Of a DNA stretch of 64,000 bases, positions 1 to 64,000 are shown in pieces. Every line of letters starts with the position of its first letter. Position 1 is the stretch's first letter. The notes beneath the pieces are model-generated. The model ran no database searches, was not told the origin of the DNA, and saw only the letters and a list, made by a program, of their open reading frames with translations. Both the position numbers and the translations under genes were made by a program. The DNA comes from a bacterium (GTDB taxonomy: Bacteria > Patescibacteriota > Microgenomatia > UBA1400 > PJMF01), in assembly GCA_017431625.1 (NCBI GenBank), contig JAFRKQ010000010.1, forward strand, positions 17,503-81,502. Direction: 5' to 3'.

Positions 1-1112
1 GAGAGGGTGGGTAAGGCGGGCGTGTGCTGAATATGATGGGCACTGATTTGCTCACCTTGACGTCGCAAGACCAAAATGAGGGTAGATTTTTGTGCAAAGC
101 CGGCTTCAATTACTCGTGGTGAGTGGGTAGTGACGAAAAGTTGTGCTCCCAACTGACCTCCATCATCAGCAAATAGTGACTGATAATAGTGGAGAATGTG
201 AGAGCGCCAGGCGGGATGGAGACTCAACTCAGGCTCATCAATCAGCACTAAGTGACCGCACATGCTGGCCCGGTTTTGCAGGAGGAAGGCACCACGAAAA
301 ACAATTTGCTTTTCGCCAGAGCTTAAATCCGCCAACTCCACCAAACGCTCACCTTTACGGAAAAAGACCTGACGCTGAGCGTCGAGGTTTTTGACCCCCT
401 CATAGTTGAGCGAACCCGAGAACATCACCTCAAAGGCGGCCTGGAATTGTTTGATTCGGCGATTGCGCAGGCTTTCTGGAGGCACTTGGCCAGCATGAGC
501 TTGCGCCCAATCATTCAGATCATTAGCGTCTCGACTTTGGATATCAATCAACAGCTGCTGAATGCTGGTGGCCAAGTCGGGCCCACTTTTGACACTAGTA
601 GTCGTGTGCGCCTCGATACTGCCATTGGTGATGGTGGGCGTGCACTGAGGCTCGTAGTTAATCTCTACTGTCGAGTAGACGGACTTGAGCAAGCCTCGCA
701 GCGTGGGATTGGCCAAAATGAGCTGACTCGCGATAGGCTGCCAAGTGCGATCAGTCGCTTGGGTACTAAATTGAAGCCGAGCCGCATCGCTAGGCGAGCG
801 ACTCAGATCTAGTGTCACTTGCCAGCTGTCGCTGGGCTGAATGTCGGGAGCATTCTGGCTGAGTTGTTCGCGCACCTGATCATACTCGGGTGCAGTCAGC
901 TGTAAGGTGAAAACCCGCTGTTCGTCGCGGACGGTCTGGAAGTCCTCAAGCAGCGAAAATTCATAGATTAGCTCCAAAAGCATGGTTTTACCACAACCAT
1001 TTTCGCCAGCGATAACGATCGTGTCGGCTACCTGACCGTCCTCAAGGGTAAAGTCAAGCGTCAGCGTGCCAAACAAAGGGTGATTGGTGAGGGTAATGTC
1101 TTTGATTTTCAT
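1..1112 (-). CDS. ABC/SMC-like AAA ATPase (AAA_21-type), partial; the C-terminus runs off the window start
   Basis: My own translation of the minus strand from ATG 1112 to position 1 shows no stop. It is not in the ORF track because no stop lies in the window. Motifs: Walker A GENGCGKT, signature-like LSSGEK, Walker B/D-loop LVLIDEPELSLHP, H-loop TTHSP. The start lies 15 nt after the malQ stop. Confidence 0.55.
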   Translation of the reverse strand, partial: MKIKDITLTNHPLFGTLTLDFTLEDGQVADTIVIAGENGCGKTMLLELIYEFSLLEDFQTVRDEQRVFTLQLTAPEYDQVREQLSQNAPDIQPSDSWQVTLDLSRSPSDAARLQFSTQATDRTWQPIASQLILANPTLRGLLKSVYSTVEINYEPQCTPTITNGSIEAHTTTSVKSGPDLATSIQQLLIDIQSRDANDLNDWAQAHAGQVPPESLRNRRIKQFQAAFEVMFSGSLNYEGVKNLDAQRQVFFRKGERLVELADLSSGEKQIVFRGAFLLQNRASMCGHLVLIDEPELSLHPAWRSHILHYYQSLFADDGGQLGAQLFVTTHSPRVIEAGFAQKSTLILVLRRQGEQISAHHIQHTPALPTL

Positions 1113-1126
1113 CGGTTTAATCCAGA

Positions 1127-2527
1127 TTAAATTTTTGCCAAATATTTTTTCACGTCAATTTGATAATCCCAGCGCGTCAACTCTTCGTGGCCCGGCACAT
1201 TAAAGCGCCAACTCTCCAGCCACCAGTCTTGCCAGGGAATCACGGTCATACGCGCCTCCTGGGTGATTAGGAGATCACGCAAAGCCCCGGCCAAAGCCCG
1301 ATCATCGAGGTTATCGCGCAGGTTGTTTAGCTTTTTGAGTCGTGCCTTGATGGCTGAGGGTAGCTTTTGTACCCAGGGGAGCAGAGGTGGGGTATCATGA
1401 GTGGAGGTAAATATGATCTTGTTGCCAGCCAATGATGCAATTTCCAATTCTTGGTCCTTGACTTTTTCGGGTGCGATCGGGTTTTGGGCTTCGATATTAT
1501 ACGCCAGTGTCAGGACACTTGAGCCAACAACGTCATATTCTTTCATAAACTGTTCAAGGCGCATCTTATCACTGGCAATATCCTCAAAGTAAACCCCAAA
1601 GCGCAAATTTTGCAAGTCACGCAATAATTCCATGACAGCTGGCTTACCGGGGCCCTGGAGTTTACGATTCCAGGCGTGGTGTTGACGTGACATCGCCCCA
1701 TATTTAAAAAAGCCATTGGCGTGATCGATCCGCACCAAATCCGTAAAACCACGCATAAATTGCAGCCGCTGATTAAAAAGCTGCATAACATCAGCGATTT
1801 CATTATTTTCCCAGTCATAAAGTGGGTGGCCCCAATATTGTTCGGCAAAAGGTTCGTCCAAAGCGGCGGGGACACCAGACTCCAGGCGCATTTGACCAGC
1901 CTCACCCAGCAAAAATAGCGGTTGGTGGGCCCAGACTAGACTACTTTCTCGGGCCAGATAAAAAGGCAAATCACCAATGAGAGTAATTTCATTTTCTAGG
2001 GCATTACGGCGCAAGTTGGTTAGCTGATTGTAGAGAAAATATTGCTGGTCAATAAAACCATTAATCGCTGCTTCTAGCCGTAGGCGACTGGTGGCAAGAG
2101 CAGCCTGCTGGCGATCGCGCAACTCTGGCGGCCAAGTCCACCACTCATCAGTACCAAGCTGCTGGACTATTGCCTGAAAATGGGCATAATCAGTCAGCCA
2201 AAAGCGATTTTGAAAGACAAATTCTTCGCGAGTGAGTGTCCAGCGGCGCCACTGAGAGGGTACCTGCGGGTCAAAAAAATACGGACTCAGGCCGACACCC
2301 TGATTGCGATAGGGCGTGGCAATCGGGTGAGAGAGTGGTAACAGCTGCCAGCCAGACTGATTGGTTTTTTTAAGCCACTGGATAAAATCGAGTGCGGCGG
2401 CAAAATTTTGCAGACAGACCAAAGGCAGTAGGGTGGCTACAGGCGTACTCATAAGAGTATTATACACCAGATTCCCGCAAATCGAGGTGCAGTTTTCATT
2501 ATTACCAGCCATTCTCTCCCAACCCAT
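1127..2527 (-). CDS. malQ: 4-alpha-glucanotransferase (amylomaltase, GH77)
   Basis: 466 aa. GH77 motifs WQLLPL, RIDHANGFFKY, GDLPFYLARESSLVWAH. The exact start is uncertain (alternatives MAGNNEN.. or MSTPV..). A consensus minus-strand promoter lies at 2545-2582. Confidence 0.8.
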   Translation of the reverse strand: MGWERMAGNNENCTSICGNLVYNTLMSTPVATLLPLVCLQNFAAALDFIQWLKKTNQSGWQLLPLSHPIATPYRNQGVGLSPYFFDPQVPSQWRRWTLTREEFVFQNRFWLTDYAHFQAIVQQLGTDEWWTWPPELRDRQQAALATSRLRLEAAINGFIDQQYFLYNQLTNLRRNALENEITLIGDLPFYLARESSLVWAHQPLFLLGEAGQMRLESGVPAALDEPFAEQYWGHPLYDWENNEIADVMQLFNQRLQFMRGFTDLVRIDHANGFFKYGAMSRQHHAWNRKLQGPGKPAVMELLRDLQNLRFGVYFEDIASDKMRLEQFMKEYDVVGSSVLTLAYNIEAQNPIAPEKVKDQELEIASLAGNKIIFTSTHDTPPLLPWVQKLPSAIKARLKKLNNLRDNLDDRALAGALRDLLITQEARMTVIPWQDWWLESWRFNVPGHEELTRWDYQIDVKKYLAKI

Positions 2528-2544
2528 TCCTTCTTAAGCTACCT

Positions 2545-2582
2545 ATATTATATCATACTATGTCAAATTTGTCAAGAGGCAA
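2545..2582 (-). promoter_or_regulatory. Consensus sigma70-type promoter (TTGACA-17-TGATATAAT), minus orientation, drives malQ
   Basis: Reverse complement reads gcctcTTGACAaatttgacatagtatgaTATAATa. The element is shared with 11 other copies in the window. Confidence 0.6.
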
Positions 2583-2624
2583 TTTTGCCAGTGAAATTGG
2601 CCAACTTTGGTGTATAATAGCGGC

Positions 2625-3140
2625 ATGAAAAAAATCTTGCGCCTACTGGCAAGTCTGTCTACACTGGTGATCGGCAGTATGGGGCTGGCGACACTCGCCC
2701 AGGCTCAAGTGTGTGCGGTCTGCACAATTGCGGTGGCCAGTGGTCTGGGTATTAGCCGGCTGCTTGGGGTTGATGATACCTACACTGGCGTTTGGTTGGG
2801 GGCAGCGGTGGTTGCTCTGCCCAGTTTTGTCAGTAGTCTGATTGCCAAAAAATGGCCCAAAGTCAAGTATTTACGGAAAATTTCCCTGGTGACAATGATC
2901 GTGGTCACACTGGTAGCCTTATATCTGGCTGATGGTTTTTACCGGGCGGGGGCACTGACTCATCTGGCTCAAGGGATGATCATCGGCGTGATTTGCTTTT
3001 TGCTGGGCTATTACTTGGATCGAGCCTTGAGAGTGCTCAAAGATGATGGGGGCAAGCCATATTTTCCTTTCCAAAAGGTAGTCTGTCCCGTTTGTCTGGT
3101 ACTGGTGGGGACGTTGGGGGCATGGATTTTGGTAAGCTAA
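2625..3140 (+). CDS. Hypothetical membrane protein (signal peptide plus several TM helices)
   Basis: The track ORF starts at a TTG (2607). The likely true start is ATG 2625 (MKKILRLLASL..), 6 nt after TATAAT at 2613-2618, so the mRNA is leaderless. Confidence 0.5.
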   Translation: MKKILRLLASLSTLVIGSMGLATLAQAQVCAVCTIAVASGLGISRLLGVDDTYTGVWLGAAVVALPSFVSSLIAKKWPKVKYLRKISLVTMIVVTLVALYLADGFYRAGALTHLAQGMIIGVICFLLGYYLDRALRVLKDDGGKPYFPFQKVVCPVCLVLVGTLGAWILVS

Positions 3141-3200
3141 AGTGAACATTTGTGTGGTATAATAGTCATTAGTTTGATAACTAAAGTAGCTATAGGATAG

Positions 3201-4616
3201 ATGATTATGACCAATCAGAAGAATAAATTGGATGAATTGGTAAGTTTTTGCAAGTCGCGTGGTTTTGTTTATCCTTCGAGTGAGATTTATGGCGGCATGA
3301 GTGCAATTTATGATTATGGTCATTATGGTATTCTCCTGAAAAATAATATTCGCGATGCCTGGTGGCGAGAGATGGTCCAGTTGCGAGAAGATGTTTTAGG
3401 CCTTGACAGTGCGATTTTTATGGCACCGATGACCTGGAAGGCGTCTGGGCACGTGGATAGTTTTGATGACCCGCAGATTGATTGCAAAAAGTGTCACGCG
3501 CGCATTCGGGCCGATCATTTGTTGGAAGAGTTTGGACTCAATGTCGATAAAGAGCCTATCGATGTGGTTAATAGCAAAATTAACGAGCTCAAGCGAGCAG
3601 GGCAAAAGATTTGCTGTCCCAATTGTGGAAGTGAGGATTTAACACCGGCCAAGCGCTTTTCCTTGATGGTGAAGTCAAATATCGGCGCGCCTACCGATGA
3701 CTTATCTGAAGAGAATGTGGTTTATCTGCGTCCAGAAACTTGTGGGGGGATCTATTTGGAGTACAAAAACACCATGGACTCCCTCCACCCCAGTTTGCCT
3801 TTTGGAATTGCTCAGGTGGGTAAGGCTTTCCGTAATGAAATTATTGCCCGGCAGTTTGTTTTCCGCACGCGTGAGTTTGAACAAATGGAAATGCAGTACT
3901 TTTTGCATCCTGACGATATGAAACAGAAGTATGAATACTGGCGCGCTCAGCGTTGGAATTGGTATTTGAGTCTGGGGATGGACGAGAAAAAAATCCGCTG
4001 GTTCAAGCATCTTAAACTCGCGCACTATGCTAGCGAGGCTTATGACATCGAGTACGACAGTCAGTTTTTGGGCGGCTTTAAGGAAATCGAAGGCATTCAT
4101 GCTCGCGGTAATTGGGATTTGTCGCAGCACAGTAAATTTTCGGGTGTGGATCTGTCATATTTTGATCCCAAAACGGGCGAGAAGTTCATTCCCCATATTA
4201 TGGAAACGTCAGTGGGCTTGGGTCGGCTTTTCTTGATGTTCTTGGATTTTGCCTATACACGGGAAAAAATTGCTGGTAAAGATGATGAGCGTTTGGTTTT
4301 GCATCTTGATCCGCGTCTGGCGCCAGTCAAGGCGGCGGTCTTCCCACTTTTGCGCAACAAACCCGAGCTGGTGACCAAAGCACGCGAGCTGGCTGGGCGC
4401 TTGCGGCCACTTTATCAGATAGAGTTTGATGATCACGGCAATATTGGCAAACGCTATCGTCGCCAAGATGAAATTGGGACTCCACTGACAATCACAGTAG
4501 ATTTTGACAGTTTGAGTGGTGATGACGTGACCGTGCGCGAGCGCGACACCATGAGTCAGGAGCGCGTGAGCATCGCCAAGTTGACGGATTATTTGCGGGA
4601 GAAACTGGGTTTTTGA
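3201..4616 (+). CDS. glyQS: Glycine--tRNA ligase (class II, alpha2 type)
   Basis: 471 aa. Characteristic GlyRS N-terminus (FVYPSSEIYGG, WWREMVQ) and class II motifs. The stop overlaps the next gene's start (ATGA). Confidence 0.85.
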   Translation: MIMTNQKNKLDELVSFCKSRGFVYPSSEIYGGMSAIYDYGHYGILLKNNIRDAWWREMVQLREDVLGLDSAIFMAPMTWKASGHVDSFDDPQIDCKKCHARIRADHLLEEFGLNVDKEPIDVVNSKINELKRAGQKICCPNCGSEDLTPAKRFSLMVKSNIGAPTDDLSEENVVYLRPETCGGIYLEYKNTMDSLHPSLPFGIAQVGKAFRNEIIARQFVFRTREFEQMEMQYFLHPDDMKQKYEYWRAQRWNWYLSLGMDEKKIRWFKHLKLAHYASEAYDIEYDSQFLGGFKEIEGIHARGNWDLSQHSKFSGVDLSYFDPKTGEKFIPHIMETSVGLGRLFLMFLDFAYTREKIAGKDDERLVLHLDPRLAPVKAAVFPLLRNKPELVTKARELAGRLRPLYQIEFDDHGNIGKRYRRQDEIGTPLTITVDFDSLSGDDVTVRERDTMSQERVSIAKLTDYLREKLGF

Positions 4617-7204
4617 TGCAAGAGTGGCTTTATCGCGCCAAGCGCTACTATCACTTTTTCAAGACCGGTCTGCGCGGTTTTTGGGCAGCGGTCCGCTATC
4701 AGCATCCAGAAAAGAAGTTGAAGGTGATTTTGGTGACGGGTACTGATGGCAAGACCACTACCTCGAGCCTGATTTATCATTTGCTCAAAAATTGTGGCTA
4801 TAAAGTTGCCCTCCTCTCAACCGTGGCGGCATATATTGGTGAGGAAAAACTTGATACGGGCTTTCACGTGACCTCGCCATCGCCGGCTGATTTATATCGC
4901 TATATGGCCAAAATGGTTGATGCTGGCATGGAATACTTGGTTTTGGAGTTGACCTCACAAGGGGCTTATCAATGGCGAGCCTGGGGTATTCAAGCAGAAA
5001 TTGCGGCCCTAACCAATATTGATCAAGAACACTTGGATTATCACTTGACATTTGAAAATTACTTGGCTGCCAAGATGTTGGTGCTCAATGCAGCGCGAGT
5101 GGCTGTGGTTAATGACGAAATGCCATGCTTTAGTCAAGTCAAAAAGAGTCTTCACTCGAGCGTGAATTTGATTACTTTCAATCACGGCAGCCGTTTTAGT
5201 GCTCCGCTAGAAAAGGCCGTGCGTGAGCATTTTCGTGAAGACTACAATCGTCTCAATGCCTTTTTGGCACTCACGGTAGCCAAACAATTCAAGTTGACGG
5301 ACAAGCAACTCGAAGAAGCTTTGCAGGATTTTCGTCTGCCAGAAGGACGACTCCAAGTGGTGCCCAATCAGCTTGGCTTTACGATGATTGTTGATTTTGC
5401 TCATACACCCCAGGCGTTAGCGGCGGTGCTGCCAGCGATTCGCAAACAGTATCTGCCAGCCGGCAAAAAACTGATTGGGATTGTTGGCTGTGCGGGTTTG
5501 CGCGATCGTCACAAACGCCCCGTGATGGGACGAATTATGGCAGAACAATGTGATATTGCGATTTTTACCGCTGAGGATCCACGAACAGAAAATATTTGGT
5601 CTATCATCGCACAGATGAAACAGGATTTGGGCACGGGACACCGGCGAGTGATCTCCATTGCCAATCGTGAAGCGGCACTGCGTTGGGCGATTGACCACTA
5701 TGGTCATGACGGCAATGTGATTGCGATTTTTGGTAAAGGTCACGAACAAAGTATGAATTATGATGGTGTTCATGAGACGCTCTGGAATGACGTGAGTGGG
5801 GCACAAAAAATTATGCGTGAGCGTGAAACGGCGGCTTTGCCTGGGATTTTAACTAAGCAACATTTCTTTTTGATGGGGGTAAAGGGAGTGGGGATGACTG
5901 CTCTGGCTTCATGTTTGCTGGACGCAGGCAAGAGTGTAACTGGCAGTGACAGTAGTGAGCGCTTTCCCACCAGTCGCAATCTTGAGCGGCTCAAAATCCC
6001 CATTATCCCTTTGGATTGCGACCTGCCAGCGGACACGCAGGTGGTGATCTACACTGGTTCTCATGGTGGTCACACCCAAAAACAAGTCAAGCAAGCCATC
6101 GAGCGCGGTCTCCCGGTCTACTCGCATATGGAAGCACTGTCGTGGTTTTTTGATCATCATCAAGGGATAGCGGTGTGTGGTGTCGGCGGCAAGTCAAGCA
6201 TTAGTGCCATGTTGGCTTTTGTGAGCCAAAAGCTTGCGCCCCAGTCGTATGCCGTGGGAGTGGGTGAGATTATTGGTCTGCCCAAAACGGGTCAGTATCT
6301 TCCCGACAGCGATTATTTTATTGCCGAGGCAGATGAGTATGTGGCTGATCCGACCACTATTGGGACTGACAAACAGCACTTGCGCTTCTTGTATTTGCAC
6401 CCGCAAATAATCATTTGTCCCAATCTGCGTTTTGATCATCCAGACGTTTACCGCGATTTTGCCCACACTAAGGAGGCATTCTTACAGTTTTTTTGTCAAC
6501 TCAAGCCCGGCGGTACTCTGATTTACAATGGTGATGATTTGCCGCTGCAAGAGGTGGTATCGCGCTTACGCGCCCAACGCCCAGATGTAAGTATTATCAC
6601 TTATGGCTTGGGTGAGCAAAACGATTATTGTCTTGCCCGGGAAAAAATCACGCTCTCAATCCCGGGAGAATACAATCGCCTCAATGCTCTGGCATGTTTT
6701 GCGGCTACGCAAAAAATGGGCTTGCCAGCCAAACAAGTACGTACGAGTCTTCATGAATATCAATCAGTCTTACGCCGGATGCAACTGATTCGTGATGAAC
6801 ATGATATTCAGATTTGGGACGACTACGCCCACCACCCGAGTGAAATTGTGGCATCGATTGCGGCCATCAAAGAGCGTACTCACAAACGACGCCTAATTGT
6901 GGCTTTTCAGCCGCATACTTATTCGCGTACCAAACAATTACTGCCAGATTTTATTGAGAGTTTGGCGGCGGCCGATAATGTGTGGCTGCTGGATATTTAC
7001 CCTTCAGCGCGTGAGAGTTTTGATCCCACCATTTCCAGTCAAATGATTGTCGATGGTCTCAAGAAAAAAAAGCCCACGATCAAAGCACGTTTGTTGGGAG
7101 GAGTGGCTGATTTGCGTGAGACGATTGCTCAGGATTTGCGCGCTGGCGACACGCTGCTATTGCTGGGAGCGGGTGATATTTACCACGCGGTGCGAGATGA
7201 TTAA
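4613..7204 (+). CDS. Fused Mur ligase: MurE-like N-terminal half plus MurC-like C-terminal half
   Basis: 863 aa in one frame. N-half: P-loop LVTGTDGKTTT, MIVDFAHTPQAL, GCAGLRDRHKRPVMG, TAEDPRTE (MurE signatures, but without the usual about 100 aa N-terminal domain). C-half: GVKGVGMTALA, GIAVCGVGGKSS, DDYAHHPSEI, FQPHTYSRT (MurC signatures). Confidence 0.75.
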   Translation: MMQEWLYRAKRYYHFFKTGLRGFWAAVRYQHPEKKLKVILVTGTDGKTTTSSLIYHLLKNCGYKVALLSTVAAYIGEEKLDTGFHVTSPSPADLYRYMAKMVDAGMEYLVLELTSQGAYQWRAWGIQAEIAALTNIDQEHLDYHLTFENYLAAKMLVLNAARVAVVNDEMPCFSQVKKSLHSSVNLITFNHGSRFSAPLEKAVREHFREDYNRLNAFLALTVAKQFKLTDKQLEEALQDFRLPEGRLQVVPNQLGFTMIVDFAHTPQALAAVLPAIRKQYLPAGKKLIGIVGCAGLRDRHKRPVMGRIMAEQCDIAIFTAEDPRTENIWSIIAQMKQDLGTGHRRVISIANREAALRWAIDHYGHDGNVIAIFGKGHEQSMNYDGVHETLWNDVSGAQKIMRERETAALPGILTKQHFFLMGVKGVGMTALASCLLDAGKSVTGSDSSERFPTSRNLERLKIPIIPLDCDLPADTQVVIYTGSHGGHTQKQVKQAIERGLPVYSHMEALSWFFDHHQGIAVCGVGGKSSISAMLAFVSQKLAPQSYAVGVGEIIGLPKTGQYLPDSDYFIAEADEYVADPTTIGTDKQHLRFLYLHPQIIICPNLRFDHPDVYRDFAHTKEAFLQFFCQLKPGGTLIYNGDDLPLQEVVSRLRAQRPDVSIITYGLGEQNDYCLAREKITLSIPGEYNRLNALACFAATQKMGLPAKQVRTSLHEYQSVLRRMQLIRDEHDIQIWDDYAHHPSEIVASIAAIKERTHKRRLIVAFQPHTYSRTKQLLPDFIESLAAADNVWLLDIYPSARESFDPTISSQMIVDGLKKKKPTIKARLLGGVADLRETIAQDLRAGDTLLLLGAGDIYHAVRDD

Positions 7205-7355
7205 AATTGACCCTTTGTTTTTTTCTGTACTGAGTTTGTCACCAAAAACCAGAGGTACGCGTTTAACAAATGTTTAACAAGTGTTTAACAAAGTCCAAAT
7301 TTGCTGGACAAATTTTAACTTGTTTGCTGGACAATAATTAGCGAGTTGGTCATCA

Positions 7356-7374
7356 TAAAAAATACCCGCTGTAT
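7356..7374. terminator. Hairpin ACCCGCTgtatgAGCGGGT flanked by A-run/T-run; likely bidirectional rho-independent terminator
   Basis: On the minus strand the hairpin is followed by TATTTTTTAT, just downstream of the phosphatase gene end (7413). It also sits about 150 nt after the plus-strand Mur ligase gene. Confidence 0.5.
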
Positions 7375-7412
7375 GAGCGGGTGTTGATCTTTTGGCGATT
7401 GGAATTGACATT

Positions 7413-7949
7413 TTAGTAATTCTCAAGGTAAGTCAATTCGTGAATCGCGGTATTGTGAAAACGTCGCCAACGATGATGTGGGTCAACGAGATGACAGAAT
7501 TCATTCATAACTCCTGCGTGAGTGATCACGACGATACGGCGCAGCTGGCGAGGAAAACTCGACAGTGAATGCAAAAAAGCGATTAATCGCTGCTTCAGTT
7601 TTTGACGAGTTTCTACTCCCAACAAATCGTATTCGGGTCCGCCGCCATCAATCTCTGTCCAGCAAACATCATGTTTGGAGCGCATCTCCAATTCGCCATA
7701 AGAGCGCTCGCGCAAAAGCCAGGTGTACATCACCGGCACGCAAATTACTTTGGCAATTGCTTGCGCTGTCTGGCGTGCGCGAATGAGATCAGAGCTAAAA
7801 ATGGCGTCGATATCAAGCTCACGACAAGTATTGGCAACACATTCCGCTTGCAAGCGTCCATCGTGATTGAGTGGCGCATCGATCCAGCCTTGAATGAGCC
7901 CCTGTTGATTGAGCTGGGTGCGACCATGTCTGATCAGCCAGATTTTCAT
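7413..7949 (-). CDS. Histidine phosphatase family protein (phosphoglycerate mutase-like)
   Basis: MKIWLIRHGRTQLNQQG.. gives the RHG catalytic motif. AGGAGG lies 9 nt upstream of ATG 7949. The track ORF is extended upstream to 7976. A consensus minus promoter lies at 7990-8030. Confidence 0.7.
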   Translation of the reverse strand: MKIWLIRHGRTQLNQQGLIQGWIDAPLNHDGRLQAECVANTCRELDIDAIFSSDLIRARQTAQAIAKVICVPVMYTWLLRERSYGELEMRSKHDVCWTEIDGGGPEYDLLGVETRQKLKQRLIAFLHSLSSFPRQLRRIVVITHAGVMNEFCHLVDPHHRWRRFHNTAIHELTYLENY

Positions 7950-8079
7950 CAATACACACCTCCTTTGAAAGAACAAGTTGGCTTGATTATATCAAATTAT
8001 GACAAACTGTCAAGAGGGTAGTAGACATATATGTCAAATTGTGAGCACAAAAAGTGGGGGAGTAAACTCCCCCAAAATA

Positions 8080-8205
8080 TTAACGATGATAGGCCGGCCT
8101 CTCCCACAGCTGCTCGCTTTCGCGCTGCTTGGCGAGCGGTTCGAGTACGAGGTTACTCATATCCGGTTGTAGTGGTGGTGTTGGCTCGCGCTGGTATTCC
8201 TCCAT
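8080..8205 (-). CDS. Small acidic protein, 41 aa (MEEYQREPTPPLQPDMSNLVLEPLAKQRESEQLWERPAYHR)
   Basis: Perfect SD AAGGAGGTGA 6-7 nt before ATG 8205. Own minus promoter (-10 at about 8232-8240). A hairpin GGGGGAGTAAACTCCCCC plus T-run immediately follows the stop. Not in the ORF track (under 60 aa). Confidence 0.35.
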   Translation of the reverse strand: MEEYQREPTPPLQPDMSNLVLEPLAKQRESEQLWERPAYHR

Positions 8206-8465
8206 GGTCGATCACCTCCTTGCTGCATATTATATCATAATATTTGTGATTTTGATTGTCAAAATCATTATGAGTAGTACAAATGCATACAAAACATAAA
8301 TATTGCTGTTGTTAGCACTAAATCAGATTTTAGTCGGATTTATCCATAGCCTGTTATCAAGAATAATTAATTTGTTTGAGGATAATTTGGTACTTGACAA
8401 AAGTAGTAGTTTGTGGTACAATAAGTACCAGTTATGGTTCTTTAAAAAATGAAGGAGGAGATAAG

Positions 8466-8846
8466 ATGTACTTTACACTCAAACAAAAAGCATTGTTCTT
8501 GCAGTGCTGTGAAGAAAAAACCAACGCCCAAATCGCAACTACATGCCTATGCATCCTCGAAGCTGGCCTGAAACTCCTTGAAGTTAACGTTAGAAATATT
8601 AACGTTTATATGTATAAAGAAGATTTCTGGCTGTTGCGCGTAGAGGATAGTAGTATGTATATAGGCATGGGTAAGACACGAGAAATAGCTGAGGCAACAT
8701 TGCGATCAGTGCATGAGGAGTTACCGCACTTCAACAATCTATTATCTCATGTTCACGGGCTCAAGGTTACCCTAAGTGATATTAATCACCGTAATGATGA
8801 GCTCGGGTTTACACTCAGTTTTGAGCCAAAAGACACGCACATCTAA
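8466..8846 (+). CDS. Hypothetical protein (126 aa)
   Basis: Promoter TTGACAaaagtagtagtttgTGGTACAAT (8395-8424). RBS GAAGGAGGAG precedes ATG 8466. The track ORF starts further upstream at 8376. A terminator hairpin lies at 8866-8896. Confidence 0.5.
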   Translation: MYFTLKQKALFLQCCEEKTNAQIATTCLCILEAGLKLLEVNVRNINVYMYKEDFWLLRVEDSSMYIGMGKTREIAEATLRSVHEELPHFNNLLSHVHGLKVTLSDINHRNDELGFTLSFEPKDTHI

Positions 8847-8865
8847 CATGAATCATAACTCAACT

Positions 8866-8896
8866 ACCCGGTCACCATACCGGGTTTTTGCGTGAC
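8866..8896 (+). terminator. Rho-independent terminator (ACCCGGTcaccatACCGGGT plus TTTTTG)
   Basis: GC stem with a T-run downstream of the 8466-8846 gene. Confidence 0.45.
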
Positions 8897-9036
8897 AAAA
8901 ACTATCTGCTTGATAGATTTGCTTTTTGGGCTGCAATTCGGTTTCTTTAACTTAATAGCATTGTACTGTCATGTCGTACATTAAAACCAAACAAAAATTA
9001 CCATCTGAATTTAGATTTTGTGACCAAAAGGAGTTT

Positions 9037-9375
9037 TCATTCGAGCAAACCCTTGAATTCTGCACCAGGTTGGTGCAGAATTGGGCTGTAGAACTCGTAA
9101 AACCGTTTCATATAGCGGATATTTCTTGCAGAGAAACCTTGTACATCAGGAAATTCCACTTTAAGATCACGACTTAAATTATCGTAAAAACGACTGCCGT
9201 ATTTGTTGTCAAACTGCTTAGTAGTAATATCTCTCCCTATCCGCCAGTAAAGTCGCAGCATCTGTTCATTAACAGCAATACTGGCTTTGATTTGAGTGTG
9301 AGCAATGTCCTTCTTGAGCGTTGATAACCAGTGAACGTATTCTTGATTTTTGCTCGCCAATAATTCACTAGACAT
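9037..9375 (-). pseudogene. Truncated YhcG/DUF1016-family (PDDEXK nuclease-associated) N-terminal fragment
   Basis: 112 aa matching only the N-terminal region of about 350 aa YhcG-like proteins (LRLYWRIGRDI.., FPDVQGFSARNIRYMKRFY). It stops early; the C-terminal nuclease domain is absent. Confidence 0.5.
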
Positions 9376-9481
9376 ATCAGACTTTCTTTTTTATACTTAT
9401 AATTTACCATAAATAGTACAAAATGTCAAATTTTCGTGCAACCTCAGTATATTTCGGAATAAAAATTCCTATCAAACAAAG

Positions 9482-10576
9482 CTATCTAAACTGACCGTTA
9501 CAATAGTGATCTATTAAAATTCTTCTGTCAATTGAATCAGTCACTTCGTTATCAATAAATTGTGCACAACTAATGTCTGTTGATTCATGCAATAAAAACT
9601 CTGTAAATATCTTGAGAACAGTTTTTATTTCGCCTGTTTGATTATTTACTGTAAAACTCACACTATAACAATGTCCCATGCAGATATCACTAAAGGGGTT
9701 AATTGATGCATCAAATCTCTCAATGTGATTAGCGTGATCTTCGTCCGTGCTGATATCAGTGATACTTCTAGTATGAATGTTTGATAAAGGATAGCTATAT
9801 TCTTGTTTATCGAAATATTCATCAACCGTACCATTAGTTTTTTGCGTGGCGGCGATCAATGAATTTCTTTGTTTTTCTTCAACTTCTTCAAACTCGTCCA
9901 GCATGCCCAATTCCCTTAAAGCTACAGCATTTGCGTCAAATATTTGCATGTCTGAGTAATAGTATGTCAAAGAATATACTTTGCCGTCATATATGTATAA
10001 TGCCAATCTATCTCCTTCTTCTATTCCACCAAAAGGATTACTTAATTGTCTGGTTTGATCTTCGATAAATCCTAACAACAATAGAGCTTTTTTGGCTTGT
10101 TCATAATAGAGTTCCATATTATCTTGATTAACTTCAATTATCCAATAGGCCAAATCGTGATCAGAACCAAAAGAATGTCTAAATTGTGGGCCACTCATAG
10201 TTAAAACAGGTTCTAGCGATTTTAACCTCCACCAAGTATCGATGCCAGCGCCATGCCAGCCTTTGGATTGGCCATATTCCCATCCATCATATAAAAGAAG
10301 ATATTTTGAAATCTTTTGATTCAGTTGTGAAGAGCTTTGATTTGCACCCTCTAAATCATCATTTTTTTCTTTCAAATTAGTCAATTCATTTTCGCCAATA
10401 TTGTCTAATTCCAAATCATGGTCGGATGTCTCTTGTAAAGAATTTTTGTCTGACTTTTCTATGGTGAAATTTAAGTACATAGCTATCACAGTCAATATAC
10501 ACAACACTGCTAAAACAAATATAACTATCCTTTTGTAAAAAGGCTCTATTGCAGTAGCTTTGTTATTATTTGGCAT
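9482..10576 (-). CDS. Hypothetical membrane-anchored protein (N-terminal TM, acidic low-complexity linker)
   Basis: 364 aa. Noticeably AT-rich compared with its neighbours. No recognisable domain. Confidence 0.55.
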   Translation of the reverse strand: MPNNNKATAIEPFYKRIVIFVLAVLCILTVIAMYLNFTIEKSDKNSLQETSDHDLELDNIGENELTNLKEKNDDLEGANQSSSQLNQKISKYLLLYDGWEYGQSKGWHGAGIDTWWRLKSLEPVLTMSGPQFRHSFGSDHDLAYWIIEVNQDNMELYYEQAKKALLLLGFIEDQTRQLSNPFGGIEEGDRLALYIYDGKVYSLTYYYSDMQIFDANAVALRELGMLDEFEEVEEKQRNSLIAATQKTNGTVDEYFDKQEYSYPLSNIHTRSITDISTDEDHANHIERFDASINPFSDICMGHCYSVSFTVNNQTGEIKTVLKIFTEFLLHESTDISCAQFIDNEVTDSIDRRILIDHYCNGQFR

Positions 10577-10653
10577 ATCTGCATTATTACATCACGTTTA
10601 TATTTCTTATTAATCAAGATTATTCACGATTGTAGCGAGAAAGACTCTCTTTG

Positions 10654-10727
10654 TGACCCCAAAGGGATTCGAACCCTTGATTTTTTGGATGAGAACCAAA
10701 TGTCCTGGACCGCTAGACGATGGGGCC
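10654..10727 (-). tRNA. tRNA-Glu: tRNA-Glu (anticodon CTC)
   Basis: Reverse complement GGCCCCATCGTCTAGCGGTCCAGGACATTTGGTTCTCATCCAAA..AGGGTTCGAATCCCTTTGGGGTCA. The cloverleaf closely matches E. coli tRNA-Glu. Minus consensus promoter -10 at 10743-10752. Confidence 0.85.
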
Positions 10728-10882
10728 ACATGTTAAAGATGAGCTATTATATCATGAAATCACACGCTTTGGGCAAGCAATTTCGTCACTAAATAATGAT
10801 ATTTTGTGATATAATAAGTGCATATTTACTGTGCTGGTAAATGTTCTTAAAAAACATACAACCAATGGAGGTGAGATAGTTG

Positions 10883-11083
10883 ATGAGTGCCGAAGGAATA
10901 CTGTTGATGATAGCAGTCTATCTGCTAGCGATCGGATCAATCATTAAGGTGCATTGGCGTGAGTTTTCGCGGCAAGATGACACTTTTGGGGCGTGTTTGT
11001 GCATGCTTTATCGCGCAATATTGACCCTGTTTGTATTGTATTATGCTTGGGTCGGCATTAAAGCGAGCCTCGAGTGCTTCTGA
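10883..11083 (+). CDS. Small hydrophobic membrane protein (66 aa)
   Basis: GGAGGTGA 9 nt upstream of ATG 10883. Upstream -10 TGTGATATAAT at about 10803-10815. Confidence 0.35.
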   Translation: MSAEGILLMIAVYLLAIGSIIKVHWREFSRQDDTFGACLCMLYRAILTLFVLYYAWVGIKASLECF

Positions 11084-11108
11084 TTTATCTTGGGCTGTAT
11101 TGTGACCG

Positions 11109-12191
11109 TCAGGGATTTCTCACTGGCGGTTTTTTTGTTGTGTCCACAAAAAAATGTAAATTATGGATACTGGCCAAGCGAGCAAAACTGTCATCACCGA
11201 TTTTGTACAAATGGTGTAAATACTCGCGAGTGGTCGTAGTGCAAGTGTGACACTGACAGTGTGGATCCAATGGCTGGCGATCATGGGTATATTGAGACTT
11301 ATTGAGATTGAGGAAAATGTAGTCTTTAATTTTTTGTGGGTCATGCACATACATGCGAGCGTGTCTGGCGTCACGAGTGGGGAGGACGCAGTCAAAAATC
11401 TGGTAACCTTGAGCGATCATCGCCTGGATTTCGTCGGGCTTACCAAAACCCATCGCGTAGCGTGGCCAATCGTCTGGCGTCAGTTGAGCATTTTTGGCCG
11501 ACCAGTCCAGATCCACACCACCGTGGTCATTAAATTTTTGTCCGCCCAAACAATAACCATCAAAACCAATTTTGAGCAATTCTTGGGCACACCAGCGGCG
11601 ACATTCCCAATCATCATGACCTTGGATGACAGCAAAAATCAAAGGACGCTCATGGTCAGTGAGACGCCAATATTTGATTTGACGGTCATATTCCTGACGG
11701 CAACGTTTGGCCCAGGAAACGGTGCGCTCAACACTCTGCTCGATCCGGGGACGCGTGGCGCTCGGAGGGGTAAAATCATCCAAACAAATGACGATGTCGC
11801 TGCCAAGGGCAAATTGCATCCTGATAGAGTCCTCAGGACGAAAGATGATCTTGTGTTGTTTTTTGGGGCCAGTATAGGTGACAAGGCCCCGATCAGTAAT
11901 TTTACCAAAACCAGGGATTTTTTGGAAAAGCGAGTGGACCTGAAAACCACCAGAATCTGAGATAATCAAACCATCAAAGCCCATGAGTTTTTTTATGCCG
12001 CCACAATCAAGTAAAAAATCGCGGCCAGGATAGTGATTGAGATGCCAGGTATTGACAATCATACCCTCAACTCCCGCCGCCAGCAAATCTGGAGTATCCA
12101 AACCCTTGACCACGCCGCGAGTGGCATCTGGACAAAAAATCGGCAGCGGATAAGTCTTGCCTTTGATTGTTAGCGACTCAATCATGAACAT
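11109..12191 (-). CDS. tgt: Queuine tRNA-ribosyltransferase
   Basis: 360 aa. NTWHL, DSGGFQV, and the C-terminal zinc motif CQCHTC. Confidence 0.85.
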   Translation of the reverse strand: MFMIESLTIKGKTYPLPIFCPDATRGVVKGLDTPDLLAAGVEGMIVNTWHLNHYPGRDFLLDCGGIKKLMGFDGLIISDSGGFQVHSLFQKIPGFGKITDRGLVTYTGPKKQHKIIFRPEDSIRMQFALGSDIVICLDDFTPPSATRPRIEQSVERTVSWAKRCRQEYDRQIKYWRLTDHERPLIFAVIQGHDDWECRRWCAQELLKIGFDGYCLGGQKFNDHGGVDLDWSAKNAQLTPDDWPRYAMGFGKPDEIQAMIAQGYQIFDCVLPTRDARHARMYVHDPQKIKDYIFLNLNKSQYTHDRQPLDPHCQCHTCTTTTREYLHHLYKIGDDSFARLASIHNLHFFVDTTKKPPVRNP

Positions 12192-12498
12192 CCTTTGCGA
12201 GTTGATAGGACCTATTTATCAAGTAAATTTCTGTTCCAACGCCAATAATAAGCCAAAAGTAAACTAGAGGGTTGCTTTGCCAAGCTGCCTGAAAGTGGCC
12301 GTGAAAAAGATGCGATAAGCCACGTAAAGTTCCACAGCCTAAGCAATCATGATGAAATATAAGTCGAAACAGGCACAACTCAAAAGGCAAATCTGACCAG
12401 AAGCTTTCTGGTAGGAAAGAAAATGATAGTAGCCCTAGCGGTAAACAAACGGCCAGCAGACGATATGCTAGTGGTTGATAGGCCAAAGAAACTCTCAT
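12178..12498 (-). CDS. Small membrane protein, DUF2752-like (C-x-x-C-G-T-L-R motif)
   Basis: 106 aa. HHDCLGCGTLRGL. Hydrophobic. Confidence 0.45.
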   Translation of the reverse strand: MRVSLAYQPLAYRLLAVCLPLGLLSFSFLPESFWSDLPFELCLFRLIFHHDCLGCGTLRGLSHLFHGHFQAAWQSNPLVYFWLIIGVGTEIYLINRSYQLAKDVHD

Positions 12499-12948
12499 TT
12501 AATCTCGCAATAAATTACCTCGAGCGTCAGTATCAAAACCAGCCGCGCCAGACAGAATTAATGCGCCCTCAATAAAAGCCCAAATACAGGCCGCGCCGGC
12601 TCCCAAACCACAAGTGATTGGGCCGATCAGGACAGTCAAAACTAACTGGCAAATTGCCCGAGTATAAAACCCTAGATAAAAATTATGAACACCCAAACTT
12701 CCCAAGAAAAAGGCCAATAATGCCGCGACCACTCGCGAATGGGTAATGTCATTACAAACTACCCCTGTGAGTGGTTCTGAGTTAGTTTGATAGGTTTCAC
12801 GTGAAGCACTGGTGCGGGTTTTGGAATTATCATCCAAGCGATGACCACAAGCAGGACAATAAACATCATCAACCCTGACATTGCGGCCGCACTGCCCGCA
12901 GGTGCGCGGTCGGCGATTTTGAGTGGTTTTATTACTATTAGTCGTCAT
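12499..12948 (-). CDS. Zinc-ribbon plus TM2-domain membrane protein
   Basis: CGQCG..CPACGH zinc ribbon. GVHNFYLGF TM2-like region. Confidence 0.55.
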   Translation of the reverse strand: MTTNSNKTTQNRRPRTCGQCGRNVRVDDVYCPACGHRLDDNSKTRTSASRETYQTNSEPLTGVVCNDITHSRVVAALLAFFLGSLGVHNFYLGFYTRAICQLVLTVLIGPITCGLGAGAACIWAFIEGALILSGAAGFDTDARGNLLRD

Positions 12949-13146
12949 TTTTTCTTTCTATCTAATGCCAATTACTAATAATATAACATACTTTGAGGTA
13001 CTTGTCAAGGGTTGACAAAACTAGCCTTGTGTGTTAGAATAGGGACTTGTTGTTACAAATATGATTGGCGAGTTTAAAATACTGATAAATGTTAAGGGTA
13101 CGGGCGAGTAAATAAAATTTTGGGTAGTTTTGAAAAAAGAGTTGGT

Positions 13147-14886
13147 ATGTGGTCGCAAATAAAAAAAATCTGGCAGTTACTTGGTGAGTATCAGAAAGTG
13201 ACAATTCTGACGCCATTTTTGGCAGTGCTGGGTGCCGGAGCGGAGACCATTGCCCCTTTGCTAATGGCGGCTATGATTGATCAGGGTGTCAATACCGGCA
13301 ATCTCCAGCAAATATATTGGTATGCTACCTGGACATTGCTCTTTTCGCTCCTGGGTATGGGAGCGTCAGCTTGGGCAGCAATTTGCGCGGCGCGGGCGGG
13401 AGCGGGGATGGCCAAGAATGTCCGTGCTGCTATGTACGCCCGTATTCAGGATTTTTCCTTTCGCAATATCGACAAATTTTCTCCGGCAAGTTTGATTACC
13501 CGTATGACTTCAGATGTCAATAGTGTCCAGAACGCTTTTAGTATATTAATTCGCATGGCAGTGCGGGCGCCAGCATCCTTGTTTTTTTCTCTCGTGGTGG
13601 CTTTTATCCTCAATTGGCGCCTAGCATTGATATTTTTAGTGCTGGCTCCAGTAATAATTATTGGTATGTATTTTATTTCTACTAGGGCTCACCCGCATTT
13701 CAAAAAACTGTTCAAAATCTATGATCGGCTTAATTTGGTAGTGGAAGAAAATGTCCGAGGGGTAAGAGTAGTCAAGACATTTGTCACCCAAAGGCGTGAG
13801 ATTAACAAATTTCATACAGTTTCTGATGAAATTTACCAGGAATTTAGTTTAGCAGAAAAGATTTTGGCAGCTACAAGTCCGCTGATGGAGATTTGTACTT
13901 ATGCCTCTATTATCGCTATTGCTTGGTTTGGTAGTCATTTCATTATTGAAGGCACGTTTACTACTGGCGAGCTGATTAGTTTGGTCAACTATAGTATGCA
14001 TATTCTAATGAGCTTAATGATGATTTCGATGATGATGGTGATGTTGGTGATGTCACGCGCGGCACTCGAGCGGATTTGTGAAGTCCTCGACGAGGTGGTG
14101 GATCTGGTCAATCCAGAACATCCCATCAAAATTGTTCCAGATGGACGTGTAGATTTTGCTTGCGTTGGCTTTAGTTATGTGGGCGATCGACGTCGCGAGT
14201 GTTTGCAAAATATTAGTTTACATGTTCCTAGTGGGCAGACGCTGGGGATTATCGGCGGCACTGGCGCCGGCAAAACATCACTAGTGCAGTTAATCCCTCG
14301 TCTTTATGATACCACACAAGGCTCAGTGCGAGTTGGTGGTCATGATGTGCGTGATTATGATCTCAAAGCTCTACGCGACAGTGTAGCGATGGTCTTGCAA
14401 AAAAATGTTCTTTTTTCTGGTACAATTCGCCAAAACTTACGCTGGGGCAATCCTCATGCTAGCGATCAAGAGATGATCACTGCCTGTCAACAGGCGCAAA
14501 TTCATGATTTTATTGTTTCGCTACCGGCCGGTTATGACACTCAAGTTGAGCAAGGTGGGACCAATTTTTCTGGAGGCCAGCGCCAGCGGCTGTGTATTGC
14601 CAGAGCACTCCTCAAACAGCCCAAAGTCTTGATTTTGGATGATTCTACCAGTGCTGTCGACACCAAGACTGAAGGTCTAATTCGTGGCGCCTGGAAAACT
14701 CAGATCCCAAACACAACCATCATCATTATTGCCCAAAGAATTCTGTCAGTACAACAAGCTGATCAGATCCTGGTCCTTGATGATGGCCAGATTTCTGGCC
14801 TAGGTACGCATGAACAGCTTTTAGCTACCAACAAAATTTATCAAGAAGTTTATGCGTCGCAAGCCAATCAGGAGGTGACATCATGA
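13147..14886 (+). CDS. ABC transporter permease/ATP-binding protein (exporter half 1)
   Basis: Six TM segments followed by an NBD. GGTGAGKTS, LSGGQRQR, ILDDSTSAVD. The track start is a TTG at 13120; first ATG at 13147. Promoter TTGACAaaactagccttgtgtgtTAGAAT at about 13010-13040. Confidence 0.85.
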   Translation: MWSQIKKIWQLLGEYQKVTILTPFLAVLGAGAETIAPLLMAAMIDQGVNTGNLQQIYWYATWTLLFSLLGMGASAWAAICAARAGAGMAKNVRAAMYARIQDFSFRNIDKFSPASLITRMTSDVNSVQNAFSILIRMAVRAPASLFFSLVVAFILNWRLALIFLVLAPVIIIGMYFISTRAHPHFKKLFKIYDRLNLVVEENVRGVRVVKTFVTQRREINKFHTVSDEIYQEFSLAEKILAATSPLMEICTYASIIAIAWFGSHFIIEGTFTTGELISLVNYSMHILMSLMMISMMMVMLVMSRAALERICEVLDEVVDLVNPEHPIKIVPDGRVDFACVGFSYVGDRRRECLQNISLHVPSGQTLGIIGGTGAGKTSLVQLIPRLYDTTQGSVRVGGHDVRDYDLKALRDSVAMVLQKNVLFSGTIRQNLRWGNPHASDQEMITACQQAQIHDFIVSLPAGYDTQVEQGGTNFSGGQRQRLCIARALLKQPKVLILDDSTSAVDTKTEGLIRGAWKTQIPNTTIIIIAQRILSVQQADQILVLDDGQISGLGTHEQLLATNKIYQEVYASQANQEVTS

Positions 14887-16751
14887 CCAATCACACAATG
14901 ACCACACGCCATCATCTTGATCATCGCTTGCTAAAGCGCTTGCTGCGTCAAATCTGGCCCTTTAGGTGGCGAGCCGCTTGTGTACTGGTGTTGATTATTT
15001 TGGCCAATCTTGATACCGTCATTAATTCCTTGTATATAGGTCTGTTGATTGACAAGTATATTCAGCCAATGCTGGCTAGTGGTAGCCACGACTTCACTCC
15101 CTTAATGCTCTCGCTTATGACAATGAGTTGCATTTATTTATTTGGTGTCGTTGTGTCATTTTTGTCTGAGTATTTGATGATTCCCGTGACTCAGGGGGTG
15201 CTTAAAAATATTCGTGACAAGATGTTTGTCCGTTTACAGCATTTGCCGTTGGAGTATTTTGACAACAATAAATTCGGCGATATCATGAGTCGTTTCACCA
15301 ATGACACTGACACCCTCGAACAGATGATTGGCCGGAGTCTACCCAACGTTATCACCTCGATCACGATGATTATTATGGTGGTAATTACCATGATTTATCA
15401 GAGTTTTTATCTGACACTGGTAGCTGCCGGTGTCATTGGAGTGATGATGTGGGTGAGTGCGATGATCCTCAAGCGCTCTGGTCGCTATTTTGTGATTCAC
15501 CAAAAGACCTTGGGCGATGTGAATGGTTTGATTGAGGAAACCATCAGTGGTCAGAAAGTGATTAAGGTTTTTTCGCATGAGCGAGAAGCTATTCGTGATT
15601 TTACGCGACTTAATGACAAACTCGCACTTAATAATCAACGGGCCAATGCTTATGCTAATGTTCTGATGCCCATTATGATTAATTTTGGGAATTTGCAATA
15701 TATTTTAATAGGTATCATTGGTGGGATTATGGCTGTCAATGGTTGGGGAGGGGTAAGTCTGGGCTTGATTGCTAGCTTTATGTATTTGAGTCGCAACCTG
15801 TCACGGCCTATAAGCATGGTTTCCCAACAGCTCAACTCAATAGTCGTGGCTTTGGCCGGTGCTAGTCGTATTTTTGCTCTTATTGATGAGCAGCCTGAAG
15901 AAGATAACGGACAAATCACCCTAGTCAACGCCAAAAAGACTCACGGCCAATTGCAAGAAACCCGTGCACACACCGGTCTGTGGGCTTGGAAAAAGCCTGA
16001 TGGTCAATTGGTTGAGCTTGAGGGTGATGTGCGTTTTGAACATGTGACTTTTTCGTATCAGCCGGGTAAACCTGTACTTAATGACGTCAGTTTTTACGCC
16101 CAGCCAGGGCAAAAAATTGCTTTTGTTGGTCACACTGGTGCCGGTAAAACTACAATCACCAATTTACTCAATCGCTTCTATGACATTGACGCGGGCACCA
16201 TTCTTTATGATGGTCTTGATATTAAAGATATCAAAAAGGCTGATTTGCGCCGCTCTTTGGGGATAGTGCTTCAAGAAACCAATTTATTTACTGGCAGTGT
16301 TCGTGACAATATCGCCTACGGCAAGCCTCTAGCCGACTGGTCAGCCATTGAGGCTGCCGCCAAAACCGCCAATGCTGATAGTTTTATTCAGCATCTGCCG
16401 CAAGGCTACCAAACCAAACTCGAGGGTGATGGCTCTGATTTATCGCAAGGTCAGCGCCAACTGCTGGCTATCGCTCGAGCCGCCTTGCTTGATCCGCCCG
16501 TGATGATTTTGGACGAGGCGACCTCGAGTATTGATACGCGCACTGAGCGATTGATTCAAGAAGGCATGGATAATCTCATGGCTGGGCGCACGACCTTGGT
16601 CATTGCTCACCGCCTGTCTACTGTCAGACAAGCGCGAGCCATAATGGTGATGGACCACGGTCGCATTATAGAATCTGGTTCACACGAGAAGTTGATGAAA
16701 CAAAAAGGCGTTTATTATCAGCTCTACACCGGTGCTTTTGAATTAGAGTAG
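14883..16751 (+). CDS. ABC transporter permease/ATP-binding protein (exporter half 2)
   Basis: 622 aa. GHTGAGKTT, LSQGQRQL, ILDEATSSID. ATGA overlap with the upstream gene gives a heterodimeric exporter pair. Confidence 0.85.
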   Translation: MTNHTMTTRHHLDHRLLKRLLRQIWPFRWRAACVLVLIILANLDTVINSLYIGLLIDKYIQPMLASGSHDFTPLMLSLMTMSCIYLFGVVVSFLSEYLMIPVTQGVLKNIRDKMFVRLQHLPLEYFDNNKFGDIMSRFTNDTDTLEQMIGRSLPNVITSITMIIMVVITMIYQSFYLTLVAAGVIGVMMWVSAMILKRSGRYFVIHQKTLGDVNGLIEETISGQKVIKVFSHEREAIRDFTRLNDKLALNNQRANAYANVLMPIMINFGNLQYILIGIIGGIMAVNGWGGVSLGLIASFMYLSRNLSRPISMVSQQLNSIVVALAGASRIFALIDEQPEEDNGQITLVNAKKTHGQLQETRAHTGLWAWKKPDGQLVELEGDVRFEHVTFSYQPGKPVLNDVSFYAQPGQKIAFVGHTGAGKTTITNLLNRFYDIDAGTILYDGLDIKDIKKADLRRSLGIVLQETNLFTGSVRDNIAYGKPLADWSAIEAAAKTANADSFIQHLPQGYQTKLEGDGSDLSQGQRQLLAIARAALLDPPVMILDEATSSIDTRTERLIQEGMDNLMAGRTTLVIAHRLSTVRQARAIMVMDHGRIIESGSHEKLMKQKGVYYQLYTGAFELE

Positions 16752-16758
16752 GAGAATT

Positions 16759-17511
16759 ATGTCAACAGTCAACGACAAGCCAGCGCTCTTAGTTCAAGGA
16801 GATTTCCAGTTTCCTTACCATTACAAATTTCCCGGTCAAGAGAGCAGTGAGGTGATTCTTTATGCCACTCGCGAGTCTCGACGACTGCTTTGGCTGCGCT
16901 ATACCTGGTTGATATTGGCCCTCTTAATCACCTATATCACCATTTATTGGTTGTGCTTTGAGCTGGGTCCTACCATTCTGGAGACTGGTCCGTGGCTACA
17001 TCTGGCACTGGTTTGCGCTCTGGTGAGTAGTACCTGTGGTTTGGCGGTCTACTATTATCTATCGCTGACCTGGCGCAAGACAGTGGGGATTCTTACCAAT
17101 TACCGCTTGGTAAAAATTGTCCAATACGGACTTTTTAATCACGCCACTCAGACTCTACCGCTTGATGAGGTGGTGGACACCAGTGTTGGCAATAAAAAAA
17201 TTTGGGAACGACTGCTTGGGGTCGCTACTTTTACGGCCCGCTCGAGCGCAGCTAGCTCTGGTCTGGCCACCGATGATGCTAGTGAGGGACGCTTTCGGAT
17301 CAACAAAAAGTATTTTTATTGGGAAAATATTGAGTATGGTGAGGACTTTGAAAACTATCTACACAAAATCCTCAAGCTCAGACATGACAATCCGATGCTA
17401 GATTTAACCTATTTTCGCCCATTTATCGGTAATTTAAAGGGAGATGAGCGTGAGCGGTTTATGCAGCGGTATCCTCAGTACTGGAGTCGCTCAACACAAA
17501 TTGCCCCTTGA
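16759..17511 (+). CDS. Membrane protein with bacterial PH-like domain (YdbT-like)
   Basis: 250 aa with TM helices. RBS AGGAG. The stop overlaps the -35 of promoter A. Confidence 0.45.
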   Translation: MSTVNDKPALLVQGDFQFPYHYKFPGQESSEVILYATRESRRLLWLRYTWLILALLITYITIYWLCFELGPTILETGPWLHLALVCALVSSTCGLAVYYYLSLTWRKTVGILTNYRLVKIVQYGLFNHATQTLPLDEVVDTSVGNKKIWERLLGVATFTARSSAASSGLATDDASEGRFRINKKYFYWENIEYGEDFENYLHKILKLRHDNPMLDLTYFRPFIGNLKGDERERFMQRYPQYWSRSTQIAP

Positions 17512-17537
17512 CAAAAAAGCAATAGTATGATATAATA
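17500..17537 (+). promoter_or_regulatory. Consensus promoter (TTGACA 17508-17513, TATAAT 17531-17536)
   Basis: aaATTGCCCCTTGACAAAAaagcaatagtatgaTATAATatagggt. Followed 7 nt later by a 32-codon ORF and then murA. Confidence 0.6.
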
Positions 17538-17643
17538 TAGGGTATGAAAGAACAATTAAGAGTCTGTCGAGTCCAGTCAAGCCGAGCTGATATCGGTCTT
17601 GGTGAGTATCAAGTAGCTTGGCTTTTTGCCTGGAGTCAATGAA

Positions 17644-18972
17644 ATGTCAAAGTTTGTGGTCACAGGTGGTACACCGCTTTATGGTTCAGTAAGAGTTGGA
17701 GGGGCGAAGAATTCCTCCTGGAAAATAATGATCGCCAGCCTCCTGGCTAGCTCCCCTTCACGTCTGCTCAATTTACCGCATATTGCTGATGTCGCATTTG
17801 TGGCGGATTTGATTCGTACTCTGGGTGGACGGGTCGAGTGTCGTGGCGAGCGAATGTTTGTCATTGACCCGAGTGGTCTTAAGGCTGACCAGATTGATTC
17901 TGACAAAGGTGAGTTTTCGCGCTCATCCGTGGCCTTTTTGCCAGTGCTTTTGGCTCGTTTTGGCGAGGCTTGTGTGCCCTTGCCTGGGGGTGATAAAATT
18001 GGCAAGCGACCACTAGAGCGCCATTTCCAAGGTCTAGAGACACTGGGGGTCAACCTCGAGGTCAAAAATGGCTTGGTCAAGGCTAGTTTGCCTGGGGGAC
18101 ATTTTCGCGCAGGTCAGTATCGCTTTGCCAAAAACTCTCACACTGGCACCGAGACACTCTTGATGGCTGCTAGTCTGGCTCGTGGTACTACGATTTTGGA
18201 GAATGCTGCTGTTGAGCCAGAAGTTCTCGATTTAGTGGGTTTTCTCAATAGCTGTGGGGCGCAAATTCGTCTGATTCGGCCACGCACTTACGAGATTCAT
18301 GGAGTGGAACGACTCTATGGTAGCATCTATAAGATCATGCCTGATCGTAATGAGACTGTTTCTTACGCGTGCGCGGCGATTGCCACCCGTGGCGATGTTA
18401 TTGTTGAAAATGCCCGCGCGGCTGATTTAACGGCTTTTTTGGCAAAATTGGCTGATATTGGTGCTGGCTTTGAGGTCGGTGATTTTGGGGTGCGATTTTT
18501 TTACTATGACACCTTGCAGGCCACTGACGTGACTACCTCGATTCATCCGGGGTTTATGACGGACTGGCAACCGCTTTGGGCCACACTTTTGACACAATGT
18601 AAGGGAGTGAGCACAATTCATGAGACGGTCATGCAGTCACGCTTTCAGTATGTAGCACCACTGCAAGCCATGGGGGCGCAAATGGAGATTTTCCAGCCAG
18701 CAGTCACTGATCCTGATCGGACTTATAATTTTAATTTGAGTGACGATAAACCTGATGCCTGTCACGCCGTGCGTATTACTGGCCCAACCCGTTTCCGAGG
18801 TGGCGAGTTTGCGGTCCATGATCTACGTGCGGGAGCAACATTGATTTTGGCGGGACTAGGTAGCAGTGAGCAGTTGACACTCACCAATATCGAGCAAATT
18901 GATCGTGGTTACGAGCATTTTGACGAAAAACTGCGCACCTTGGGAGCAAAGATTGAGAGGGTAGAGGACTAA
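17644..18972 (+). CDS. murA: UDP-N-acetylglucosamine 1-carboxyvinyltransferase
   Basis: MSKFVVTGG..GAKNSSWKIMIASLLA.. (MurA/EPSP-synthase fold). GGAG 8 nt upstream of ATG 17644. The track ORF starts 18 nt earlier. Confidence 0.85.
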   Translation: MSKFVVTGGTPLYGSVRVGGAKNSSWKIMIASLLASSPSRLLNLPHIADVAFVADLIRTLGGRVECRGERMFVIDPSGLKADQIDSDKGEFSRSSVAFLPVLLARFGEACVPLPGGDKIGKRPLERHFQGLETLGVNLEVKNGLVKASLPGGHFRAGQYRFAKNSHTGTETLLMAASLARGTTILENAAVEPEVLDLVGFLNSCGAQIRLIRPRTYEIHGVERLYGSIYKIMPDRNETVSYACAAIATRGDVIVENARAADLTAFLAKLADIGAGFEVGDFGVRFFYYDTLQATDVTTSIHPGFMTDWQPLWATLLTQCKGVSTIHETVMQSRFQYVAPLQAMGAQMEIFQPAVTDPDRTYNFNLSDDKPDACHAVRITGPTRFRGGEFAVHDLRAGATLILAGLGSSEQLTLTNIEQIDRGYEHFDEKLRTLGAKIERVED

Positions 18973-18973
18973 A

Positions 18974-20026
18974 ATGACACCGGCTTTGTATTTTGGTTTT
19001 CTCTTTCTGGCACTAGCGGTATCAATGGTTTTGATTGTGCCTTTTATTGGTTTGCTCTATAAACTCAATTTTAAGCGAGCCCGGCAAAAAACGATTGATC
19101 CTTTTGGCCGTCCTACCCCGATTTTTGATAAATTTCATGCTGGTAAGGCCGGGACACCAGTGGGTGGTGGTATTTTGGTGATTTTGGTAGTGAGTGTGCT
19201 GATGATTTTGGCGATGGCACTTATAAACGCCTTACAATTACCGATGACCTATAATTACACAAACAAAAATGCAGAAATCTTTGTCCTTCTATTTACGTTT
19301 TTGTCTTTTGGGGCTTTGGGGCTTTATGACGACGTGAAAAAATTTTTTGGCTTTGAAAAAACGGGTTTTTTTGGGATGCATATGCCACAAAAGTTGGCAA
19401 TTCAAGTTATTTTGAGTTTGATTATCGCTTGTACGATGTACTGGGCACTGGGGATTGATTTTATCAATATTCCCTTGATCGGGGAGATCCAGCTGGGGTG
19501 GCTGTATGTACCTTTCGCCGCTTTTGTCATTGTTTCGTTTACCAATGCCGTGAATATTACTGATGGCCTCGATGGTCTTGCTGGTGGGGTGATGCTCATT
19601 AGTCTTTTTGGTTTTTGGCTGATTTGCACTATGTCCTCTACGGTGGGGCTTGATGGGCCACTGTCACTTTTTATTACTCTTTTTATTGGCACTTTGATTG
19701 CTTTTGTTTATTTTAATGTGTACCCGGCACGGATATTTTTGGGGGACGTGGGGGCATTGTCTTTTGGCGCGATTTTAGCGGTGATGGGCTTGCTGGTCGG
19801 CAAGCCAGCTGCCCTGGTGGTTATGGGTGGGATTTTTGTGGTGGAGATTTTTACCTCACTAGTGCAGCTTTTGTCCAAAAAATTCCTTCATCGCAAGTTT
19901 TTTCCGGTGGCGCCACTACATTTATTCTTTCAAAAAATCGGCTGGCAAGAACCAAAAATTGTCCAACGTTTTTGGCTTTTGCAAATTGTCCTCACTCTTT
20001 TTGGCATTTGGCTAACTTTGTTCTAA
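18974..20026 (+). CDS. mraY: Phospho-N-acetylmuramoyl-pentapeptide transferase
   Basis: NAVNITDGLDGLAGG motif. Polytopic membrane protein. Confidence 0.9.
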   Translation: MTPALYFGFLFLALAVSMVLIVPFIGLLYKLNFKRARQKTIDPFGRPTPIFDKFHAGKAGTPVGGGILVILVVSVLMILAMALINALQLPMTYNYTNKNAEIFVLLFTFLSFGALGLYDDVKKFFGFEKTGFFGMHMPQKLAIQVILSLIIACTMYWALGIDFINIPLIGEIQLGWLYVPFAAFVIVSFTNAVNITDGLDGLAGGVMLISLFGFWLICTMSSTVGLDGPLSLFITLFIGTLIAFVYFNVYPARIFLGDVGALSFGAILAVMGLLVGKPAALVVMGGIFVVEIFTSLVQLLSKKFLHRKFFPVAPLHLFFQKIGWQEPKIVQRFWLLQIVLTLFGIWLTLF

Positions 20027-20057
20027 AAGCACACATTTTTGTGGTAAAATAAGTCTC

Positions 20058-21191
20058 ATGCGCAATCATGAGTCCCAATTATTACTACTGACTGCTGCCC
20101 TTTTGGTGGGGGTGGGAACACTCTTGGTTTTTGATGTCTCAGCACCGGCCTCGATTGAAATTATCCACTCTCATGACCCTTATTATGTCATTAAACATCA
20201 ACTTCTCACCGTGGTGTTTGGAGCAGTGGCTTTGTCGCTGGGAGTGTTAATCCCGATTGTCTGGTACCAGAAAATTCCGCGCTTGATTTACTTTGTTGGC
20301 CTGGGGGTGTTGCTGCTCCCGATTATTTTTCCTGATGCCAGTCATGGTGCCATGCGCTGGATCAGGATTTTTGGCTTTTCCTTTCAAACAAGTGAGCTAA
20401 CTAAATTTTGCCTAATAATTTTTTTTGCTCATTTGGTCCAAAAAACCCAAAATGAATGGATATTTTTGGCCTGGTTAATTCCCCCAATGCTCTTGATGAT
20501 GTGGCAGCGAGATTTAGGGACATTAGTAGTCATGGGCGCGAGTTGTTTGGCGATTTATTTCCTGGCGTCACCCTCGTGGACAAGTATTTTCAAGGTGGTC
20601 GGCCTAGTGCTACTCTCCTTTTTGGTATTGATTATGTCTGCCAGCTATAGACGAGAGCGGATTATGACATTTTTTCGCGGATTTATCAATAATAGTCAGA
20701 CACAAAACGAAAGTGTACGTGCAGCTATTGATGACTTTCACGTCCGTCGCTTGCGCTTAGCTATTGGTCGGGGCCAGGTCTTTGGTCAAGGTATTGGTCA
20801 GTCGCAACAAAAAACCCGTATCCCAGAGGTACACACCGACTCGATTTTTGCAATTTTTGCGGAAGAGACTGGCTTTTTGGGGGTAACGGTCTTGCTGGGA
20901 CTTTTTGGCTTTTTCCTCTTTTTACTCGCTCGCATTGCCAGTTTGGATGCTCTTGCTCGAGAACAACAACTGATTGCTTATGGTATCTTGGTCTGTTTTG
21001 CCACACAAATTATTATCAATCTGGGGGCTATTAGCGAATTACTGCCGCTGACCGGCATTACTTTGCCGTTTATCTCTTATGGCGGTTCCTCCTTGATCGC
21101 TTCGCTGTTTTTAACCGGGGTGGGGATCAATTTGGGCATGAGCGAGCCAGTGACGACCAGACAGAGCCTGACAAGGAGGCGGTATGCCTAG
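20058..21191 (+). CDS. ftsW: SEDS-family peptidoglycan glycosyltransferase FtsW/RodA
   Basis: GQGIGQSQQK..PEVHTDSIFAIFAEETGFLG. Leaderless: -10 TGTGGTAAAAT is 7 nt before the ATG. Confidence 0.85.
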   Translation: MRNHESQLLLLTAALLVGVGTLLVFDVSAPASIEIIHSHDPYYVIKHQLLTVVFGAVALSLGVLIPIVWYQKIPRLIYFVGLGVLLLPIIFPDASHGAMRWIRIFGFSFQTSELTKFCLIIFFAHLVQKTQNEWIFLAWLIPPMLLMMWQRDLGTLVVMGASCLAIYFLASPSWTSIFKVVGLVLLSFLVLIMSASYRRERIMTFFRGFINNSQTQNESVRAAIDDFHVRRLRLAIGRGQVFGQGIGQSQQKTRIPEVHTDSIFAIFAEETGFLGVTVLLGLFGFFLFLLARIASLDALAREQQLIAYGILVCFATQIIINLGAISELLPLTGITLPFISYGGSSLIASLFLTGVGINLGMSEPVTTRQSLTRRRYA

Positions 21192-22323
21192 ATTATTGAT
21201 CACTGGTGGACATTTGACGCCGGCGCTGGCTTTTATTGATTGGCTGCGCCATGAGCATCCGGATTGGTCGGTAGTTTTTGTGGGCCGTGAATACGCTCAA
21301 GTACAAACTAAGCAACCTTCTTGGGAGCGGGAGGAAATTAGCAAAAGAAGCTTGCAGTTTATTCCTTTTGAAGGGCAAAAAACAGGACATTTCAATCCTT
21401 TCACCTTTACTCAAACTGTCGGCCAAGCGGCGCGAATCTTGCGTGAACAAAAAGTCAACGTCGTTTTGAGTTTTGGCGGCTATTTGGCTGTTCCTTTTGC
21501 CATAGCGGCTCGCTATTATCACCTTGGCGTCGTCACTCACGAGCAAACTCGCGTCCTGGGTCGCAGCAATCGACTTTTATCGTTTTTGGCGGGCAAAACT
21601 GCTATTTCTTATCCAGACACTCAAGTTCCTTTTTATGTGGGCGTGACCACTCTCACCGGTAATCCCTTGCGCAGTCAACTTTTTGTCGCCAATAGTCCTC
21701 AACCCACCTGGTTTACACCGACACTGGCCCGCCCAGTGCTTTATATTTCTGGCGGTTCTCAGGGAGCGAAGGCACTCAATGAGTTAATTTTACCGATTTT
21801 AGCTCATCTCACTCAAGATTTTTTGGTGATTCACCAGGTGGGACGGCGCAGTAGTCTGCGTGATCCTTTAGGTGAAATCAATCAGTACATTGAGCAGCAT
21901 TATCCCAATTTAACCAATTATTTCCCACGAGAATTTCTCAGTGTAGTGGAGCTGGCCTATTTTTATCCCCGCATTAATATTGCTTTGGGTCGCAGCGGAG
22001 CCAATACGGTGGCGGAGTTGACCGCTTTTAAAATCCCAGCCCTCTATATCCCATTACCCCAAGCCAATTACGATGAACAGTATCTTAATGCCGCCGCCCT
22101 GGCCCAAAAAGGTGGGGCCATTGTGGCCCGACAAGAGGAGCTGACGCCAAGCCGAGTCCTTGAGCTGGTCCGCCAGCTGGAAAAGCAACAAGAGTCTATG
22201 AGTCAGGTTTTGGGCCAGCAGCCAACTAGTTTTGACGCCTGTGATAAGATTTTTGCCCTCCTGCTTGCAGTCCTAAACCCCACACCACCAGTCAAATCGT
22301 CTCCAAATGATTCTAGGGCGTAG
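21184..22323 (+). CDS. murG: Undecaprenyldiphospho-muramoylpentapeptide beta-N-acetylglucosaminyltransferase
   Basis: ITGGHLTPALA.., GGSQGAKALNE. AGGAGG RBS. Overlaps the ftsW 3' end. Confidence 0.85.
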   Translation: MPRLLITGGHLTPALAFIDWLRHEHPDWSVVFVGREYAQVQTKQPSWEREEISKRSLQFIPFEGQKTGHFNPFTFTQTVGQAARILREQKVNVVLSFGGYLAVPFAIAARYYHLGVVTHEQTRVLGRSNRLLSFLAGKTAISYPDTQVPFYVGVTTLTGNPLRSQLFVANSPQPTWFTPTLARPVLYISGGSQGAKALNELILPILAHLTQDFLVIHQVGRRSSLRDPLGEINQYIEQHYPNLTNYFPREFLSVVELAYFYPRINIALGRSGANTVAELTAFKIPALYIPLPQANYDEQYLNAAALAQKGGAIVARQEELTPSRVLELVRQLEKQQESMSQVLGQQPTSFDACDKIFALLLAVLNPTPPVKSSPNDSRA

Positions 22324-22351
22324 CGCATGATAAAATCATCCTCTCCAGGCT

Positions 22352-22392
22352 AAATTGCCACTTGACAAAAACGTAATAATATGATATAATAT
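22352..22392 (+). promoter_or_regulatory. Consensus promoter (TTGACA 22363-68, TATAAT 22385-90)
   Basis: aaATTGCCACTTGACAAAAacgtaataatatgaTATAAT. Followed by an about 85-nt noncoding segment containing CTTAAG and CTGACTGGAC. Confidence 0.6.
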
Positions 22393-22479
22393 GGGTCTTA
22401 AGAATTGGTATTAAGGCGTAAAGCCTGACTGGACAAAACTGAGCAGCAAAATTAACTAAATTATGGTACAATAGGGCGT

Positions 22480-24489
22480 ATGCAGAAATTGAGTTTAAAT
22501 CAAGCCAGTGATAAGTCTGTGGCCAAACCTGTCCGTTCCCAGGCAAAAAAGTCTGATTGGTCACTTCCATGGTGGGGCTGGGTTTTGTGTGTTTTGATGA
22601 GTTTAGTGATATTTGTTCTGACCGTGGCGGTGACTATTTATCTGAGTGTCAAAAGTAGTATTACCAAATTCCGCCTTCAAGCCACTGATACCTATATTAA
22701 AGCTCAAGCGGCCTATCAGGCCTTTAAGGATCAAGACCTAGAACTTACCCGCACTAGGCTCGCCGAGGCAAAAACCAGTCTGGACTATACCCAAAAACGT
22801 TTTGCTCGCTTGCAGTCACCACTGACAGTTTTGGGTTACAAACAATATTTTGCTGATGGTCAGGTGCTGATGGCGGCAGCCAGTGAAGGTTTGGATTTGG
22901 GCGATCACATCATTGAGATTGTGGAGCCAGCCGCGGAAATGTTGGGCTTTACTGATGACAAGCAGGAAGATGGCGATGGCACCACTGAAGATCGGGTCAA
23001 ACGTCTTTTGGATACACTCCAGATTATCGGACCGCAACTAGACGAGGTGATTACGGGCTTAGAGGGCATTAGTACCCATCTCAAGACTATCGACCCTCAA
23101 AACTATCCCGAAAAATTAGGCAAATTTTTCGGCGCCAAAATACTCCTCGGCTATCTCGGACGGCCAGAATTGGCTGATTTTGCCGTGCGTGAGCAAATTG
23201 CCAGTGGCCAACAGTCGCTGACAGATGCGATTGGCACGCTGAAGGAATATCGGCCGATTCTCGACAAGATCCCCCAAATGGCTGGTGGGACGGGCGAGAG
23301 AATGAAGTATCTAGTCATCTTTCAAAACAACAACGAACTGCGCCCCACCGGTGGTTTTTTGACCGCTTATGCCTTGATTTATATTGAAGATGGCAAGGTC
23401 ATGCCGGAAAAATCCGATGATATTTATGAGTTGGATAAGAAGTTTAAAAAGAAAATTACCATTCCGGAAAAACTGGGCAAATATCTCACCACTGAAAAAT
23501 ATTGGAACTTACGTGACATGAACATTGATCCGGATTTCTACCGCTCCATGACCACCTTCATTGAAAATTATGATCTGGTACCTGACGAACCACATGATAT
23601 TGATGGCATTATTACCATTGATACGATGGTTTTGACTGATTTGATAGATCTTTTGGGCCCGATACAAGTGGAGGGCTATGGTGAGTTTTCAACCGAGCCG
23701 GATGCTAAATATAATGCTCCACAAATTATTGTGGCTTTGTCGGAGATTATTACTCGTCCTACGCCTTACATTCGCGAAGATCGCAAGGGTATCCTCGGGC
23801 CGATGATGAAGGCAATGCTAGAGAAGGTTTATGGCGCCAGCAAGGATAAATTTCCTGGACTTTTTGCCACCATGCTCAAGCTGATTGATGGTCGGCATAT
23901 CCAGACCTATTTTATTGATAAGCAGCTTCAAGAGTCGGCGGAAATGATTAATTTGGCCGGACGGATGATTCCTCCCGATGATGGCAGCGACTTTATGGCC
24001 ATTGTGGATGCCAATCTAGGTGGTGCTAAGTCCAATCTTTTTATTGACTATGAAGTTGAGCAGACCATTCTCCCACCAGAAAACGGTATCCTCGAAAAGC
24101 GGGTGGTGATCACCTATACCAATTCTCAGGCTGGCGACAATTGTAATCTCGAGGCCGGTCTTTTATGTCTCAATTCGGTCAATAATGATTGGTTCCGCCT
24201 GTATTTGCCTGAGGGCGCCAAGCTTATTAGTGCTAAGGGCTTCAAGGGTGAGGCCGAGACTTACGATGAAAATGGCTTTACCGTGATTGATGGCTACTTT
24301 TCTCTCAATCCCAAGAGTACCACCAAAATCGATCTTGAGTACACTGTCCCATATGAGGATACTCAAGAGTATCGCCTCAAGATTTGGCAACAAGGTGGCT
24401 TGCGCGAGGTACCACATCTACTTGATGTTAATGACAACCAAGAACAGATCGTGGTTACTGGTGATACCAACTATAAAGCTAAGTTTTGA
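22480..24489 (+). CDS. DUF4012-domain membrane-anchored protein
   Basis: 669 aa. YLVIFQNNNELRPTGGFLTAYALIYIEDG is the DUF4012 signature. N-terminal TM. A second -10 (TACAAT 22467-72) sits 7 nt before the ATG. Confidence 0.65.
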   Translation: MQKLSLNQASDKSVAKPVRSQAKKSDWSLPWWGWVLCVLMSLVIFVLTVAVTIYLSVKSSITKFRLQATDTYIKAQAAYQAFKDQDLELTRTRLAEAKTSLDYTQKRFARLQSPLTVLGYKQYFADGQVLMAAASEGLDLGDHIIEIVEPAAEMLGFTDDKQEDGDGTTEDRVKRLLDTLQIIGPQLDEVITGLEGISTHLKTIDPQNYPEKLGKFFGAKILLGYLGRPELADFAVREQIASGQQSLTDAIGTLKEYRPILDKIPQMAGGTGERMKYLVIFQNNNELRPTGGFLTAYALIYIEDGKVMPEKSDDIYELDKKFKKKITIPEKLGKYLTTEKYWNLRDMNIDPDFYRSMTTFIENYDLVPDEPHDIDGIITIDTMVLTDLIDLLGPIQVEGYGEFSTEPDAKYNAPQIIVALSEIITRPTPYIREDRKGILGPMMKAMLEKVYGASKDKFPGLFATMLKLIDGRHIQTYFIDKQLQESAEMINLAGRMIPPDDGSDFMAIVDANLGGAKSNLFIDYEVEQTILPPENGILEKRVVITYTNSQAGDNCNLEAGLLCLNSVNNDWFRLYLPEGAKLISAKGFKGEAETYDENGFTVIDGYFSLNPKSTTKIDLEYTVPYEDTQEYRLKIWQQGGLREVPHLLDVNDNQEQIVVTGDTNYKAKF

Positions 24490-24491
24490 TC

Positions 24492-25232
24492 ATGCTAACA
24501 CTTTTATGGCAGACGGCCTTAACAGTTTTGAGTGTGATCGCGGCAGCTGTCGTTTATGCCTTGCCAGCGCGCGAGCAATTGCTTTTGCCAACGCTCGGAG
24601 TCTCGCTTTTGGGTTTTTTGCTGGCCAATCACGTCTTGAGACACCGACAAAAAAAGCTCTTGACCCAGGCGAGTCGTCATAATTTTTTGCCCACGCTGGA
24701 GGTGAGCTTGATTGCCTTTGCGCTACTACTGGCGATTGCTATTACTGGCGGTTACTCGAGCTGGCTGTTGCCGTTGTATTTAATCTATTTTTTGTTGCTC
24801 AATTTTGTTTGTCCGCTTTTTCCTACACTCACGAGTTTTGTTTGCACCCTGGTGTTTTTTTATCTCAGTACCCCTGATTTTGGCCGCGCTGACTATGGTA
24901 GCCTTTTGTCACTAATTGTCTTTGCGCCAATTGCCATTGCGCTCCAAAATATCTACGCTAAGCTGCTCTTGGAACAGCAAAATGCCAAGCTGGAGCGTGA
25001 AAAAGTCGCCTATTATAACCTCTATGCCGAAAAGCAACAGGCTCAGTTACTGGCCAGTGGGCAAGATCAAAGTCTGCGCGAGTTTGTGCAGGCCTTGGTG
25101 CCACAAATCGACGAACTCCAGAAAATGAGTCGTTTTAGCGAAAACCAGCTCATAATTTCGGCCACGCTCACCAAACTGGGTCTCTCAATCCGCCAAGCTC
25201 TCAAAAATGACGAACACAACCATCACGCCTAG
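24492..25232 (+). CDS. Hypothetical polytopic membrane protein with C-terminal coiled coil
   Basis: The track ORF starts at TTG 24486. First ATG at 24492. Confidence 0.5.
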   Translation: MLTLLWQTALTVLSVIAAAVVYALPAREQLLLPTLGVSLLGFLLANHVLRHRQKKLLTQASRHNFLPTLEVSLIAFALLLAIAITGGYSSWLLPLYLIYFLLLNFVCPLFPTLTSFVCTLVFFYLSTPDFGRADYGSLLSLIVFAPIAIALQNIYAKLLLEQQNAKLEREKVAYYNLYAEKQQAQLLASGQDQSLREFVQALVPQIDELQKMSRFSENQLIISATLTKLGLSIRQALKNDEHNHHA

Positions 25233-25340
25233 TCTAGCAGCGAATCAAGATTACTTGCGGTTATTATGCCAGAATAATTTTATTATTTCATAATTTGCGT
25301 GATTATTGCGGTAAATATGCGGTAATAATTAGCCAAGACA

Positions 25341-25703
25341 CTAGGTGCTAGCCAGCTCGAGTGTAGTCTGGTGATAACCGATATAGTCAATAAGTTTGGC
25401 TGGATCCAGTAATTCTCCAAGGTAGGTATAGCGATAACTCGTTCGGGCCGGTTGGTAAAATAGCACCAAGCAATTATCCTCATAAAGATAGAATTGCCCC
25501 GGAGTGATCTGTTCAGGTCGTCTAGCATCCGTGGGGAGTTTGACGCCTTCAAGCAGACAAAACTTTGCCAGCCGATCTTGATCGGCCAGCTCTAGTCGCC
25601 AGGGACAACCGCTTTTAAGCTTACGCGTCGTGGGATTGTCTTCAAAACGACCCAGGTATTCGTGTCCGCCCAGGCGGACTCGTAGATCAAAGGTTTGCAT
25701 GGG
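25341..25703 (-). CDS. Hypothetical protein (about 120 aa)
   Basis: The likely start is internal: Met MQTFDLRV.. at 25703, 7 nt after the minus -10 TGGTATAAT at 25712-25720 (leaderless). The track ORF is extended upstream to 25751. Confidence 0.45.
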   Translation of the reverse strand, partial: PMQTFDLRVRLGGHEYLGRFEDNPTTRKLKSGCPWRLELADQDRLAKFCLLEGVKLPTDARRPEQITPGQFYLYEDNCLVLFYQPARTSYRYTYLGELLDPAKLIDYIGYHQTTLELAST

Positions 25704-25835
25704 GTGTATTATACCACCAAAAAGTGTTTTTTGGCGTGTCAATCGGGACAATTGCTAAATACTTGAGAATTGGCATCATTTGCCTGTGTTTTTTGCCAAC
25801 ATTTGTGTTATAATACGAATTGTTCTTTATCTCAT

Positions 25836-25908
25836 GCCGCGCTAGTCAAGGTGGTCACGACACGTGTCTGAAAAACACGGGATCTTGGTTCGATTCCAAG
25901 GCTCGGCA
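25836..25908 (+). tRNA. tRNA-Phe: tRNA-Phe (anticodon GAA), atypical D-arm
   Basis: T-arm CTTGG-TTCGATT-CCAAG. Anticodon stem CGTGT/ACACG with loop CTGAAAA. Acceptor GCCGCGC/GCTCGGC (one mismatch). Only a 3-bp D-stem. Upstream -10 TGTTATAAT at 25806-25814. Confidence 0.55.
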
Positions 25909-25994
25909 CAAAATAATATTGATGTATCAATTTTTATTTCCCATCCAGAATATCCAGTGTCATTCTCATCGGCAGTAACTATATTTTTTGTTGC

Positions 25995-26034
25995 TTATTA
26001 TATCACAATATAAGTCTTTTGTCAAGAGGCAATT
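25995..26034 (-). promoter_or_regulatory. Consensus promoter, minus orientation, between the convergent tRNA-Phe (+) and pnp (-) 3' ends
   Basis: Reverse complement gacacAATTGCCTCTTGACAAAAgacttatattgTGATATAATaag. There is no downstream gene in that direction. Confidence 0.5.
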
Positions 26035-26115
26035 GTGTCTGAATAGTGAGACCAATGTCAGGCCCCATCGTGATTAACGATGGGGCCGGTTCTTTCAAAT
26101 CTGGTTTGGAGGACA

Positions 26116-28350
26116 TCAATACTTAAAATTCGGTCGACGGGGACGATTGTTGTTGGGGCGTTGTCGACCGCCTTTGAAAGGTGGACGCCGATTGCCACCA
26201 CCATTCTTATTACTCTTGGCCTCAGCCTCTTGTTCGGCGGTCAACATGGACATCTTGACCTTGCCGTCATCTTGAATGCCACTAATTCGGCAGTGGACAA
26301 TATCTCCCAAGGCAACTACCTTGTGAGGATCATCCAAGTAACCAGTGGTCATTGCTGAGACATGAATCAAACCTTCTTTCTTGTAGCCATACTCGACAAA
26401 GGCACCATAGCTCTCAATCCGGGTGACTTTAGCATCAAATTCATCACCAACGGCATCTTCCTTCATCATTGACTCAATCATAGCGCGCGCACGATCAATC
26501 GCTTCCTGATCTGGAGAGCTGATATTGACCTCGCCAATTTTTTTGTCTTCATTTTCTTCAATATCCACCTCAGCGCCAGATGCTTCAATAATCGCCTTGA
26601 TATTTTTACCACCAGGACCAATCAGCTCGCCAATGCGATCTGCCGGGATCACCAACTGAACAATTTTGGGCGCGTACTGGCTGATATGGTCACGTGGTTG
26701 GGGGATAACAGCCAACATCTTACTTAAGATAAACAGGCGACCCTCGCGGGCTTGAGCCAGGGCTTGAGTAAGAATTTCAATACTAATGCCCTTAATTTTG
26801 ATATCCATCTGCAGGGCAGTAATGCCTGTCTCGGTGCCAGCGACCTTAAAGTCCATATCGCCACAGTGATCCTCGACGTCTTTAATGTCTGAAAGCACTT
26901 GATAGCGCTCACCATCAGTGATCAAGCCCATAGCAATACCGGCTACTGGGCGTTTGATCGGAACACCGGCGGCCATAAGCGAGAGGGTACTACCACAAAC
27001 ACTGGCCTGAGAAGTTGAGCCATTGGAACTGAGAATTTCAGAGACGACATGAATGGTGTAGGGGAAGTCCTCCTGGGAAGGTAGGACTGGCACCAGCGCC
27101 CGCTCAGCCAAAGCTCCATGACCGATTTCACGACGTTTGGGCGCACCAATCCGACCCGCCTCACCAGAGGCATAGGGGGGCATCGAGTAGAAATGCATAT
27201 AATGGCGGATGTCCTCACCACCCATATCCTCGATCATTTGCCCCAAGGACGGTGAGCCAAGGGTGGTAATGGTAACGGCTTGAGTGGCACCACGTTTGAA
27301 CATCGCGGAGCCATGAGTGCGCGGGAAGAGATCGACCTCGCAAGTGATGGGGCGAATTTCCGTGGTCGCACGGCCATCAGAACGTACCCCTTCATCGAGG
27401 ATTTTTGCCCGAATATAGTCTTTTTGCATTTGATGCCAAACTTCCTTGACATCGTCAATGGTGTACTCCTTGGCAGCGACGGCCTCTAAAGCCACAATAG
27501 CCTCAAAATCGGCTTTAAGATCCACTGTCTCCAGACGAGCCTCTCGGGCAACAATGTCTGGTAAATCAAGCTTTTCACGCAAAATTGGCTCCAAAAGCGC
27601 CCGCTTGTCAGCAAAACCCTCCGTGCGATCCTCATAAGTGAGGAGCGGCTTTTTGAATTGCGCGGCAATTTGGTTGATTTGGACACAAATTTCGTGAAGC
27701 TCACTTTGAGCTGTCGCCAGTGCTCGCAACATCACGTCTTCGGGGATTTCATTGGCTCCAGCCTCCACCATGACAATTGAGTCTAGGCCACCAGAGACAA
27801 TCAAATCAAGGTCACTCAAGGCGCGCTCTTCCTCGGTGGGATTGATGACAAAACGGTCTTCATCCTTGATGTAACCTACACGAATTCCAGCGATCGGTCC
27901 ATCAAAAGGCACGCCACCAAGGGCCAGAGCAATGCCGGTCGCCAACATGCCGAGCATGTCGTCAGGATTGGATTTGTCATACGAAAAAACGGTGTTGACC
28001 ACTTGCACTTCACGGCGGAAACCCTCTGGGAAAAGCGGACGGATCGAGCGATCAATCACTCTCGACTTGAGAATACAAGCATCAGAAGGCCGCCCCTCAC
28101 GTTTCACCCAACGCGAGCCTTTGATAATTCCGCCAGCGTAGAGCTTTTCGATAAAATCAACTGATAGGGGGAAATAGCCCAGTTGTGATTCACCACCCAC
28201 AGCCAGGGTGCAATTAACTACGGTATCACCGCATTGGACCAAAACATCACTGCAAGTCTGTTCACCAAACTTACCAAGGTTGACGTGAACCAACTTATCG
28301 CCCACATGAATATCAGTATTAAACTGATGAGAAAAATCTGGATAATTCAT
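26116..28350 (-). CDS. pnp: Polyribonucleotide nucleotidyltransferase (PNPase)
   Basis: 744 aa. Two RNase PH domains, KH, S1 and an RGG-rich tail. Minus -10 TGTGGTATGAT at about 28497-28508 gives an about 150-nt leader. Confidence 0.9.
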   Translation of the reverse strand: MNYPDFSHQFNTDIHVGDKLVHVNLGKFGEQTCSDVLVQCGDTVVNCTLAVGGESQLGYFPLSVDFIEKLYAGGIIKGSRWVKREGRPSDACILKSRVIDRSIRPLFPEGFRREVQVVNTVFSYDKSNPDDMLGMLATGIALALGGVPFDGPIAGIRVGYIKDEDRFVINPTEEERALSDLDLIVSGGLDSIVMVEAGANEIPEDVMLRALATAQSELHEICVQINQIAAQFKKPLLTYEDRTEGFADKRALLEPILREKLDLPDIVAREARLETVDLKADFEAIVALEAVAAKEYTIDDVKEVWHQMQKDYIRAKILDEGVRSDGRATTEIRPITCEVDLFPRTHGSAMFKRGATQAVTITTLGSPSLGQMIEDMGGEDIRHYMHFYSMPPYASGEAGRIGAPKRREIGHGALAERALVPVLPSQEDFPYTIHVVSEILSSNGSTSQASVCGSTLSLMAAGVPIKRPVAGIAMGLITDGERYQVLSDIKDVEDHCGDMDFKVAGTETGITALQMDIKIKGISIEILTQALAQAREGRLFILSKMLAVIPQPRDHISQYAPKIVQLVIPADRIGELIGPGGKNIKAIIEASGAEVDIEENEDKKIGEVNISSPDQEAIDRARAMIESMMKEDAVGDEFDAKVTRIESYGAFVEYGYKKEGLIHVSAMTTGYLDDPHKVVALGDIVHCRISGIQDDGKVKMSMLTAEQEAEAKSNKNGGGNRRPPFKGGRQRPNNNRPRRPNFKY

Positions 28351-28597
28351 TATTATTCTTGAGTTTGAGTAATTTTTTTACTCACTCACCTTTCTAATTT
28401 TTGTCAGGTCAGTCTTAAAAGATTCAGTATGAAATCACGAATTCCTTCCTGACTTCATTAAAATCCTCAAGCCTCCTGACGTCTTCTTGTTAAACCCTCC
28501 TATCATACCACAAATGCGGCCAAAAAGCAAGTGTTGACAAAAAACATCTGGGAATTATAATGGAGGCCAAAATGCAAAAATAAAAAGAAAGGCGTTA

Positions 28598-28759
28598 ATG
28601 AGAAGATCAAGCGGAATGTCACCGGCAGTCGCATTGTTGATAGTAATAGCGATCGTGGGGGCACTTTTGTATTTTGTGTGGCATCTTTTTGGTAATGGCC
28701 CGGTAGGCGACGCTTTTTGTGGTGCAATCCAGATTTGTGAGCAAATCGGCCTGCGTTAG
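28598..28759 (+). CDS. Small hydrophobic protein (53 aa)
   Basis: Promoter TTGACAaaaaacatctgggaatTATAAT at 28534-28562. AAAGAAAGG precedes ATG 28598. Not in the ORF track. Confidence 0.3.
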   Translation: MRRSSGMSPAVALLIVIAIVGALLYFVWHLFGNGPVGDAFCGAIQICEQIGLR

Positions 28760-28821
28760 CTTGACAAAAACCAATTCTGTGATAAACTCACCCTAATTGC
28801 CGGTTAATTTAGAAAGAATGT

Positions 28822-29706
28822 ATGACACCCATTGTCTATATGACCAAGGAAATTACTCCAGCTTCGCTGCTGGCTATTTACGAAAAGCTTGGTGTACCGC
28901 TTACGGATAAAATTGGCATTAAAATCTCCACGGGTGAGCCAGGTGGCCATAACTACCTCAAGCCCGAGCTTATTGGTGGTTTAGTCAAGAAATTATCGGC
29001 TAATATTGTTGAGTGCAATACCGCTTATGCTGGTCGACGTAATGATGAGGCTGAACATCTCAAGGCCGCAGCTGAACATGGCTTTACCCAAATTGCCACC
29101 GTTGATATTATGGATGGTCACTCAGAAAGAGAGATTCCGGTCAAAAACGGTCAACACTTAGACGTGGATATTATTGGCGCCAATTTTGATCACTATGACA
29201 ATTTTATCAATTTGGCTCACTTCAAAGGTCATGCTATGGGTGGCTTTGGGGGTGTGCTCAAAAATCAGTCAATTGGTTTTGCCTCGCGAGCTGGCAAAGC
29301 CTATATCCATTCAGCTGGTGGCACTCGCGATGCCAATGCAGTCTGGGGGAGTCTAGCAGCCCAAAATGATTTCCTAGAGAGCATGGCTGAAGCTGCCAAA
29401 GCAGTGGCTGATTATGCGGCCGACAGTGGTAAAAAAATCCTCTATATTGACGTTATGAACAATCTTTCCGTCGATTGCGACTGCGACTCTGACCCAGAAG
29501 ATCCCTGTATGAAAGACATTGGGATTTTGGCGAGTTTGGATCCTGTTGCTTTGGATCAGGCTTGTATTGACCAGATCTGGGGCAGTGATGACCCGGGCCG
29601 TGATCACTTTATTGCTCGGGTGGAACGCCAAAATGGCCGTCATATCTTACCTTATGCCGAAAGTTTGGGCTTGGGTAGTCGTCAATACACCTTAGAAATG
29701 ATATAG
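28822..29706 (+). CDS. DUF362-domain protein
   Basis: 294 aa. C-terminal SLDPVALDQACID is DUF362-like. Upstream promoter TTGACAaaaaccaattctgtGATAAACT. Confidence 0.5.
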   Translation: MTPIVYMTKEITPASLLAIYEKLGVPLTDKIGIKISTGEPGGHNYLKPELIGGLVKKLSANIVECNTAYAGRRNDEAEHLKAAAEHGFTQIATVDIMDGHSEREIPVKNGQHLDVDIIGANFDHYDNFINLAHFKGHAMGGFGGVLKNQSIGFASRAGKAYIHSAGGTRDANAVWGSLAAQNDFLESMAEAAKAVADYAADSGKKILYIDVMNNLSVDCDCDSDPEDPCMKDIGILASLDPVALDQACIDQIWGSDDPGRDHFIARVERQNGRHILPYAESLGLGSRQYTLEMI

Positions 29707-29777
29707 ACACACACCAGGCAGGCTACCTGTCAGTTTCAGTTTTTGTTGGCATTTTTGTCTGCTAGACCAACCAAAAA

Positions 29778-29800
29778 CCCCTCCCGGATAGAGAGGGGTG
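29778..29800. terminator. Hairpin CCCCTC-ccggata-GAGGGG with flanking A/T runs (bidirectional terminator between convergent genes)
   Basis: On the minus strand it is followed by TTTTTGG, downstream of the recombinase gene end. Confidence 0.45.
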
Positions 29801-29826
29801 TCTTGGTTGACTAACGAATACCAAGC

Positions 29827-30699
29827 TTAAAGGGTTTCGATTTTGATGTTGGCATCATACTCAGGCATTTTGACAAAAGCCAAGTATTTTTCGGTGGTCG
29901 TCAGGCGTTTGTGACCCACAATTTGGGACACATAGACCATCGGCAAACCAGCGCGCAATTGCTCAACAATGAAAGTGTGACGCAGGTCATTGACCTTGAC
30001 ACCTGCTCCCAAGCCCGCCAAACGGAAGTAACGATCCAGTGACTTGCGGATATTGCGCACCAAAAATGGCTTGCAGGTCTTGGTCAAAAAGACCGTCTTT
30101 TCCCGGGCACGCGGGCGTACCTTGAGGTAAGCCTGAAGCGTCTTTTTGGCCGTCTCATTAAGCGGCACCTTGCGATTGAGATGAGTGTCTTCAGTCTCAA
30201 TATTGATAATTCCCCGATCAAAATCGAGGTCATCAAGCTTGAGATTGGCCAACTCACTAATGCGCATCCCAGTCTGGAGGAGAGTTTCCACCACGGCCAA
30301 CATCCGGACGTCACCACGGCAGGCATCACGCAGGGCGCGATACTCAGTTTTGCTCAAAACCCGAGGTGGAGTCTGCTCACATTGAGGTTGTGACACCAAA
30401 CGTGAGGGATTATCCGGGATGTAGTGATTATCACTCAAATAGCGGAAGTATGACTTGACCGAGTTGACCTTGCGTGAGACCGTTTTATCTGAGCGGTAAA
30501 CTTTGCCCAAATAATCTTTGTAGGCCTCAAGGTCATCAGCGGCCACGCTGGCAATTTCGTTTTTGCCCCGACCAGCCAAAAACTCGGTGAGTTGCTCGAT
30601 GTCTTTGGTGTAAGCGATGATCGTGGCGTGAGCCTTGCCAGAGGCACTTAAGTAATCGTTGAATAGCTTTTCGCGATCCTGAATTGTCAGATTTGACAT
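29827..30699 (-). CDS. Tyrosine site-specific recombinase (XerC/XerD/phage-integrase family)
   Basis: 290 aa. C-terminal LRHTFIVEQLRAG..VSQIVGHKRLTTTEKYL, with the catalytic R..HxxR..Y arrangement. Confidence 0.8.
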   Translation of the reverse strand: MSNLTIQDREKLFNDYLSASGKAHATIIAYTKDIEQLTEFLAGRGKNEIASVAADDLEAYKDYLGKVYRSDKTVSRKVNSVKSYFRYLSDNHYIPDNPSRLVSQPQCEQTPPRVLSKTEYRALRDACRGDVRMLAVVETLLQTGMRISELANLKLDDLDFDRGIINIETEDTHLNRKVPLNETAKKTLQAYLKVRPRAREKTVFLTKTCKPFLVRNIRKSLDRYFRLAGLGAGVKVNDLRHTFIVEQLRAGLPMVYVSQIVGHKRLTTTEKYLAFVKMPEYDANIKIETL

Positions 30700-30824
30700 A
30701 TCTACCTTCTTCCTATATAATAACTAACTAAAATTAATCAAATGCCAGGTGTAGCCTGGGGCTACAAGACTAGCGACTCGACTAATATGACTTATATTAA
30801 CAATATTTATTCACTTTATCAAAC

Positions 30825-31190
30825 ATGAAAAAAGCCCTACCATATATTATTTCGGTACTTTTTTTGCTCATTTGGCTGGCGTCTTTTGAGTCTTTGCGCC
30901 AAAGTGCTGCTAAGCGAGCCGCCCAAAGGCAGACGATCTTGGCAGGTCAAGCCCAACTAGAAAGTCTACAGCTGGAACAGCAACAAAAAGAGCATGAGTT
31001 ATCACTGGCTCAAAGTCAACAACAACTCAAAATTGACAAATCGCTACGCGACACCCTGGCTGGTAAAAAACCAGGCGAAGAGAATCTGAGCCGACTCAAT
31101 TTTACCTATACACCGCGTGAGGTGCCAGTAGTTATTCCCACCGATCCGGATTTCCGACAGCAGTGGCATGATCTCCTCTGGCCATTATAG
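30825..31190 (+). CDS. Small membrane-anchored coiled-coil protein (FtsB/DivIC-like architecture)
   Basis: N-terminal TM followed by a Q/L-rich coiled coil. Confidence 0.4.
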   Translation: MKKALPYIISVLFLLIWLASFESLRQSAAKRAAQRQTILAGQAQLESLQLEQQQKEHELSLAQSQQQLKIDKSLRDTLAGKKPGEENLSRLNFTYTPREVPVVIPTDPDFRQQWHDLLWPL

Positions 31191-31333
31191 CCTTGAGGGG
31201 AAAACCCCGGCTTGACAAACTGCGATTAAAATACTTTATAAGATAATTTGTGTTTACCTATAATTTATAATCATAGGCCGCTTCTGAGTGATATTCGTTA
31301 GTTAAAGATCAGTAATTTTTGATTACTAACGTT

Positions 31334-31373
31334 TATTATATCACATTATCGGTTATTTGTCAAGGGGCAATTT
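31334..31373 (-). promoter_or_regulatory. Consensus promoter, minus orientation, between convergent genes
   Basis: Reverse complement aaATTGCCCCTTGACAAAtaaccgataatgTGATATAATaaa. Confidence 0.5.
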
Positions 31374-31387
31374 TAGGAATATACTTA

Positions 31388-32089
31388 TTAAGTAGTCACA
31401 CCCGCTAAAAATAGTAAAAGTTCCTGCGAAAGTGGGAGGGCTAATTGACCACTTTTTGCCCGATAATCAAGCCAAATTAACTGACGATAAAAATCCGCTA
31501 ATTCTCGAGGGGTAAACTTTTTCGCCTGATTTTGGCAAGCCAAGCGCTTAAAAGGAATGCCGTGGTAGTTATTCATTTGGCTATCCAAAAGCATTTGTGT
31601 GTGCCACAATAAAGTAGCCAAAATATAGATGCCGGGGTCACTAGCACTAGCCGCTTGATTGACTGTTTGCTGGTACTTTTCGATAAACCTTGCTGATTTA
31701 TTATCGGGTTCAATGAGGCTCATTAATTCCCAAATGCTTTTGTCGTCACTTGTCACCAAATTTTGTACATTTCCCAGCGATTTGATGGCTGTAGAGGTAA
31801 CTTTTTTACCTTCCCAAATAATAACATCCCCACTGGCTGTCTTGACGAGGTGGATTAATTGGTCGCGAGCCTTGGACTTGGGACCGATCAGTAAATTGGT
31901 AAGAGTGACGAGCTTGGGGTTGGCAAAAAAATCATCTTGACTGAGAGCTTCTTCTAGCTGGGCTGGGGTGATTTTCTTGGCATCCAGACTGATAATTTTG
32001 ACTCCTCGCTGTCGATATTGCTGGACTTTTTGTTCAAATGTGGCTAGAGATTGATCTTTTTTGTCGCCGTGGCATACAATAATAGTCAT
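31388..32089 (-). CDS. holA: DNA polymerase III delta subunit-like protein (short)
   Basis: 233 aa. Weak resemblance to the HolA N-terminal/clamp-loader fold. The assignment is tentative. Confidence 0.4.
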   Translation of the reverse strand: MTIIVCHGDKKDQSLATFEQKVQQYRQRGVKIISLDAKKITPAQLEEALSQDDFFANPKLVTLTNLLIGPKSKARDQLIHLVKTASGDVIIWEGKKVTSTAIKSLGNVQNLVTSDDKSIWELMSLIEPDNKSARFIEKYQQTVNQAASASDPGIYILATLLWHTQMLLDSQMNNYHGIPFKRLACQNQAKKFTPRELADFYRQLIWLDYRAKSGQLALPLSQELLLFLAGVTT

Positions 32090-32298
32090 TTTAACCCCCT
32101 CATCTATCTAGCTTATTATATCATGTCAGGCGGGTTTTGTGGTGAGGGGAAAATTGCTTACGAATTTTGTCAAATCTGCGGTATAATAGCCAGTGTTAGT
32201 TACGGAGAAGAGTTTATGACACAATTGTTGTTTAGAGGTTTAGTTGATGTACTGCCAGTGATATTTATGGCGATGTATCTGAGTTTTTGAAGGAGATT

Positions 32299-32850
32299 AT
32301 GTTTAATTTTAGCCGTTTTCGTGATAATGGTCGCAAGACCCTTGAGGTGATCCGCACCGACATTGGGAGTCTGCGCACTGGTGGGGCAAGCCCTCAGCTT
32401 TTGGACGGAGTCAAGGTGGAGGCTTACGGTACGAGCATGAAGGTGACCGAGTTGGCTGCCATTAGTGTTCAGGATCCCACCATGATGGTGGTCTCGCCCT
32501 GGGACAAATCGGTCTTGGGAGCAATTGAAAAAGCAATTCAGACTGCAGGTATTAATCTCAATCCCGTCGTAGACGGTGATATTATTCGTATCAGCGTACC
32601 GCCGCTGACTCAAGAAGGACGTGAAAAGCTCGTCAAGACGCTCCACCAAAAAGTTGAGGCGGGCAAAGTGATGTTACGGACCTTGCGCGGCGAGTGCAAA
32701 AAAGAGATTGAGGCCCAAAAGGGAACGGCGGGTATTTCTGAAGATGATATCAAGAGTGATCTGACAACACTGGAGGAAGAGACCAAAAACTTGATTGGTC
32801 AAGTTGATGAACTTGAAGCGGCTAAGCAAAAAGAATTATTGAAGGTATGA
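32299..32850 (+). CDS. frr: Ribosome recycling factor
   Basis: The track start is TTG 32287. ATG at 32299 is preceded by AAGGAG. Typical RRF sequence throughout. Confidence 0.85.
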   Translation: MFNFSRFRDNGRKTLEVIRTDIGSLRTGGASPQLLDGVKVEAYGTSMKVTELAAISVQDPTMMVVSPWDKSVLGAIEKAIQTAGINLNPVVDGDIIRISVPPLTQEGREKLVKTLHQKVEAGKVMLRTLRGECKKEIEAQKGTAGISEDDIKSDLTTLEEETKNLIGQVDELEAAKQKELLKV

Positions 32851-34004
32851 CGTTAATCACAATCGTTCTCTACTTGTTGATTTTGGCAGTGCTGGTGATT
32901 TGGCACGAGTTGGGTCATTTTAGTGTGGCTAAGTTCTTCAAGATCAGGGTTGACGAGTTTGGTATTGGTTTTCCTCCACGCATATGTCAGCTTTTTCGCT
33001 GGCGGGGGACAGATTTTACTCTCAATCTGATCCCTATGGGCGGTTTTGTCAATCTTGCCGGTGAAAGTGCGCCCAGCAATGAAGAACAAGATAGTCAATC
33101 GACGCCGGTTGACACACAAGGCCAAGCCCTTTTTTACCAAAAGAAGGCGTGGCAGCGATTTTTGGTGATTTTGGCCGGACCAGTGATGAATATTTTTTTG
33201 GCTCTAGCAATTTTTGTCTTGGTCTATAGTCTCGAGGGAGTCCCGGAACGTTTTCCTGGCCAGACATTTATTGATTTTGTGGAGCCAGACTCACCCGCAC
33301 AGATGGCAAATTTGCCGGTCAATGGGCGTTTATTGGCCTTGCAGGATGCTACTGGCGCGGCCGTGGAAGTGACTAACATTGACGCAGCGCTGGATTTTTT
33401 GCGTGGGCGCCACGGACAAACGGTCACGCTGACTCTCAATCCCGATTGTAAGCGTGGTGTTTGCACTGATCAGATAGCAACTTATGCAGCGACACTGCGG
33501 ACCGACGAGCAGATCCCAGCAGGCGGTGGGGCACTGGGGGTAAGTTTTACTGATTATCAATTTGTATTTTACCCTTGGTATCGACACATTCCTCTTAGTC
33601 TCTACTATGGCTGTCGTGAGTCATTTTACATGATCAAACAGCTATTGCTAGCTATCTGGCAAGTGATTATTGATCTTTTCCAGCCTGGACCCAACGAGGC
33701 GGTTCTCATGGGACCAGTTGGGATTGTCAGCGAGTTAAATCGCTCGAGGTTGTTCCAACAAGGACTGGTGACGATTTTGAGTTTTGCTGGCATGCTGTCA
33801 CTCAATCTGGGTGTCGTTAATCTTTTGCCGATCCCCGCTGTTGATGGTGGCCGTCTGTTTTTGATCATGGGCGAGAAAATAGTGGGCAAAACAAGAATTA
33901 ATAAGATCGAAGGCTGGCTCAATTACGTCGGAGTGATTCTCATTATCGGTCTGACGATCCTGATTACTGGAGCTGACATCTGGCGTTTGTTTGGCAAAAA
34001 TTAA
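32847..34004 (+). CDS. rseP: RIP site-2 metalloprotease (M50)
   Basis: HELGHF zinc motif near the N-terminus. Multi-TM. ATGA overlap with frr. Confidence 0.8.
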   Translation: MTLITIVLYLLILAVLVIWHELGHFSVAKFFKIRVDEFGIGFPPRICQLFRWRGTDFTLNLIPMGGFVNLAGESAPSNEEQDSQSTPVDTQGQALFYQKKAWQRFLVILAGPVMNIFLALAIFVLVYSLEGVPERFPGQTFIDFVEPDSPAQMANLPVNGRLLALQDATGAAVEVTNIDAALDFLRGRHGQTVTLTLNPDCKRGVCTDQIATYAATLRTDEQIPAGGGALGVSFTDYQFVFYPWYRHIPLSLYYGCRESFYMIKQLLLAIWQVIIDLFQPGPNEAVLMGPVGIVSELNRSRLFQQGLVTILSFAGMLSLNLGVVNLLPIPAVDGGRLFLIMGEKIVGKTRINKIEGWLNYVGVILIIGLTILITGADIWRLFGKN

Positions 34005-34019
34005 GACAGTGAAAGATTT

Positions 34020-34319
34020 ATGGGTGCACGACCACACAAAAACAAAAAAAAGAATAAAAACCAGCTGCTAAGGGGAAAAAACCAGGTGTCAAGCAAGCAG
34101 TTGCCAGTCAATACTGGACTGTCTGCCCGCAAAGATCGTCCGGTGCCAGCTGCCCCAATTGCCGTGACAAAATCCGCGAAAAGTGGTACAATAGCGGCTA
34201 TTGACTACTTCGGTTTTCCTGTTAGTGTCTTTGGAGCTGACTTGAAGAGAACCGGCTGGGCAACCCTGGTGATCCTCGCTATTTTGGCAGCGATTACTAT
34301 TGTCACCAGAGTGAGCTGA
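34020..34319 (+). CDS. Hypothetical small protein with K-rich N-terminus and C-terminal TM
   Basis: A 99 aa ORF between rseP and the DUF3048 gene. No domain evidence. Confidence 0.3.
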   Translation: MGARPHKNKKKNKNQLLRGKNQVSSKQLPVNTGLSARKDRPVPAAPIAVTKSAKSGTIAAIDYFGFPVSVFGADLKRTGWATLVILAILAAITIVTRVS

Positions 34320-34329
34320 AAGGAAAAAG

Positions 34330-35532
34330 ATGCAAAAACAAAATAATTGGCTTTACTTAATCCCCGTGGCTCTATTCATCGTTTCTTTGTGTGCTTCGAT
34401 GATTGTTTTCCGTGTCACCTCGGGCTTGAAGCCAGCTCAAGTCACGCCCTCACCCGTGGCTGAGACACAGGAGTCGGAGCCAGAAGATGAGTCACTAATT
34501 GCCGGCGTCGATACTCTCCCCAAAACTGAGGCCTGCCCACTCAACGGTGTACTTTACTCCCAGCCTGAGCGTGAAGCTTGGGAAAGCCGGCGCCCTTTGG
34601 CCGTGATGATTGAAAACTCTGTTGATGCCAGGCCACAATCTGGTCTTGCCGATGCTGATCTTGTTTTTGAAGCGGTCGCTGAAGGTGGCATTACCCGGTT
34701 TATGGCGATGTATTATTGTGATGCTCAAAGCGCTGATGTCACCTTAGCTCCAATTCGCTCGGCTCGAACCTATTTTATCAATTTGGCCTCAGGCTTTAAT
34801 CGCCCGATGTACGTTCATGTTGGCGGTGCCAATCTAGAAGGGCCGGCAAACGCCTTGGGCCAACTCAATGACTATGGTTGGACAGGGACTAACGACATTA
34901 ATCAATTTAGCGTTGGTTATCCCACCTTTATTCGCGATTACAATCGCATTCCTGGTAAGGACATTGCGACTGAACACACCATGACTACCAGCACCGAAAA
35001 ACTTTGGGAAGTAGCCCAAAAACGTGGCTGGACTAATGTATCACCCAAAACCAAAGTTGGTTCGCGCACGGTGGATGGCGAAGACTGGGCTGAAGGCTTT
35101 ACCGGCTGGGATTACAACGATGATCAAGCTGGCAGCGGCAGCCAGACAGTGAGCTACCAATTTTGGTCAGGTTTACCCAATTTTGATGTCAGCTGGAAGT
35201 ATGACTCTGCTAGTGGTAAATACCTGCGCAGTAATGGCGGCGAGCCAGCTACTGACCTCAACACCGGCGAACAGTTGGCCTATGACAATGTGATTGTGAT
35301 GTTTGTCGAGGAAGAAGGGCCCATTGATGAGCTCAAGCACATGCTCTACACCGTGATCGGTAAGGGTGATGGCCTTTACTTTTTTGGTGGTGAGGCGACA
35401 CCGATCAAGTGGTCAAAAAAGTCTCGCGAAAGCGAACTCCAGTTCACTGACAAAAACGGTAAACCGTTGACCTTTGCCCGCGGTACTTTCTGGATTAGTC
35501 TCGTGCCCGACACCAATGACGTTGACTACTAG
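34330..35532 (+). CDS. DUF3048-domain lipoprotein/secreted protein
   Basis: RPLAVMIENSVDARPQSGLADADLVFEAVAEGGITRF is the DUF3048 signature. N-terminal TM/signal. A terminator-like hairpin lies at about 35561-35583. Confidence 0.65.
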   Translation: MQKQNNWLYLIPVALFIVSLCASMIVFRVTSGLKPAQVTPSPVAETQESEPEDESLIAGVDTLPKTEACPLNGVLYSQPEREAWESRRPLAVMIENSVDARPQSGLADADLVFEAVAEGGITRFMAMYYCDAQSADVTLAPIRSARTYFINLASGFNRPMYVHVGGANLEGPANALGQLNDYGWTGTNDINQFSVGYPTFIRDYNRIPGKDIATEHTMTTSTEKLWEVAQKRGWTNVSPKTKVGSRTVDGEDWAEGFTGWDYNDDQAGSGSQTVSYQFWSGLPNFDVSWKYDSASGKYLRSNGGEPATDLNTGEQLAYDNVIVMFVEEEGPIDELKHMLYTVIGKGDGLYFFGGEATPIKWSKKSRESELQFTDKNGKPLTFARGTFWISLVPDTNDVDY

Positions 35533-35653
35533 TCCCATTAGATCAGACATTGACTCTCAGCCCCGAGGCCAGAAACTTCGGGGTTATGTTTGGACCACTG
35601 ACCGATAGCTCCACCCCCAAGCAATTGTCGTCACATTCCGGTTTTATTGACTT

Positions 35654-35693
35654 ATATTATATCACAAAGTATCACTTTTGTCAAGTGGCAATT
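35654..35693 (-). promoter_or_regulatory. Consensus promoter, minus orientation (points at the 3' end of the DUF3048 gene)
   Basis: Reverse complement ggcgtAATTGCCACTTGACAAAAgtgatactttgTGATATAATat. Confidence 0.5.
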
Positions 35694-35751
35694 ACGCCTG
35701 GGGTAGCAAACTGGATCAGAATTTGCCATTTTTTGTAGTATAATAGTGACT

Positions 35752-36933
35752 ATGTCGCAAAACGCAACTATTGGTATTGATTGCCGGCTAGCTGGCCTCA
35801 AAAACGCTGGCATTGGTCGGCATATTCTCAATTTATGCTTGCGCTTGCCCTTTATGGCGCCAGGGGAATGGCGTTTGGTTTACTTTTTGGCTGACAAGGC
35901 CCAGTGGGCCGAGTTGATGAGCCATCTGAGTGAGATAAATTTGCCGGCTGGTACCAATGCTCAGGATTACTTGGGTCGGGTCCAGACCGTCATCGCTCCA
36001 ATCAAACATTACACGCTCCAAGAACAACGACAAATGCCCGCTATTTTTGCCGGTGCCAATTTGGACTTACTTCACGTACCGCATTTCAATCTCCCGTATC
36101 TGACCAAGATCCCTCGCGTCGTGGTGACTATCCATGATTTGCTTTGGCATGAAAAAAAAGGTAAGGATGTCACCACGCTACCAGCCTGGCAGTATTATCT
36201 CAAGTATCAAGGTTACAAGATCATTACCAAACACGCGGTCCAATCCGCACGGGCGATTATTACCCCGAGTAAAACGATAGGTGAGACTGTTGGTCGCTTT
36301 TATCCCCAAGTGAAAAATAAGATTCGGGTAATTTACAATGGGGTGAATGATTTTCACCTTGACAATTGTCCCCCTTTTTACCTGAAAGTGCCGGAACAAT
36401 ATCTGCTTTATGTTGGCTCACTTTATCCGCACAAAAATGTTGGTTTACTGCTGCAGGCTCTAGCCCAAAATCGCGATCTCAAGCTAGTAATTGTCTCTGC
36501 ACGTGACGCTTTTTGGGAACAAACCCAGGCTCAAATTAAAAGTCACCAACTAGAATCACAAATAACTTTTTTGGGACAAGTCAATGATTGTCAGCTGAGT
36601 TATTTATACGCTCACGCTCAGGCACTGATCCAACCCTCATTGTCAGAAGGTTTTGGTCTGACAGGAATTGAGGCCATGCGGGCTGGTTGTCTTGTGATGG
36701 CCTCAGATATTCCGATTTTTCAAGAAATTTATGGACGTAATTTTGTGAAATTTGACCCCCTGGATGTCAATTCTTTTTTGCAGTCAGTCCAAGATTTGCG
36801 CCGCTGGCGCACTCCGGAAATTATTGCTGCCAATCGTCAACTGGCCGCAGGCTATACATGGGAGCGCATGACTGAACACACCATTCAAGTCTATCAAGAG
36901 GTATTAGGCAGTAGCGCCGCTCAAAACACCTAA
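35752..36933 (+). CDS. Glycosyltransferase family 4 (GT1 clan)
   Basis: EGFGLTGIEAMRAGCLVMASD. Leaderless: TATAAT 35739-44 lies 7 nt before ATG 35752. The track start is GTG 35746. Confidence 0.8.
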   Translation: MSQNATIGIDCRLAGLKNAGIGRHILNLCLRLPFMAPGEWRLVYFLADKAQWAELMSHLSEINLPAGTNAQDYLGRVQTVIAPIKHYTLQEQRQMPAIFAGANLDLLHVPHFNLPYLTKIPRVVVTIHDLLWHEKKGKDVTTLPAWQYYLKYQGYKIITKHAVQSARAIITPSKTIGETVGRFYPQVKNKIRVIYNGVNDFHLDNCPPFYLKVPEQYLLYVGSLYPHKNVGLLLQALAQNRDLKLVIVSARDAFWEQTQAQIKSHQLESQITFLGQVNDCQLSYLYAHAQALIQPSLSEGFGLTGIEAMRAGCLVMASDIPIFQEIYGRNFVKFDPLDVNSFLQSVQDLRRWRTPEIIAANRQLAAGYTWERMTEHTIQVYQEVLGSSAAQNT

Positions 36934-36935
36934 TT

Positions 36936-38045
36936 ATGCCACAAAAAAAAGTTGCTATTATTTATGATTGGGCCGATACGCGTTATGGGGGAGCGGAGAA
37001 AGTATTGTTGACTCTCCAGCAAATCTATCCTCAAGCTACGCTTTTTACTTCATTTGTCGAGCCGCATGCAGTCTGGACGCAAAAATTTAAGCAGGTGAAG
37101 ACGAGTTTTTTGCAGCACTGGCCCAAATTTATCCGTCGCCACAAAAAGTGGTTGGCAGTTTTTTTGCCGTTGGCTTTTGAGCAATTTGATTTGACTGGTT
37201 TTGAGTTGATAATTTCAGTGACTAGCTTCGCTGCCAAGGGAGTATTAACCAAAGACAATCAGCTCCATATTTGCTACTTACTCACACCAACGCGTTTTTT
37301 GTATTCTCACACACATGAGTATGTCCACCAGGCGCGAGGGATAAGAAAGCTACTGCTCAATTACCTGCGTCGTTGGGATCAGGTCGCCGCCACCAGACCA
37401 GATTATCTGATCGCTATTTCTCAATTGGTGGCCTCTCGAACAGAACACTATTATGGGCGAAAATGCGCTGCTGTCATTTATCCCACTATTATTGATGATG
37501 ATAAAAATATTGATAAAAAGGAAAAAAATATAGACATTGATCACAAATTTTTTCTATGCGTTGGTCGTCTAACACCTTACAAACACATTCATCAGGTCGT
37601 TGATATTTGTGGCCGGCGTCAGTGGCCACTGGTGATTATCGGCAGTGGTGTGCAAAAGCAAATACTTACAAAGTCCATTGACTCTCACGGCTGGTCGCAC
37701 ATCAAACTCTTGGGCAATCTCGATGATGAATCAATCAAAAAATATTATCAGCAGGCACTAGCGCTGGTAGCACCGGGACTGGAAGACTTTGGCATTAATA
37801 TCCTTGAGGCAAATCAAGCGGGTACACTGGTTATCACCCATCCAGATTCGGGTGCGCGTGAGCTTTTGACCAGCAATATGGCTCGTGATCTTGACAGTCA
37901 ACAGCTTTCGGTGAGCCTGGAGACTGTCATGGCCCGAGTCTATGATCAAGGAAAAACATTGATACCAAGTCAAAAATTATCAAGAAGTGATTTTGTGCGC
38001 CTCTGGCGCGAGAAAGTAATGACTTATGAAAAAATGTTCGTGTGA
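36936..38045 (+). CDS. Glycosyltransferase (GT4-like)
   Basis: 369 aa. GT-B fold-like C-terminal half. Confidence 0.6.
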   Translation: MPQKKVAIIYDWADTRYGGAEKVLLTLQQIYPQATLFTSFVEPHAVWTQKFKQVKTSFLQHWPKFIRRHKKWLAVFLPLAFEQFDLTGFELIISVTSFAAKGVLTKDNQLHICYLLTPTRFLYSHTHEYVHQARGIRKLLLNYLRRWDQVAATRPDYLIAISQLVASRTEHYYGRKCAAVIYPTIIDDDKNIDKKEKNIDIDHKFFLCVGRLTPYKHIHQVVDICGRRQWPLVIIGSGVQKQILTKSIDSHGWSHIKLLGNLDDESIKKYYQQALALVAPGLEDFGINILEANQAGTLVITHPDSGARELLTSNMARDLDSQQLSVSLETVMARVYDQGKTLIPSQKLSRSDFVRLWREKVMTYEKMFV

Positions 38046-39141
38046 TAATCAATACGTGGTGATTTTGGCTGGAGGTAGTGGCACTCGTCTCTGGCCACGC
38101 TCCAGAGGTGAAACGCCAAAACAGTTTTTACAGTTGGTGGGGGACAAAACCATGCTCCAACGCACGGCCGATCGTGCCCTTCAAGTGACTGATTGGGATC
38201 ATATTATTGTCATCACCAATCAAGCTCACGCTCAGGTAGTTCGCCAACAACTGCCCCAGCTACAAAACGATCACGTTTTACTTGAGCCAGAGAAAAAGGA
38301 TACTGCTCTAGCGATGTTGGTTGGAGCCTTGTTTGCCCGGAGTTTCAATCCCGAAGCGGTCATTATCAATAGTGCTTCTGATCACTATGTCCCACAAAAA
38401 GATTTGGCGGAGTTTGGTCGCACCATGACTAAAGCCTGCAATATCGCCGCCAGTCACCAGAATTTAATCACTGTGGGGATTGCTCCGCGCCGCCCTGAGA
38501 CTGGTTTTGGCTATATCAAGGTGGGTGAGCAAATCGATAATGACAAAGCTCTACCAGTTTTTAAGGTGGACAGCTTCACCGAAAAGCCCAATCTAGCGAC
38601 CGCTACCGCCTTTATCGCTACGGGCAAGTACTTTTGGAATGCCAATATGTATGTCTGGTCAGCCACGGCGTTGCTGGCCGCCTTCAAAAAATATGCCCCC
38701 CAAACTTATCAAGCCGTCCAACCGCTACTTAAGGCAAAACCTGAGGATTTCGCCCGTCTGCTGCCTCAAGTTTATGCCCAGAGCCCGTCAATCTCGATCG
38801 ACTACGCGATATCAGAAAAAGCAGACAATCTCTTGCTGATTCCGGGTAACTTCAGTTGGTCAGATGTTGGTGATTGGCGAGTGGCCTATGAGCTGGGGCA
38901 AAAAAATGCCGATGGCAATGTGATCACTACAGAGAACCAAGCCGCTAGTGTCATAGTCCATGGGGCCCGGGAAAATCTGATTGCCTCATCTGACAAACGT
39001 CTCGTGGCATTAGTAGGGGTCAATGATCTGGTGATCGTGGATACACCAGAGGTTTTACTCGTGTGTGATAAAAACAAGAGTCAGGACGTCAAAAAAATTG
39101 TCGAAACACTCAAACAAGACAAAAAGGAAGAATACTTATAA
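38026..39141 (+). CDS. manC: Mannose-1-phosphate guanylyltransferase (NDP-sugar pyrophosphorylase)
   Basis: VVILAGGSGTRLWPRSRGETPKQF. A 20-nt overlap with the upstream gene. Confidence 0.75.
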   Translation: MKKCSCDNQYVVILAGGSGTRLWPRSRGETPKQFLQLVGDKTMLQRTADRALQVTDWDHIIVITNQAHAQVVRQQLPQLQNDHVLLEPEKKDTALAMLVGALFARSFNPEAVIINSASDHYVPQKDLAEFGRTMTKACNIAASHQNLITVGIAPRRPETGFGYIKVGEQIDNDKALPVFKVDSFTEKPNLATATAFIATGKYFWNANMYVWSATALLAAFKKYAPQTYQAVQPLLKAKPEDFARLLPQVYAQSPSISIDYAISEKADNLLLIPGNFSWSDVGDWRVAYELGQKNADGNVITTENQAASVIVHGARENLIASSDKRLVALVGVNDLVIVDTPEVLLVCDKNKSQDVKKIVETLKQDKKEEYL

Positions 39142-39144
39142 TTT

Positions 39145-39783
39145 ATGACAAAATCACGTTGCTACCAGCTGGGCAAACGACTGCTTGATATTGTGGTTTC
39201 GCTTGTTTTGATGATTGTCTTTATTCCTGCCTGGATTTTGGTACCCCTGGCAATTTATCTAGAATCAGGCCGACCAATTTTTTTCAAGCACAAGCGTGTT
39301 GGCCTGGGTGGGACGGAGTTTTATTTGTGGAAATTTCGCTCGATGGTCAAGGATGCCGACAAAATTCTTCACGAAAACGATGATGTCTTATTGCGCAAAT
39401 TCAAAAATGGCGATTGGAAAATGAAAGCCAGCGAGGATCCGCGGATCACCAAACTAGGCAAATTCCTGCGCTCGTTTACTATTGATGAGTTTCCACAATT
39501 ATGGAATGTCTTGCGTGGTGAGATGAGTATGGTGGGACCACGCGCCTATTTGCGCGAAGAGCTTGAGGAGCAAACAGCTCGCTATCCCGAGACCAAAAAA
39601 TACATCAAAGACATCATTTCTGTCAAACCAGGTATCACTGGTCCCTGGCAGGTGAGCGGTCGCAACGAAATCCCCTTTTCCAAAAGAGCCGAGCTGGACG
39701 CTCAATACGCGCGTCAGCAATCTTTGTGGAAAGACATTATCATCCTATTCAAGACCCCGCGGGCAATGCTGTCTAAGTGGTGA
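39145..39783 (+). CDS. Bacterial sugar transferase (undecaprenyl-phosphate glycosyl-1-phosphate transferase, WbaP/ExoY family)
   Basis: KFRSM..DEFPQLWNVLRGEMSMVGPRA. Confidence 0.8.
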   Translation: MTKSRCYQLGKRLLDIVVSLVLMIVFIPAWILVPLAIYLESGRPIFFKHKRVGLGGTEFYLWKFRSMVKDADKILHENDDVLLRKFKNGDWKMKASEDPRITKLGKFLRSFTIDEFPQLWNVLRGEMSMVGPRAYLREELEEQTARYPETKKYIKDIISVKPGITGPWQVSGRNEIPFSKRAELDAQYARQQSLWKDIIILFKTPRAMLSKW

Positions 39784-39821
39784 TTTTGACAAATCCCTAC
39801 TTGTCGTTTATAATGGGGATT

Positions 39822-40910
39822 ATGTATCCGCTGGTACAAAACATCTCGCTTTTTCTTCTGGGGGTTGGCTTTACGCCATTTGGCTTGTGGATTCTAGCCG
39901 GCCTGATTGTGGCCAGTGTAATTAGCCTGCTGCTTTTTTTTCAACTCTTGGCCAGTCTCACGTGTCAGCTGCTGGCCAAAAAATATCCTCACTCACACCG
40001 CTTGGAGTTATGGCGCTTGATTATTGATAAGTTTCGTCCTAGTTGGATTGGTTTTAATGGTGTTTACTACGCGATTTTGGTGTTGCCGCTGGCTGGCGAA
40101 ATCAAAATCTTTTTTACTGTTGGCTATTTAGTCTTAATGACGCTATTTTTGATTGACCTTTTGCGGACTATTATTTTGGGAGCGATCCGCATCTATCTGG
40201 AAAAGCGCGGCAAAGTCTCTCAGGAAGCCATCGAGACGGTCATTAATTTTTTCCGTGTGGTGAGCACGATTTTACTCTGGCTTTTGACCGGGGTGATTGT
40301 TTTGGTGATTTTAAATGTTGATATCAAGGGTCTACTTAGCGGTCTGGGTATTGCCTCGATTGTTGTGGCTTTTGGCTTCCAACAGGTGCTCAAAGACATT
40401 TTGGCTTTTTTTACGCTTTATATTGACCGTTCCTTTGCGGTGGGAGACTATGTGACTTTTGGTGATTATGAGGGTACTATCAAGGAAATTCGCATCAGGA
40501 CTACACGGATCAAGGCTCTTTTGGGCAATGAGCTGATTGTCCCCAATGAGGTCCTTATCGGTGGTGTGATTCAAAATTATAATCGCTTTGGGCAACGCCG
40601 GGTCTCATTTACTTTCAAAACACGAGTAGTTCCGGCCGATAGACTCCAGGCTGCCTTGGAAGAAATCCGCCAGACTTTTGCCAATGGGGACTTAGGTGAG
40701 CGGGTGAGCCTCACCAGTCTCACCCTCGAGTCAATCACAGATTATGGCCTACAAATCAAGATAATTTTCCGTTTTAGTTATATTCACGGCCAAAAAAACT
40801 ACACTCAATATCTCCACAAGCGTCAAGAAGTTAACACCCTGATCCTCAACACTCTGGCCAAATACCAAATTCCCTTGGTAGAGCTCTCTTGTGCTCACAC
40901 CCAGGCATAA
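39822..40910 (+). CDS. mscS: Mechanosensitive ion channel (MscS family)
   Basis: MscS beta-domain signature GDYVTFGDYEGTIKEIRIRTTRIKALLGNELIVPNEVL. Leaderless start 7 nt after TATAAT 39809-14; that promoter is embedded in the previous gene's 3' end. The track start is 39777. Confidence 0.75.
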   Translation: MYPLVQNISLFLLGVGFTPFGLWILAGLIVASVISLLLFFQLLASLTCQLLAKKYPHSHRLELWRLIIDKFRPSWIGFNGVYYAILVLPLAGEIKIFFTVGYLVLMTLFLIDLLRTIILGAIRIYLEKRGKVSQEAIETVINFFRVVSTILLWLLTGVIVLVILNVDIKGLLSGLGIASIVVAFGFQQVLKDILAFFTLYIDRSFAVGDYVTFGDYEGTIKEIRIRTTRIKALLGNELIVPNEVLIGGVIQNYNRFGQRRVSFTFKTRVVPADRLQAALEEIRQTFANGDLGERVSLTSLTLESITDYGLQIKIIFRFSYIHGQKNYTQYLHKRQEVNTLILNTLAKYQIPLVELSCAHTQA

Positions 40911-40948
40911 TTGCCTCTTGACAAAAGTGATGTTTTGTGATATAATAT
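40909..40948 (+). promoter_or_regulatory. Consensus promoter (TTGACA 40918-23, TATAAT 40941-46) facing the 3' ends of minus-strand tRNAs
   Basis: taATTGCCTCTTGACAAAAgtgatgttttgTGATATAATatagg. Followed by ATTAAG..CCTTAAGG and then CTGACTGGAC at 40975-84. Confidence 0.55.
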
Positions 40949-41026
40949 AGGATATTAAGGGACACACCTTAAGGACTGACTGGACAATCAAAATCATCAC
41001 CTGGCCAATAAAACGCTGTGCGTGAG

Positions 41027-41100
41027 TGCGTCGGGCGGGGCTCGAACCCGCGACATCCTGCTTAGAAGGCAGACACTCTATCCAACTGAGTTACCGACGC
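41027..41100 (-). tRNA. tRNA-Arg: tRNA-Arg (anticodon TCT)
   Basis: Reverse complement GCGTCGGTAACTCAGTTGGATAGAGTGTCTGCCTTCTAAGCAGGATGTCGCGGGTTCGAGCCCCGCCCGACGCA. Confidence 0.85.
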
Positions 41101-41130
41101 CAGATTGTAAGCTAGATGTGAAAGTTCGGG

Positions 41131-41214
41131 TGCCCCAGGCGAGACTCGAACTCGCATGACCTTGCGATCGGCAGATTTTAAGTCTGCTGTGTCTACCATT
41201 CCACCACCAGGGCC
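41131..41214 (-). tRNA. tRNA-Leu: tRNA-Leu (anticodon TAA), long variable arm
   Basis: Reverse complement GCCCTGGTGGTGGAATGGTAGACACAGCAGACTTAAAATCTGC..GCGAGTTCGAGTCTCGCCTGGGGCA. Minus -10 TGTGGTATAAT at 41222-41232. Confidence 0.85.
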
Positions 41215-41265
41215 TGTGAGGTATTATACCACAAAAGCGATGACTTTTGGGTGTATAATCAAGCC

Positions 41266-41856
41266 ATGGACAAAATTGGCATTACTGGGCTGATAGCCAC
41301 GGGCAAAACATCAGTCGCTACGGTCCTGGCGGGGCAGCAACTGGCCTGTCTAGACTGTGACAGTGTGGTCGCGCGCCTATACCAGTCGCCAGAGGTCAAA
41401 GACATCATTCAGTCACGTTTTGGCTACAGTTTTTTCACCCCTGGTGGTAGTCTTGACCAGAAAAAACTGGGTGCTTTTGCCTTTGAACATGAGCCGGTAC
41501 TCCACTGGCTCGAGCAGATTCTTTGGCCGCGAGTGAGTGAGCAAGTCGCCCTTTGGCTTTTTGGTCAACAAAAAAAAGGTCTGCCAGTGGCCTTTGTTTT
41601 TGGTACGCACTTGGTGGCCAGTGGCATCCACACCCAAATCGACGAGCTTTGGCAACTAACCAGCCAACGCGAGCTGGTCCTAGAGCGCGTCCAGGCCCGC
41701 TATCACCTGAGCCGCTTGCAAGCAGCCACTAGACGACGTTTGAGTCGCGACCCGATGCTGACAAGCCAAAACGTCACGCTTGTTATTGAAAACTACGACA
41801 CGATCCCACAGCTACAAGCCCAAATTATCAAATTGATACGTCAGCGTGGCTGGTGA
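41266..41856 (+). CDS. coaE: Dephospho-CoA kinase
   Basis: IGITGLIATGKTS P-loop. Leaderless: TATAAT 41254-59 lies 6 nt before ATG 41266. The track start is GTG 41251. Confidence 0.75.
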   Translation: MDKIGITGLIATGKTSVATVLAGQQLACLDCDSVVARLYQSPEVKDIIQSRFGYSFFTPGGSLDQKKLGAFAFEHEPVLHWLEQILWPRVSEQVALWLFGQQKKGLPVAFVFGTHLVASGIHTQIDELWQLTSQRELVLERVQARYHLSRLQAATRRRLSRDPMLTSQNVTLVIENYDTIPQLQAQIIKLIRQRGW

Positions 41857-41858
41857 AT

Positions 41859-42425
41859 CTAGTTGGCACGAGAGACATACTCACCAGTGGTAGTATCAAC
41901 CAGCAGAGTCTCGCCAGTTTTGATGAAAATCGGCGCCTGGACCGTGAGGCCGGTTTCCATGACTACTGGTTTTTTGCCCGCGGTCACCCGGTCGCCTTTG
42001 ATTGCCTCGGGGGCTTCAGTGACTTTGAGCTTGACTTTGGGTGGGAGGGTGACACCAATGGGTTGATCATCAAGGAACATGACATAAACCTTGACCTCTG
42101 GAGTCAAATAATTGATCGCGTCACCCACCAAAGACCGTTTGACCTCAAATTGCTCATACGTGCGCATATCCATGAAAGCAACAACGTCGTCGTCATGATA
42201 AGAATAAGTCAATTCTCTGCTGGGAACATCCAAAACCTCGACATTCTCATTAGTTTTGAAGGTAAACTCCAGGGTATTGCCGGTGAGAATATTGCGCAAT
42301 TTGGCCCGAGTAAAAGCTGAACCTTTGCCAGGAGAAACAAATTGCGTGCCCGTCACCTGATGTGGGGCGCCACGAAAGTCAATATACATGCCTTTTTTGA
42401 GGTTGCCACCATTCACTGTTGCCAT
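41859..42425 (-). CDS. efp: Elongation factor P
   Basis: KGSAFTRAKLRNILTGNTLEFTFK. AAAGGA RBS. Two tandem minus -10 boxes (42451-64 and 42569-82). Confidence 0.85.
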   Translation of the reverse strand: MATVNGGNLKKGMYIDFRGAPHQVTGTQFVSPGKGSAFTRAKLRNILTGNTLEFTFKTNENVEVLDVPSRELTYSYHDDDVVAFMDMRTYEQFEVKRSLVGDAINYLTPEVKVYVMFLDDQPIGVTLPPKVKLKVTEAPEAIKGDRVTAGKKPVVMETGLTVQAPIFIKTGETLLVDTTTGEYVSRAN

Positions 42426-42717
42426 AAATCCTTTCTGTTTGAACAAGAGGACTTATTATACCACACAAATAACCCTTGAGTGGGAGCAATTTGCCCAAAC
42501 AATCACCCCCTGTCGGGGGGCAAAAGATTTTCGTTAGCACTTATTTGAACTCGTCGTGTAACTTCATTTATTATACCACACACTGAGGCTCTTGCAAGTA
42601 TGAGTTTTGGCCAATTATCCTCAGCAACTGCAAAGTTTAACTCTACTCAAGCAAAAGATCAATTGCCTTCGGCTACCGGTCAAATAAATCGAGCAACAAG
42701 TAGGCCACCAATTACTG

Positions 42718-42800
42718 TGCCAGAGACAGGACTCGAACCTGCACGTCCTTGCAGACACACGGTTCTAAGCCGTGCTTGTCTACCATTCCAACACTCTGGC
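42718..42800 (-). tRNA. tRNA-Leu: tRNA-Leu (anticodon TAG), long variable arm
   Basis: Reverse complement GCCAGAGTGTTGGAATGGTAGACAAGCACGGCTTAGAACCGTG..GCAGGTTCGAGTCCTGTCTCTGGCA. Minus -10 TGTGGTATAAT at 42811-42821. Confidence 0.8.
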
Positions 42801-42811
42801 GCCAAGCCTTA

Positions 42812-43306
42812 TTATACCACATCCTCGTCAATCTTGAGAGTGTAAAGCCGACGCAAAATCCCATCAGACTTATACTCCGTTGACTCTTCAAGAAACGTCC
42901 AGCCAAATTTTTCGTACAAACCCTGGTGGCGCGAGTGTAAATACAGCTGTCGCAGGCCAAATTGCCGTGCGTGCCCAGGGACAGCGGCCATCAACTGGCG
43001 AAAATAGCCGCAGCCACGATACTCGGGAGCAATAAAGGCAAAACCAAACCACGGTGTCAGATCAGGGCGGGTAAAAAGATCATTGGGAATGACTTGATAG
43101 AAGCCCACCAAAGTCTCACCCAGATAGGCCAAAAAAGTATAAGGCACACGGTCAGGGCAAATACTATGAGCCATATAAAGGGTCACTTGCTCGCGGCTCA
43201 TCCCAAATTCCTCACCCCACCAGCCATGCTGCCAGCAAACAACCGGCTCAAAGGCAGGATCAGTGCTATCAACAAGCTGGCGAAAGGTAAGCTTATGATC
43301 TGACAT
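42812..43306 (-). CDS. GNAT-family N-acetyltransferase
   Basis: 164 aa. Acetyl-CoA binding region RQLGLRQLYLHSRHQGLYEKFGW. Minus -10 TGGTATAAT at 43311-43319. Confidence 0.7.
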   Translation of the reverse strand: MSDHKLTFRQLVDSTDPAFEPVVCWQHGWWGEEFGMSREQVTLYMAHSICPDRVPYTFLAYLGETLVGFYQVIPNDLFTRPDLTPWFGFAFIAPEYRGCGYFRQLMAAVPGHARQFGLRQLYLHSRHQGLYEKFGWTFLEESTEYKSDGILRRLYTLKIDEDVV

Positions 43307-43322
43307 GAGTCTTATTATACCA

Positions 43323-43541
43323 TTAATTTGAGGTCATGAACACGGCATTTGACCACCACGAAGGCAGCAGGATCGCCAAGGCAGCGATTAGCACCAGCAA
43401 CAAACCCAGCCAAACAACCACTCGGGGTGAACAGGATTGATTGCCCCAGGGGAAAAAGGGCCCCACCTCATCCTGCCAGCTTAAGCTCTCATCAGGATCA
43501 CCCAAAAACTTGCCGCTTGCGCGTCTATTCGATTTTGCCAT
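43323..43541 (-). CDS. Small hypothetical membrane protein (about 72 aa)
   Basis: Likely start MAKSNRR.. The track ORF starts further upstream at 43577. Confidence 0.3.
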   Translation of the reverse strand: MAKSNRRASGKFLGDPDESLSWQDEVGPFFPWGNQSCSPRVVVWLGLLLVLIAALAILLPSWWSNAVFMTSN

Positions 43542-43599
43542 GTCCTGATGATAACACCTCTGCCAATTCCTTGTCAAGAGTCAAAATATCTTATATTAA

Positions 43600-43638
43600 T
43601 TTGCTACTTGACAAAATTGATAAAGTGTGATATAATAG
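43600..43638 (+). promoter_or_regulatory. Consensus promoter (TTGACA 43608-13, TATAAT 43631-36) facing the 3' end of a minus-strand gene
   Basis: aaTTTGCTACTTGACAAAAttgataaagtgTGATATAATagg. Its downstream segment is homologous to the segment after promoter E (50033-50135). Confidence 0.55.
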
Positions 43639-43717
43639 GACACAACTATAAATAGTCGGTGAAATAGCTAAGGGTGGATACTCGCCGGTGAGAGGCTGAT
43701 TGACATCTGGCCATTGG

Positions 43718-44302
43718 CTAAAAGAGGCTGTCTTGAGTGCCAGCCGAGTGCGTGGGCTTAAAACTAAAATCCACCGGGCAGTTGACCAGGCGATTCCATT
43801 TGTTATAAAACTTGATCTCGCCGTGATTGCGACCATAATCATACAGCTCGCGGGTGAGCTTGACATCTTGATTGCAATAAGCTGCCAACTCGTCAAAACG
43901 CTTCTCGTTGTAGTAGCGGATGGCATCCAGTCCATCGCCAGTTTTGTGATCATTGAAAGTACCACTAGCACAAGCGTCTAGACTTATCCGGTGGCCAGAG
44001 GACTTTTTGATCTGGAGCATCAGGTCAAGAGTAGGAAATTTGCTGACATCACCGTCATAATAATTGGTAAATGTGGGCATGTCAAAGTGATCAATATTAA
44101 AGCCAATCAAAACATCAGCTGACTCAAGAATAGGGAAAAGCTTTGGCAGATCATCTTCAAAAAAACCCATAATTTTACCCTCACCCTCAAAGCCCTCGCG
44201 CACACATATTCCAACGTAAGAAATCCCCAGCTGTTCAGGGAAAAAACCACCCACTTGATCAAATGCTTTTTTGGTCTCGACATCAAGTACCACTTGTTTC
44301 AT
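43718..44302 (-). CDS. DEDD-family 3'-5' exonuclease (RNase H-like fold)
   Basis: LDVETKK (Exo I), GFNIDHFDMP (Exo II), YCNQDVKLTRELY (Exo III, DEDDy type). AAGGAGAAG RBS before Met36 of the track ORF. Confidence 0.55.
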   Translation of the reverse strand: MKQVVLDVETKKAFDQVGGFFPEQLGISYVGICVREGFEGEGKIMGFFEDDLPKLFPILESADVLIGFNIDHFDMPTFTNYYDGDVSKFPTLDLMLQIKKSSGHRISLDACASGTFNDHKTGDGLDAIRYYNEKRFDELAAYCNQDVKLTRELYDYGRNHGEIKFYNKWNRLVNCPVDFSFKPTHSAGTQDSLF

Positions 44303-44400
44303 GCTTCTCCTTGCTTTTTTGTTTGGACCCCTTTTTTTACCATGAAACCTCACAAAAATCAAGAGACAAAAGTAGTTGATTTTGCGGTATAATACACGGT

Positions 44401-46113
44401 ATGTCATTTTTGCGGCGTTTTATCCGGCTTCCGAGTTATCTTTTTTCCAATCGCTGGCTGGCCTCACAACAACGCTCCATTATGTCCGCCGCCAGTGTCA
44501 TTACCGCCGCCAATATTCTGGTGTCACTCTCGGGACTGCTTCGCGATCGGTTTATGCTTTCGCTTTACGCTGGTCACGAAGAACTCCTCCAGGCTTATGA
44601 CGCTTTTCGGGTAGCCTTTCAGGTGCCAGATTTGATTTACCAATTGCTGATCGTCGGGGCTTTATCGGCCTCGTTTGTGCCAATGTTTACTTTTCTCAAG
44701 CGTCGTGATAAGGCCAATGCCTTTCGCATGACTAATATTTGCATGAATTATCTGTTGGCTTTTTTTCTTGGTCTGTCAGTTTTGATCATGATTTTCGCCC
44801 CGCAGATCACTCGGGCTCGCATTGGCGATGCCTACTCAAGCGAGCAAATCCAGACTGTCATCAATCTCACCAGGCTCATGATGGTGGGGCAGTTCTTTTT
44901 TGCGATTTCCAGTTTTTTTACCGGCATGCTGCAAAGTTACCAGCGTTTTGTCATTCCCGCCCTAGTGCCACTTTTTTACAATGCCAGTATTGCCGTGGGT
45001 GCCTGGGCGCTTTTTCCTTATTGCGGTATTTACGGGGCGGGCATCGGCGTGGTTTTTGGGGCTTTTGCCCATATGGCTATCCAATTGCCATTTGTCCGCC
45101 AGCTGGAGTGGGCCTATCAGTGGTGCTGGGATTGGAGCCAACATGGGGTCAAACAACTTTTTGCGATGATGCCGGCGCGCACTCTCACTCTGGGCATGAG
45201 CGAGGTGCAAAGTTTTGGTTTGTCCTATTTTATCACCAGTGTTGATCGCGTGGGCTACACGATGTTTCTTTTGGCGCGGACACTGATCAACTTGCCAATT
45301 CGCTTTGTCGGGGTCCCGATCGGTCAAGCAGCCTTGCCTTTTTTGTCCAATCTTTCTGACGATGACCGGCTGGAGCGCTTTAAAAAAGTGGTCCTCCAAT
45401 CACTCAATCAAATTGCTTATCTAGCCTGGCCAATGGCGGTAATGTTGATGATCTTGCGCATTCCCACTGTGCGGCTGGTATTTGGCACCCGATCATTTAC
45501 CTGGGAGCGGACGATATTGGTGGGGCGACTGATTGCCTTTATGGCGATTTCCATTCCGGCCCAGGCGATGTTTCACCTGCTGGTGCGCGCTTTTCACGCC
45601 CTGCGTGACACGCTCACGCCCTTTTTGATTTCCCTGTTTACAACCTCAGTGTTTTTTATCGGCTGCGGGCTGGCAATTAAACTGCCAAGTAATCAGCTTT
45701 ATGGGATTGCTATTAGTATCTCACTCACCATGATTGCCGAGAGTCTAGTGTTTATTTTTTTGCTCGATCGCAAACTCAAGGGACTGATAAACTTCAACTT
45801 TCTGGCCACCCAAGCCAAAATCCTGCTGGCTAGCGGTCTAACAGCGATTGCCCTGTATATCCCCTATAAATTGCTAGACAATTTTGTCTTTGAGACCACC
45901 AGAGTCGTACCATTGATCATGCTCACTGGTATTACTGGTGTCGTTGGCCTGAGTGTTTACATTGGTTTATCTAAGCTCTTCCGCATCGAGGAGATGAATA
46001 TCCTCATTCACCTTTTTACCTCCTTCACGCGCAAACCCAAGCAGACAGTCCAGCTGGCCCTGCCACCTACCGAAATCGTCTCTGACCCCGTTGACAGTAA
46101 TGATTTAGTTTAG
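44401..46113 (+). CDS. murJ: Lipid II flippase MurJ (MviN family)
   Basis: 570 aa polytopic protein. Leaderless: TATAAT 44388-93 lies 7 nt before the ATG. Confidence 0.8.
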   Translation: MSFLRRFIRLPSYLFSNRWLASQQRSIMSAASVITAANILVSLSGLLRDRFMLSLYAGHEELLQAYDAFRVAFQVPDLIYQLLIVGALSASFVPMFTFLKRRDKANAFRMTNICMNYLLAFFLGLSVLIMIFAPQITRARIGDAYSSEQIQTVINLTRLMMVGQFFFAISSFFTGMLQSYQRFVIPALVPLFYNASIAVGAWALFPYCGIYGAGIGVVFGAFAHMAIQLPFVRQLEWAYQWCWDWSQHGVKQLFAMMPARTLTLGMSEVQSFGLSYFITSVDRVGYTMFLLARTLINLPIRFVGVPIGQAALPFLSNLSDDDRLERFKKVVLQSLNQIAYLAWPMAVMLMILRIPTVRLVFGTRSFTWERTILVGRLIAFMAISIPAQAMFHLLVRAFHALRDTLTPFLISLFTTSVFFIGCGLAIKLPSNQLYGIAISISLTMIAESLVFIFLLDRKLKGLINFNFLATQAKILLASGLTAIALYIPYKLLDNFVFETTRVVPLIMLTGITGVVGLSVYIGLSKLFRIEEMNILIHLFTSFTRKPKQTVQLALPPTEIVSDPVDSNDLV

Positions 46114-46132
46114 TCCAGTCAGTATATCCCAT

Positions 46133-46172
46133 ATTATATCACAAGTAGTCATTTTTGTCAAGAGGCAATTAC
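46133..46172 (-). promoter_or_regulatory. Consensus promoter, minus orientation, pointing into the murJ 3' end
   Basis: Reverse complement ggcgtAATTGCCTCTTGACAAAAatgactacttgTGATATAATat, followed at +12 by ATACTGACTGGACTAAA (plus 46113-46122). Confidence 0.5.
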
Positions 46173-46209
46173 GCCTGGACATTTGTTGCCAATGTGCTAT
46201 AATCATTTT

Positions 46210-47067
46210 ATGACAGAAACGAATATCGATTTGAGTTCAGTGGCACCCGCGGAAGCGACCACCCCACCTGCGACCCCTGAACAGACCGATAATAATCAGC
46301 CCGAAAATGCACCCGAAAATGAACTGATTGATATCGAAACCGCCACCTTTGCGCCCATCAGCCTTGAGGGCCAGACTCCACAGGTGCAAGTCACGGATGC
46401 CCGTGGCCACCAAGAAACTATCAGTCTGGATGATTTTAAGAAAAAATATGGCGGTCTTGAAAGTGCCCGGGTGTTTTTGGAGCAGTGGCGGACAACACTA
46501 GAGGATAACGATACAAAACCACCAACTCAATTTGACTCCGCCCCTCAAGAGCTTCAAGGTGTATTGATCAATCTTGGTTTACCCATAAACATGGAAGGAG
46601 TACAAATAGTAGATGCAGCCACTAATGCGGCCGTTTTAAATATTAATGGCAGACTAATTAAGGTTGATAAACCATGGGAAATTAAAGTGTTGCGTGAATC
46701 ATTACCCGGTTTTGAAGAGTCATTTTTGCACGCACAACAACAATTCGGCAATGATGGTCGGGCCAAGGATGCACTCACCTTTGTCAATCCAGATGTAGAT
46801 TTATCAAAATTACACGTTACGTACAGCTACGAAGGTGGCGATGCGTATACGATAAGTGATGGCCAAGCGACAATCAGATTATCGCGAAAAGAGTTTGCTC
46901 AATGGCTGGATCGTCAGCCCCAAGATATTCAAGCTCGATACCAATATTTGCGTCCGGAATATAATGGCGATGTCTACGAGTCAGCCCAATACCGCCTGCA
47001 GCTGGAAAATTCACCTGACAGACGTGTGCACATCGTTGAGCACGTTCGCAATTTTTTTGAGGGTTAG
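46210..47067 (+). CDS. Hypothetical protein (285 aa), acidic/Pro-rich N-terminus
   Basis: Leaderless: TATAAT 46198-203 lies 6 nt before ATG 46210. The track start is TTG 46183. Confidence 0.5.
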   Translation: MTETNIDLSSVAPAEATTPPATPEQTDNNQPENAPENELIDIETATFAPISLEGQTPQVQVTDARGHQETISLDDFKKKYGGLESARVFLEQWRTTLEDNDTKPPTQFDSAPQELQGVLINLGLPINMEGVQIVDAATNAAVLNINGRLIKVDKPWEIKVLRESLPGFEESFLHAQQQFGNDGRAKDALTFVNPDVDLSKLHVTYSYEGGDAYTISDGQATIRLSRKEFAQWLDRQPQDIQARYQYLRPEYNGDVYESAQYRLQLENSPDRRVHIVEHVRNFFEG

Positions 47068-47079
47068 ACAGCACCAGCA

Positions 47080-48054
47080 ATGCCACGCGAAGCAATTGAT
47101 CAGTTTCGACAACGAATTATGGATGGCAATCCGCAAGAATTGCTGGCTAGATATCGTGGCGATGAGATTTTTAATCAGCTTGTAGAACAACACCAGATTG
47201 GCACGAATCCTGACGGCAGCCCGCAGATAGTCCTCACCCTCAATGAGGCTGGCGTGAGTACACTTTTAGAGGGACTAGCTCCATCAGCACTGCTAGCCAA
47301 TCACAGCGACAGTCAATTTTTACGCGACATGTTTGGCTCTGTCCCAGAATTAGCGCGTACTTACCAGCAATTTGAGCAATTTGAAGGTAATCTTAGGGAA
47401 ATTGAACAGGATATTGAGAATGAAATAGTTCGTCTTGGTCAAAAATATAATTTTCCTGAAAATGTCAATACTTTGCCGTCTCCTGCACGCGAACAAGAGT
47501 CTTTGCGCATTGCCACTATTTTGTGCCGTGAACTCGCGAATCGCAATCAGTATCAGTATGACCAAATTTATGCTAACAATAATGAGTACATGGCTATTCC
47601 CGCTAAGTACCAGCGTACGTATGAGGAAGGATTGGTGGCCAATCAAAAGCGCGGGATGTGTACCTCGTTTTCATCGTTCTATCAGCATGCTCTCGAACAT
47701 TATGGAGTGAGCTCGGTTTTACTTAATGGGACGCGCTTGAATTTATTTGGGTCTTCCGATGGTGACAGTCCGTCAATTGCTAGCCGACACGCCTTTGTCG
47801 GTGTCAGAGTGAGTGGCGACAGCGAAAATCCCATCTACCATATTTTTGACCCAACACAAGGGCGTTACGGCGAAGGAACCTCAGATTATAGCTATTATGT
47901 TGAGCCCTCGGCATATACATATGCCAGCAGTATGCTGCGAGGCGCATTTACTGGTGGTTATCAACAATACCATCGTCTCAGTGCATGTCAGGCCTTCCTC
48001 AAGACAATCAGCGGTACCAGCATTGATCGTGACATCATCGACCAGATTAAATAG
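47080..48054 (+). CDS. Hypothetical protein, possible transglutaminase-like/papain-fold cysteine peptidase domain
   Basis: The order KRGMCTSFSSFY (Cys), SRHAFVGV (His) and IFDPTQG (Asp) fits a transglutaminase-like core. This is inference only. Confidence 0.45.
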   Translation: MPREAIDQFRQRIMDGNPQELLARYRGDEIFNQLVEQHQIGTNPDGSPQIVLTLNEAGVSTLLEGLAPSALLANHSDSQFLRDMFGSVPELARTYQQFEQFEGNLREIEQDIENEIVRLGQKYNFPENVNTLPSPAREQESLRIATILCRELANRNQYQYDQIYANNNEYMAIPAKYQRTYEEGLVANQKRGMCTSFSSFYQHALEHYGVSSVLLNGTRLNLFGSSDGDSPSIASRHAFVGVRVSGDSENPIYHIFDPTQGRYGEGTSDYSYYVEPSAYTYASSMLRGAFTGGYQQYHRLSACQAFLKTISGTSIDRDIIDQIK

Positions 48055-48109
48055 AACTAAATTCACTGCCGATAATCAGTTATATTGACTAAACTAGTCA
48101 TAATATAAT

Positions 48110-48150
48110 TTATTATATCACATCTACTCATTTTTGTCAAGAGGCAATTT
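48110..48150 (-). promoter_or_regulatory. Consensus promoter, minus orientation, pointing into the 3' end of the 47080-48054 gene
   Basis: Reverse complement gcaaAATTGCCTCTTGACAAAAatgagtagatgTGATATAATaaa. Confidence 0.5.
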
Positions 48151-48201
48151 TGCTTCAAAATTACTACTGCTTTTGGCTCAATCTTTTGGTATAATACCGC
48201 C

Positions 48202-49989
48202 ATGGGCACAGGAACCGACTATCTTGACCATCTCGCCAATGACACTCGGGCAGAGGAGGAGTACATGTACACTAGTAATCGACGTTGGCAACATGACTAT
48301 GATGATTGGGACGATTGGAATCGCTGGGACGGTGACGATGATGACTATCAAAACACCTGTCCAGATGACGCTCCGCCGCCAGTGTTTATGATCGACCCGC
48401 AAGTGTATGAATTTGGTGGCTTCAAGCCGGTTTCGACCAAAAAACCCGCTCAGCCAAGCAAAAAACAGCGCCAAGCTCAGTCTCCAGTCAACCATCAGGC
48501 CAATACCAATTACTCTTTAGATCTTGATCCTCGTCCCGTGACTGTTTCTGGGCCTGATTTCCAATCGCAGCCGGTCGCGCCAACACCAGATAGCTGGCAA
48601 GATGACCCGGACAATCAGCCGCTGATGAGTGCCTGCTCAGATTTGCTCAAAACCGACAAAAACGCCTTTATTTTTGGCTCGGCTGGCACCGGCAAATCCA
48701 CGCTCTTGCGCCACATTTTGCACGAAATGAGTGATATTTTTGCGATTGTTGTCCTCGCGCCCACTGGGGTGGCGGCCATTAATGTAGGTGGCGAAACCAT
48801 TCATCACTTTTTGCATCTCAAGCCCGCAGCCGACGAGCAAGACACCAAAAGAGCCGCTAACAAAGCCAGAATGGAGCGACCCGAGATCTACACGCGCGTG
48901 GACTGGATTATTATTGACGAGATTTCCATGGTGCGAGCAGATCTTTTTGACAGTCTCAATCTTTTTTTGCAAATCGTGCGCGGCAATCGCCAGCCTTTTG
49001 GTGGTGTCCGGCTGATTTGTTTTGGTGATCTTTTCCAACTGGCGCCCATTGTCCGTCAACAGGAGGCAGCGGCCTTCAGTGAATACTACCAGACACCTTA
49101 TTTTTATGGTAGCCATGCTTTTGATCAGCTCATGATCCAGCAACAAGACGATGTCATCTTTATCGAGTTGAGCAAAATTTATCGCCAGAGTGACCCAGAT
49201 TTTATTAATTTGCTACAAAAAATTCGCCGTCGCGAGCTTTCGGCTGGTGACCTCGAGCAGCTCAATCGCCAAGTCATCAGTCACGACCAGCTCAAAAACT
49301 TGAGTCATCAGTGCGTCACCCTGACGGCCACCAAAGCCGCCGCCAAGGTCATCAATGACCGGCATATGAACAAACTCCAAGGCCAAATCAACCGCTATCA
49401 AGGTACAATTGAGGGCAATTTTAATTACAACTCCATGCCCACTGACAAGGTCCTTGTCTTGCGCCCCGGTGCTCGGGTGATGTTGCTTAATAATGATCCG
49501 GAAGGACGTTGGGTTAATGGCACGATGGGCACAGTGGTCAGCCTCCAGGCTCAGGAAGTTAGCGTGCGCCTGGACGATGGACCGCAGGTGAGTGTCCGTG
49601 AGGTCAGCTGGGAGGAATCAACTTCCAGATATGACCGGCTCAATCACCGCATTGTCCGAGAAGTAGTCGGCAAATTTACCCAGATCCCGCTTAAACTTGC
49701 CTGGGCGATCACCATTCACAAGTCTCAGGGCCAGACTTATGATGAGGTGGCTATTGACCTGGGCGAGCGGGCCTTTGCCGAAGGACAGACCTATGTGGCG
49801 CTCTCGCGAGCCCGCACCCTCAAGGGTATACATCTGGTGCGACCAGTGACTCTCGACGATATTTATTGCTGTCAGGATGTAGTCAATTTTGAGCGCAAAT
49901 TCTCGACCACGCCCGATGGTCGACGACGCTTCAAAGGCTTAACCGGCACCAAGGTCTCCAAATCAGGTGTCCAAGAAACTATCCTCTAA
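48202..49989 (+). CDS. Pif1/RecD-like superfamily 1 DNA helicase with acidic W/D-rich N-terminal extension
   Basis: GSAGTGKST (motif I), IIIDEISMV (II), GDLFQLAP (III), YRQSD. N-terminal about 150 aa DDWDDWNRWDGDDDDY low-complexity region. Leaderless: TATAAT 48190-95 lies 6 nt before the ATG. Confidence 0.75.
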   Translation: MGTGTDYLDHLANDTRAEEEYMYTSNRRWQHDYDDWDDWNRWDGDDDDYQNTCPDDAPPPVFMIDPQVYEFGGFKPVSTKKPAQPSKKQRQAQSPVNHQANTNYSLDLDPRPVTVSGPDFQSQPVAPTPDSWQDDPDNQPLMSACSDLLKTDKNAFIFGSAGTGKSTLLRHILHEMSDIFAIVVLAPTGVAAINVGGETIHHFLHLKPAADEQDTKRAANKARMERPEIYTRVDWIIIDEISMVRADLFDSLNLFLQIVRGNRQPFGGVRLICFGDLFQLAPIVRQQEAAAFSEYYQTPYFYGSHAFDQLMIQQQDDVIFIELSKIYRQSDPDFINLLQKIRRRELSAGDLEQLNRQVISHDQLKNLSHQCVTLTATKAAAKVINDRHMNKLQGQINRYQGTIEGNFNYNSMPTDKVLVLRPGARVMLLNNDPEGRWVNGTMGTVVSLQAQEVSVRLDDGPQVSVREVSWEESTSRYDRLNHRIVREVVGKFTQIPLKLAWAITIHKSQGQTYDEVAIDLGERAFAEGQTYVALSRARTLKGIHLVRPVTLDDIYCCQDVVNFERKFSTTPDGRRRFKGLTGTKVSKSGVQETIL

Positions 49990-49992
49990 TAA

Positions 49993-50031
49993 TTTGCTAC
50001 TTGACAAAAGTGACATTGTATGATATAATAC
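49993..50031 (+). promoter_or_regulatory. Consensus promoter (TTGACA 50001-06, TATAAT 50024-29)
   Basis: aaTTTGCTACTTGACAAAAgtgacattgtatgaTATAATacg. The transcribed segment 50033-50135 has no ORF. Confidence 0.55.
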
Positions 50032-50107
50032 GGGTGAATGGCAAGAGTGCCGGTGAGAGTTTGTAGGGTCTAATGATCGTGAGGCTAGTTTTTTGCTGGC
50101 CAAAAAG

Positions 50108-50132
50108 ATAGGCCCCTGCTAATTAAAGCAGG
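50108..50132. terminator. Hairpin GCCCCTGC-taattaaa-GCAGGGGC; on the minus strand it is followed by CTATCTTTTT, so it terminates the phosphomannomutase gene
   Basis: Strong GC stem 30 nt downstream of the minus-strand gene's stop. It is also the likely 3' end of the plus-strand small-RNA candidate. Confidence 0.5.
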
Positions 50133-50160
50133 GGCATACCAAGCTTGAAAGCTAAATGAA

Positions 50161-51591
50161 TTAGTCAAAAGCGTGGGTATTGACGCCTTGACTCCAGTCA
50201 ATCTCCTCGTGAGACGAAAGGATTTTTTTGAGGAGTTTTTTGAGGGCCTCGTACTCTTTTTTGGTTTTGGCCTCAAACTTGATGGTAATATAAGGACCAT
50301 TTTGGGAGGCGCGGATCGTCACCATTTGCGTGGGTGTATCCAGACGAATACCATCAATGGTGTTGTAATCGGCCTTGGGGAATTCCTTCTTGAGGTCCTT
50401 GGTAATCACGTTTTTGATGAACTTAAACTTGATCTCATCAGCCAGACCCAATTTGATCTCGGGACTGGTGGTAAACTTAGGCAGACTGTCTACCGCCTCA
50501 CCCAGAGTCAAGCCCTTGCGCTCAAGATATTGGAGCAGGCGCAGTGAGGCATAGGCGGCATCATCATGACCAAAGAAATTGTCATTAAAGAAAATGTGAC
50601 CCGAAAGCTCACCACCAAAGGGAGCGTTGAGTTCCTTGATTTTGGCCTTGATAAATGAGTGGCCTGTAATCCACATCACTGGCTGACCACCGCGTTTTTC
50701 GATCGTTTGGCTGACGGCCTTGGAGCAGAGATTGTTGAAGACAATTGGCGCCCCGGTCATGGTGTCAAGGACATCATCAGCAAAAAGAGCGACAACACTA
50801 TCCATCCATAAAACTCGCCCAGCTTCATCGACCACGGCCATACGGTCACCATCAGCGTCATAAGCCAGACCCAAATCAGCCTCATGTTTGAGGACACCCT
50901 CACGCAGGCGATTGAGGACCTCGACCTCGGTGGGATCAGGTACGCCCAGAGGGAAATTGCCATCGGGCTTGCAATTTTGCTCAATGACACTGCAACCAGC
51001 CTCATGCAAAATCTCGGGATAGAACATGCCACTAGTGGTGTTACTGGCATCAATGACCACTTTCCATTTTTTGCGCAGGCTGAAGTTTTTGAGAATTGTG
51101 CGCAAATATGAATCAAAAATATTGACTTTATGATTGGCCGCGGGCGTGGTGGCCGTCACGAAATCTGCCTTGTTGCACAGCTCGCGAAAGGCAATCACCT
51201 CCTCGGATAGCATGGTCTCGGAATAGCCAGTACCGAGTTTGAGACCATTGTATTGGCGCGGATTGTGAGAGGCGGTGATCATGGCGTAGCCTTTGGTCTT
51301 GTATTCATAAGCGGCATAATAAACCATCTGTGAGAGGGCATAACCCATGTCATAGGTCTCAATGCCACCATCGTTGAGGCCCTGGATAAAGGCTTTTTTG
51401 TAATCTTTGGAGGTGATGCGATTGTCGTGACCGACCGCGCAATCAACGATCCGGTGGATCGAAAGCCAAGTGGCATAAGCCCGACCAAAAGTGTAGTAAA
51501 CATCGGGGTTGAGATCCACGTCCATCACTCCACGGATATCATAACCCCGAAAAATATTGGGATTGATATTGGTGACAATTTTGTAAGCCAT
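50161..51591 (-). CDS. manB: Phosphomannomutase/phosphoglucomutase
   Basis: TASHNPRQYNGLKL (active-site Ser loop). GGELSGHIFF. 476 aa. Minus promoter variant at about 51611-51650. Confidence 0.85.
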   Translation of the reverse strand: MAYKIVTNINPNIFRGYDIRGVMDVDLNPDVYYTFGRAYATWLSIHRIVDCAVGHDNRITSKDYKKAFIQGLNDGGIETYDMGYALSQMVYYAAYEYKTKGYAMITASHNPRQYNGLKLGTGYSETMLSEEVIAFRELCNKADFVTATTPAANHKVNIFDSYLRTILKNFSLRKKWKVVIDASNTTSGMFYPEILHEAGCSVIEQNCKPDGNFPLGVPDPTEVEVLNRLREGVLKHEADLGLAYDADGDRMAVVDEAGRVLWMDSVVALFADDVLDTMTGAPIVFNNLCSKAVSQTIEKRGGQPVMWITGHSFIKAKIKELNAPFGGELSGHIFFNDNFFGHDDAAYASLRLLQYLERKGLTLGEAVDSLPKFTTSPEIKLGLADEIKFKFIKNVITKDLKKEFPKADYNTIDGIRLDTPTQMVTIRASQNGPYITIKFEAKTKKEYEALKKLLKKILSSHEEIDWSQGVNTHAFD

Positions 51592-51659
51592 AAAGCCTTT
51601 CTGTTACCGATTCGAGACATTATATCACGGATTTTGCTATTTTGACGAGCAATTTGGCA

Positions 51660-52751
51660 CTAAGTCAGTTGGGCTAGCTCAGCATCAATAAAAGGACGGA
51701 TCTTACCGTCTAAAACTCCAGCAGTATCACTGGTCTCTACACCGGTGCGCACATCTTTGACCAATTGATAAGGGTGGAGAACATAATTGCGGATTTGGGT
51801 GCCCCAACTAGCCTGAGTGTTATCGCCCTTGAGAGCCGAGAGTTCTTGGGTCTGTTGCTGCTCCTGCATGAGCGCTAGCCTGGAGCGCAAAATTTGTAGG
51901 GCGCGTTCTTTGTTTTGGGCCTGGAAGCGCTCCTCACGACAGCGCACCACAATCCCCAGTGGTAAGTAGGTCAGCTCCACCGCGGTATTGACTTTGTTGA
52001 CATTTTGCCCGCCGGCCCCGCCACTTCTGGTAAAATGCCACGATAAATCAGCTTCATTAAGAACAATGTCTTTGCTGTCGCTCTCAATAGCGGGCATCAC
52101 CTCGACCAAGCAAAAAGAAGTTTGTCTGAGATTGTCAGCATTAAAAGGTGACAATCGCACCAAGCGGTGAGTCCCGGCTTCGTGCTTGAGCAAACCATAG
52201 ACATGGCGGCCAGAGACCTCATAGGTAACGGCTTTAATCCCGGCCTCCTCGCCACGCGACTCGTCCAAAAGCTGATATTTCCAGCCCTCGCGCTCAAAAA
52301 AACGGGTGTAAGCGCGTGCCAGCATACTCGCCCAGTCCATCGCCTCGGTGCCACCCTGGCCCGCGTGAATGCTAAAAATCGCATCGTGACGGTCATATTT
52401 ACCTGTGAGGTATTGCTCCAGCTCCAGCGACTTGACCAAAGAGCGCAAACGCGCAAAAATTTCCTCCAGAGCTTTGATATAGTCGGGATTGTCAGGTTCT
52501 TCTGTCTGTAAAAATTGCGCTGTCTCCAGCTCGTCTAGCAAATCTACCAACCTCTGGCCAGTCTGCTCGCGCTCTCGCCACTCACCCAAGGCTTTCATGA
52601 TCTGTTTGGCATCTGGACGCGTCCAAAAATCGGGCAGGAGCGTTTGTTGCTCCAGCTGCTGGATCTTTTGGCCAGTCTCCTGACGGTCCAGGCGCACCAA
52701 AAGCGCTCGGGCCTTGTCCTGATAAAGCGAGATTTCCCTGGGCTCTAACAT
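51660..52751 (-). CDS. prfB: Peptide chain release factor 2
   Basis: GGQ motif (GGAGGQNVNKV) and SPF motif (RLSPFNAD). Encoded in a single frame with no programmed frameshift site. Confidence 0.85.
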   Translation of the reverse strand: MLEPREISLYQDKARALLVRLDRQETGQKIQQLEQQTLLPDFWTRPDAKQIMKALGEWREREQTGQRLVDLLDELETAQFLQTEEPDNPDYIKALEEIFARLRSLVKSLELEQYLTGKYDRHDAIFSIHAGQGGTEAMDWASMLARAYTRFFEREGWKYQLLDESRGEEAGIKAVTYEVSGRHVYGLLKHEAGTHRLVRLSPFNADNLRQTSFCLVEVMPAIESDSKDIVLNEADLSWHFTRSGGAGGQNVNKVNTAVELTYLPLGIVVRCREERFQAQNKERALQILRSRLALMQEQQQTQELSALKGDNTQASWGTQIRNYVLHPYQLVKDVRTGVETSDTAGVLDGKIRPFIDAELAQLT

Positions 52752-52754
52752 AAA

Positions 52755-53348
52755 TTACATGAATTGACCGCGTTCCACAAAGGCTTCTTCATCGCCAATA
52801 ATCATCAGCCGTTTGCCATACATCACTTCCATGATGAAAGGATCACGCCGTTGCTTGCGAAATTTGAACTCATTGGCATCAAAAATGGCAAAATTAATCT
52901 CACGGCCCATTTTTTTCTCTTCTTCTTTGATCAAAGCCTCAAGCTCAGGGATGACTACCTCACCAATCACCAAAATATCCAAGTCATCGGATTTGGGATG
53001 ACGATTGAAAAAAGCCGGCGTAAAAACGACGTAGTCAAGCTTGCCAAGTTTGCGACGCAGACGGCGAATTTTTTTGCCCAGACCATTCTCCTTAAAGACT
53101 ATCTGCTGGAGCTCAGCAAAAAAGGGATAGGCTTTATTGACGCGGTAATAAGTGCGATTGCCCCGATCTTCAGTGACCAGAACGCCATTTTTGGTGAGAT
53201 TCATCAACTCACGCCTGACCGCATTAATTTCCTCATCAATCAAGCGAGTCGCCTCGCGCACATAATAAACCTCACCGGGATTGAGGAAAAAAAGTCCCAA
53301 GACCTTCACTCGCACTCGACTGGTTATCAAATCTTGTAATTTCGCCAT
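52755..53348 (-). CDS. Winged-HTH transcriptional regulator with C-terminal nucleotidyltransferase-like (D-x-D) region
   Basis: N-terminal wHTH (EVYYVREATRLIDEEINAVRRELMNLTKNGVLV). C-terminal DLDILVIG resembles a minimal-NTase motif. Minus -10 TGTGGTATAAT at 53396-53406. Confidence 0.5.
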   Translation of the reverse strand: MAKLQDLITSRVRVKVLGLFFLNPGEVYYVREATRLIDEEINAVRRELMNLTKNGVLVTEDRGNRTYYRVNKAYPFFAELQQIVFKENGLGKKIRRLRRKLGKLDYVVFTPAFFNRHPKSDDLDILVIGEVVIPELEALIKEEEKKMGREINFAIFDANEFKFRKQRRDPFIMEVMYGKRLMIIGDEEAFVERGQFM

Positions 53349-53460
53349 ATTTTCATCTTTCGATTACATTTTGTCCTTTACACAAATCTTTCCTATTATA
53401 CCACAATTTGTGAAAAGTTATGTATTAACTCGCATTGAGTTTTGTCAAACAAAAAAATAT

Positions 53461-53620
53461 TTTAACACTGCGGCGCTTCGTGCATATCTCCGCAGTGGAG
53501 TGCGGAGCTCCGCGCGGAGCTGTGCAATACAGTGCGTCGCTTGGTGCTAAGCGGCGAAGTAGAGTGCGGAGCTGTGCGCGCAGCAGTGCAGTAAAGTGCA
53601 CAGCGGTGCAAGGCAGATAA
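53461..53620. repeat. GC-rich palindrome-dense repeat block L (contains the perfect palindrome GCGGAGCTCCGC at 53502-53513 and internal direct repeats AGTGCGGAGCT..GTGC)
   Basis: About 65% GC in an AT-rich intergenic region. Inverted repeats CACTGCGG/CCGCAGTG. Related to block R at 59086-59185 (both carry TGCATATCT...TGCGGAGCTCCGC). No coding potential. Confidence 0.5.
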
Positions 53621-53650
53621 CAATAAATTTATTACAAGAAAAAAATTGCC

Positions 53651-53690
53651 TCTTGCATTTTATTTTTTGCGTGCTATAATTAAGAGTGAT
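53651..53690 (+). promoter_or_regulatory. Promoter for the giant gene (ATTGCCTCTTGCAT-17-TGCTATAAT) with an about 250-nt leader
   Basis: aaATTGCCTCTTGCATtttattttttgcgTGCTATAATtaag shares the ATTGCCTCTTG upstream half with the consensus promoters. Confidence 0.5.
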
Positions 53691-53944
53691 CATAGTACAA
53701 GGTAAATCAAAGAAAGGATAATTCAAAAACTAAATTACAGCTCCATACCCTAAGCGTAATTTAGACCGCAAGTAAATTTAGCTCGGACACACAAAAAGAC
53801 ACATGACACAGTCACAGGGGAGTGCCTGAGCGGAAATTTTGATGATTTCCATGAGGTTTACTTTGTCTATGATCAGTGACAGTCGTGTGTCTTTTTGTGT
53901 GAGCAAAAGGTCACAAACAGAAAAAAACAAAGAAAGGAAACCTG

Positions 53945-56900
53945 ATGTCCAGGTGGTGGTTTTGGCATATCATTGTTTGCAAGAAGGCGTGTTGGCTAAT
54001 AGTAAATATCTTACTGTTAGGTTTGTTTTATACACACCGAATTCAAGCAACATCAATGCCCAACAATTGTCCTCCGGTAGTACAATATGGCAATCCGAGG
54101 CTTAAAAGCGGTAATGGAAGATTTATTAATAATAGTTATGCTTATAGAACTATTTGGCCACCAACAGGTTTTGAAAATTGCCAACGATATCGTTTGCCTG
54201 AAGAATTTTTTTGTCCCACTTCTCAAGGATGGTCGACAACCAAACCGACAAATTGTCCTGGTGGAAATATCATGATGATGCGTGTTGGTGGCGTTGGTAC
54301 ACCATATTTACTTTCTTCATCAACCTCAAATTCTACAATTGATGACGCACACGTAATTGTTGAAAATTTTAGACGTACTGAAAATGCAAACGAATTCGAA
54401 TCTTATTATGGAAATAACGTCTTTATTAATTTATCTAATGCATACGTGGAAGGCATTATTCCTTATAGTTGTTACAAATGCGGAATTTGTATATCTGGCG
54501 GCGGCACCAGCAGTTATAGAGATGGTAACAATAGAAAAGAATATGGTGCTAGCCCAGAAGCAGTTTCTAATGGCATAGGTCGTATCAACCTCGAACGATA
54601 CCTTCAACAATTAAAAGAGGAAGGAATATATGAATGTTTAGGCACCGATGTTATCCCAAATAGCAGTGGTGGAATCGCATATTTAGGCGGTCCAGGTAGT
54701 TCGATCGGCTGCCAAAATTCAGATGAATACACGTTATATTTACCGCAGTTTTATCGCAATTATAGGGTCAAACTCAATGGTATCTATTCAAAATACAGTT
54801 ACAGTACTGAAAGGGTAACTGAGGGTTACATTTTCCCTGGAGACAATAGTGCTTGGGAGCAGTCATTTGGCAATTATATTGCAGCTGGTTATTGCGTTCA
54901 CAAATGTTATTTGGCTGGCTATTTCAAGCCAAATACTCAATGTGCAGGTGCGCAATCAGTAAAAATCTGGTATGGCGGCAGCGGAATAATGAATAGACCG
55001 TCTGACAATCCCACTGATAATCTCCAGCAAATTACCTGTACCTACTGTCCGCCCTGTACCGAAGCAACCACTTGTACTCAAGCCTCAAACGAAACGACAG
55101 TTTATCATGAACCTACTTATCGCTGTAGTGAGGGGACATATGCTCAAGAGGCGCAACTCAAACAATGCAATGGCGATACACTCCAATGCAGAACTTGCGA
55201 GTGCGAAACATGTGAGCACCAAAATCTCACCGAAAAAACCTGCAGTGGTGACCGGCTGACACTCGACAAAACCATCAAAAGTTGTGACCAAAATCTGACT
55301 TGCCCCAAAAGTGTCTGTACTCGCAACTGCGAAGAACAAGGACAAGCAGATAGTCGCACTTACTACAGTCTCGCCACTAAGACTTGTGCCAACAACACCG
55401 CTGGCAACACCGAACCCAATATCATCACCGTCTATGACAGCCTCAACAAAGTATATTTGCGTGACGATAACGGCAATTCAATGTGCTTTGCTGGTTGTTC
55501 TGATCCGTGTCAAAGTACCGCACGCGGCGGACAGTCTTCGTGGAGTTTTTTTGCTGGACGCTACGCCAATGATAATTGTGGTCTGAGCTACACACCAACT
55601 CTGCGCGCAATCACCAATTACTATGGCGCCGAAGTCACCTGCCAAACCGATAGTTGCCAAGACCAATGCACGGCGCGGGGATTTACGCCCACAGACCGTA
55701 TTTCTTGTCCGGCAAATCAAGTGCCTAATTTAGTCAATCTATCTGTACCAATCAATGGTAAAACCATTATTTGCGCCAATGGTTGTCGTGACAATAATCC
55801 TGATGCTGGTTGGTGTACGAGTGTGGGCACCCCCACTTATGGCAACCAATGGCAGATCAAAACTAGAAAGACAGTACTCGTGAGCGACTATTATCAATAC
55901 CAAGCTGGTTACCCTTATCCTCATGGTAAAACTGGCCCTAGTACCACTATCAATAGTCATACTTATCAAGTGCTTTACGCGCCGCGCGGAGAAAAGAAAA
56001 ACGGCATCGCATATACCAATGGCGATTGTTTTTATGGCGGTTGCCGCGCTCAAGGGCGCACTTGTACGGCCCAGACTTGTGATACCAGCAACAATGTCAT
56101 TCGCTACGGCACTGGCGGCACCACATCCTGTCAACCAACAACGGCTTACAAAACTGACTGGTGTCAAAATGGTTGTGCTGCTATTCCCACTTTCACCACT
56201 CGCAGTGTCACCCAAACCCTTGATGACGCCAGCGTCACTTGTACCATGATCAATGGCTGTGGCCCACAGTATTTAGCCAGCACAGCTCCAAGTTGTACTT
56301 CACATTTGTGCGCCGGCTGGACTTGTAAAGAATATAACAAAAAAGATGGTACCACTTGCGAAGAAAGATATACCGACGACGAACATTGTGAAACTCGCAA
56401 TGAAGAAACCAAAGTGTGTACCTCATACCAATGTAAAAAATGGCAACAGGTGGACGACACTAGTAGCTGCAAAACATGGTACGATGCTAACAACGGTGGT
56501 GGCACCTATTATGAAAACAATACTCTCTGCACCACGGCTGGTCGATGTCAGTCAGCCACTTGTGTTGTGACCGCGTGCACCACACCGTGTCCAATGGTGA
56601 GTCAAACTATCGATAATGATCAAGGTTTTGGCACTTACAAGTTTTTGCGTCCCACCAAATATCCCAGCGGCACCACTTATTCGGTAAGCGGTGCAGGTAG
56701 TGATATGTGTGGCACCACTGACTACACCAGCACTCGCGCTTGTCGAGAGCCAAGCTGTACCCACGGCGAAGTTAATGCCAATACCGGCAAACGTCTGACT
56801 TACACTCTTAATACCGATATCGCTTATGACAGTGGCACGTCGACAGCGGCCAATTATTCTGATTATGTCAAATGCTCTCACCAATCAGGTCGTATCGGCA

Positions 56901-58054
56901 CCGACAATATGTGGACTGGTGGCACCTGGATGTGCGACTACAACTCCGAAAAAGTCGTCTATAGTCCCAGTGACCTATATGGTAGTAACACTTGCAACAA
57001 GGGAGACTACAATATCCGTTGCTTTCATCGCTACACCTGCAAAGAACTCTTGGGCGATAAACACAGTGATGAATATCACACCACTCTTCCCGCCGGCACT
57101 CAAGTTTTCATTCCTGAAATTGTCAATAAAGTCGCTGGGTGGGACTATCAAGGTGGGCGCTGCGGTAAATACGTGACCAGTAATTTGCCACAATGGCTAC
57201 AAGCCGGCGGCAATCAAGTAACTACAAGCGGTTCACGCTATGGCACAGGGGCCATGTATGATAGCTGTCCCGACGTTATCACTGCTCGGGCCGCTAGTAA
57301 TTTCTCGACAACAATCAGCAACATCCGCCGTGGCAACGATATGGTACCACTAAGCTACAATTACTTCGCCGAAAGACTCAATATCGATAGTTTGCCGTCA
57401 TGCACTAGCGCTACTATTGATAGTGAAGGCTTTTATGTTTGTCAAACAACAGGCCGAAAGCTTTCCGAACTGAGTACCTTTTTGCCGGCCAATATCAATG
57501 CTGTTATTTTTGTTACCAGTGGCGACCTGATCATTGACACCAATTTTCAAACAGCTCAAGGGTATTTTAAAGCTTTGATTGTTCGCGACAAAATCAAAGT
57601 GGACAAGCACGTCGGCACCAGAGCCCAAGATGCTGTCACTGGCAATATTACGAGTGGTTTGAGTATCAAGTGCCCACAACAAATTGACGCTCACTTGCAA
57701 GGGATTTTTATTGCCAGCAGTTTTGAGTTTGAAAGAAATCCTGTAGTCGATAGCGACATGGTAGCTTTTAATGGTAAGGAGCTTTATTGCGACCGTCAAT
57801 TGATAATTGCCGGCAGTTTGATTTCATACGGGAGCGATCTCAGGCTCGATCGTACTTTCCGCGGCTGCATTCAAGTTGCAGGCACTCGCGACGAAAATAA
57901 TGGCGGTTGGGACGATCTCAAAAACGACCCCAGCCTTTATCCCAATTACAATATCTACGCCATGCCATTTGTCTTTTTTGAACGCGCTGATTTCAATCGG
58001 ACCGCACCTTTGTGGATGAAAAACACCAACCTGGAACGGGTAGAAAACAATTAA
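53945..58054 (+). CDS. Giant cysteine-rich secreted/surface protein (1369 aa), N-terminal signal anchor
   Basis: AAAGGAAA RBS. N-terminal hydrophobic anchor WWFWHIIVCKKACWLIVNILLLGLF. Extremely Cys/Thr/Gly/Tyr/Asn-rich with many CxxC, C-T-x-C and EGF-like spacings. No enzymatic motifs recognised. Confidence 0.7.
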   Translation: MSRWWFWHIIVCKKACWLIVNILLLGLFYTHRIQATSMPNNCPPVVQYGNPRLKSGNGRFINNSYAYRTIWPPTGFENCQRYRLPEEFFCPTSQGWSTTKPTNCPGGNIMMMRVGGVGTPYLLSSSTSNSTIDDAHVIVENFRRTENANEFESYYGNNVFINLSNAYVEGIIPYSCYKCGICISGGGTSSYRDGNNRKEYGASPEAVSNGIGRINLERYLQQLKEEGIYECLGTDVIPNSSGGIAYLGGPGSSIGCQNSDEYTLYLPQFYRNYRVKLNGIYSKYSYSTERVTEGYIFPGDNSAWEQSFGNYIAAGYCVHKCYLAGYFKPNTQCAGAQSVKIWYGGSGIMNRPSDNPTDNLQQITCTYCPPCTEATTCTQASNETTVYHEPTYRCSEGTYAQEAQLKQCNGDTLQCRTCECETCEHQNLTEKTCSGDRLTLDKTIKSCDQNLTCPKSVCTRNCEEQGQADSRTYYSLATKTCANNTAGNTEPNIITVYDSLNKVYLRDDNGNSMCFAGCSDPCQSTARGGQSSWSFFAGRYANDNCGLSYTPTLRAITNYYGAEVTCQTDSCQDQCTARGFTPTDRISCPANQVPNLVNLSVPINGKTIICANGCRDNNPDAGWCTSVGTPTYGNQWQIKTRKTVLVSDYYQYQAGYPYPHGKTGPSTTINSHTYQVLYAPRGEKKNGIAYTNGDCFYGGCRAQGRTCTAQTCDTSNNVIRYGTGGTTSCQPTTAYKTDWCQNGCAAIPTFTTRSVTQTLDDASVTCTMINGCGPQYLASTAPSCTSHLCAGWTCKEYNKKDGTTCEERYTDDEHCETRNEETKVCTSYQCKKWQQVDDTSSCKTWYDANNGGGTYYENNTLCTTAGRCQSATCVVTACTTPCPMVSQTIDNDQGFGTYKFLRPTKYPSGTTYSVSGAGSDMCGTTDYTSTRACREPSCTHGEVNANTGKRLTYTLNTDIAYDSGTSTAANYSDYVKCSHQSGRIGTDNMWTGGTWMCDYNSEKVVYSPSDLYGSNTCNKGDYNIRCFHRYTCKELLGDKHSDEYHTTLPAGTQVFIPEIVNKVAGWDYQGGRCGKYVTSNLPQWLQAGGNQVTTSGSRYGTGAMYDSCPDVITARAASNFSTTISNIRRGNDMVPLSYNYFAERLNIDSLPSCTSATIDSEGFYVCQTTGRKLSELSTFLPANINAVIFVTSGDLIIDTNFQTAQGYFKALIVRDKIKVDKHVGTRAQDAVTGNITSGLSIKCPQQIDAHLQGIFIASSFEFERNPVVDSDMVAFNGKELYCDRQLIIAGSLISYGSDLRLDRTFRGCIQVAGTRDENNGGWDDLKNDPSLYPNYNIYAMPFVFFERADFNRTAPLWMKNTNLERVENN

Positions 58055-58111
58055 TTAGCAGTCTGTACCCTTATAAGTTTATTCAATTCACAAAAAATCT
58101 CTCACAAGAGA

Positions 58112-58140
58112 GATTTTTTGTTGGTAACAATCAAAAAACT
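58112..58140. terminator. Bidirectional rho-independent terminator AAAAAATCTCTCacaaGAGAGATTTTTTG
   Basis: Perfect 8-bp stem flanked by an A-run and a T-run, 60 nt after the giant gene's stop. Confidence 0.55.
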
Positions 58141-58205
58141 TAAGTTTGTGCTTACTCTTATTTTGACTCATAAAAACATCATCAATATGTTATAATACCA
58201 CTTCT

Positions 58206-58790
58206 ATGAATCAAGTAGAAAAAGACACTATAGAACTTTTGCAATTGCTTGATAAGCGTTCAATCATTGGCCGCCAAATATCAATCGATGTGCTCGCACA
58301 ATTAAATAAAATGTCCACTCAACAGCTATATGTCTACGCACAACAGCAAGTTCAACATTACCTCAATTTTATGTTTGTCGGTTACGATCATCAGGCCAAA
58401 ATATATTTTCATCCCGGTAACACTGAATCAGTTGCTAAATACACTCAACATCTAATTGCAGGCAAAAATAGTGATATTAACCAAATTAAAACCGCTAGAG
58501 TATTGGGTTTAATTCTCACTCCACAAACAATTGCGCAACCATTGCAAGTGATTATTCAGGAAAACAATCGCCTTGCTTATAATTGTCTCTACCAACTGAG
58601 ATTTAAACAACTATCGCATACTGTCATTATTGGGACTGAAAATGGACAGGTGGGTCGAGTAATCACCTCAATTGTTACCATTGATCAAAAGAGAGATAAA
58701 CACGCCTCATTGCGTGACGTCAAAAAACTGTGTACACGGGCAAAAGAAATTTTAGTGGTAAATCTTGATCAACAAAAACGCGCCGCCTAG
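58206..58790 (+). CDS. Hypothetical cytoplasmic protein (194 aa)
   Basis: Own promoter TTGACTcataaaaacatcatcaatatgTTATAAT, 9 nt before the ATG. No recognised domain. Confidence 0.5.
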   Translation: MNQVEKDTIELLQLLDKRSIIGRQISIDVLAQLNKMSTQQLYVYAQQQVQHYLNFMFVGYDHQAKIYFHPGNTESVAKYTQHLIAGKNSDINQIKTARVLGLILTPQTIAQPLQVIIQENNRLAYNCLYQLRFKQLSHTVIIGTENGQVGRVITSIVTIDQKRDKHASLRDVKKLCTRAKEILVVNLDQQKRAA

Positions 58791-58892
58791 CAGCGCGTCT
58801 TAATTCTAGGCCGGACTGTCCAGGTATCTGCGTCCCGCAACCGACCAGCAAAGGTCAACGATTGATACCAATCTGACTATGCTCGGTAATCA

Positions 58893-58923
58893 CATTATAC
58901 CATAAAATTGCGATTTGTCAACT
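58893..58923 (-). promoter_or_regulatory. Strong minus-orientation promoter (TTGACA-17-TGGTATAAT) pointing into the 3' end of the 58206-58790 gene
   Basis: Reverse complement TTGACAaatcgcaattttaTGGTATAATg. The transcribed antisense segment contains CCTGGACAGTCCGG and TTAAG. Confidence 0.5.
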
Positions 58924-59085
58924 ATTTATATGACAATGAAAAAACTGCTTTATATCCACTAATCTTTATGATTAACACTTAGCTCAGCTGCACTAGCACT
59001 TTCACCCAACTAGAATTATTTTTTCGGCAAGTACCAGCACCTAGTCTGTCACAAAAAAACATTTCTTTACTTCAGTCACTCACGA

Positions 59086-59185
59086 GTCTGCATATCTATG
59101 TGCGCAGCTCGGCAGTAAATTGCGGAGCTCCGCACACATCTCGGCATTACACTGCCGAGCTCCGCACCGAGCTGCGCAGTGCTTA
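59086..59185. repeat. GC-rich nested-palindrome repeat block R (GCGGAGCTCCGC at 59122-59133, GCCGAGCTCCGC at 59155-66, arms GCGCAGCTCGG/CCGAGCTGCGC)
   Basis: Related to block L (shared TGCATATCT, TGCGGAGCTCCGC, GAGCTGCGCAGTGC). Upstream of the 59323 gene. Confidence 0.5.
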
Positions 59186-59322
59186 GATAGAATAACCAAT
59201 ACATCTAACAAGTAAAAAACAATCCGACAATTATTGCCCGAGGTAAAAATATTGGTAAACTTTGAGGCAGTTGCAACTATTGCAATTATACCTGTGTTGT
59301 GACAAAATAGAAGGCGATAATT

Positions 59323-60477
59323 ATGAAAACTAGTGTTAGTCAACCACCAAAAATTGACAAAAAAATTTATTTAATCGGCATTGGTTTGGCTATTGGCATT
59401 ACCTTGATGATTGTGATTGGCTTGAGTGTGAAAAATTATCTTTTGGGTACAACACCCACCTTTGTGAGCACTACTACTAATAATAGTATTGACAACAGCT
59501 CACTGGCTACCAGCCGTCAAGCCCGACAAGTAGAGGAAAAATATTTACAGGCAGCACGCCAACTAATAGGACAAGTAGACGAGTCGCTTATCAGTGAATC
59601 GCTTGATCATGCTTTAGCGGCCGCTTGGGCCTGGCATGAATACGCTGTCGCTACCAATGAGCAGTCAGCCTATCGCCGATCGGCAGAAATTTTGACCACT
59701 GCCAGTCAACTGATGGCCAACGGTGAACGCGTTAATTATTTCAATTGTCTGCTGATGAAAGATATCATTAACGATAAAACTGTCAGCGAGTCAGTCCGTG
59801 AACAAGCCCGACATCTGTGCTTGCAGGCGCCACGCAATTATTATATTGACTCCACGCTGTCGCAACTCCAGGAACAAGTAGCAATAGGTCTAAGCAGTGA
59901 CGATGGTTACTCACTATTTATGCACACACCCGGATTTTTAATCAATGAGCGTGAGGGGGAGTTTTTTGCTCAACTCGAGTCGGCAGCCATGTCGGGTGAG
60001 TTTGTGCCGGCAGCGGAAATCGACCTGGATCGAGAAATGGCCGATCTCTACCTGCCACGCCAGCTTATCACTGCCCTTGACTGGACCGCGATGAGCCGAG
60101 AGGTGATCGACCGACAAAAACCTAGTGAGGCCAAAATAGATGACACGCGAGATTTGGACCGTTTTTACTTGACCCAGCAGACTTACGCGTGGGTGAAAAT
60201 GGCAAATCACCCGGTCATTTCTGGTCAAACCCAGTGTCTGCTTTACCACAACTTAAAGGATTATTTTGCTCACTATGGTGATGATTTATCATCAACAACC
60301 CAAACTCTCACCCTCAATCAGTATGAAGGTCCTACCAGTGGGATTTTGTGTCGTCACGTCGCTTTTTGGCATGATCCGACGTCACTGGAAAAAGAAGTGT
60401 TGCTGGCGGAGGCCGAGTCACTACCGGACGAGGAAACCTACAAAATGTTAATTAGTGCGGGACTTTTGTGTCAGTGA
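59323..60477 (+). CDS. Hypothetical membrane-anchored protein (384 aa)
   Basis: AGAAGG RBS. N-terminal TM (IYLIGIGLAIGITLMIVIGL). No recognised domain. Confidence 0.55.
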   Translation: MKTSVSQPPKIDKKIYLIGIGLAIGITLMIVIGLSVKNYLLGTTPTFVSTTTNNSIDNSSLATSRQARQVEEKYLQAARQLIGQVDESLISESLDHALAAAWAWHEYAVATNEQSAYRRSAEILTTASQLMANGERVNYFNCLLMKDIINDKTVSESVREQARHLCLQAPRNYYIDSTLSQLQEQVAIGLSSDDGYSLFMHTPGFLINEREGEFFAQLESAAMSGEFVPAAEIDLDREMADLYLPRQLITALDWTAMSREVIDRQKPSEAKIDDTRDLDRFYLTQQTYAWVKMANHPVISGQTQCLLYHNLKDYFAHYGDDLSSTTQTLTLNQYEGPTSGILCRHVAFWHDPTSLEKEVLLAEAESLPDEETYKMLISAGLLCQ

Positions 60478-60488
60478 TCAAAGGTAAT

Positions 60489-63400
60489 ATGTCAAAGCGA
60501 TATTGCTGCTACCACCACTTAAAAAAACTCACGGTCTTATTACTTTTGGTTGTGGGCATAAGCGATAAATATGTGAGTATCGCTCAAGCCGAAATCCCCG
60601 AAAACGAGTGGCAATGTCCTCATGACACCAGCCACCTTCCCAATGGCAATCCTGGTTACAATCAATATTTGGACAACCGGTATTTACCGCGCAGCAAATT
60701 CAGAAAATTTGTCGAAAAATGTGGCAATGAAAACGGTCAGTTGTGGTATGATCAGCTCCACACGCAATATGGTAATAGCGGTTGGATGCTGAATTGTTCC
60801 AAAAATATGTTGTATAGTTTTTGGGACTACCGCTACTTGGATAGCAGCGGTTGTGGACACAAAGAATTTGCCTTGTGTATGCGTGAGCGTGATTGTGACG
60901 GCACTTATCAGACTTGCCCCGATGGTTATATGAGTGCTCCTGAGTTTTACCAACACCGGTGCGAAATTCCTTGCAAGCTTTACGAAACTTTAACTGGTCG
61001 CTCATGTGAGAGTATCCTGTTGCAAGCTAGCGGCACTATCGGCGATGATCTTGATAAATTCAAGGACTACAAACTTTCTTTTGACGCCAGTGGTAAAGCC
61101 GCGCTCAAACTCCTGCGCGAAAAGGTAGACACCGCCAACCAAAAACTACGTGATTTTCTGCAAGCCTATGGTGATGGTGATGACTTTCAAATCTCTTTCC
61201 CCACCGGACAAAATATACCGAACGTTCGCAAAGACATTACGACCGCCCAAAACAAAGTTAAAGCCGTCGCCGCTCCGAGCTCACTAGAGCTGACTCTCTA
61301 TCAAATGAGGCGCGATAGTGCCGAAACGCTTTATAATAATTACGTCAGTTTATACAATAACGCCAATAATCCTAATTATTACGAGCAACGCCGCCAATAT
61401 ACTTTTAAGTGGAGTGACTATGCTTATACTTGTGATTGGGGCAAGAGTGTGAGCGAATGTCAAAACGAGATTAGCGACAGACTCACGCAATCAACTGCTA
61501 CGTTCTGGAAGTGGTATCATTTAAACCGCTCTGGCAACTATAACGATTATCATTACGAAAGCTCAGATTATTGTACTGTGACTTATGGTGAATATAGTCA
61601 CATTTGCTGGTCCAATTGTGCTACCTGCCGGAATACAGTTAATTCTAATCTTACTGGCGCTACTAATAACTATCGCCAGTGGTATTTTCTTAATGAACAC
61701 AACAGTAATTACACCTATGACTATTACTACTACTATCATTATGGTAATGTCAGCTATACTTGTCCCCAGGCGACTGCACATAGCACTTGTCGAGAAAATA
61801 TTGCTCAACTGCGTGATGCGGCCAAACAAGACTATGAAGAGAAAAAAGCACTCTATGAAGGTGCGCGCAATTTTGATAATAACAAGGCTGATGTCGTCTA
61901 TGCGCTCACCCAGGCATCTAATGCCCTTACTGATTATGAACTGTCAACAACAGCGACAAAGGGCAATTGGTTGGATGGCTTTTGTACCAATATCAATAGC
62001 AACACCCGCAACTGTATCGTCGCGCGTCTGATGACCCGTTGTCTTAATCGCGCCAATAGTTATTTTACCTCAAGCACGCCGCCTGATTATGCTACCAATG
62101 GTGTTGTCACCGCCAATCGTGAAAGTCACACTTGCAATCACGGTCACAACAATACTTTGAATCCCAGCACCTGCGAGAAATTTGCCTGCTACCTAGAGCG
62201 TCAGGAATGTAGTGACTACAATCCTCTTTATGTGGAGAAGGGTGAGTCATGCGTAGTTGGCAATAGTCTTGGGAGTATCTACGTGCCCGAGCTTGGTCGC
62301 AGCTGCACTCAATGTGGTGCCGGTAATACTTGCCAGGAGGCGAGCACCTACGGCTGGTATTATGACTCCCAGCGCGAAAAGCAAGAGGGAGTGGGTACTG
62401 ATAGTCAGCAAAAAACACGCTGGAAGCTATTCTTCTACAATGAAAGTGTTGATGCTGGTCGCTGGTGGTCGGTGCGCACCAGTTGTGCTCCCGGACAAAC
62501 ACCCACTTATCGAGCCTTCGGTGATGAGCGTTGCATAGTCGGCTGCTCGCAATCATGCAGCGAAATTCCTGATCCGGATACTGGTGGCATGATGGAGGAC
62601 GACAAGGACACCAACTCTTGCGCCAGACGTGGCTGGAATCCACGCTACAAGCAAGTGACCGATGCTTATGGCAACAGACTCCAGTGTGTTGGCGGCTGTA
62701 TTGAACCTTGTCGCGACAATGGCCTGTTTACCCTGGCTGAAACTGGTTGTGATATCTACACTGACAGCGCTTTCTTGACAGCCAATACGCAAACTATCAC
62801 TCGCCACTATGGTGGCAGTGTGACCTGTTATAAAGATCGCTGCAAAAAGTCACCCGGTCCAATTGACAATGGCAATGAATGTGAAAATCAAGGTTATCGT
62901 GCTCAGTGCGATTCGGCCAGTGCTAGTAGTTGTCATTGGACTTGTTCAACCAACGAGCAACTCATCGCTCCAGAAGAAGTCATAGACAAAGACGGTAATA
63001 CTATTTACTGTACGCCCGGCTGTCAAGTAATCAGTGATCCGCCCCGACCTGCAGTTGATTGCGACACCCTCGGCCTCAACACCGATCCTTCAACTCTCAG
63101 TACTATTGCTCGTGAAGATGATAGCAGTCCAGTTTTCAATGATCTTTATAAAGACAAGAGTGAAGTTTTGTATGTGATTCGCAATGCGTGGCTGATTAAA
63201 AAAGCCCAACGAAAAATCGTGTACACTATTGGCGGTCGTAATTATTACGTTGTCTATGGACCCAAAGCGTCAGAGTTGCCAGAAGTCACCCGCACTCATA
63301 TTGTCTGTCGCTACGATAAGTGCCAACCTAATGACGCCGCTGTGCGCGCGAGTGAATTTGATCGTAGTCATGAATGTGCTAGTGATGATATCCGTGTTTA

Positions 63401-64000
63401 CGGCAAAGTCGATGATCGTTGCGGTCGCAGTTATCCTTTTGTGCGGACTTGCTATAAAGTACCGGAACCCAATCGACAAATTTCCTACGGTAAATGTCCC
63501 AATTACCGCTGCGGACGCCAACTGCGTGAAGAATGGGATGAAGACAGAAGCTATTGCGTCTACACTGATATTTGCAACACCTGCACTCCCGTGTGTCGTC
63601 ATGATACTGATCGCGGCTATGGTGTTTACCGGACAGCTTGTGTTGGCCCTGGAGGTGAGTCCACCCACTCTGACTATTGTAGTAGTACTTATTATGAAGC
63701 CACCATTGCCTGTAGCGTGCCTACTTGCACCAAGCTAGCAGACCACTTAAGTGATCTTGACCGGACTAATTACCTCAAATGCGATGCCGCTAGCACTACC
63801 CATAATACCATTGACCTAGATGACACCCATCACAATGAACAATCTTATGGCGTGGGTGGTAAATACCAATGTACCAATAACAATCCCGTGATTGATACGC
63901 ATAGTGGCTGTCATGACAATGGCGCGCGCTGCTTCCATGTCTTGGAGTGTGGCGAAGAGTTGGATAGTAGCGGTAATATCAAAGTGGCTGCCGATGGTAG
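60489..64000 (+). CDS. Second giant cysteine-rich secreted protein, partial (more than 1170 aa, continues beyond the window end)
   Basis: Manual translation from ATG 60489 shows no stop to 64000 (MSKRYCCYHHLKKLTVLLLLVVGISDKYVSIAQAE.. signal peptide). Cys/Tyr/Asn/Thr-rich like the 53945 gene. Not in the ORF track because no stop lies in the window. Confidence 0.65.
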   Translation, partial: MSKRYCCYHHLKKLTVLLLLVVGISDKYVSIAQAEIPENEWQCPHDTSHLPNGNPGYNQYLDNRYLPRSKFRKFVEKCGNENGQLWYDQLHTQYGNSGWMLNCSKNMLYSFWDYRYLDSSGCGHKEFALCMRERDCDGTYQTCPDGYMSAPEFYQHRCEIPCKLYETLTGRSCESILLQASGTIGDDLDKFKDYKLSFDASGKAALKLLREKVDTANQKLRDFLQAYGDGDDFQISFPTGQNIPNVRKDITTAQNKVKAVAAPSSLELTLYQMRRDSAETLYNNYVSLYNNANNPNYYEQRRQYTFKWSDYAYTCDWGKSVSECQNEISDRLTQSTATFWKWYHLNRSGNYNDYHYESSDYCTVTYGEYSHICWSNCATCRNTVNSNLTGATNNYRQWYFLNEHNSNYTYDYYYYYHYGNVSYTCPQATAHSTCRENIAQLRDAAKQDYEEKKALYEGARNFDNNKADVVYALTQASNALTDYELSTTATKGNWLDGFCTNINSNTRNCIVARLMTRCLNRANSYFTSSTPPDYATNGVVTANRESHTCNHGHNNTLNPSTCEKFACYLERQECSDYNPLYVEKGESCVVGNSLGSIYVPELGRSCTQCGAGNTCQEASTYGWYYDSQREKQEGVGTDSQQKTRWKLFFYNESVDAGRWWSVRTSCAPGQTPTYRAFGDERCIVGCSQSCSEIPDPDTGGMMEDDKDTNSCARRGWNPRYKQVTDAYGNRLQCVGGCIEPCRDNGLFTLAETGCDIYTDSAFLTANTQTITRHYGGSVTCYKDRCKKSPGPIDNGNECENQGYRAQCDSASASSCHWTCSTNEQLIAPEEVIDKDGNTIYCTPGCQVISDPPRPAVDCDTLGLNTDPSTLSTIAREDDSSPVFNDLYKDKSEVLYVIRNAWLIKKAQRKIVYTIGGRNYYVVYGPKASELPEVTRTHIVCRYDKCQPNDAAVRASEFDRSHECASDDIRVYGKVDDRCGRSYPFVRTCYKVPEPNRQISYGKCPNYRCGRQLREEWDEDRSYCVYTDICNTCTPVCRHDTDRGYGVYRTACVGPGGESTHSDYCSSTYYEATIACSVPTCTKLADHLSDLDRTNYLKCDAASTTHNTIDLDDTHHNEQSYGVGGKYQCTNNNPVIDTHSGCHDNGARCFHVLECGEELDSSGNIKVAADG

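Follow-up and report, generated by a model that had tools for sequence, protein, structure and literature searches.

Gene content of the locus

We analyzed a stretch of 64,000 nucleotides (hereafter the window) that ends in two very large genes on the plus strand. The first, G1 (53945-58054), encodes a predicted exported protein of 1369 aa with 78 cysteines. The second, G2 (60489-64000), is still open at the end of the window after 1170 codons. Completed from a contig of the same strain (L086), it measures 1516 aa and also has 78 cysteines. Cysteine makes up 5.7% of G1, 5.9% of the part of G2 within the window, and 5.1% of the complete G2, and composition counts show that Thr, Tyr, and Asn are also high in both. 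Each protein starts with a hydrophobic segment (residues 6-29 in G1, 14-32 in G2) followed by what looks, by inspection, like an AxA-type cleavage site (IQA/TS and AQA/EI, respectively). The preliminary description of this DNA, which announced two very large Cys-rich exported proteins, was thus accurate in terms of reading frames and composition. It also considered a CPR-type lifestyle plausible, in agreement with the best matches of the neighboring RF2 gene (prfB), which are Patescibacteria MAGs.

Two smaller genes, c194 (58206-58790) and c384 (59323-60477), lie between the giants on the same strand, and two GC-rich palindromic blocks precede G1 and the c384-G2 pair. Searches of Pfam, NCBIfam, PADLOC, and PHROGs gave no enzymatic or other family match for G1, G2, c194, or c384, in line with the initial impression that the proteins lack a recognizable enzymatic motif and that the system is not a described one. 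Homology of the giants to a known S-layer or RHS/toxin family would have given them another identity, but Pfam and NCBIfam reveal no RHS/YD repeats, SLH, or other S-layer domains in G1, G2, or 10 members of their family. Nor did the giants reveal any anchoring motif or adhesin domain of known type. A link of the giants to defense systems was rejected (no match in PADLOC), as was a link to phages: c194 and the C-terminal module described below have no tblastn match in phage genomes and no match in PHROGs.

The giants vary within the strain. Contigs of the same strain carry two nonsense variants in G1 and one frameshift in G2. The ratio of non-synonymous to synonymous changes is 9:2 in the giants and 1:4 in the flanking genes, a difference that rests on small numbers (Fisher p=0.036).

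A shared C-terminal module defines a rare protein family

G1 and G2 are similar over about 520 C-terminal residues (33% identity; E=1e-53 for an alignment of 547 aa). The stretch of about 520 aa at the C-terminus of G1 is common to G2, where it falls past the end of the window, and to the rest of the family, whereas the N-terminal region of about 850 aa of G1 has no match outside this strain. An exhaustive HMMER search of 1.84 billion representative sequences returned 13 matches, all of them through this module; two of the 13 are pieces of G1 and G2 themselves. With G1 as the query, neither exact look-up nor a word-indexed homology search found relatives, and a word-indexed search with the module alignment recovered only four proteins, missing most of the HMMER matches. 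G2 is the ortholog of three other giants (P0002, P0003, and P0005). By these alignments and searches, G1 and G2 are two paralogous members of a rare and unannotated family of CPR proteins. We also scanned metagenomes with a profile of the giant subfamily, the full alignment (A1) being too divergent for deriving patterns, and obtained 175 pattern matches, none of which was confirmed.

The module alignment contains invariant Cys, Asp, Arg, and Trp positions, with D226, R246, R308, and E310 among the invariant Asp, Arg, and Glu positions, and it ends in the motif RPDF...AP.WMK....R.E. The last 312 residues of G1 are modeled as a right-handed beta-helix, of which residues 80-250 or so form the well-modeled core. 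This model has no close solved relative; Foldseek found nothing significant in the PDB, and a profile search against PDB sequences gave no match. Neither G1 nor G2 matches DUF7305 of Pfam (gathering threshold of 27 bits). As side observations on the family, one member of alignment A1 reaches DUF7305 with E=7.7e-4, a distant relative (P0015) scores 26.2 bits, just under the threshold, and another member (P0011) carries a Hint/PT-HINT domain.

A C-terminal beta-helix is compatible with an adhesin-like surface protein. Polysaccharide lyases and hydrolases are another group for which beta-helices, like alpha/alpha-toroids, are typical.

Membrane partners of the giants

The gene c384, which ends 11 nt upstream of G2, belongs to a family that we call B. 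Its product has an N-terminal transmembrane segment, an all-helical domain that the positive-inside rule would place outside the membrane, and the end motif AGLLxQ. In all seven loci considered (the window, L082, L083, L084, L090, L091, and L092), the gene immediately preceding the family member is a B gene. On this conserved gene order, B is the obligatory genetic partner of the family and, by its predicted topology, a single-pass membrane protein. The giants of about 1500 aa additionally have a second single-pass membrane partner, A, with a homolog in all four giant loci. Here, the A gene is just downstream of G2, past the end of the window, and this third partner gene was absent from the pair of companions first proposed.

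G1 lacks a dedicated B gene. It is followed by c194, which encodes 194 aa without a hydrophobic segment and lies behind a hairpin resembling an intrinsic terminator (58090-58121, plus strand; 14-bp perfect stem with A and T tracts) that sets it apart from G1. No counterpart of c194 was found at related loci, and the gene is probably outside the module. The idea that each giant comes with its own companion is therefore not supported, c384 being the conserved partner.

The nature of B bears on an alternative in which the giants would be a pair of effectors degrading or modifying polysaccharides of the host or of the cell's own envelope. The beta-helical module would then be the catalytic domain and B a helper resembling alpha/alpha-toroid hydrolases or lyases. 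Several observations point in this direction: a weak NCBIfam match of B to the AlgL alginate lyase (E=0.04), the four invariant positions of the module given above, and its vicinity to a common glycosyltransferase cluster in two of the loci (L082 and L084). Furthermore, a link with cell-wall degradation has been reported for giant genes in predatory bacteria (bioRxiv 10.1101/2023.11.21.568195). On the other hand, the models of B, built from a shallow alignment, are of low confidence (pLDDT 54), so that its matches are hints only. Sequence searches assign these proteins to no glycoside hydrolase or polysaccharide lyase family, and the catalytic motifs of such families were not identified. We thus regard the hypothesis of glycan-active effectors as unlikely and favor an adhesin-like role.

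Phased palindrome arrays upstream of both giants

Block L (53465-53624) consists of five tandem 32-nt GC-rich palindromic units (L1-L5, the last one degenerate) and lies between the divergent promoters of G1 and of a gene encoding a winged-helix-like protein (hereafter the wHTH gene). Block R (59085-59180) has three such units (R1-R3) and lies upstream of the c384-G2 operon. The units abut without spacers, are 61-77% alike, and have a period of 32 nt in the repeat analysis (TRF), with a 14-bp palindromic core, TGCGGAGCTCCGCA, recurring at 32-bp intervals. In block R this core is found at 59121, followed by TGCCGAGCTCCGCA at 59153. The two blocks coincide with islands of GC content of at least 0.62 (53461-53610 and 59118-59186) in a genome of around 46% GC.

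These elements are specific to the two giants within the window. The exact palindrome GCGGAGCTCCGC occurs in the 64 kb only at 53502, ahead of G1, and at 59122, ahead of G2, and a copy with one mismatch is found at 59154 (0.10 copies expected; none of 100 shuffles reached 3). All seven copies of the 8-mer GCGGAGCT are inside the two blocks, for 1.5 expected, and the 28-nt degenerate unit TGCSGAGCTCCGCRCSGAGCTNNGCART has one match per block, both on the plus strand, and no other copy in the 64 kb. These counts bear out the early observation that each giant sits behind a GC-rich block sharing one palindrome.

The blocks are identical across five contigs of the same strain. In a related species (L093; 76% identity in protein B), the sequence covers just 15 nt of the block, at the 3' end of block R, and these are conserved at 15 of 15 positions. 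In relatives at about 30% identity, the promoters are of an ordinary AT-rich type and no GC palindrome block accompanies them. Hence, the linkage between blocks and module that the preliminary description proposed to look for in related genomes holds in this species and one close relative but not farther away, and the array is best seen as a lineage-specific addition rather than a defining part of the module. A metagenome scan with the 28-nt block unit gave seven matches, all unrelated; they correspond to one orthologous coding region of an organism with 67% GC, which on inspection seems to encode a protein kinase.

We considered and rejected three types of known elements. A mobile island flanked by L and R as inverted repeats is not supported, since the interval contains no integrase or transposase, its composition is not distinctive, and G2, which carries the same block, lies outside it. 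An invertible segment is at odds with the five same-strain contigs crossing L or R, which show only the arrangement of the window. Finally, CRISPR arrays have unique spacers and identical repeats, unlike these units, and usually cas genes, of which the ORFs scanned include none.

It could be argued that the blocks are non-regulatory repeats, be it REP/BIME- or MITE-like elements of a selfish or structural nature or retained remnants of a duplication, which are upstream of the giants by chance. They are indeed rich in hairpins and GC in a genome leaning to AT, L and R resemble each other directly as well as in inverted orientation, the L093 contig breaks off within the block, a common outcome of assembly at repeats, and the blocks are missing upstream of the orthologous operons of more distant relatives. 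Yet, there are just two copies in 64 kb with about 55 intergenic regions, one at the promoter of each paralog and oriented alike. REP/BIME elements usually come in numerous copies scattered over a genome, often together with a RAYT transposase. We found no transposase, no RAYT among the ORFs scanned, and no target-site duplication. The 32-bp phasing suits a protein binding along a single face of the helix, the 15 nt in view are perfectly kept across species when the whole aligned region is only 71% identical, and G1 and G2 have diverged too much for unselected non-coding remnants of their duplication to last. This makes a chance association with repeats improbable in our view. The arrays are most likely a common operator array for a dimeric DNA-binding protein that would co-regulate both giants. 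They resemble the phased operator arrays of bacterial transcription factors, in which tandem palindromic sites share one helix face, in having a 14-bp palindromic core every 32 bp (about three helical turns) upstream of promoters, and in being common to two co-located paralogous transcription units, but they differ in being unusually GC-rich and nested-palindromic, and their regulatory role is putative.

Promoters and RNA candidates

A putative G1 promoter with an extended -10 element was found by inspection (53653-53680, plus strand; TTGCAT-16-TGcTATAAT). A consensus promoter scan misses it because its -35 hexamer is weak. This promoter would imply a 5' leader of around 255 nt, which contains a long hairpin (53788-53901, plus strand) with a 20-bp stem (19 of 20 paired) around 74 nt, stopping 44 nt before the ATG. 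The leader folds at -68.8 kcal/mol (z=-4.55). On the minus strand, a candidate small RNA of about 115 nt (58771-58921) has a perfect TTGACA-16-TATAAT promoter (58921-58894), shares its terminator hairpin with the c194 stop, and is divergent from block R. It is identical in two contigs (L086 and L087). Neither the leader hairpin nor the candidate small RNA matches Rfam, where searches at gathering and E-value thresholds returned only tRNAs and noise.

The presence of these structured RNA candidates raises the question of whether the blocks themselves work at the RNA level, either as structured 5' regions or as small RNAs transcribed through the arrays, instead of serving as operators in the DNA. 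They do fold better than shuffles (z=-3.2 for L and -4.5 for R), but this is to be expected of the RNA form of any palindromic DNA. Moreover, the strongest promoter candidates of G1 and c384, assigned by inspection, lie downstream of the blocks, no promoter pointing into either block is convincing, and the blocks match no Rfam family. Such a role is very improbable, and we favor that of DNA operators.

The adjacent wHTH gene

The wHTH gene (52755-53348, minus strand) adjoins block L, is divergent from G1, and encodes an N-terminal winged-helix-like region with weak matches to ArsR, PaaX, and DUF7342. It had been proposed that its product binds GCGGAGCTCCGC and regulates the giants. However, its stop codon is 3 nt from the start of prfB, with which it is co-directional, and the pair is kept in two relatives (91% identity in L001, 74% in L002) that have no giant genes, no palindrome block, and no GCGGAGCT motif; the upstream region of L001 shows no GC palindrome. 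The protein also matches PDC-M05A of PADLOC over residues 2-190 (E=3.9e-37), and its C-terminal half is nucleotidyltransferase-like. Since the gene is conserved beside prfB in relatives devoid of giants and palindromes, a role as regulator of the locus is quite unlikely. From its gene neighborhoods, it adjoins the module but appears not to be linked to it. No other candidate regulator of the arrays was identified.

A putative surface-display module

The paralogy of the giants, the rarity of their family, its linkage with B and A, the predicted beta-helix, and the unique and phased arrays lead us to suggest, with moderate confidence, that the locus is a co-regulated surface-display or adhesin module. 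Each giant would begin with a Sec-type signal peptide, continue with a long Cys-rich region specific to the lineage, and end with the conserved C-terminal module, whose last 300 residues or so are the predicted right-handed beta-helix. Once exported, it would be held or assembled at the cell surface via its beta-helical end, B, and A, and its variable Cys-rich part would be displayed as an adhesin or as a structure for contact with the host. G1 would be monocistronic with a long structured leader, c384-G2-A would form one operon, and the arrays of TGCGGAGCTCCGCA-core units preceding both transcription units would couple their expression. The regulated surface adhesin initially envisaged is thus consistent with the export signals, the Cys richness, the beta-helix module, and the joint cis element, but loses the wHTH regulator and c194. 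A bolder and more tentative possibility is that A, B, and the giants form a new CPR-specific three-component system for surface display or secretion, duplicated in this lineage and placed in a dedicated regulon marked by the arrays, with nonsense and frameshift variants switching it off in subpopulations. In such a system, the two single-pass membrane proteins may dock the beta-helical domain and the hypervariable Cys-rich heads may recognize the host.

Large, strain-variable Cys-rich extracellular proteins, averaging around 1655 aa and 7% Cys, were described in CPR Peribacteria and proposed to be involved in attachment (Anantharaman et al. 2016, PMC4736985). G1 and G2 resemble them in several respects: they are found in a CPR host, exceed 1000 aa (1369 and 1516 aa), have 5-6% Cys and N-terminal signal peptides, lack annotation, and occur in several clustered copies with strain-level variation, as attested by the nonsense and frameshift variants. 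The Peribacteria proteins are a descriptive class, not a homology family, and the likeness is one of description. In contrast, the present family is defined by its C-terminal beta-helix module and B/A membrane partners, and occurs in another CPR lineage, near Pacebacteria and Woesebacteria, with promoter-proximal palindrome arrays.

Other beta-helical secreted adhesins include TpsA proteins (FHA, HMW1, EtpA) and the tapirins of Caldicellulosiruptor. Relative to TpsA, the beta-helix is here C-terminal instead of N-terminal, the partner, B, crosses the membrane once and carries a helical domain, and Pfam and NCBIfam reveal neither a TPS (haemagglutination activity) domain nor an Omp85/TpsB partner in G1, G2, or the neighboring genes. 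In addition, TpsB requires an outer membrane, which CPR cells are generally believed not to have. The likeness to the ice-binding fold (DUF3494) is at the level of generic beta-helices only, with no sequence match and no significant Foldseek hit. ComZ, the tip pilin of the competence pilus of Thermus thermophilus (PDB 6qvi; PMC6561018), differs in that G1 and G2 have ordinary signal peptides, with neither a prepilin leader (G/FxxxE) and hydrophobic alpha-1 helix nor flanking pilus genes.

The locus defines a rare gene module in which a giant exported protein, rich in Cys and ending in a new beta-helical domain, is combined with one or two dedicated membrane partners. The rarity of the family limits the generality of these results, which provide a lead for structural and metagenomic follow-up, not a demonstrated mechanism. 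To our knowledge, how ultrasmall CPR bacteria recognize and hold their hosts is largely unknown beyond the type IV pili of Saccharibacteria. The co-occurrence of two related giants of a rare family, a B partner, and matching palindrome arrays is a real lead on the biology of the cell surface and of host contact. The disruptive variants of the giants suggest changing selection on surface proteins, and the cis element may tag co-regulated surface genes in this lineage.

A rare family of giant proteins with a conserved C-terminal module

The open reading frames of the two giant exported proteins, G1 (53945-58054, + strand, 1369 aa) and G2 (60489 to past 64000, + strand, 1170 codons inside the window), were found where the preliminary description had placed them, as were those of the companion genes c194 (58206-58790, + strand, 194 aa) and c384 (59323-60477, + strand, 384 aa), and of the regulator-like wHTH gene (52755-53348, - strand, 197 aa). 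G2 was completed from L086, a same-strain contig running past the window end, and has a full length of 1516 aa. Cysteine accounts for 5.7% of G1 and 5.9% of the window part of G2; G1 and the complete G2 contain 78 Cys each, and Thr, Tyr, and Asn are also abundant in both. Each giant has one N-terminal hydrophobic segment and, by inspection, an AxA-like cleavage site after it. No family in Pfam, NCBIfam, PADLOC, or PHROGs was matched by G1, G2, c194, or c384, in agreement with the initial view that neither giant module has a recognisable enzymatic motif.

G1 gave no match when 5.8 billion proteins were searched with a word index. Its residues 171-1369, compared exhaustively by HMMER with 1.84 billion cluster representatives, yielded 13 proteins, among them a fragment of G1 itself (P0001) and the C-terminus of G2 (P0004). 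All matches except the self-fragment fall in the C-terminal part of G1, and in this search, which started at residue 171, nothing else matched the region of residues 1-850. The last ~520 residues of G2 are 33% identical to G1 (E=1e-53). As judged from these comparisons, G1 and G2 are paralogs in a very rare family. Over its full length, G2 is also orthologous to the three giants P0002, P0003, and P0005 (1534-1585 aa; 26-32% identity), and the shorter members (287-787 aa) have only the last 300-370 residues in common with the others. The conserved motifs of this module are, from its N-terminal end, C.....C.E, G.RCGKY, PWW, FV.GDL.I, F.A.IV.G.I.V...VG, LQG.FIA, CDRQL..AG, RTF.GC, and the terminal RPDF...AP.WMK....R.E. 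An AlphaFold2 model built on the 13-sequence alignment reached a pTM of 0.77, with core pLDDT of 85-95, and predicts a beta-helix without close known relative: neither Foldseek nor a profile search gave a significant match for the module in the PDB (structures and sequences, respectively), and two distant relatives approach Pfam DUF7305 but stay below threshold.

The N-terminal part of one member, P0011 (787 aa), contains a Hint/PT-HINT domain of the intein-like autoprocessing kind (residues 64-213); a Cys-rich region and then the beta-helix module follow. By analogy with polymorphic toxins, such a domain may point to autoproteolytic processing.

In two same-strain contigs from another assembly, L085 (equal to window 50003-57736) and L086 (equal to window 58327-64000, with a further 1.7 kb), G1 contains two nonsense changes (E152* and K662*), and G2 lacks 1 nt at window position 63042. 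The ratio of non-synonymous to synonymous changes is 9:2 in the giants versus 1:4 in the flanking genes (Fisher p=0.036). These sequence differences make it possible that the giants are inactivated or diversified at the population level; assembly error is also possible.

Membrane partners of the giants

The gene immediately upstream of the family member is a c384 homolog (family B) in all seven loci with upstream sequence (the window, L082, L083, L084, L090, L091, and L092). What the B proteins share is a membrane segment at the N-terminus, a domain that is all-helical and contains two invariant Cys, and the motif AGLLxQ/K at the C-terminus. The three orthologous giants have, in addition, a further single-pass membrane protein encoded upstream (family A, 223-242 aa). 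Its homolog here, equally single-pass, has 214 aa, is 38% identical to the L083 copy, and lies directly after G2, just beyond the window end (L086 6728-7372). The gene order is thus permuted, B-Giant-A here versus A-B-Giant in L082, L083, and L084. Neither A nor B matched Pfam. No B gene belongs to G1, which may rely on the c384-G2-A operon. The genome GCA_964466205.1 (L091, L092) has two pairs of B and family member, the latter of 630 and 712 aa, and within-genome duplication of the module therefore recurs. The module adjoins the same glycosyltransferase cluster in two relatives (L082 5500-7436 and L084 14674-19352), with a GT1 gene, a GT2-like gene of ~903 aa, and a protein of 274/280 aa that is 66% identical between the loci.

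Of the two genes originally regarded as companions of the giants, c384 is confirmed by this linkage, whereas c194 is not. It encodes no hydrophobic segment, has no counterpart at any related locus, and sits behind a perfect terminator hairpin (58090-58121) with its own promoter-like site, and is probably unrelated to the module.

The model of B is poor (pLDDT 54), and its resemblance to (alpha/alpha)6 toroids (GH76, GH127, LanC-like, and thioester domains) gives no more than a hint. Since both predicted folds are frequent in lyases and hydrolases, giant and partner might form a glycan-active enzyme pair, which we regard as unlikely.

Phased palindrome arrays upstream of both paralogs

The 12-bp palindrome GCGGAGCTCCGC, said to be common to blocks L and R, the GC-rich regions upstream of G1 and of c384-G2, indeed occurs exactly at 53502 and 59122 and nowhere else in the window; a one-mismatch copy lies at 59154. 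By chance, 0.1 copies are expected, and three copies were reached in no shuffle. The octamer GCGGAGCT has all its seven window copies inside the two blocks. Their description as palindrome-dense holds and can be refined: the repeat-family search and TRF (period 32) identify them as tandem arrays of TGCSGAGCTCCGC-type units with a 32-nt period, five in block L (53465-53624) and three in block R (59085-59180). Units have TGC at the start and GCA at the end, the best ones being nested palindromes centred on TGCGGAGCTCCGCA. One 28-nt degenerate pattern matches units L2 and R3, both on the + strand, without further match in the window. Because 32 bp is about three turns of B-DNA, successive unit cores would face the same side of the helix. 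Both blocks are unchanged in five same-strain contigs from other assemblies. They also fold as RNA better than shuffles (z=-3.2 and -4.5), as would be seen if they acted at the RNA level; palindromic DNA necessarily folds better than shuffles, and we consider such a function very improbable indeed.

The linkage of blocks and module extends to a related species (L093, B 76% identical), whose contig starts within block R: the 15 nt of the block that it covers, GCTCCGCACCGAGCT, show no difference, in an aligned region that is 71% identical overall. It does not extend to the relatives at ~30% identity (L082-L084), whose operon promoters are of the ordinary AT-rich kind and lack a block of this type. 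When metagenomes were scanned with the 28-nt unit, matches were confined to one unrelated coding region, in a high-GC organism. On this sequence distribution, the arrays are a lineage-specific feature common to both paralogous transcription units, and not a defining part of the giant module. Their absence in distant relatives and their make-up of hairpin-rich GC repeats would also suit non-regulatory REP- or MITE-like repeats, an explanation we find doubtful.

Each block is placed between divergent promoters. For block L, these were read from the sequence: a wHTH promoter candidate (TGgTATAAT, near 53396-53404, - strand) on the side away from G1, and a G1 candidate (TTGCAT-16-TGcTATAAT, 53653-53680). 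Within the ~255-nt leader of G1, a 20-bp near-perfect inverted repeat around 74 nt (53788-53901, fold z=-4.55) might act as a regulatory RNA structure or stem from the insertion of a miniature inverted repeat. Block R is flanked by a perfect minus-strand promoter (58921-58894) and by the c384 upstream region. The former, TTGACA-16-TATAAT with a TG extension, would drive a candidate small RNA of ~115 nt (58771-58921, - strand) that ends in a GC hairpin and T-run overlapping the c194 stop, has no Rfam family match, and is the same in two same-strain contigs. Upstream of c384 (59262-59310), two promoter-proximal islands, GCAACTATTGCAATT (with a TTGCAA direct repeat) and GTTGTGACAAAATAGA, stand out from the 71% background of the L093 alignment by being 100% conserved; they are probably promoter or leader.

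Genomic context and the wHTH gene

The proposed CPR origin was corroborated by the neighbouring RF2 gene, whose matches are Patescibacteria MAGs, the closest 77% identical and the following ones at most 60%, the named ones being Pacebacteria and Woesebacteria. The remaining window is ordinary chromosome, with murein synthesis genes, a tRNA synthetase, PNPase, MurJ, and ABC exporters, and near-identical contigs are present in ENA assemblies labelled XIEF21-1_SAMN1582xxxx. A XerC/D-like tyrosine recombinase (29830-30699, - strand) and a PIF1/RecD-like helicase (48202-49989, + strand) have no evident link to the giant locus.

The wHTH gene had been proposed as the regulator of the locus. Its stop codon lies 3 nt from the prfB start, and the pair is kept in L001 (wHTH at 9406-9999, 91% identical) and L002 (wHTH at 4223-4816, 74%), with the wHTH gene again directly upstream of prfB and the pair behind a nuclease and dnaE or frr-rseP-DUF3048. 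These two loci have neither a giant gene nor the GCGGAGCT motif, and a GC palindrome is absent from the promoter region in L001; these absences speak against the proposal. In PADLOC, the protein has a match to the defence-candidate family PDC-M05A (E=3.9e-37); it also carries a weak nucleotidyltransferase signature and a nucleotidyltransferase-like C-terminal half. Most simply, it adjoins block L because the giant locus lies beside a conserved housekeeping pair; regulation of the giants by this protein, for which adjacency speaks, is quite improbable.

A putative surface-display system

We give about even chances to surface display of the giants with array-coordinated expression of both paralogs, which we rank as most likely. 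The giant would be exported by Sec, its conserved beta-helical end would fix it at the cell surface together with B and A, and the fast-evolving Cys-rich head would be displayed, possibly for adhesion. A putative dimeric DNA-binding protein would coordinate the expression of both paralogs through the phased palindrome arrays. The sequences show that the giants are paralogous and rare, that the genes are linked, which fold is predicted, and that the arrays are unique and phased; we infer from them where the giants are localised, that they adhere, and how they are regulated.

For CPR Peribacteria, large extracellular proteins have been described that are rich in Cys, vary between strains, and were proposed to serve in attachment (PMC4736985); by description, the locus fits this class. 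G1 and G2 do not show the features that define TpsA adhesins, type IV pilins, DUF3494, DUF7305, RHS/YD, and SLH proteins. What is new is the unannotated family, which has a C-terminal domain of its own and membrane partners dedicated to it. The locus is rare and comes from an uncultured organism; with its putative function, it is a concrete lead on the surface biology of CPR bacteria.

Follow-up and report, generated by a model that had tools for sequence, protein, structure and literature searches.

In lambda, tandem palindromic operators are found at two sites, OL and OR, which are joined by a repressor loop. Similarly, pSM19035 carries heptad arrays for the omega protein upstream of several promoters, and the parC/parH arrays are bound by ribbon-helix-helix proteins. 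A CRISPR array is composed of near-identical direct repeats of 25-36 nt with unique spacers of similar length, and a type III toxin-antitoxin locus contains, on one strand, a promoter, tandem near-identical repeats of about 36 nt, a terminator and a toxin gene. A genome of Streptococcus pneumoniae contains about 100 or more dispersed BOX elements, whose boxA and boxC ends are distinct. In BIMEs the orientations alternate and the usual location is the 3' end of genes, and RAYT genes are single-copy. REPs are described as palindromes of 20-40 bp that are frequently found in regularly spaced composite BIMEs (PMC2817692, PMC3733652), and in the described REP families the copy number per genome exceeds 100 (PMC2817692). 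Arrays of the TIGR type have a short period, are common in CPR bacteria and in some cases border a gene at both ends (PMC12045711; bioRxiv 10.64898/2026.09.09.750476).

The stretch of DNA analyzed here (the window, 64 kb in length) contains two blocks, L and R, a genuine and ordered pair of tandem palindromic arrays that is specific to this lineage. These blocks are a new example of a familiar kind of element, not a new kind. By gene similarity, the host belongs to the Patescibacteria/CPR; its nearest release-factor loci are all from CPR MAGs, with 77% identity to the best of these (L006, hereafter the closest genome). The blocks and the best kept site in each are listed below.

53465..53624, no strand assigned: block L, a tandem array of about five 32-nt units with starts at 53465, 53497, 53529, 53561 and 53593 (the unit at 53593 is degenerate)
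53501..53526, no strand assigned: composite site of unit L2, the best kept in L, TGCGGAGCTCCGCGCGGAGCTGTGCA, 26 bp
59085..59180, no strand assigned: block R, a tandem array of three 32-nt units with starts at 59085, 59117 and 59149
59153..59178, no strand assigned: composite site of unit R3, the best kept in R, TGCCGAGCTCCGCACCGAGCTGCGCA, 26 bp

The period of both blocks is 32 nt, as indicated by a repeat search (in-register copies at spacings of 32, 32 / 32), by TRF (period 32, 3.4 copies, 65% matches) and by autocorrelation, for which the top lags are 32 and 64 in L and in R. An earlier note on this DNA had stated that there is no regular spacing, which does not hold for these tandem arrays. 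Pairwise identity among the units is 50-80%, and copy number is unequal between the two sites (5 in L vs 3 in R). Block L can also be described as two 64-nt super-units (77% identity) and a partial unit, and block R overall is an imperfect 85-nt palindrome. The eight units yield the degenerate 32-nt consensus A.AgTGCGGAGCT.cGCGCg.AGCTg.GCAGT, in which T5, G6, C7, C12, G16, A30 and T32 are invariant in 8/8 units. The conserved positions of the consensus have their dyad centre at 17/18, with variable dinucleotides in between. Each unit consists of a 26-bp composite palindrome, in which TGCnnAGCTnnGC is joined to GCnnAGCTnnGCA, and then a 6-nt A-rich spacer. This composite site is made up of two 14-mer palindromes with a 2-nt overlap, an arrangement displayed by the unit L2 site, and its variable positions are the four dinucleotides written as nn. 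Further 14-mers start at 53481, 53565 and 53597 in block L and at 59101 and 59121 in block R, and the good 14-mers of both blocks stand at spacings of 12, 20, 32 and 52 bp. Block L holds the longest perfect palindrome in the window, the 16-bp AGCTCCGCGCGGAGCT (53506-53521), and block R holds the 14-bp perfect palindrome TGCGGAGCTCCGCA (59121-59134), one of two such 14-bp palindromes in the window. A small-ORF origin of the blocks was rejected, as a period of 32 is not divisible by 3 and no credible ORF is present. Restriction-site avoidance was likewise rejected, as palindromic hexamers, GAGCTC included, occur at unremarkable frequencies.

The strings that the earlier note had quoted from the blocks were all found where it had placed them, with TGCATATCT at 53479 (L) and 59089 (R) and TGCGGAGCTCCGC at 53501 (L) and 59121 (R). 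The self-complementarity that it had described is likewise present, as CACTGCGG/CCGCAGTG at 53466/53489 in L and GCGCAGCTCGG/CCGAGCTGCGC at 59102/59167 in R. Motif counts reveal a restriction to these two sites: GCGGAGCT has 7 copies in the window, all within L/R, vs 1.5 expected; GCGGAGCTCCGC has 3 copies at no more than one mismatch vs 0.1 expected; and 8/8 matches to TGCNNAGCTNNGCA in 64 kb, again at no more than one mismatch, fall within L or R. The blocks are 59-61% GC within flanks of 25-41% GC, confirming that they are GC-rich blocks in AT-rich DNA. They are also the only non-coding GC-rich islands of the window, as the remaining GC peaks that seem to be intergenic turn out to be small coding genes. 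Alignment of the blocks, which had been suggested as a check, bears out their relatedness, with local scores of 46 (direct) and 42 (inverted). Dinucleotide shuffles score 17-18 +/- 3, and the observed score was reached by 0/1000. The longest common exact stretch of L and R is 13 nt, and their identity is about 70-76%. In contrast, the claim that L and R are in the same orientation is not upheld, with global alignment scores of 60.0 (inverted) vs 57.8 (direct); because the units are quasi-palindromic, a same orientation cannot be asserted. Both blocks are exactly reproduced in independent metagenome assemblies of the same population as the window (99.5-100% identical), and consequently they are not assembly artefacts.

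The genes and promoters that surround the blocks are as follows.

52755..53348, minus strand: 197-aa gene (protein NCBI MBQ6449588.1, locus tag IJJ08_01655, on a 123.6-kb contig), with faint winged-helix (ArsR/PaaX-like) and nucleotidyltransferase signals
53393..53425, minus strand: putative extended -10 promoter of the 197-aa gene, TGTGGTATAAT on the minus strand, with a weak -35
53645..53680, plus strand: giant-1 promoter, ATTGCCTCTTGCAT-N16-TATAAT with TGc before the -10, a consensus-family member
53687..53944, plus strand: structured giant-1 leader, about 258 nt from promoter to start codon, z = -4.6
53945..58054, plus strand: giant-1, 1369 aa, Cys-rich, with an N-terminal hydrophobic segment
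58206..58790, plus strand: 194-aa gene, encoding a stand-alone PBECR2-like (Barnase/EndoU/RelE-type nuclease) domain protein
58894..58921, minus strand: perfect consensus promoter TTGACA-16-TGgTATAAT, directed leftward and antisense to the 3'-terminal part of the 194-aa gene
59262..59290, plus strand: probable promoter for the operon of the 384-aa gene and giant-2, TTGAGG-16-(TGc)AATTAT, conserved in the related contig L109
59323..60477, plus strand: 384-aa gene, encoding a membrane-anchored protein, the first gene downstream of R
60489..64000, plus strand: giant-2, Cys-rich, an ORF longer than 1170 aa that continues beyond the window edge

The stereotyped promoter of this genome is ATTGCCnCTTGACA-N17-TATAAT, with 16 copies in the window. 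Block L sits between two divergent promoters. Its start is about 60 nt upstream of the leftward promoter of the 197-aa gene, of which the TGTGGTATAAT motif is also present in the closest genome, and the giant-1 promoter begins 25 nt past its end. Block R is located about 165 nt upstream of the -35 of the leftward promoter at 58894..58921, and its end is 82 nt upstream of the -35 of the promoter at 59262..59290. Expressed as distances to the inferred start sites (near 53687 and 59297), L extends from about -67 to -222 and R from about -117 to -212. In the 64-kb window, the motif is confined to the promoter regions of two weakly paralogous operons, with giant-1 and giant-2 related at E = 4e-5. 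Both operons downstream of the blocks are predicted to encode a giant Cys-rich secreted protein. Giant-1 has no Pfam or NCBIfam match and no homologue by word-indexed search, and its leader holds a 20-nt inverted repeat (53788-53807 / 53882-53901). The blocks thus display what is characteristic of an operator array, namely a dyad consensus that is carried by conserved bases and located in promoter regions. It is tentatively proposed that L and R are multi-site binding arrays for a putative dimeric or oligomeric DNA-binding protein. Among the readings weighed below this one fits best, with a confidence that is no more than modest.

The symmetry of the units has been probed with two pairing models. 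In a model with one hairpin spanning the unit, 69.2% of cells pair, vs 20-49% in slid registers and 66.8% in column shuffles, and in a model with two separate 12-mer palindromes the pairing is 67.7% vs 67.5% in shuffles. Over both models, 68-69% of cells pair in the palindromic register vs 20-51% when it is slid, and the observed pairing is equalled by 129/500 and 269/500 column shuffles, respectively. No excess of compensatory changes over column shuffles and no covariation were found among the 8 units. The palindromic register is therefore real and is fully accounted for by column composition, that is, by the consensus. A dyad without compensatory change is as predicted for a site that is read as sequence by a protein, not for an RNA that is read as structure.

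These results bear on whether L and R are transcribed as RNA arrays, whether as a tandem-hairpin sRNA or leader, as a type III antitoxin-like RNA or as divergent TIGR-like guides, a proposal that is judged most improbable. The blocks do fold beyond shuffles as RNA (L plus strand z = -2.9, L minus strand z = -1.8, R z = -4.4 and -4.2), and some stems on the plus strand include G-T pairs, as in unit L3. Block R also folds well as single-stranded DNA (z = -6.1), as do single units, and the better-than-shuffle folding of L and R is due to their palindromes. The hairpin positions, however, vary by unit without covariation, from an 8-bp stem with a 16-nt loop in L1 to a 26-mer palindrome in L2 and a 9-bp stem in L3. 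Furthermore, L lies upstream of both flanking promoters, and neither array is followed by a toxin gene in the manner of toxN/ToxI. There is also no Rfam match, as a search of the whole window at the gathering threshold returned tRNAs only, and a search of both blocks at E up to 10 gave best scores of 15-18 bits vs gathering scores of 60-100 bits. Of the structured-ncRNA role put forward in the earlier note, the folding beyond shuffles stands, but the varying hairpins, the shuffle-level pairing and the position of L upstream of promoters leave that role weakly supported.

CRISPR is excluded because there are no spacers, in agreement with the earlier note: the units abut, are 50-80% identical and have no Rfam CRISPR repeat match. 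A ToxI-like type III array was rejected, as L and R have divergent units, a promoter rather than a terminator comes after L, and no toxN-like ORF follows either array. Similar to TIGR arrays, which have a period of about 36 nt and are frequent in CPR bacteria, L and R are short-period tandem arrays with pseudo-symmetric units and no CRISPR-like long repeats, and they occur in a CPR host on both sides of a gene. In contrast to TIGR arrays, L and R lack boxC-N9-boxD intervals at 4-nt gaps as well as spacers that vary, and neither a Nop-domain Tas protein nor a terminator after the array was found. The TIGRFinder rule calls for at least 4 chained intervals of boxC (3 nt), spacer (8-10 nt) and boxD (2 nt) with gaps of about 4 nt. 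The best chain in the blocks, for any 3-mer/2-mer pair on either strand, is 2, which equals the background in 30 random 300-nt windows. The would-be 8-nt spacers are not variable, with an AGCT core in 5-7/8 units, and they recur exactly (GGAGCTCC twice, GGAGCTGT twice); the period is 32 with a 12/20 sub-spacing, not 18/18. The 194-, 197- and 384-aa proteins have no Nop or Tas match in Pfam (E up to 5), NCBIfam or PDB sequences. AlphaFold single-sequence models of the 194- and 197-aa proteins have pLDDT values of 35 and 41, too low for a comparison of folds.

The genomic setting of the blocks has been examined by synteny and in population data. To the left of 53.35 kb are core housekeeping genes (murein synthesis, tRNA synthetase, PNPase, RRF, EF-P and release factor 2), and to the right of L are lineage-specific genes only (giant-1, the 194-aa gene, the 384-aa gene and giant-2), so that block L forms a border with conserved core genes on one side and lineage-specific genes on the other. 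The 197-aa gene is the last one that is syntenic with the closest genome, and synteny stops exactly at its start; no such block is present upstream of the orthologous 197-aa gene there. The same-population contigs belong to the XIEF21-1 metagenome set, which we take to be from ruminant gut. Of these contigs, 13/13 are collinear with the window and their blocks are identical, and no deletion, inversion or copy-number change at L or R was seen among them. As a separate observation, metagenome contigs often end at or near the blocks, and contig breaks in the short-read assemblies of this lineage coincide with them.

This setting raises the question of whether L and R are target sites of a site-specific recombinase or transposase, multi-site ends that could delimit, invert, excise or exchange the 5.5-kb giant-gene cassette. 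L and R flank this cassette and align inverted as well as direct, their outermost 22 nt or so are inverted relatives (TAACACTGCGGCGCTTCGTGC vs the reverse complement CTAAGCACTGCGCAGCTCGGTGC), and L is exactly at the end of synteny with the closest genome. The cassette also has a domain that is typical of phage and conjugative-element polyvalent proteins. The homologues of the 194-aa protein found with HMMER are mostly internal domains of polyvalent proteins of 1.3-3.7 kaa that carry LPD, MuF_C, PBECR3, SLT and RadC domains, and PBECR2 is matched by 7/14 aligned members of the family. A recombinase gene is also present in the window.

29827-30699: tyrosine recombinase (Xer-like) gene, among housekeeping genes, 24 kb from the cassette

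Against a recombination role, there is no recombinase or transposase in or beside the cassette, and the Xer-like gene is both distant and in housekeeping surroundings. More lineage-specific genes are found beyond R, and consequently R is not the right boundary of an island. The outer tip of R is not kept in L109 (CTCGGCAATCA vs CTGCGCAGTGC). The recombination role is therefore considered quite unlikely. The direct-repeat exchange that the earlier note had envisaged is unlikely on homology as well, given an exact stretch of at most 13 nt, the level of identity noted above and the collinear contigs, and the deletion or duplication between L and R that it had suggested looking for was seen in none of the 13. 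A related proposal is very unlikely, namely that L and R form a pair of multi-site ends on a cassette that can be switched, with the 26-bp palindromes read by a site-specific recombinase or by a looping silencer whose gene lies elsewhere. If it were true, such a cassette would turn the lineage-specific giant Cys-rich surface-protein operons of this CPR episymbiont on, off or over, and to our knowledge a surface-variation mechanism of this kind has not yet been described in Patescibacteria.

Searches for the blocks elsewhere offer insight into their origin. A motif count and a unit HMM applied to 108 related CPR loci (1.4 Mb) gave matches in same-population contigs only, and three scans of viral contigs returned nothing or chance matches in high-GC coding DNA. 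A scan of JGI metagenomes gave 11 matches, of which 8 are by chance in contigs of 51-61% GC; the contigs with the other 3, which are low in GC and identical to one another, carry a 10-nt GCGGAGCTCT repeat. Distant-mode BLAST of phage and plasmid collections returned no match to the blocks, and a search that used the 194-aa protein as a route to further blocks returned that protein alone. Outside the same population, the further copies that the earlier note had proposed to look for were thus found in none of these collections. The 384-aa protein has a single relative, P0003 (76% identity), which led to L109, a contig from another sample and a related species (sample ERZ28654704) with 74% nucleotide identity over the 384-aa gene. 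This contig begins inside R, so that the cross-species comparison of the blocks covers 21 nt of R in one relative. Its first 15 nt are 15/15 identical to the end of R, within the 3' part of unit R3, and the next 6 nt differ by a GC->CG swap that gives a perfect CCGAGCTCGG palindrome. The subsequent 60 nt or so are about half identical and gapped, up to the promoter and 5'-UTR islands. Conservation in relatives, then, is partial, being present at the R end in L109 and not in the closest genome, which has no block.

The limited distribution of the blocks could be taken to mean that they are neutral remnants, functionless and decaying traces of GC-rich DNA that was duplicated locally or inserted long ago. 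Unit identity of only 50-80% and the failure to find homologous blocks in the other genomes searched are consistent with this possibility. It is regarded as unlikely, as 7 positions are invariant in 8/8 units with a strict register, and a GC-rich island is maintained within surroundings of 25-41% GC. In addition, the end of R is fully kept in a relative in which the flanking intergenic DNA is about half identical. This conservation amid diverged DNA, based on 21 nt, argues against neutral decay.

The main rival to the binding-array reading is that L and R are clusters of lineage-specific, REP/BIME-like, GC-rich extragenic palindromes. Their spread or upkeep would be selfish or structural and would involve hairpins or cruciforms, the binding of gyrase or of a nucleoid protein, or a RAYT-type transposase with a gene at another place in the genome, and effects on genes would be incidental. 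Similar to REPs and BIMEs, L and R are imperfect, GC-rich palindromes of 20-40 nt (a 26-nt palindrome in each 32-nt unit) that are tandem, regularly spaced, intergenic in AT-rich DNA and hairpin-capable. Their folding as single-stranded DNA, the unequal copy number (5 vs 3) and the stopping of metagenome contigs at or near the blocks, including the start of L109 inside R, also favour this view. In contrast to REPs and BIMEs, the units are in one register and not clearly alternating, and the blocks lie upstream of promoters. With respect to copy number, there are two clusters with 8 units in the 64-kb window, at a single locus, and none in the related CPR loci (1.4 Mb) or viral contigs scanned, with JGI matches that are mostly chance. 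A GTAG/CGTC end tag is present in at most 1/8 units, as GTAG precedes unit L4 alone (53558) and the other linkers are GTGG, ATAC, GTAA, GTAA and TTAC. No Y1/RAYT transposase was found among the picked window ORFs of at least 70 aa, although a single-copy gene of this kind could be situated outside the window. The REP/BIME view is doubtful but ranks directly after the binding-array reading; if the blocks are REP-like, they would be an unusual case of such repeats in a reduced CPR genome. L and R also resemble the BOX elements of S. pneumoniae in being modular and intergenic, with a variable number of tandem units, strong predicted structure and a location near promoters. They differ in that BOX elements, which have no sequence similarity to L and R, are dispersed and have distinct boxA and boxC ends.

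With these alternatives in hand, the reading of L and R as protein-binding arrays can be compared with the described operator and centromere arrays (lambda OL/OR, omega, parC/parH). L and R share with these arrays tandem short dyad sites, helical phasing, a location in promoter regions, the presence of two or more arrays on a replicon and one array (L) between divergent promoters. Unlike these arrays, to which they have no sequence similarity, L and R are GC-rich, have no assigned cognate repressor, ParR-type or omega-type gene and are located 67-220 nt upstream of start sites, not over the promoters. We infer that protein binding at the blocks, a regulatory effect and looping between L and R may occur, along the following lines. 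L and R would act in cis as double-stranded DNA elements, with a dimeric or higher-order protein recognizing the 26-bp dyad site in each 32-bp unit. Because 32 bp is close to three helical turns, successive sites would be on one helical face, which could permit cooperative binding. The arrays, placed upstream of two transcription units, would then allow coordinated activation, silencing or insulation of the lineage-specific operons, and a DNA loop might join L to R. As the arrays are off the core promoters, simple repression by occlusion does not fit. Of the three roles suggested in the earlier note, the operator cluster agrees best with the evidence. It gains from the dyad consensus without covariation, the helical period, the promoter-upstream sites and the confinement of the motif to two promoter regions, and loses from the distance to the promoters.

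Several other findings count against the binding-array reading. The 197-aa gene with its winged-helix-like signal is also present in the closest genome, which has no block. The 194-aa gene between the blocks has a PBECR2-like nuclease domain and is not a regulator, and tandem GC-rich palindromes are a REP/BIME signature as well.

The CPR/Patescibacteria have tiny genomes with few recognizable regulators, and we know of almost no characterized cis-regulatory DNA in this group. The giant, fast-evolving surface proteins of CPR bacteria are thought to mediate host-cell attachment. If L and R are control elements, they would offer a concrete handle on the regulation of giant-protein operons, along with a 26-bp site that could be used for protein pull-down.

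Short-read metagenome contigs from this population and from a relative end repeatedly at or near blocks L and R, the two GC-rich arrays of a 32-nt palindromic unit. In window coordinates, contigs of the same population end at 53406, 53421, 53950, 58817-58923, and 59030, while a contig from a related species (L109) starts at 59159. Because these ends recur at the same two places, the blocks seem to hinder assembly or sequencing.

Repeats were also seen elsewhere. At positions 8500-8640 of L006, the closest related genome, TGTGTGGCA occurs four times in approximately 120 nt of intergenic DNA between a nuclease-like gene and dnaE. Additionally, three JGI contigs (37-45% GC) from different metagenomes share the identical stretch GTGTTCGTGTTCGTGTTCGTATAGAAGAAGTGGAGTGCGGAGCTCTGCGGAGCTCTGCGGACGGTGCGGA, within which the 10-nt sequence GCGGAGCTCT is repeated:

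L099, 650-671: shared stretch
L103, 4990-5011: shared stretch
L108, 579-600: shared stretch

A stereotyped promoter, ATTGCCnCTTGACA-N17-(TGA)TATAAT, has 16 sites in the window, is common to the window and L006, and is conserved enough to act like a dispersed repeat of approximately 50 nt. Example sites, together with the features of the two giant genes, are as follows:

2547-2583, minus strand: stereotyped promoter
17500-17536, plus strand: stereotyped promoter
40910-40946, plus strand: stereotyped promoter
46133-46169, minus strand: stereotyped promoter
53645-53680, plus strand: stereotyped promoter
53687-53944, plus strand: giant-1 leader, 258 nt
53945-58054: giant-1, Cys-rich
58090-58121, just 3′ of giant-1: perfect 14-nt inverted repeat, ACAAAAAATCTCTC/GAGAGATTTTTTGT
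60489 to beyond 64000: giant-2, Cys-rich

The giant-1 leader has a strong secondary structure (MFE -69 kcal/mol, z = -4.6) and contains a 20-nt inverted repeat (53788-53807/53882-53901) that is 95% complementary; comparison of the leader with Rfam gave no match. The inverted repeat at 58090-58121 looks like an intrinsic terminator that acts in both directions. Both giant-1 and giant-2 possess N-terminal hydrophobic segments, contain no Pfam or NCBIfam domains, and are weak paralogues of one another (E = 4e-5). A search of 5.8 billion clusters with giant-1 returned zero matches, itself included. Gene calls on the same-population contig L001 break giant-1 into five pieces, even though the only differences of L001 from the window there are four substitutions and a scaffold gap.

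Across the whole window (1-64000), cumulative GC skew climbs to a maximum at approximately 35-41 kb and then declines, which may be a sign that a switch point related to replication lies there.

The gene between the two blocks, and the elements near its 3′ end, are as follows:

58206-58790, plus strand: 194-aa protein
58701-58716, minus strand: terminator-like hairpin
58894-58921, minus strand: consensus promoter (12/12) with TG extension, from a promoter scan

The 194-aa protein is a stand-alone version of a domain that is elsewhere embedded in polyvalent proteins of 1.3-3.7 kaa, which also bear LPD38, LPD5, LPD1, MuF_C, PBECR3, SLT, and RadC. PBECR2, a Barnase/EndoU/RelE-like nuclease family, is matched by 7 of the 14 aligned family members; a word-indexed search found no match besides the 194-aa protein itself. 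The minus-strand promoter is directed antisense, into the 3′ end of this PBECR2-like gene, and could yield an antisense RNA of approximately 190 nt. This layout is reminiscent of the antisense control of a toxin gene.
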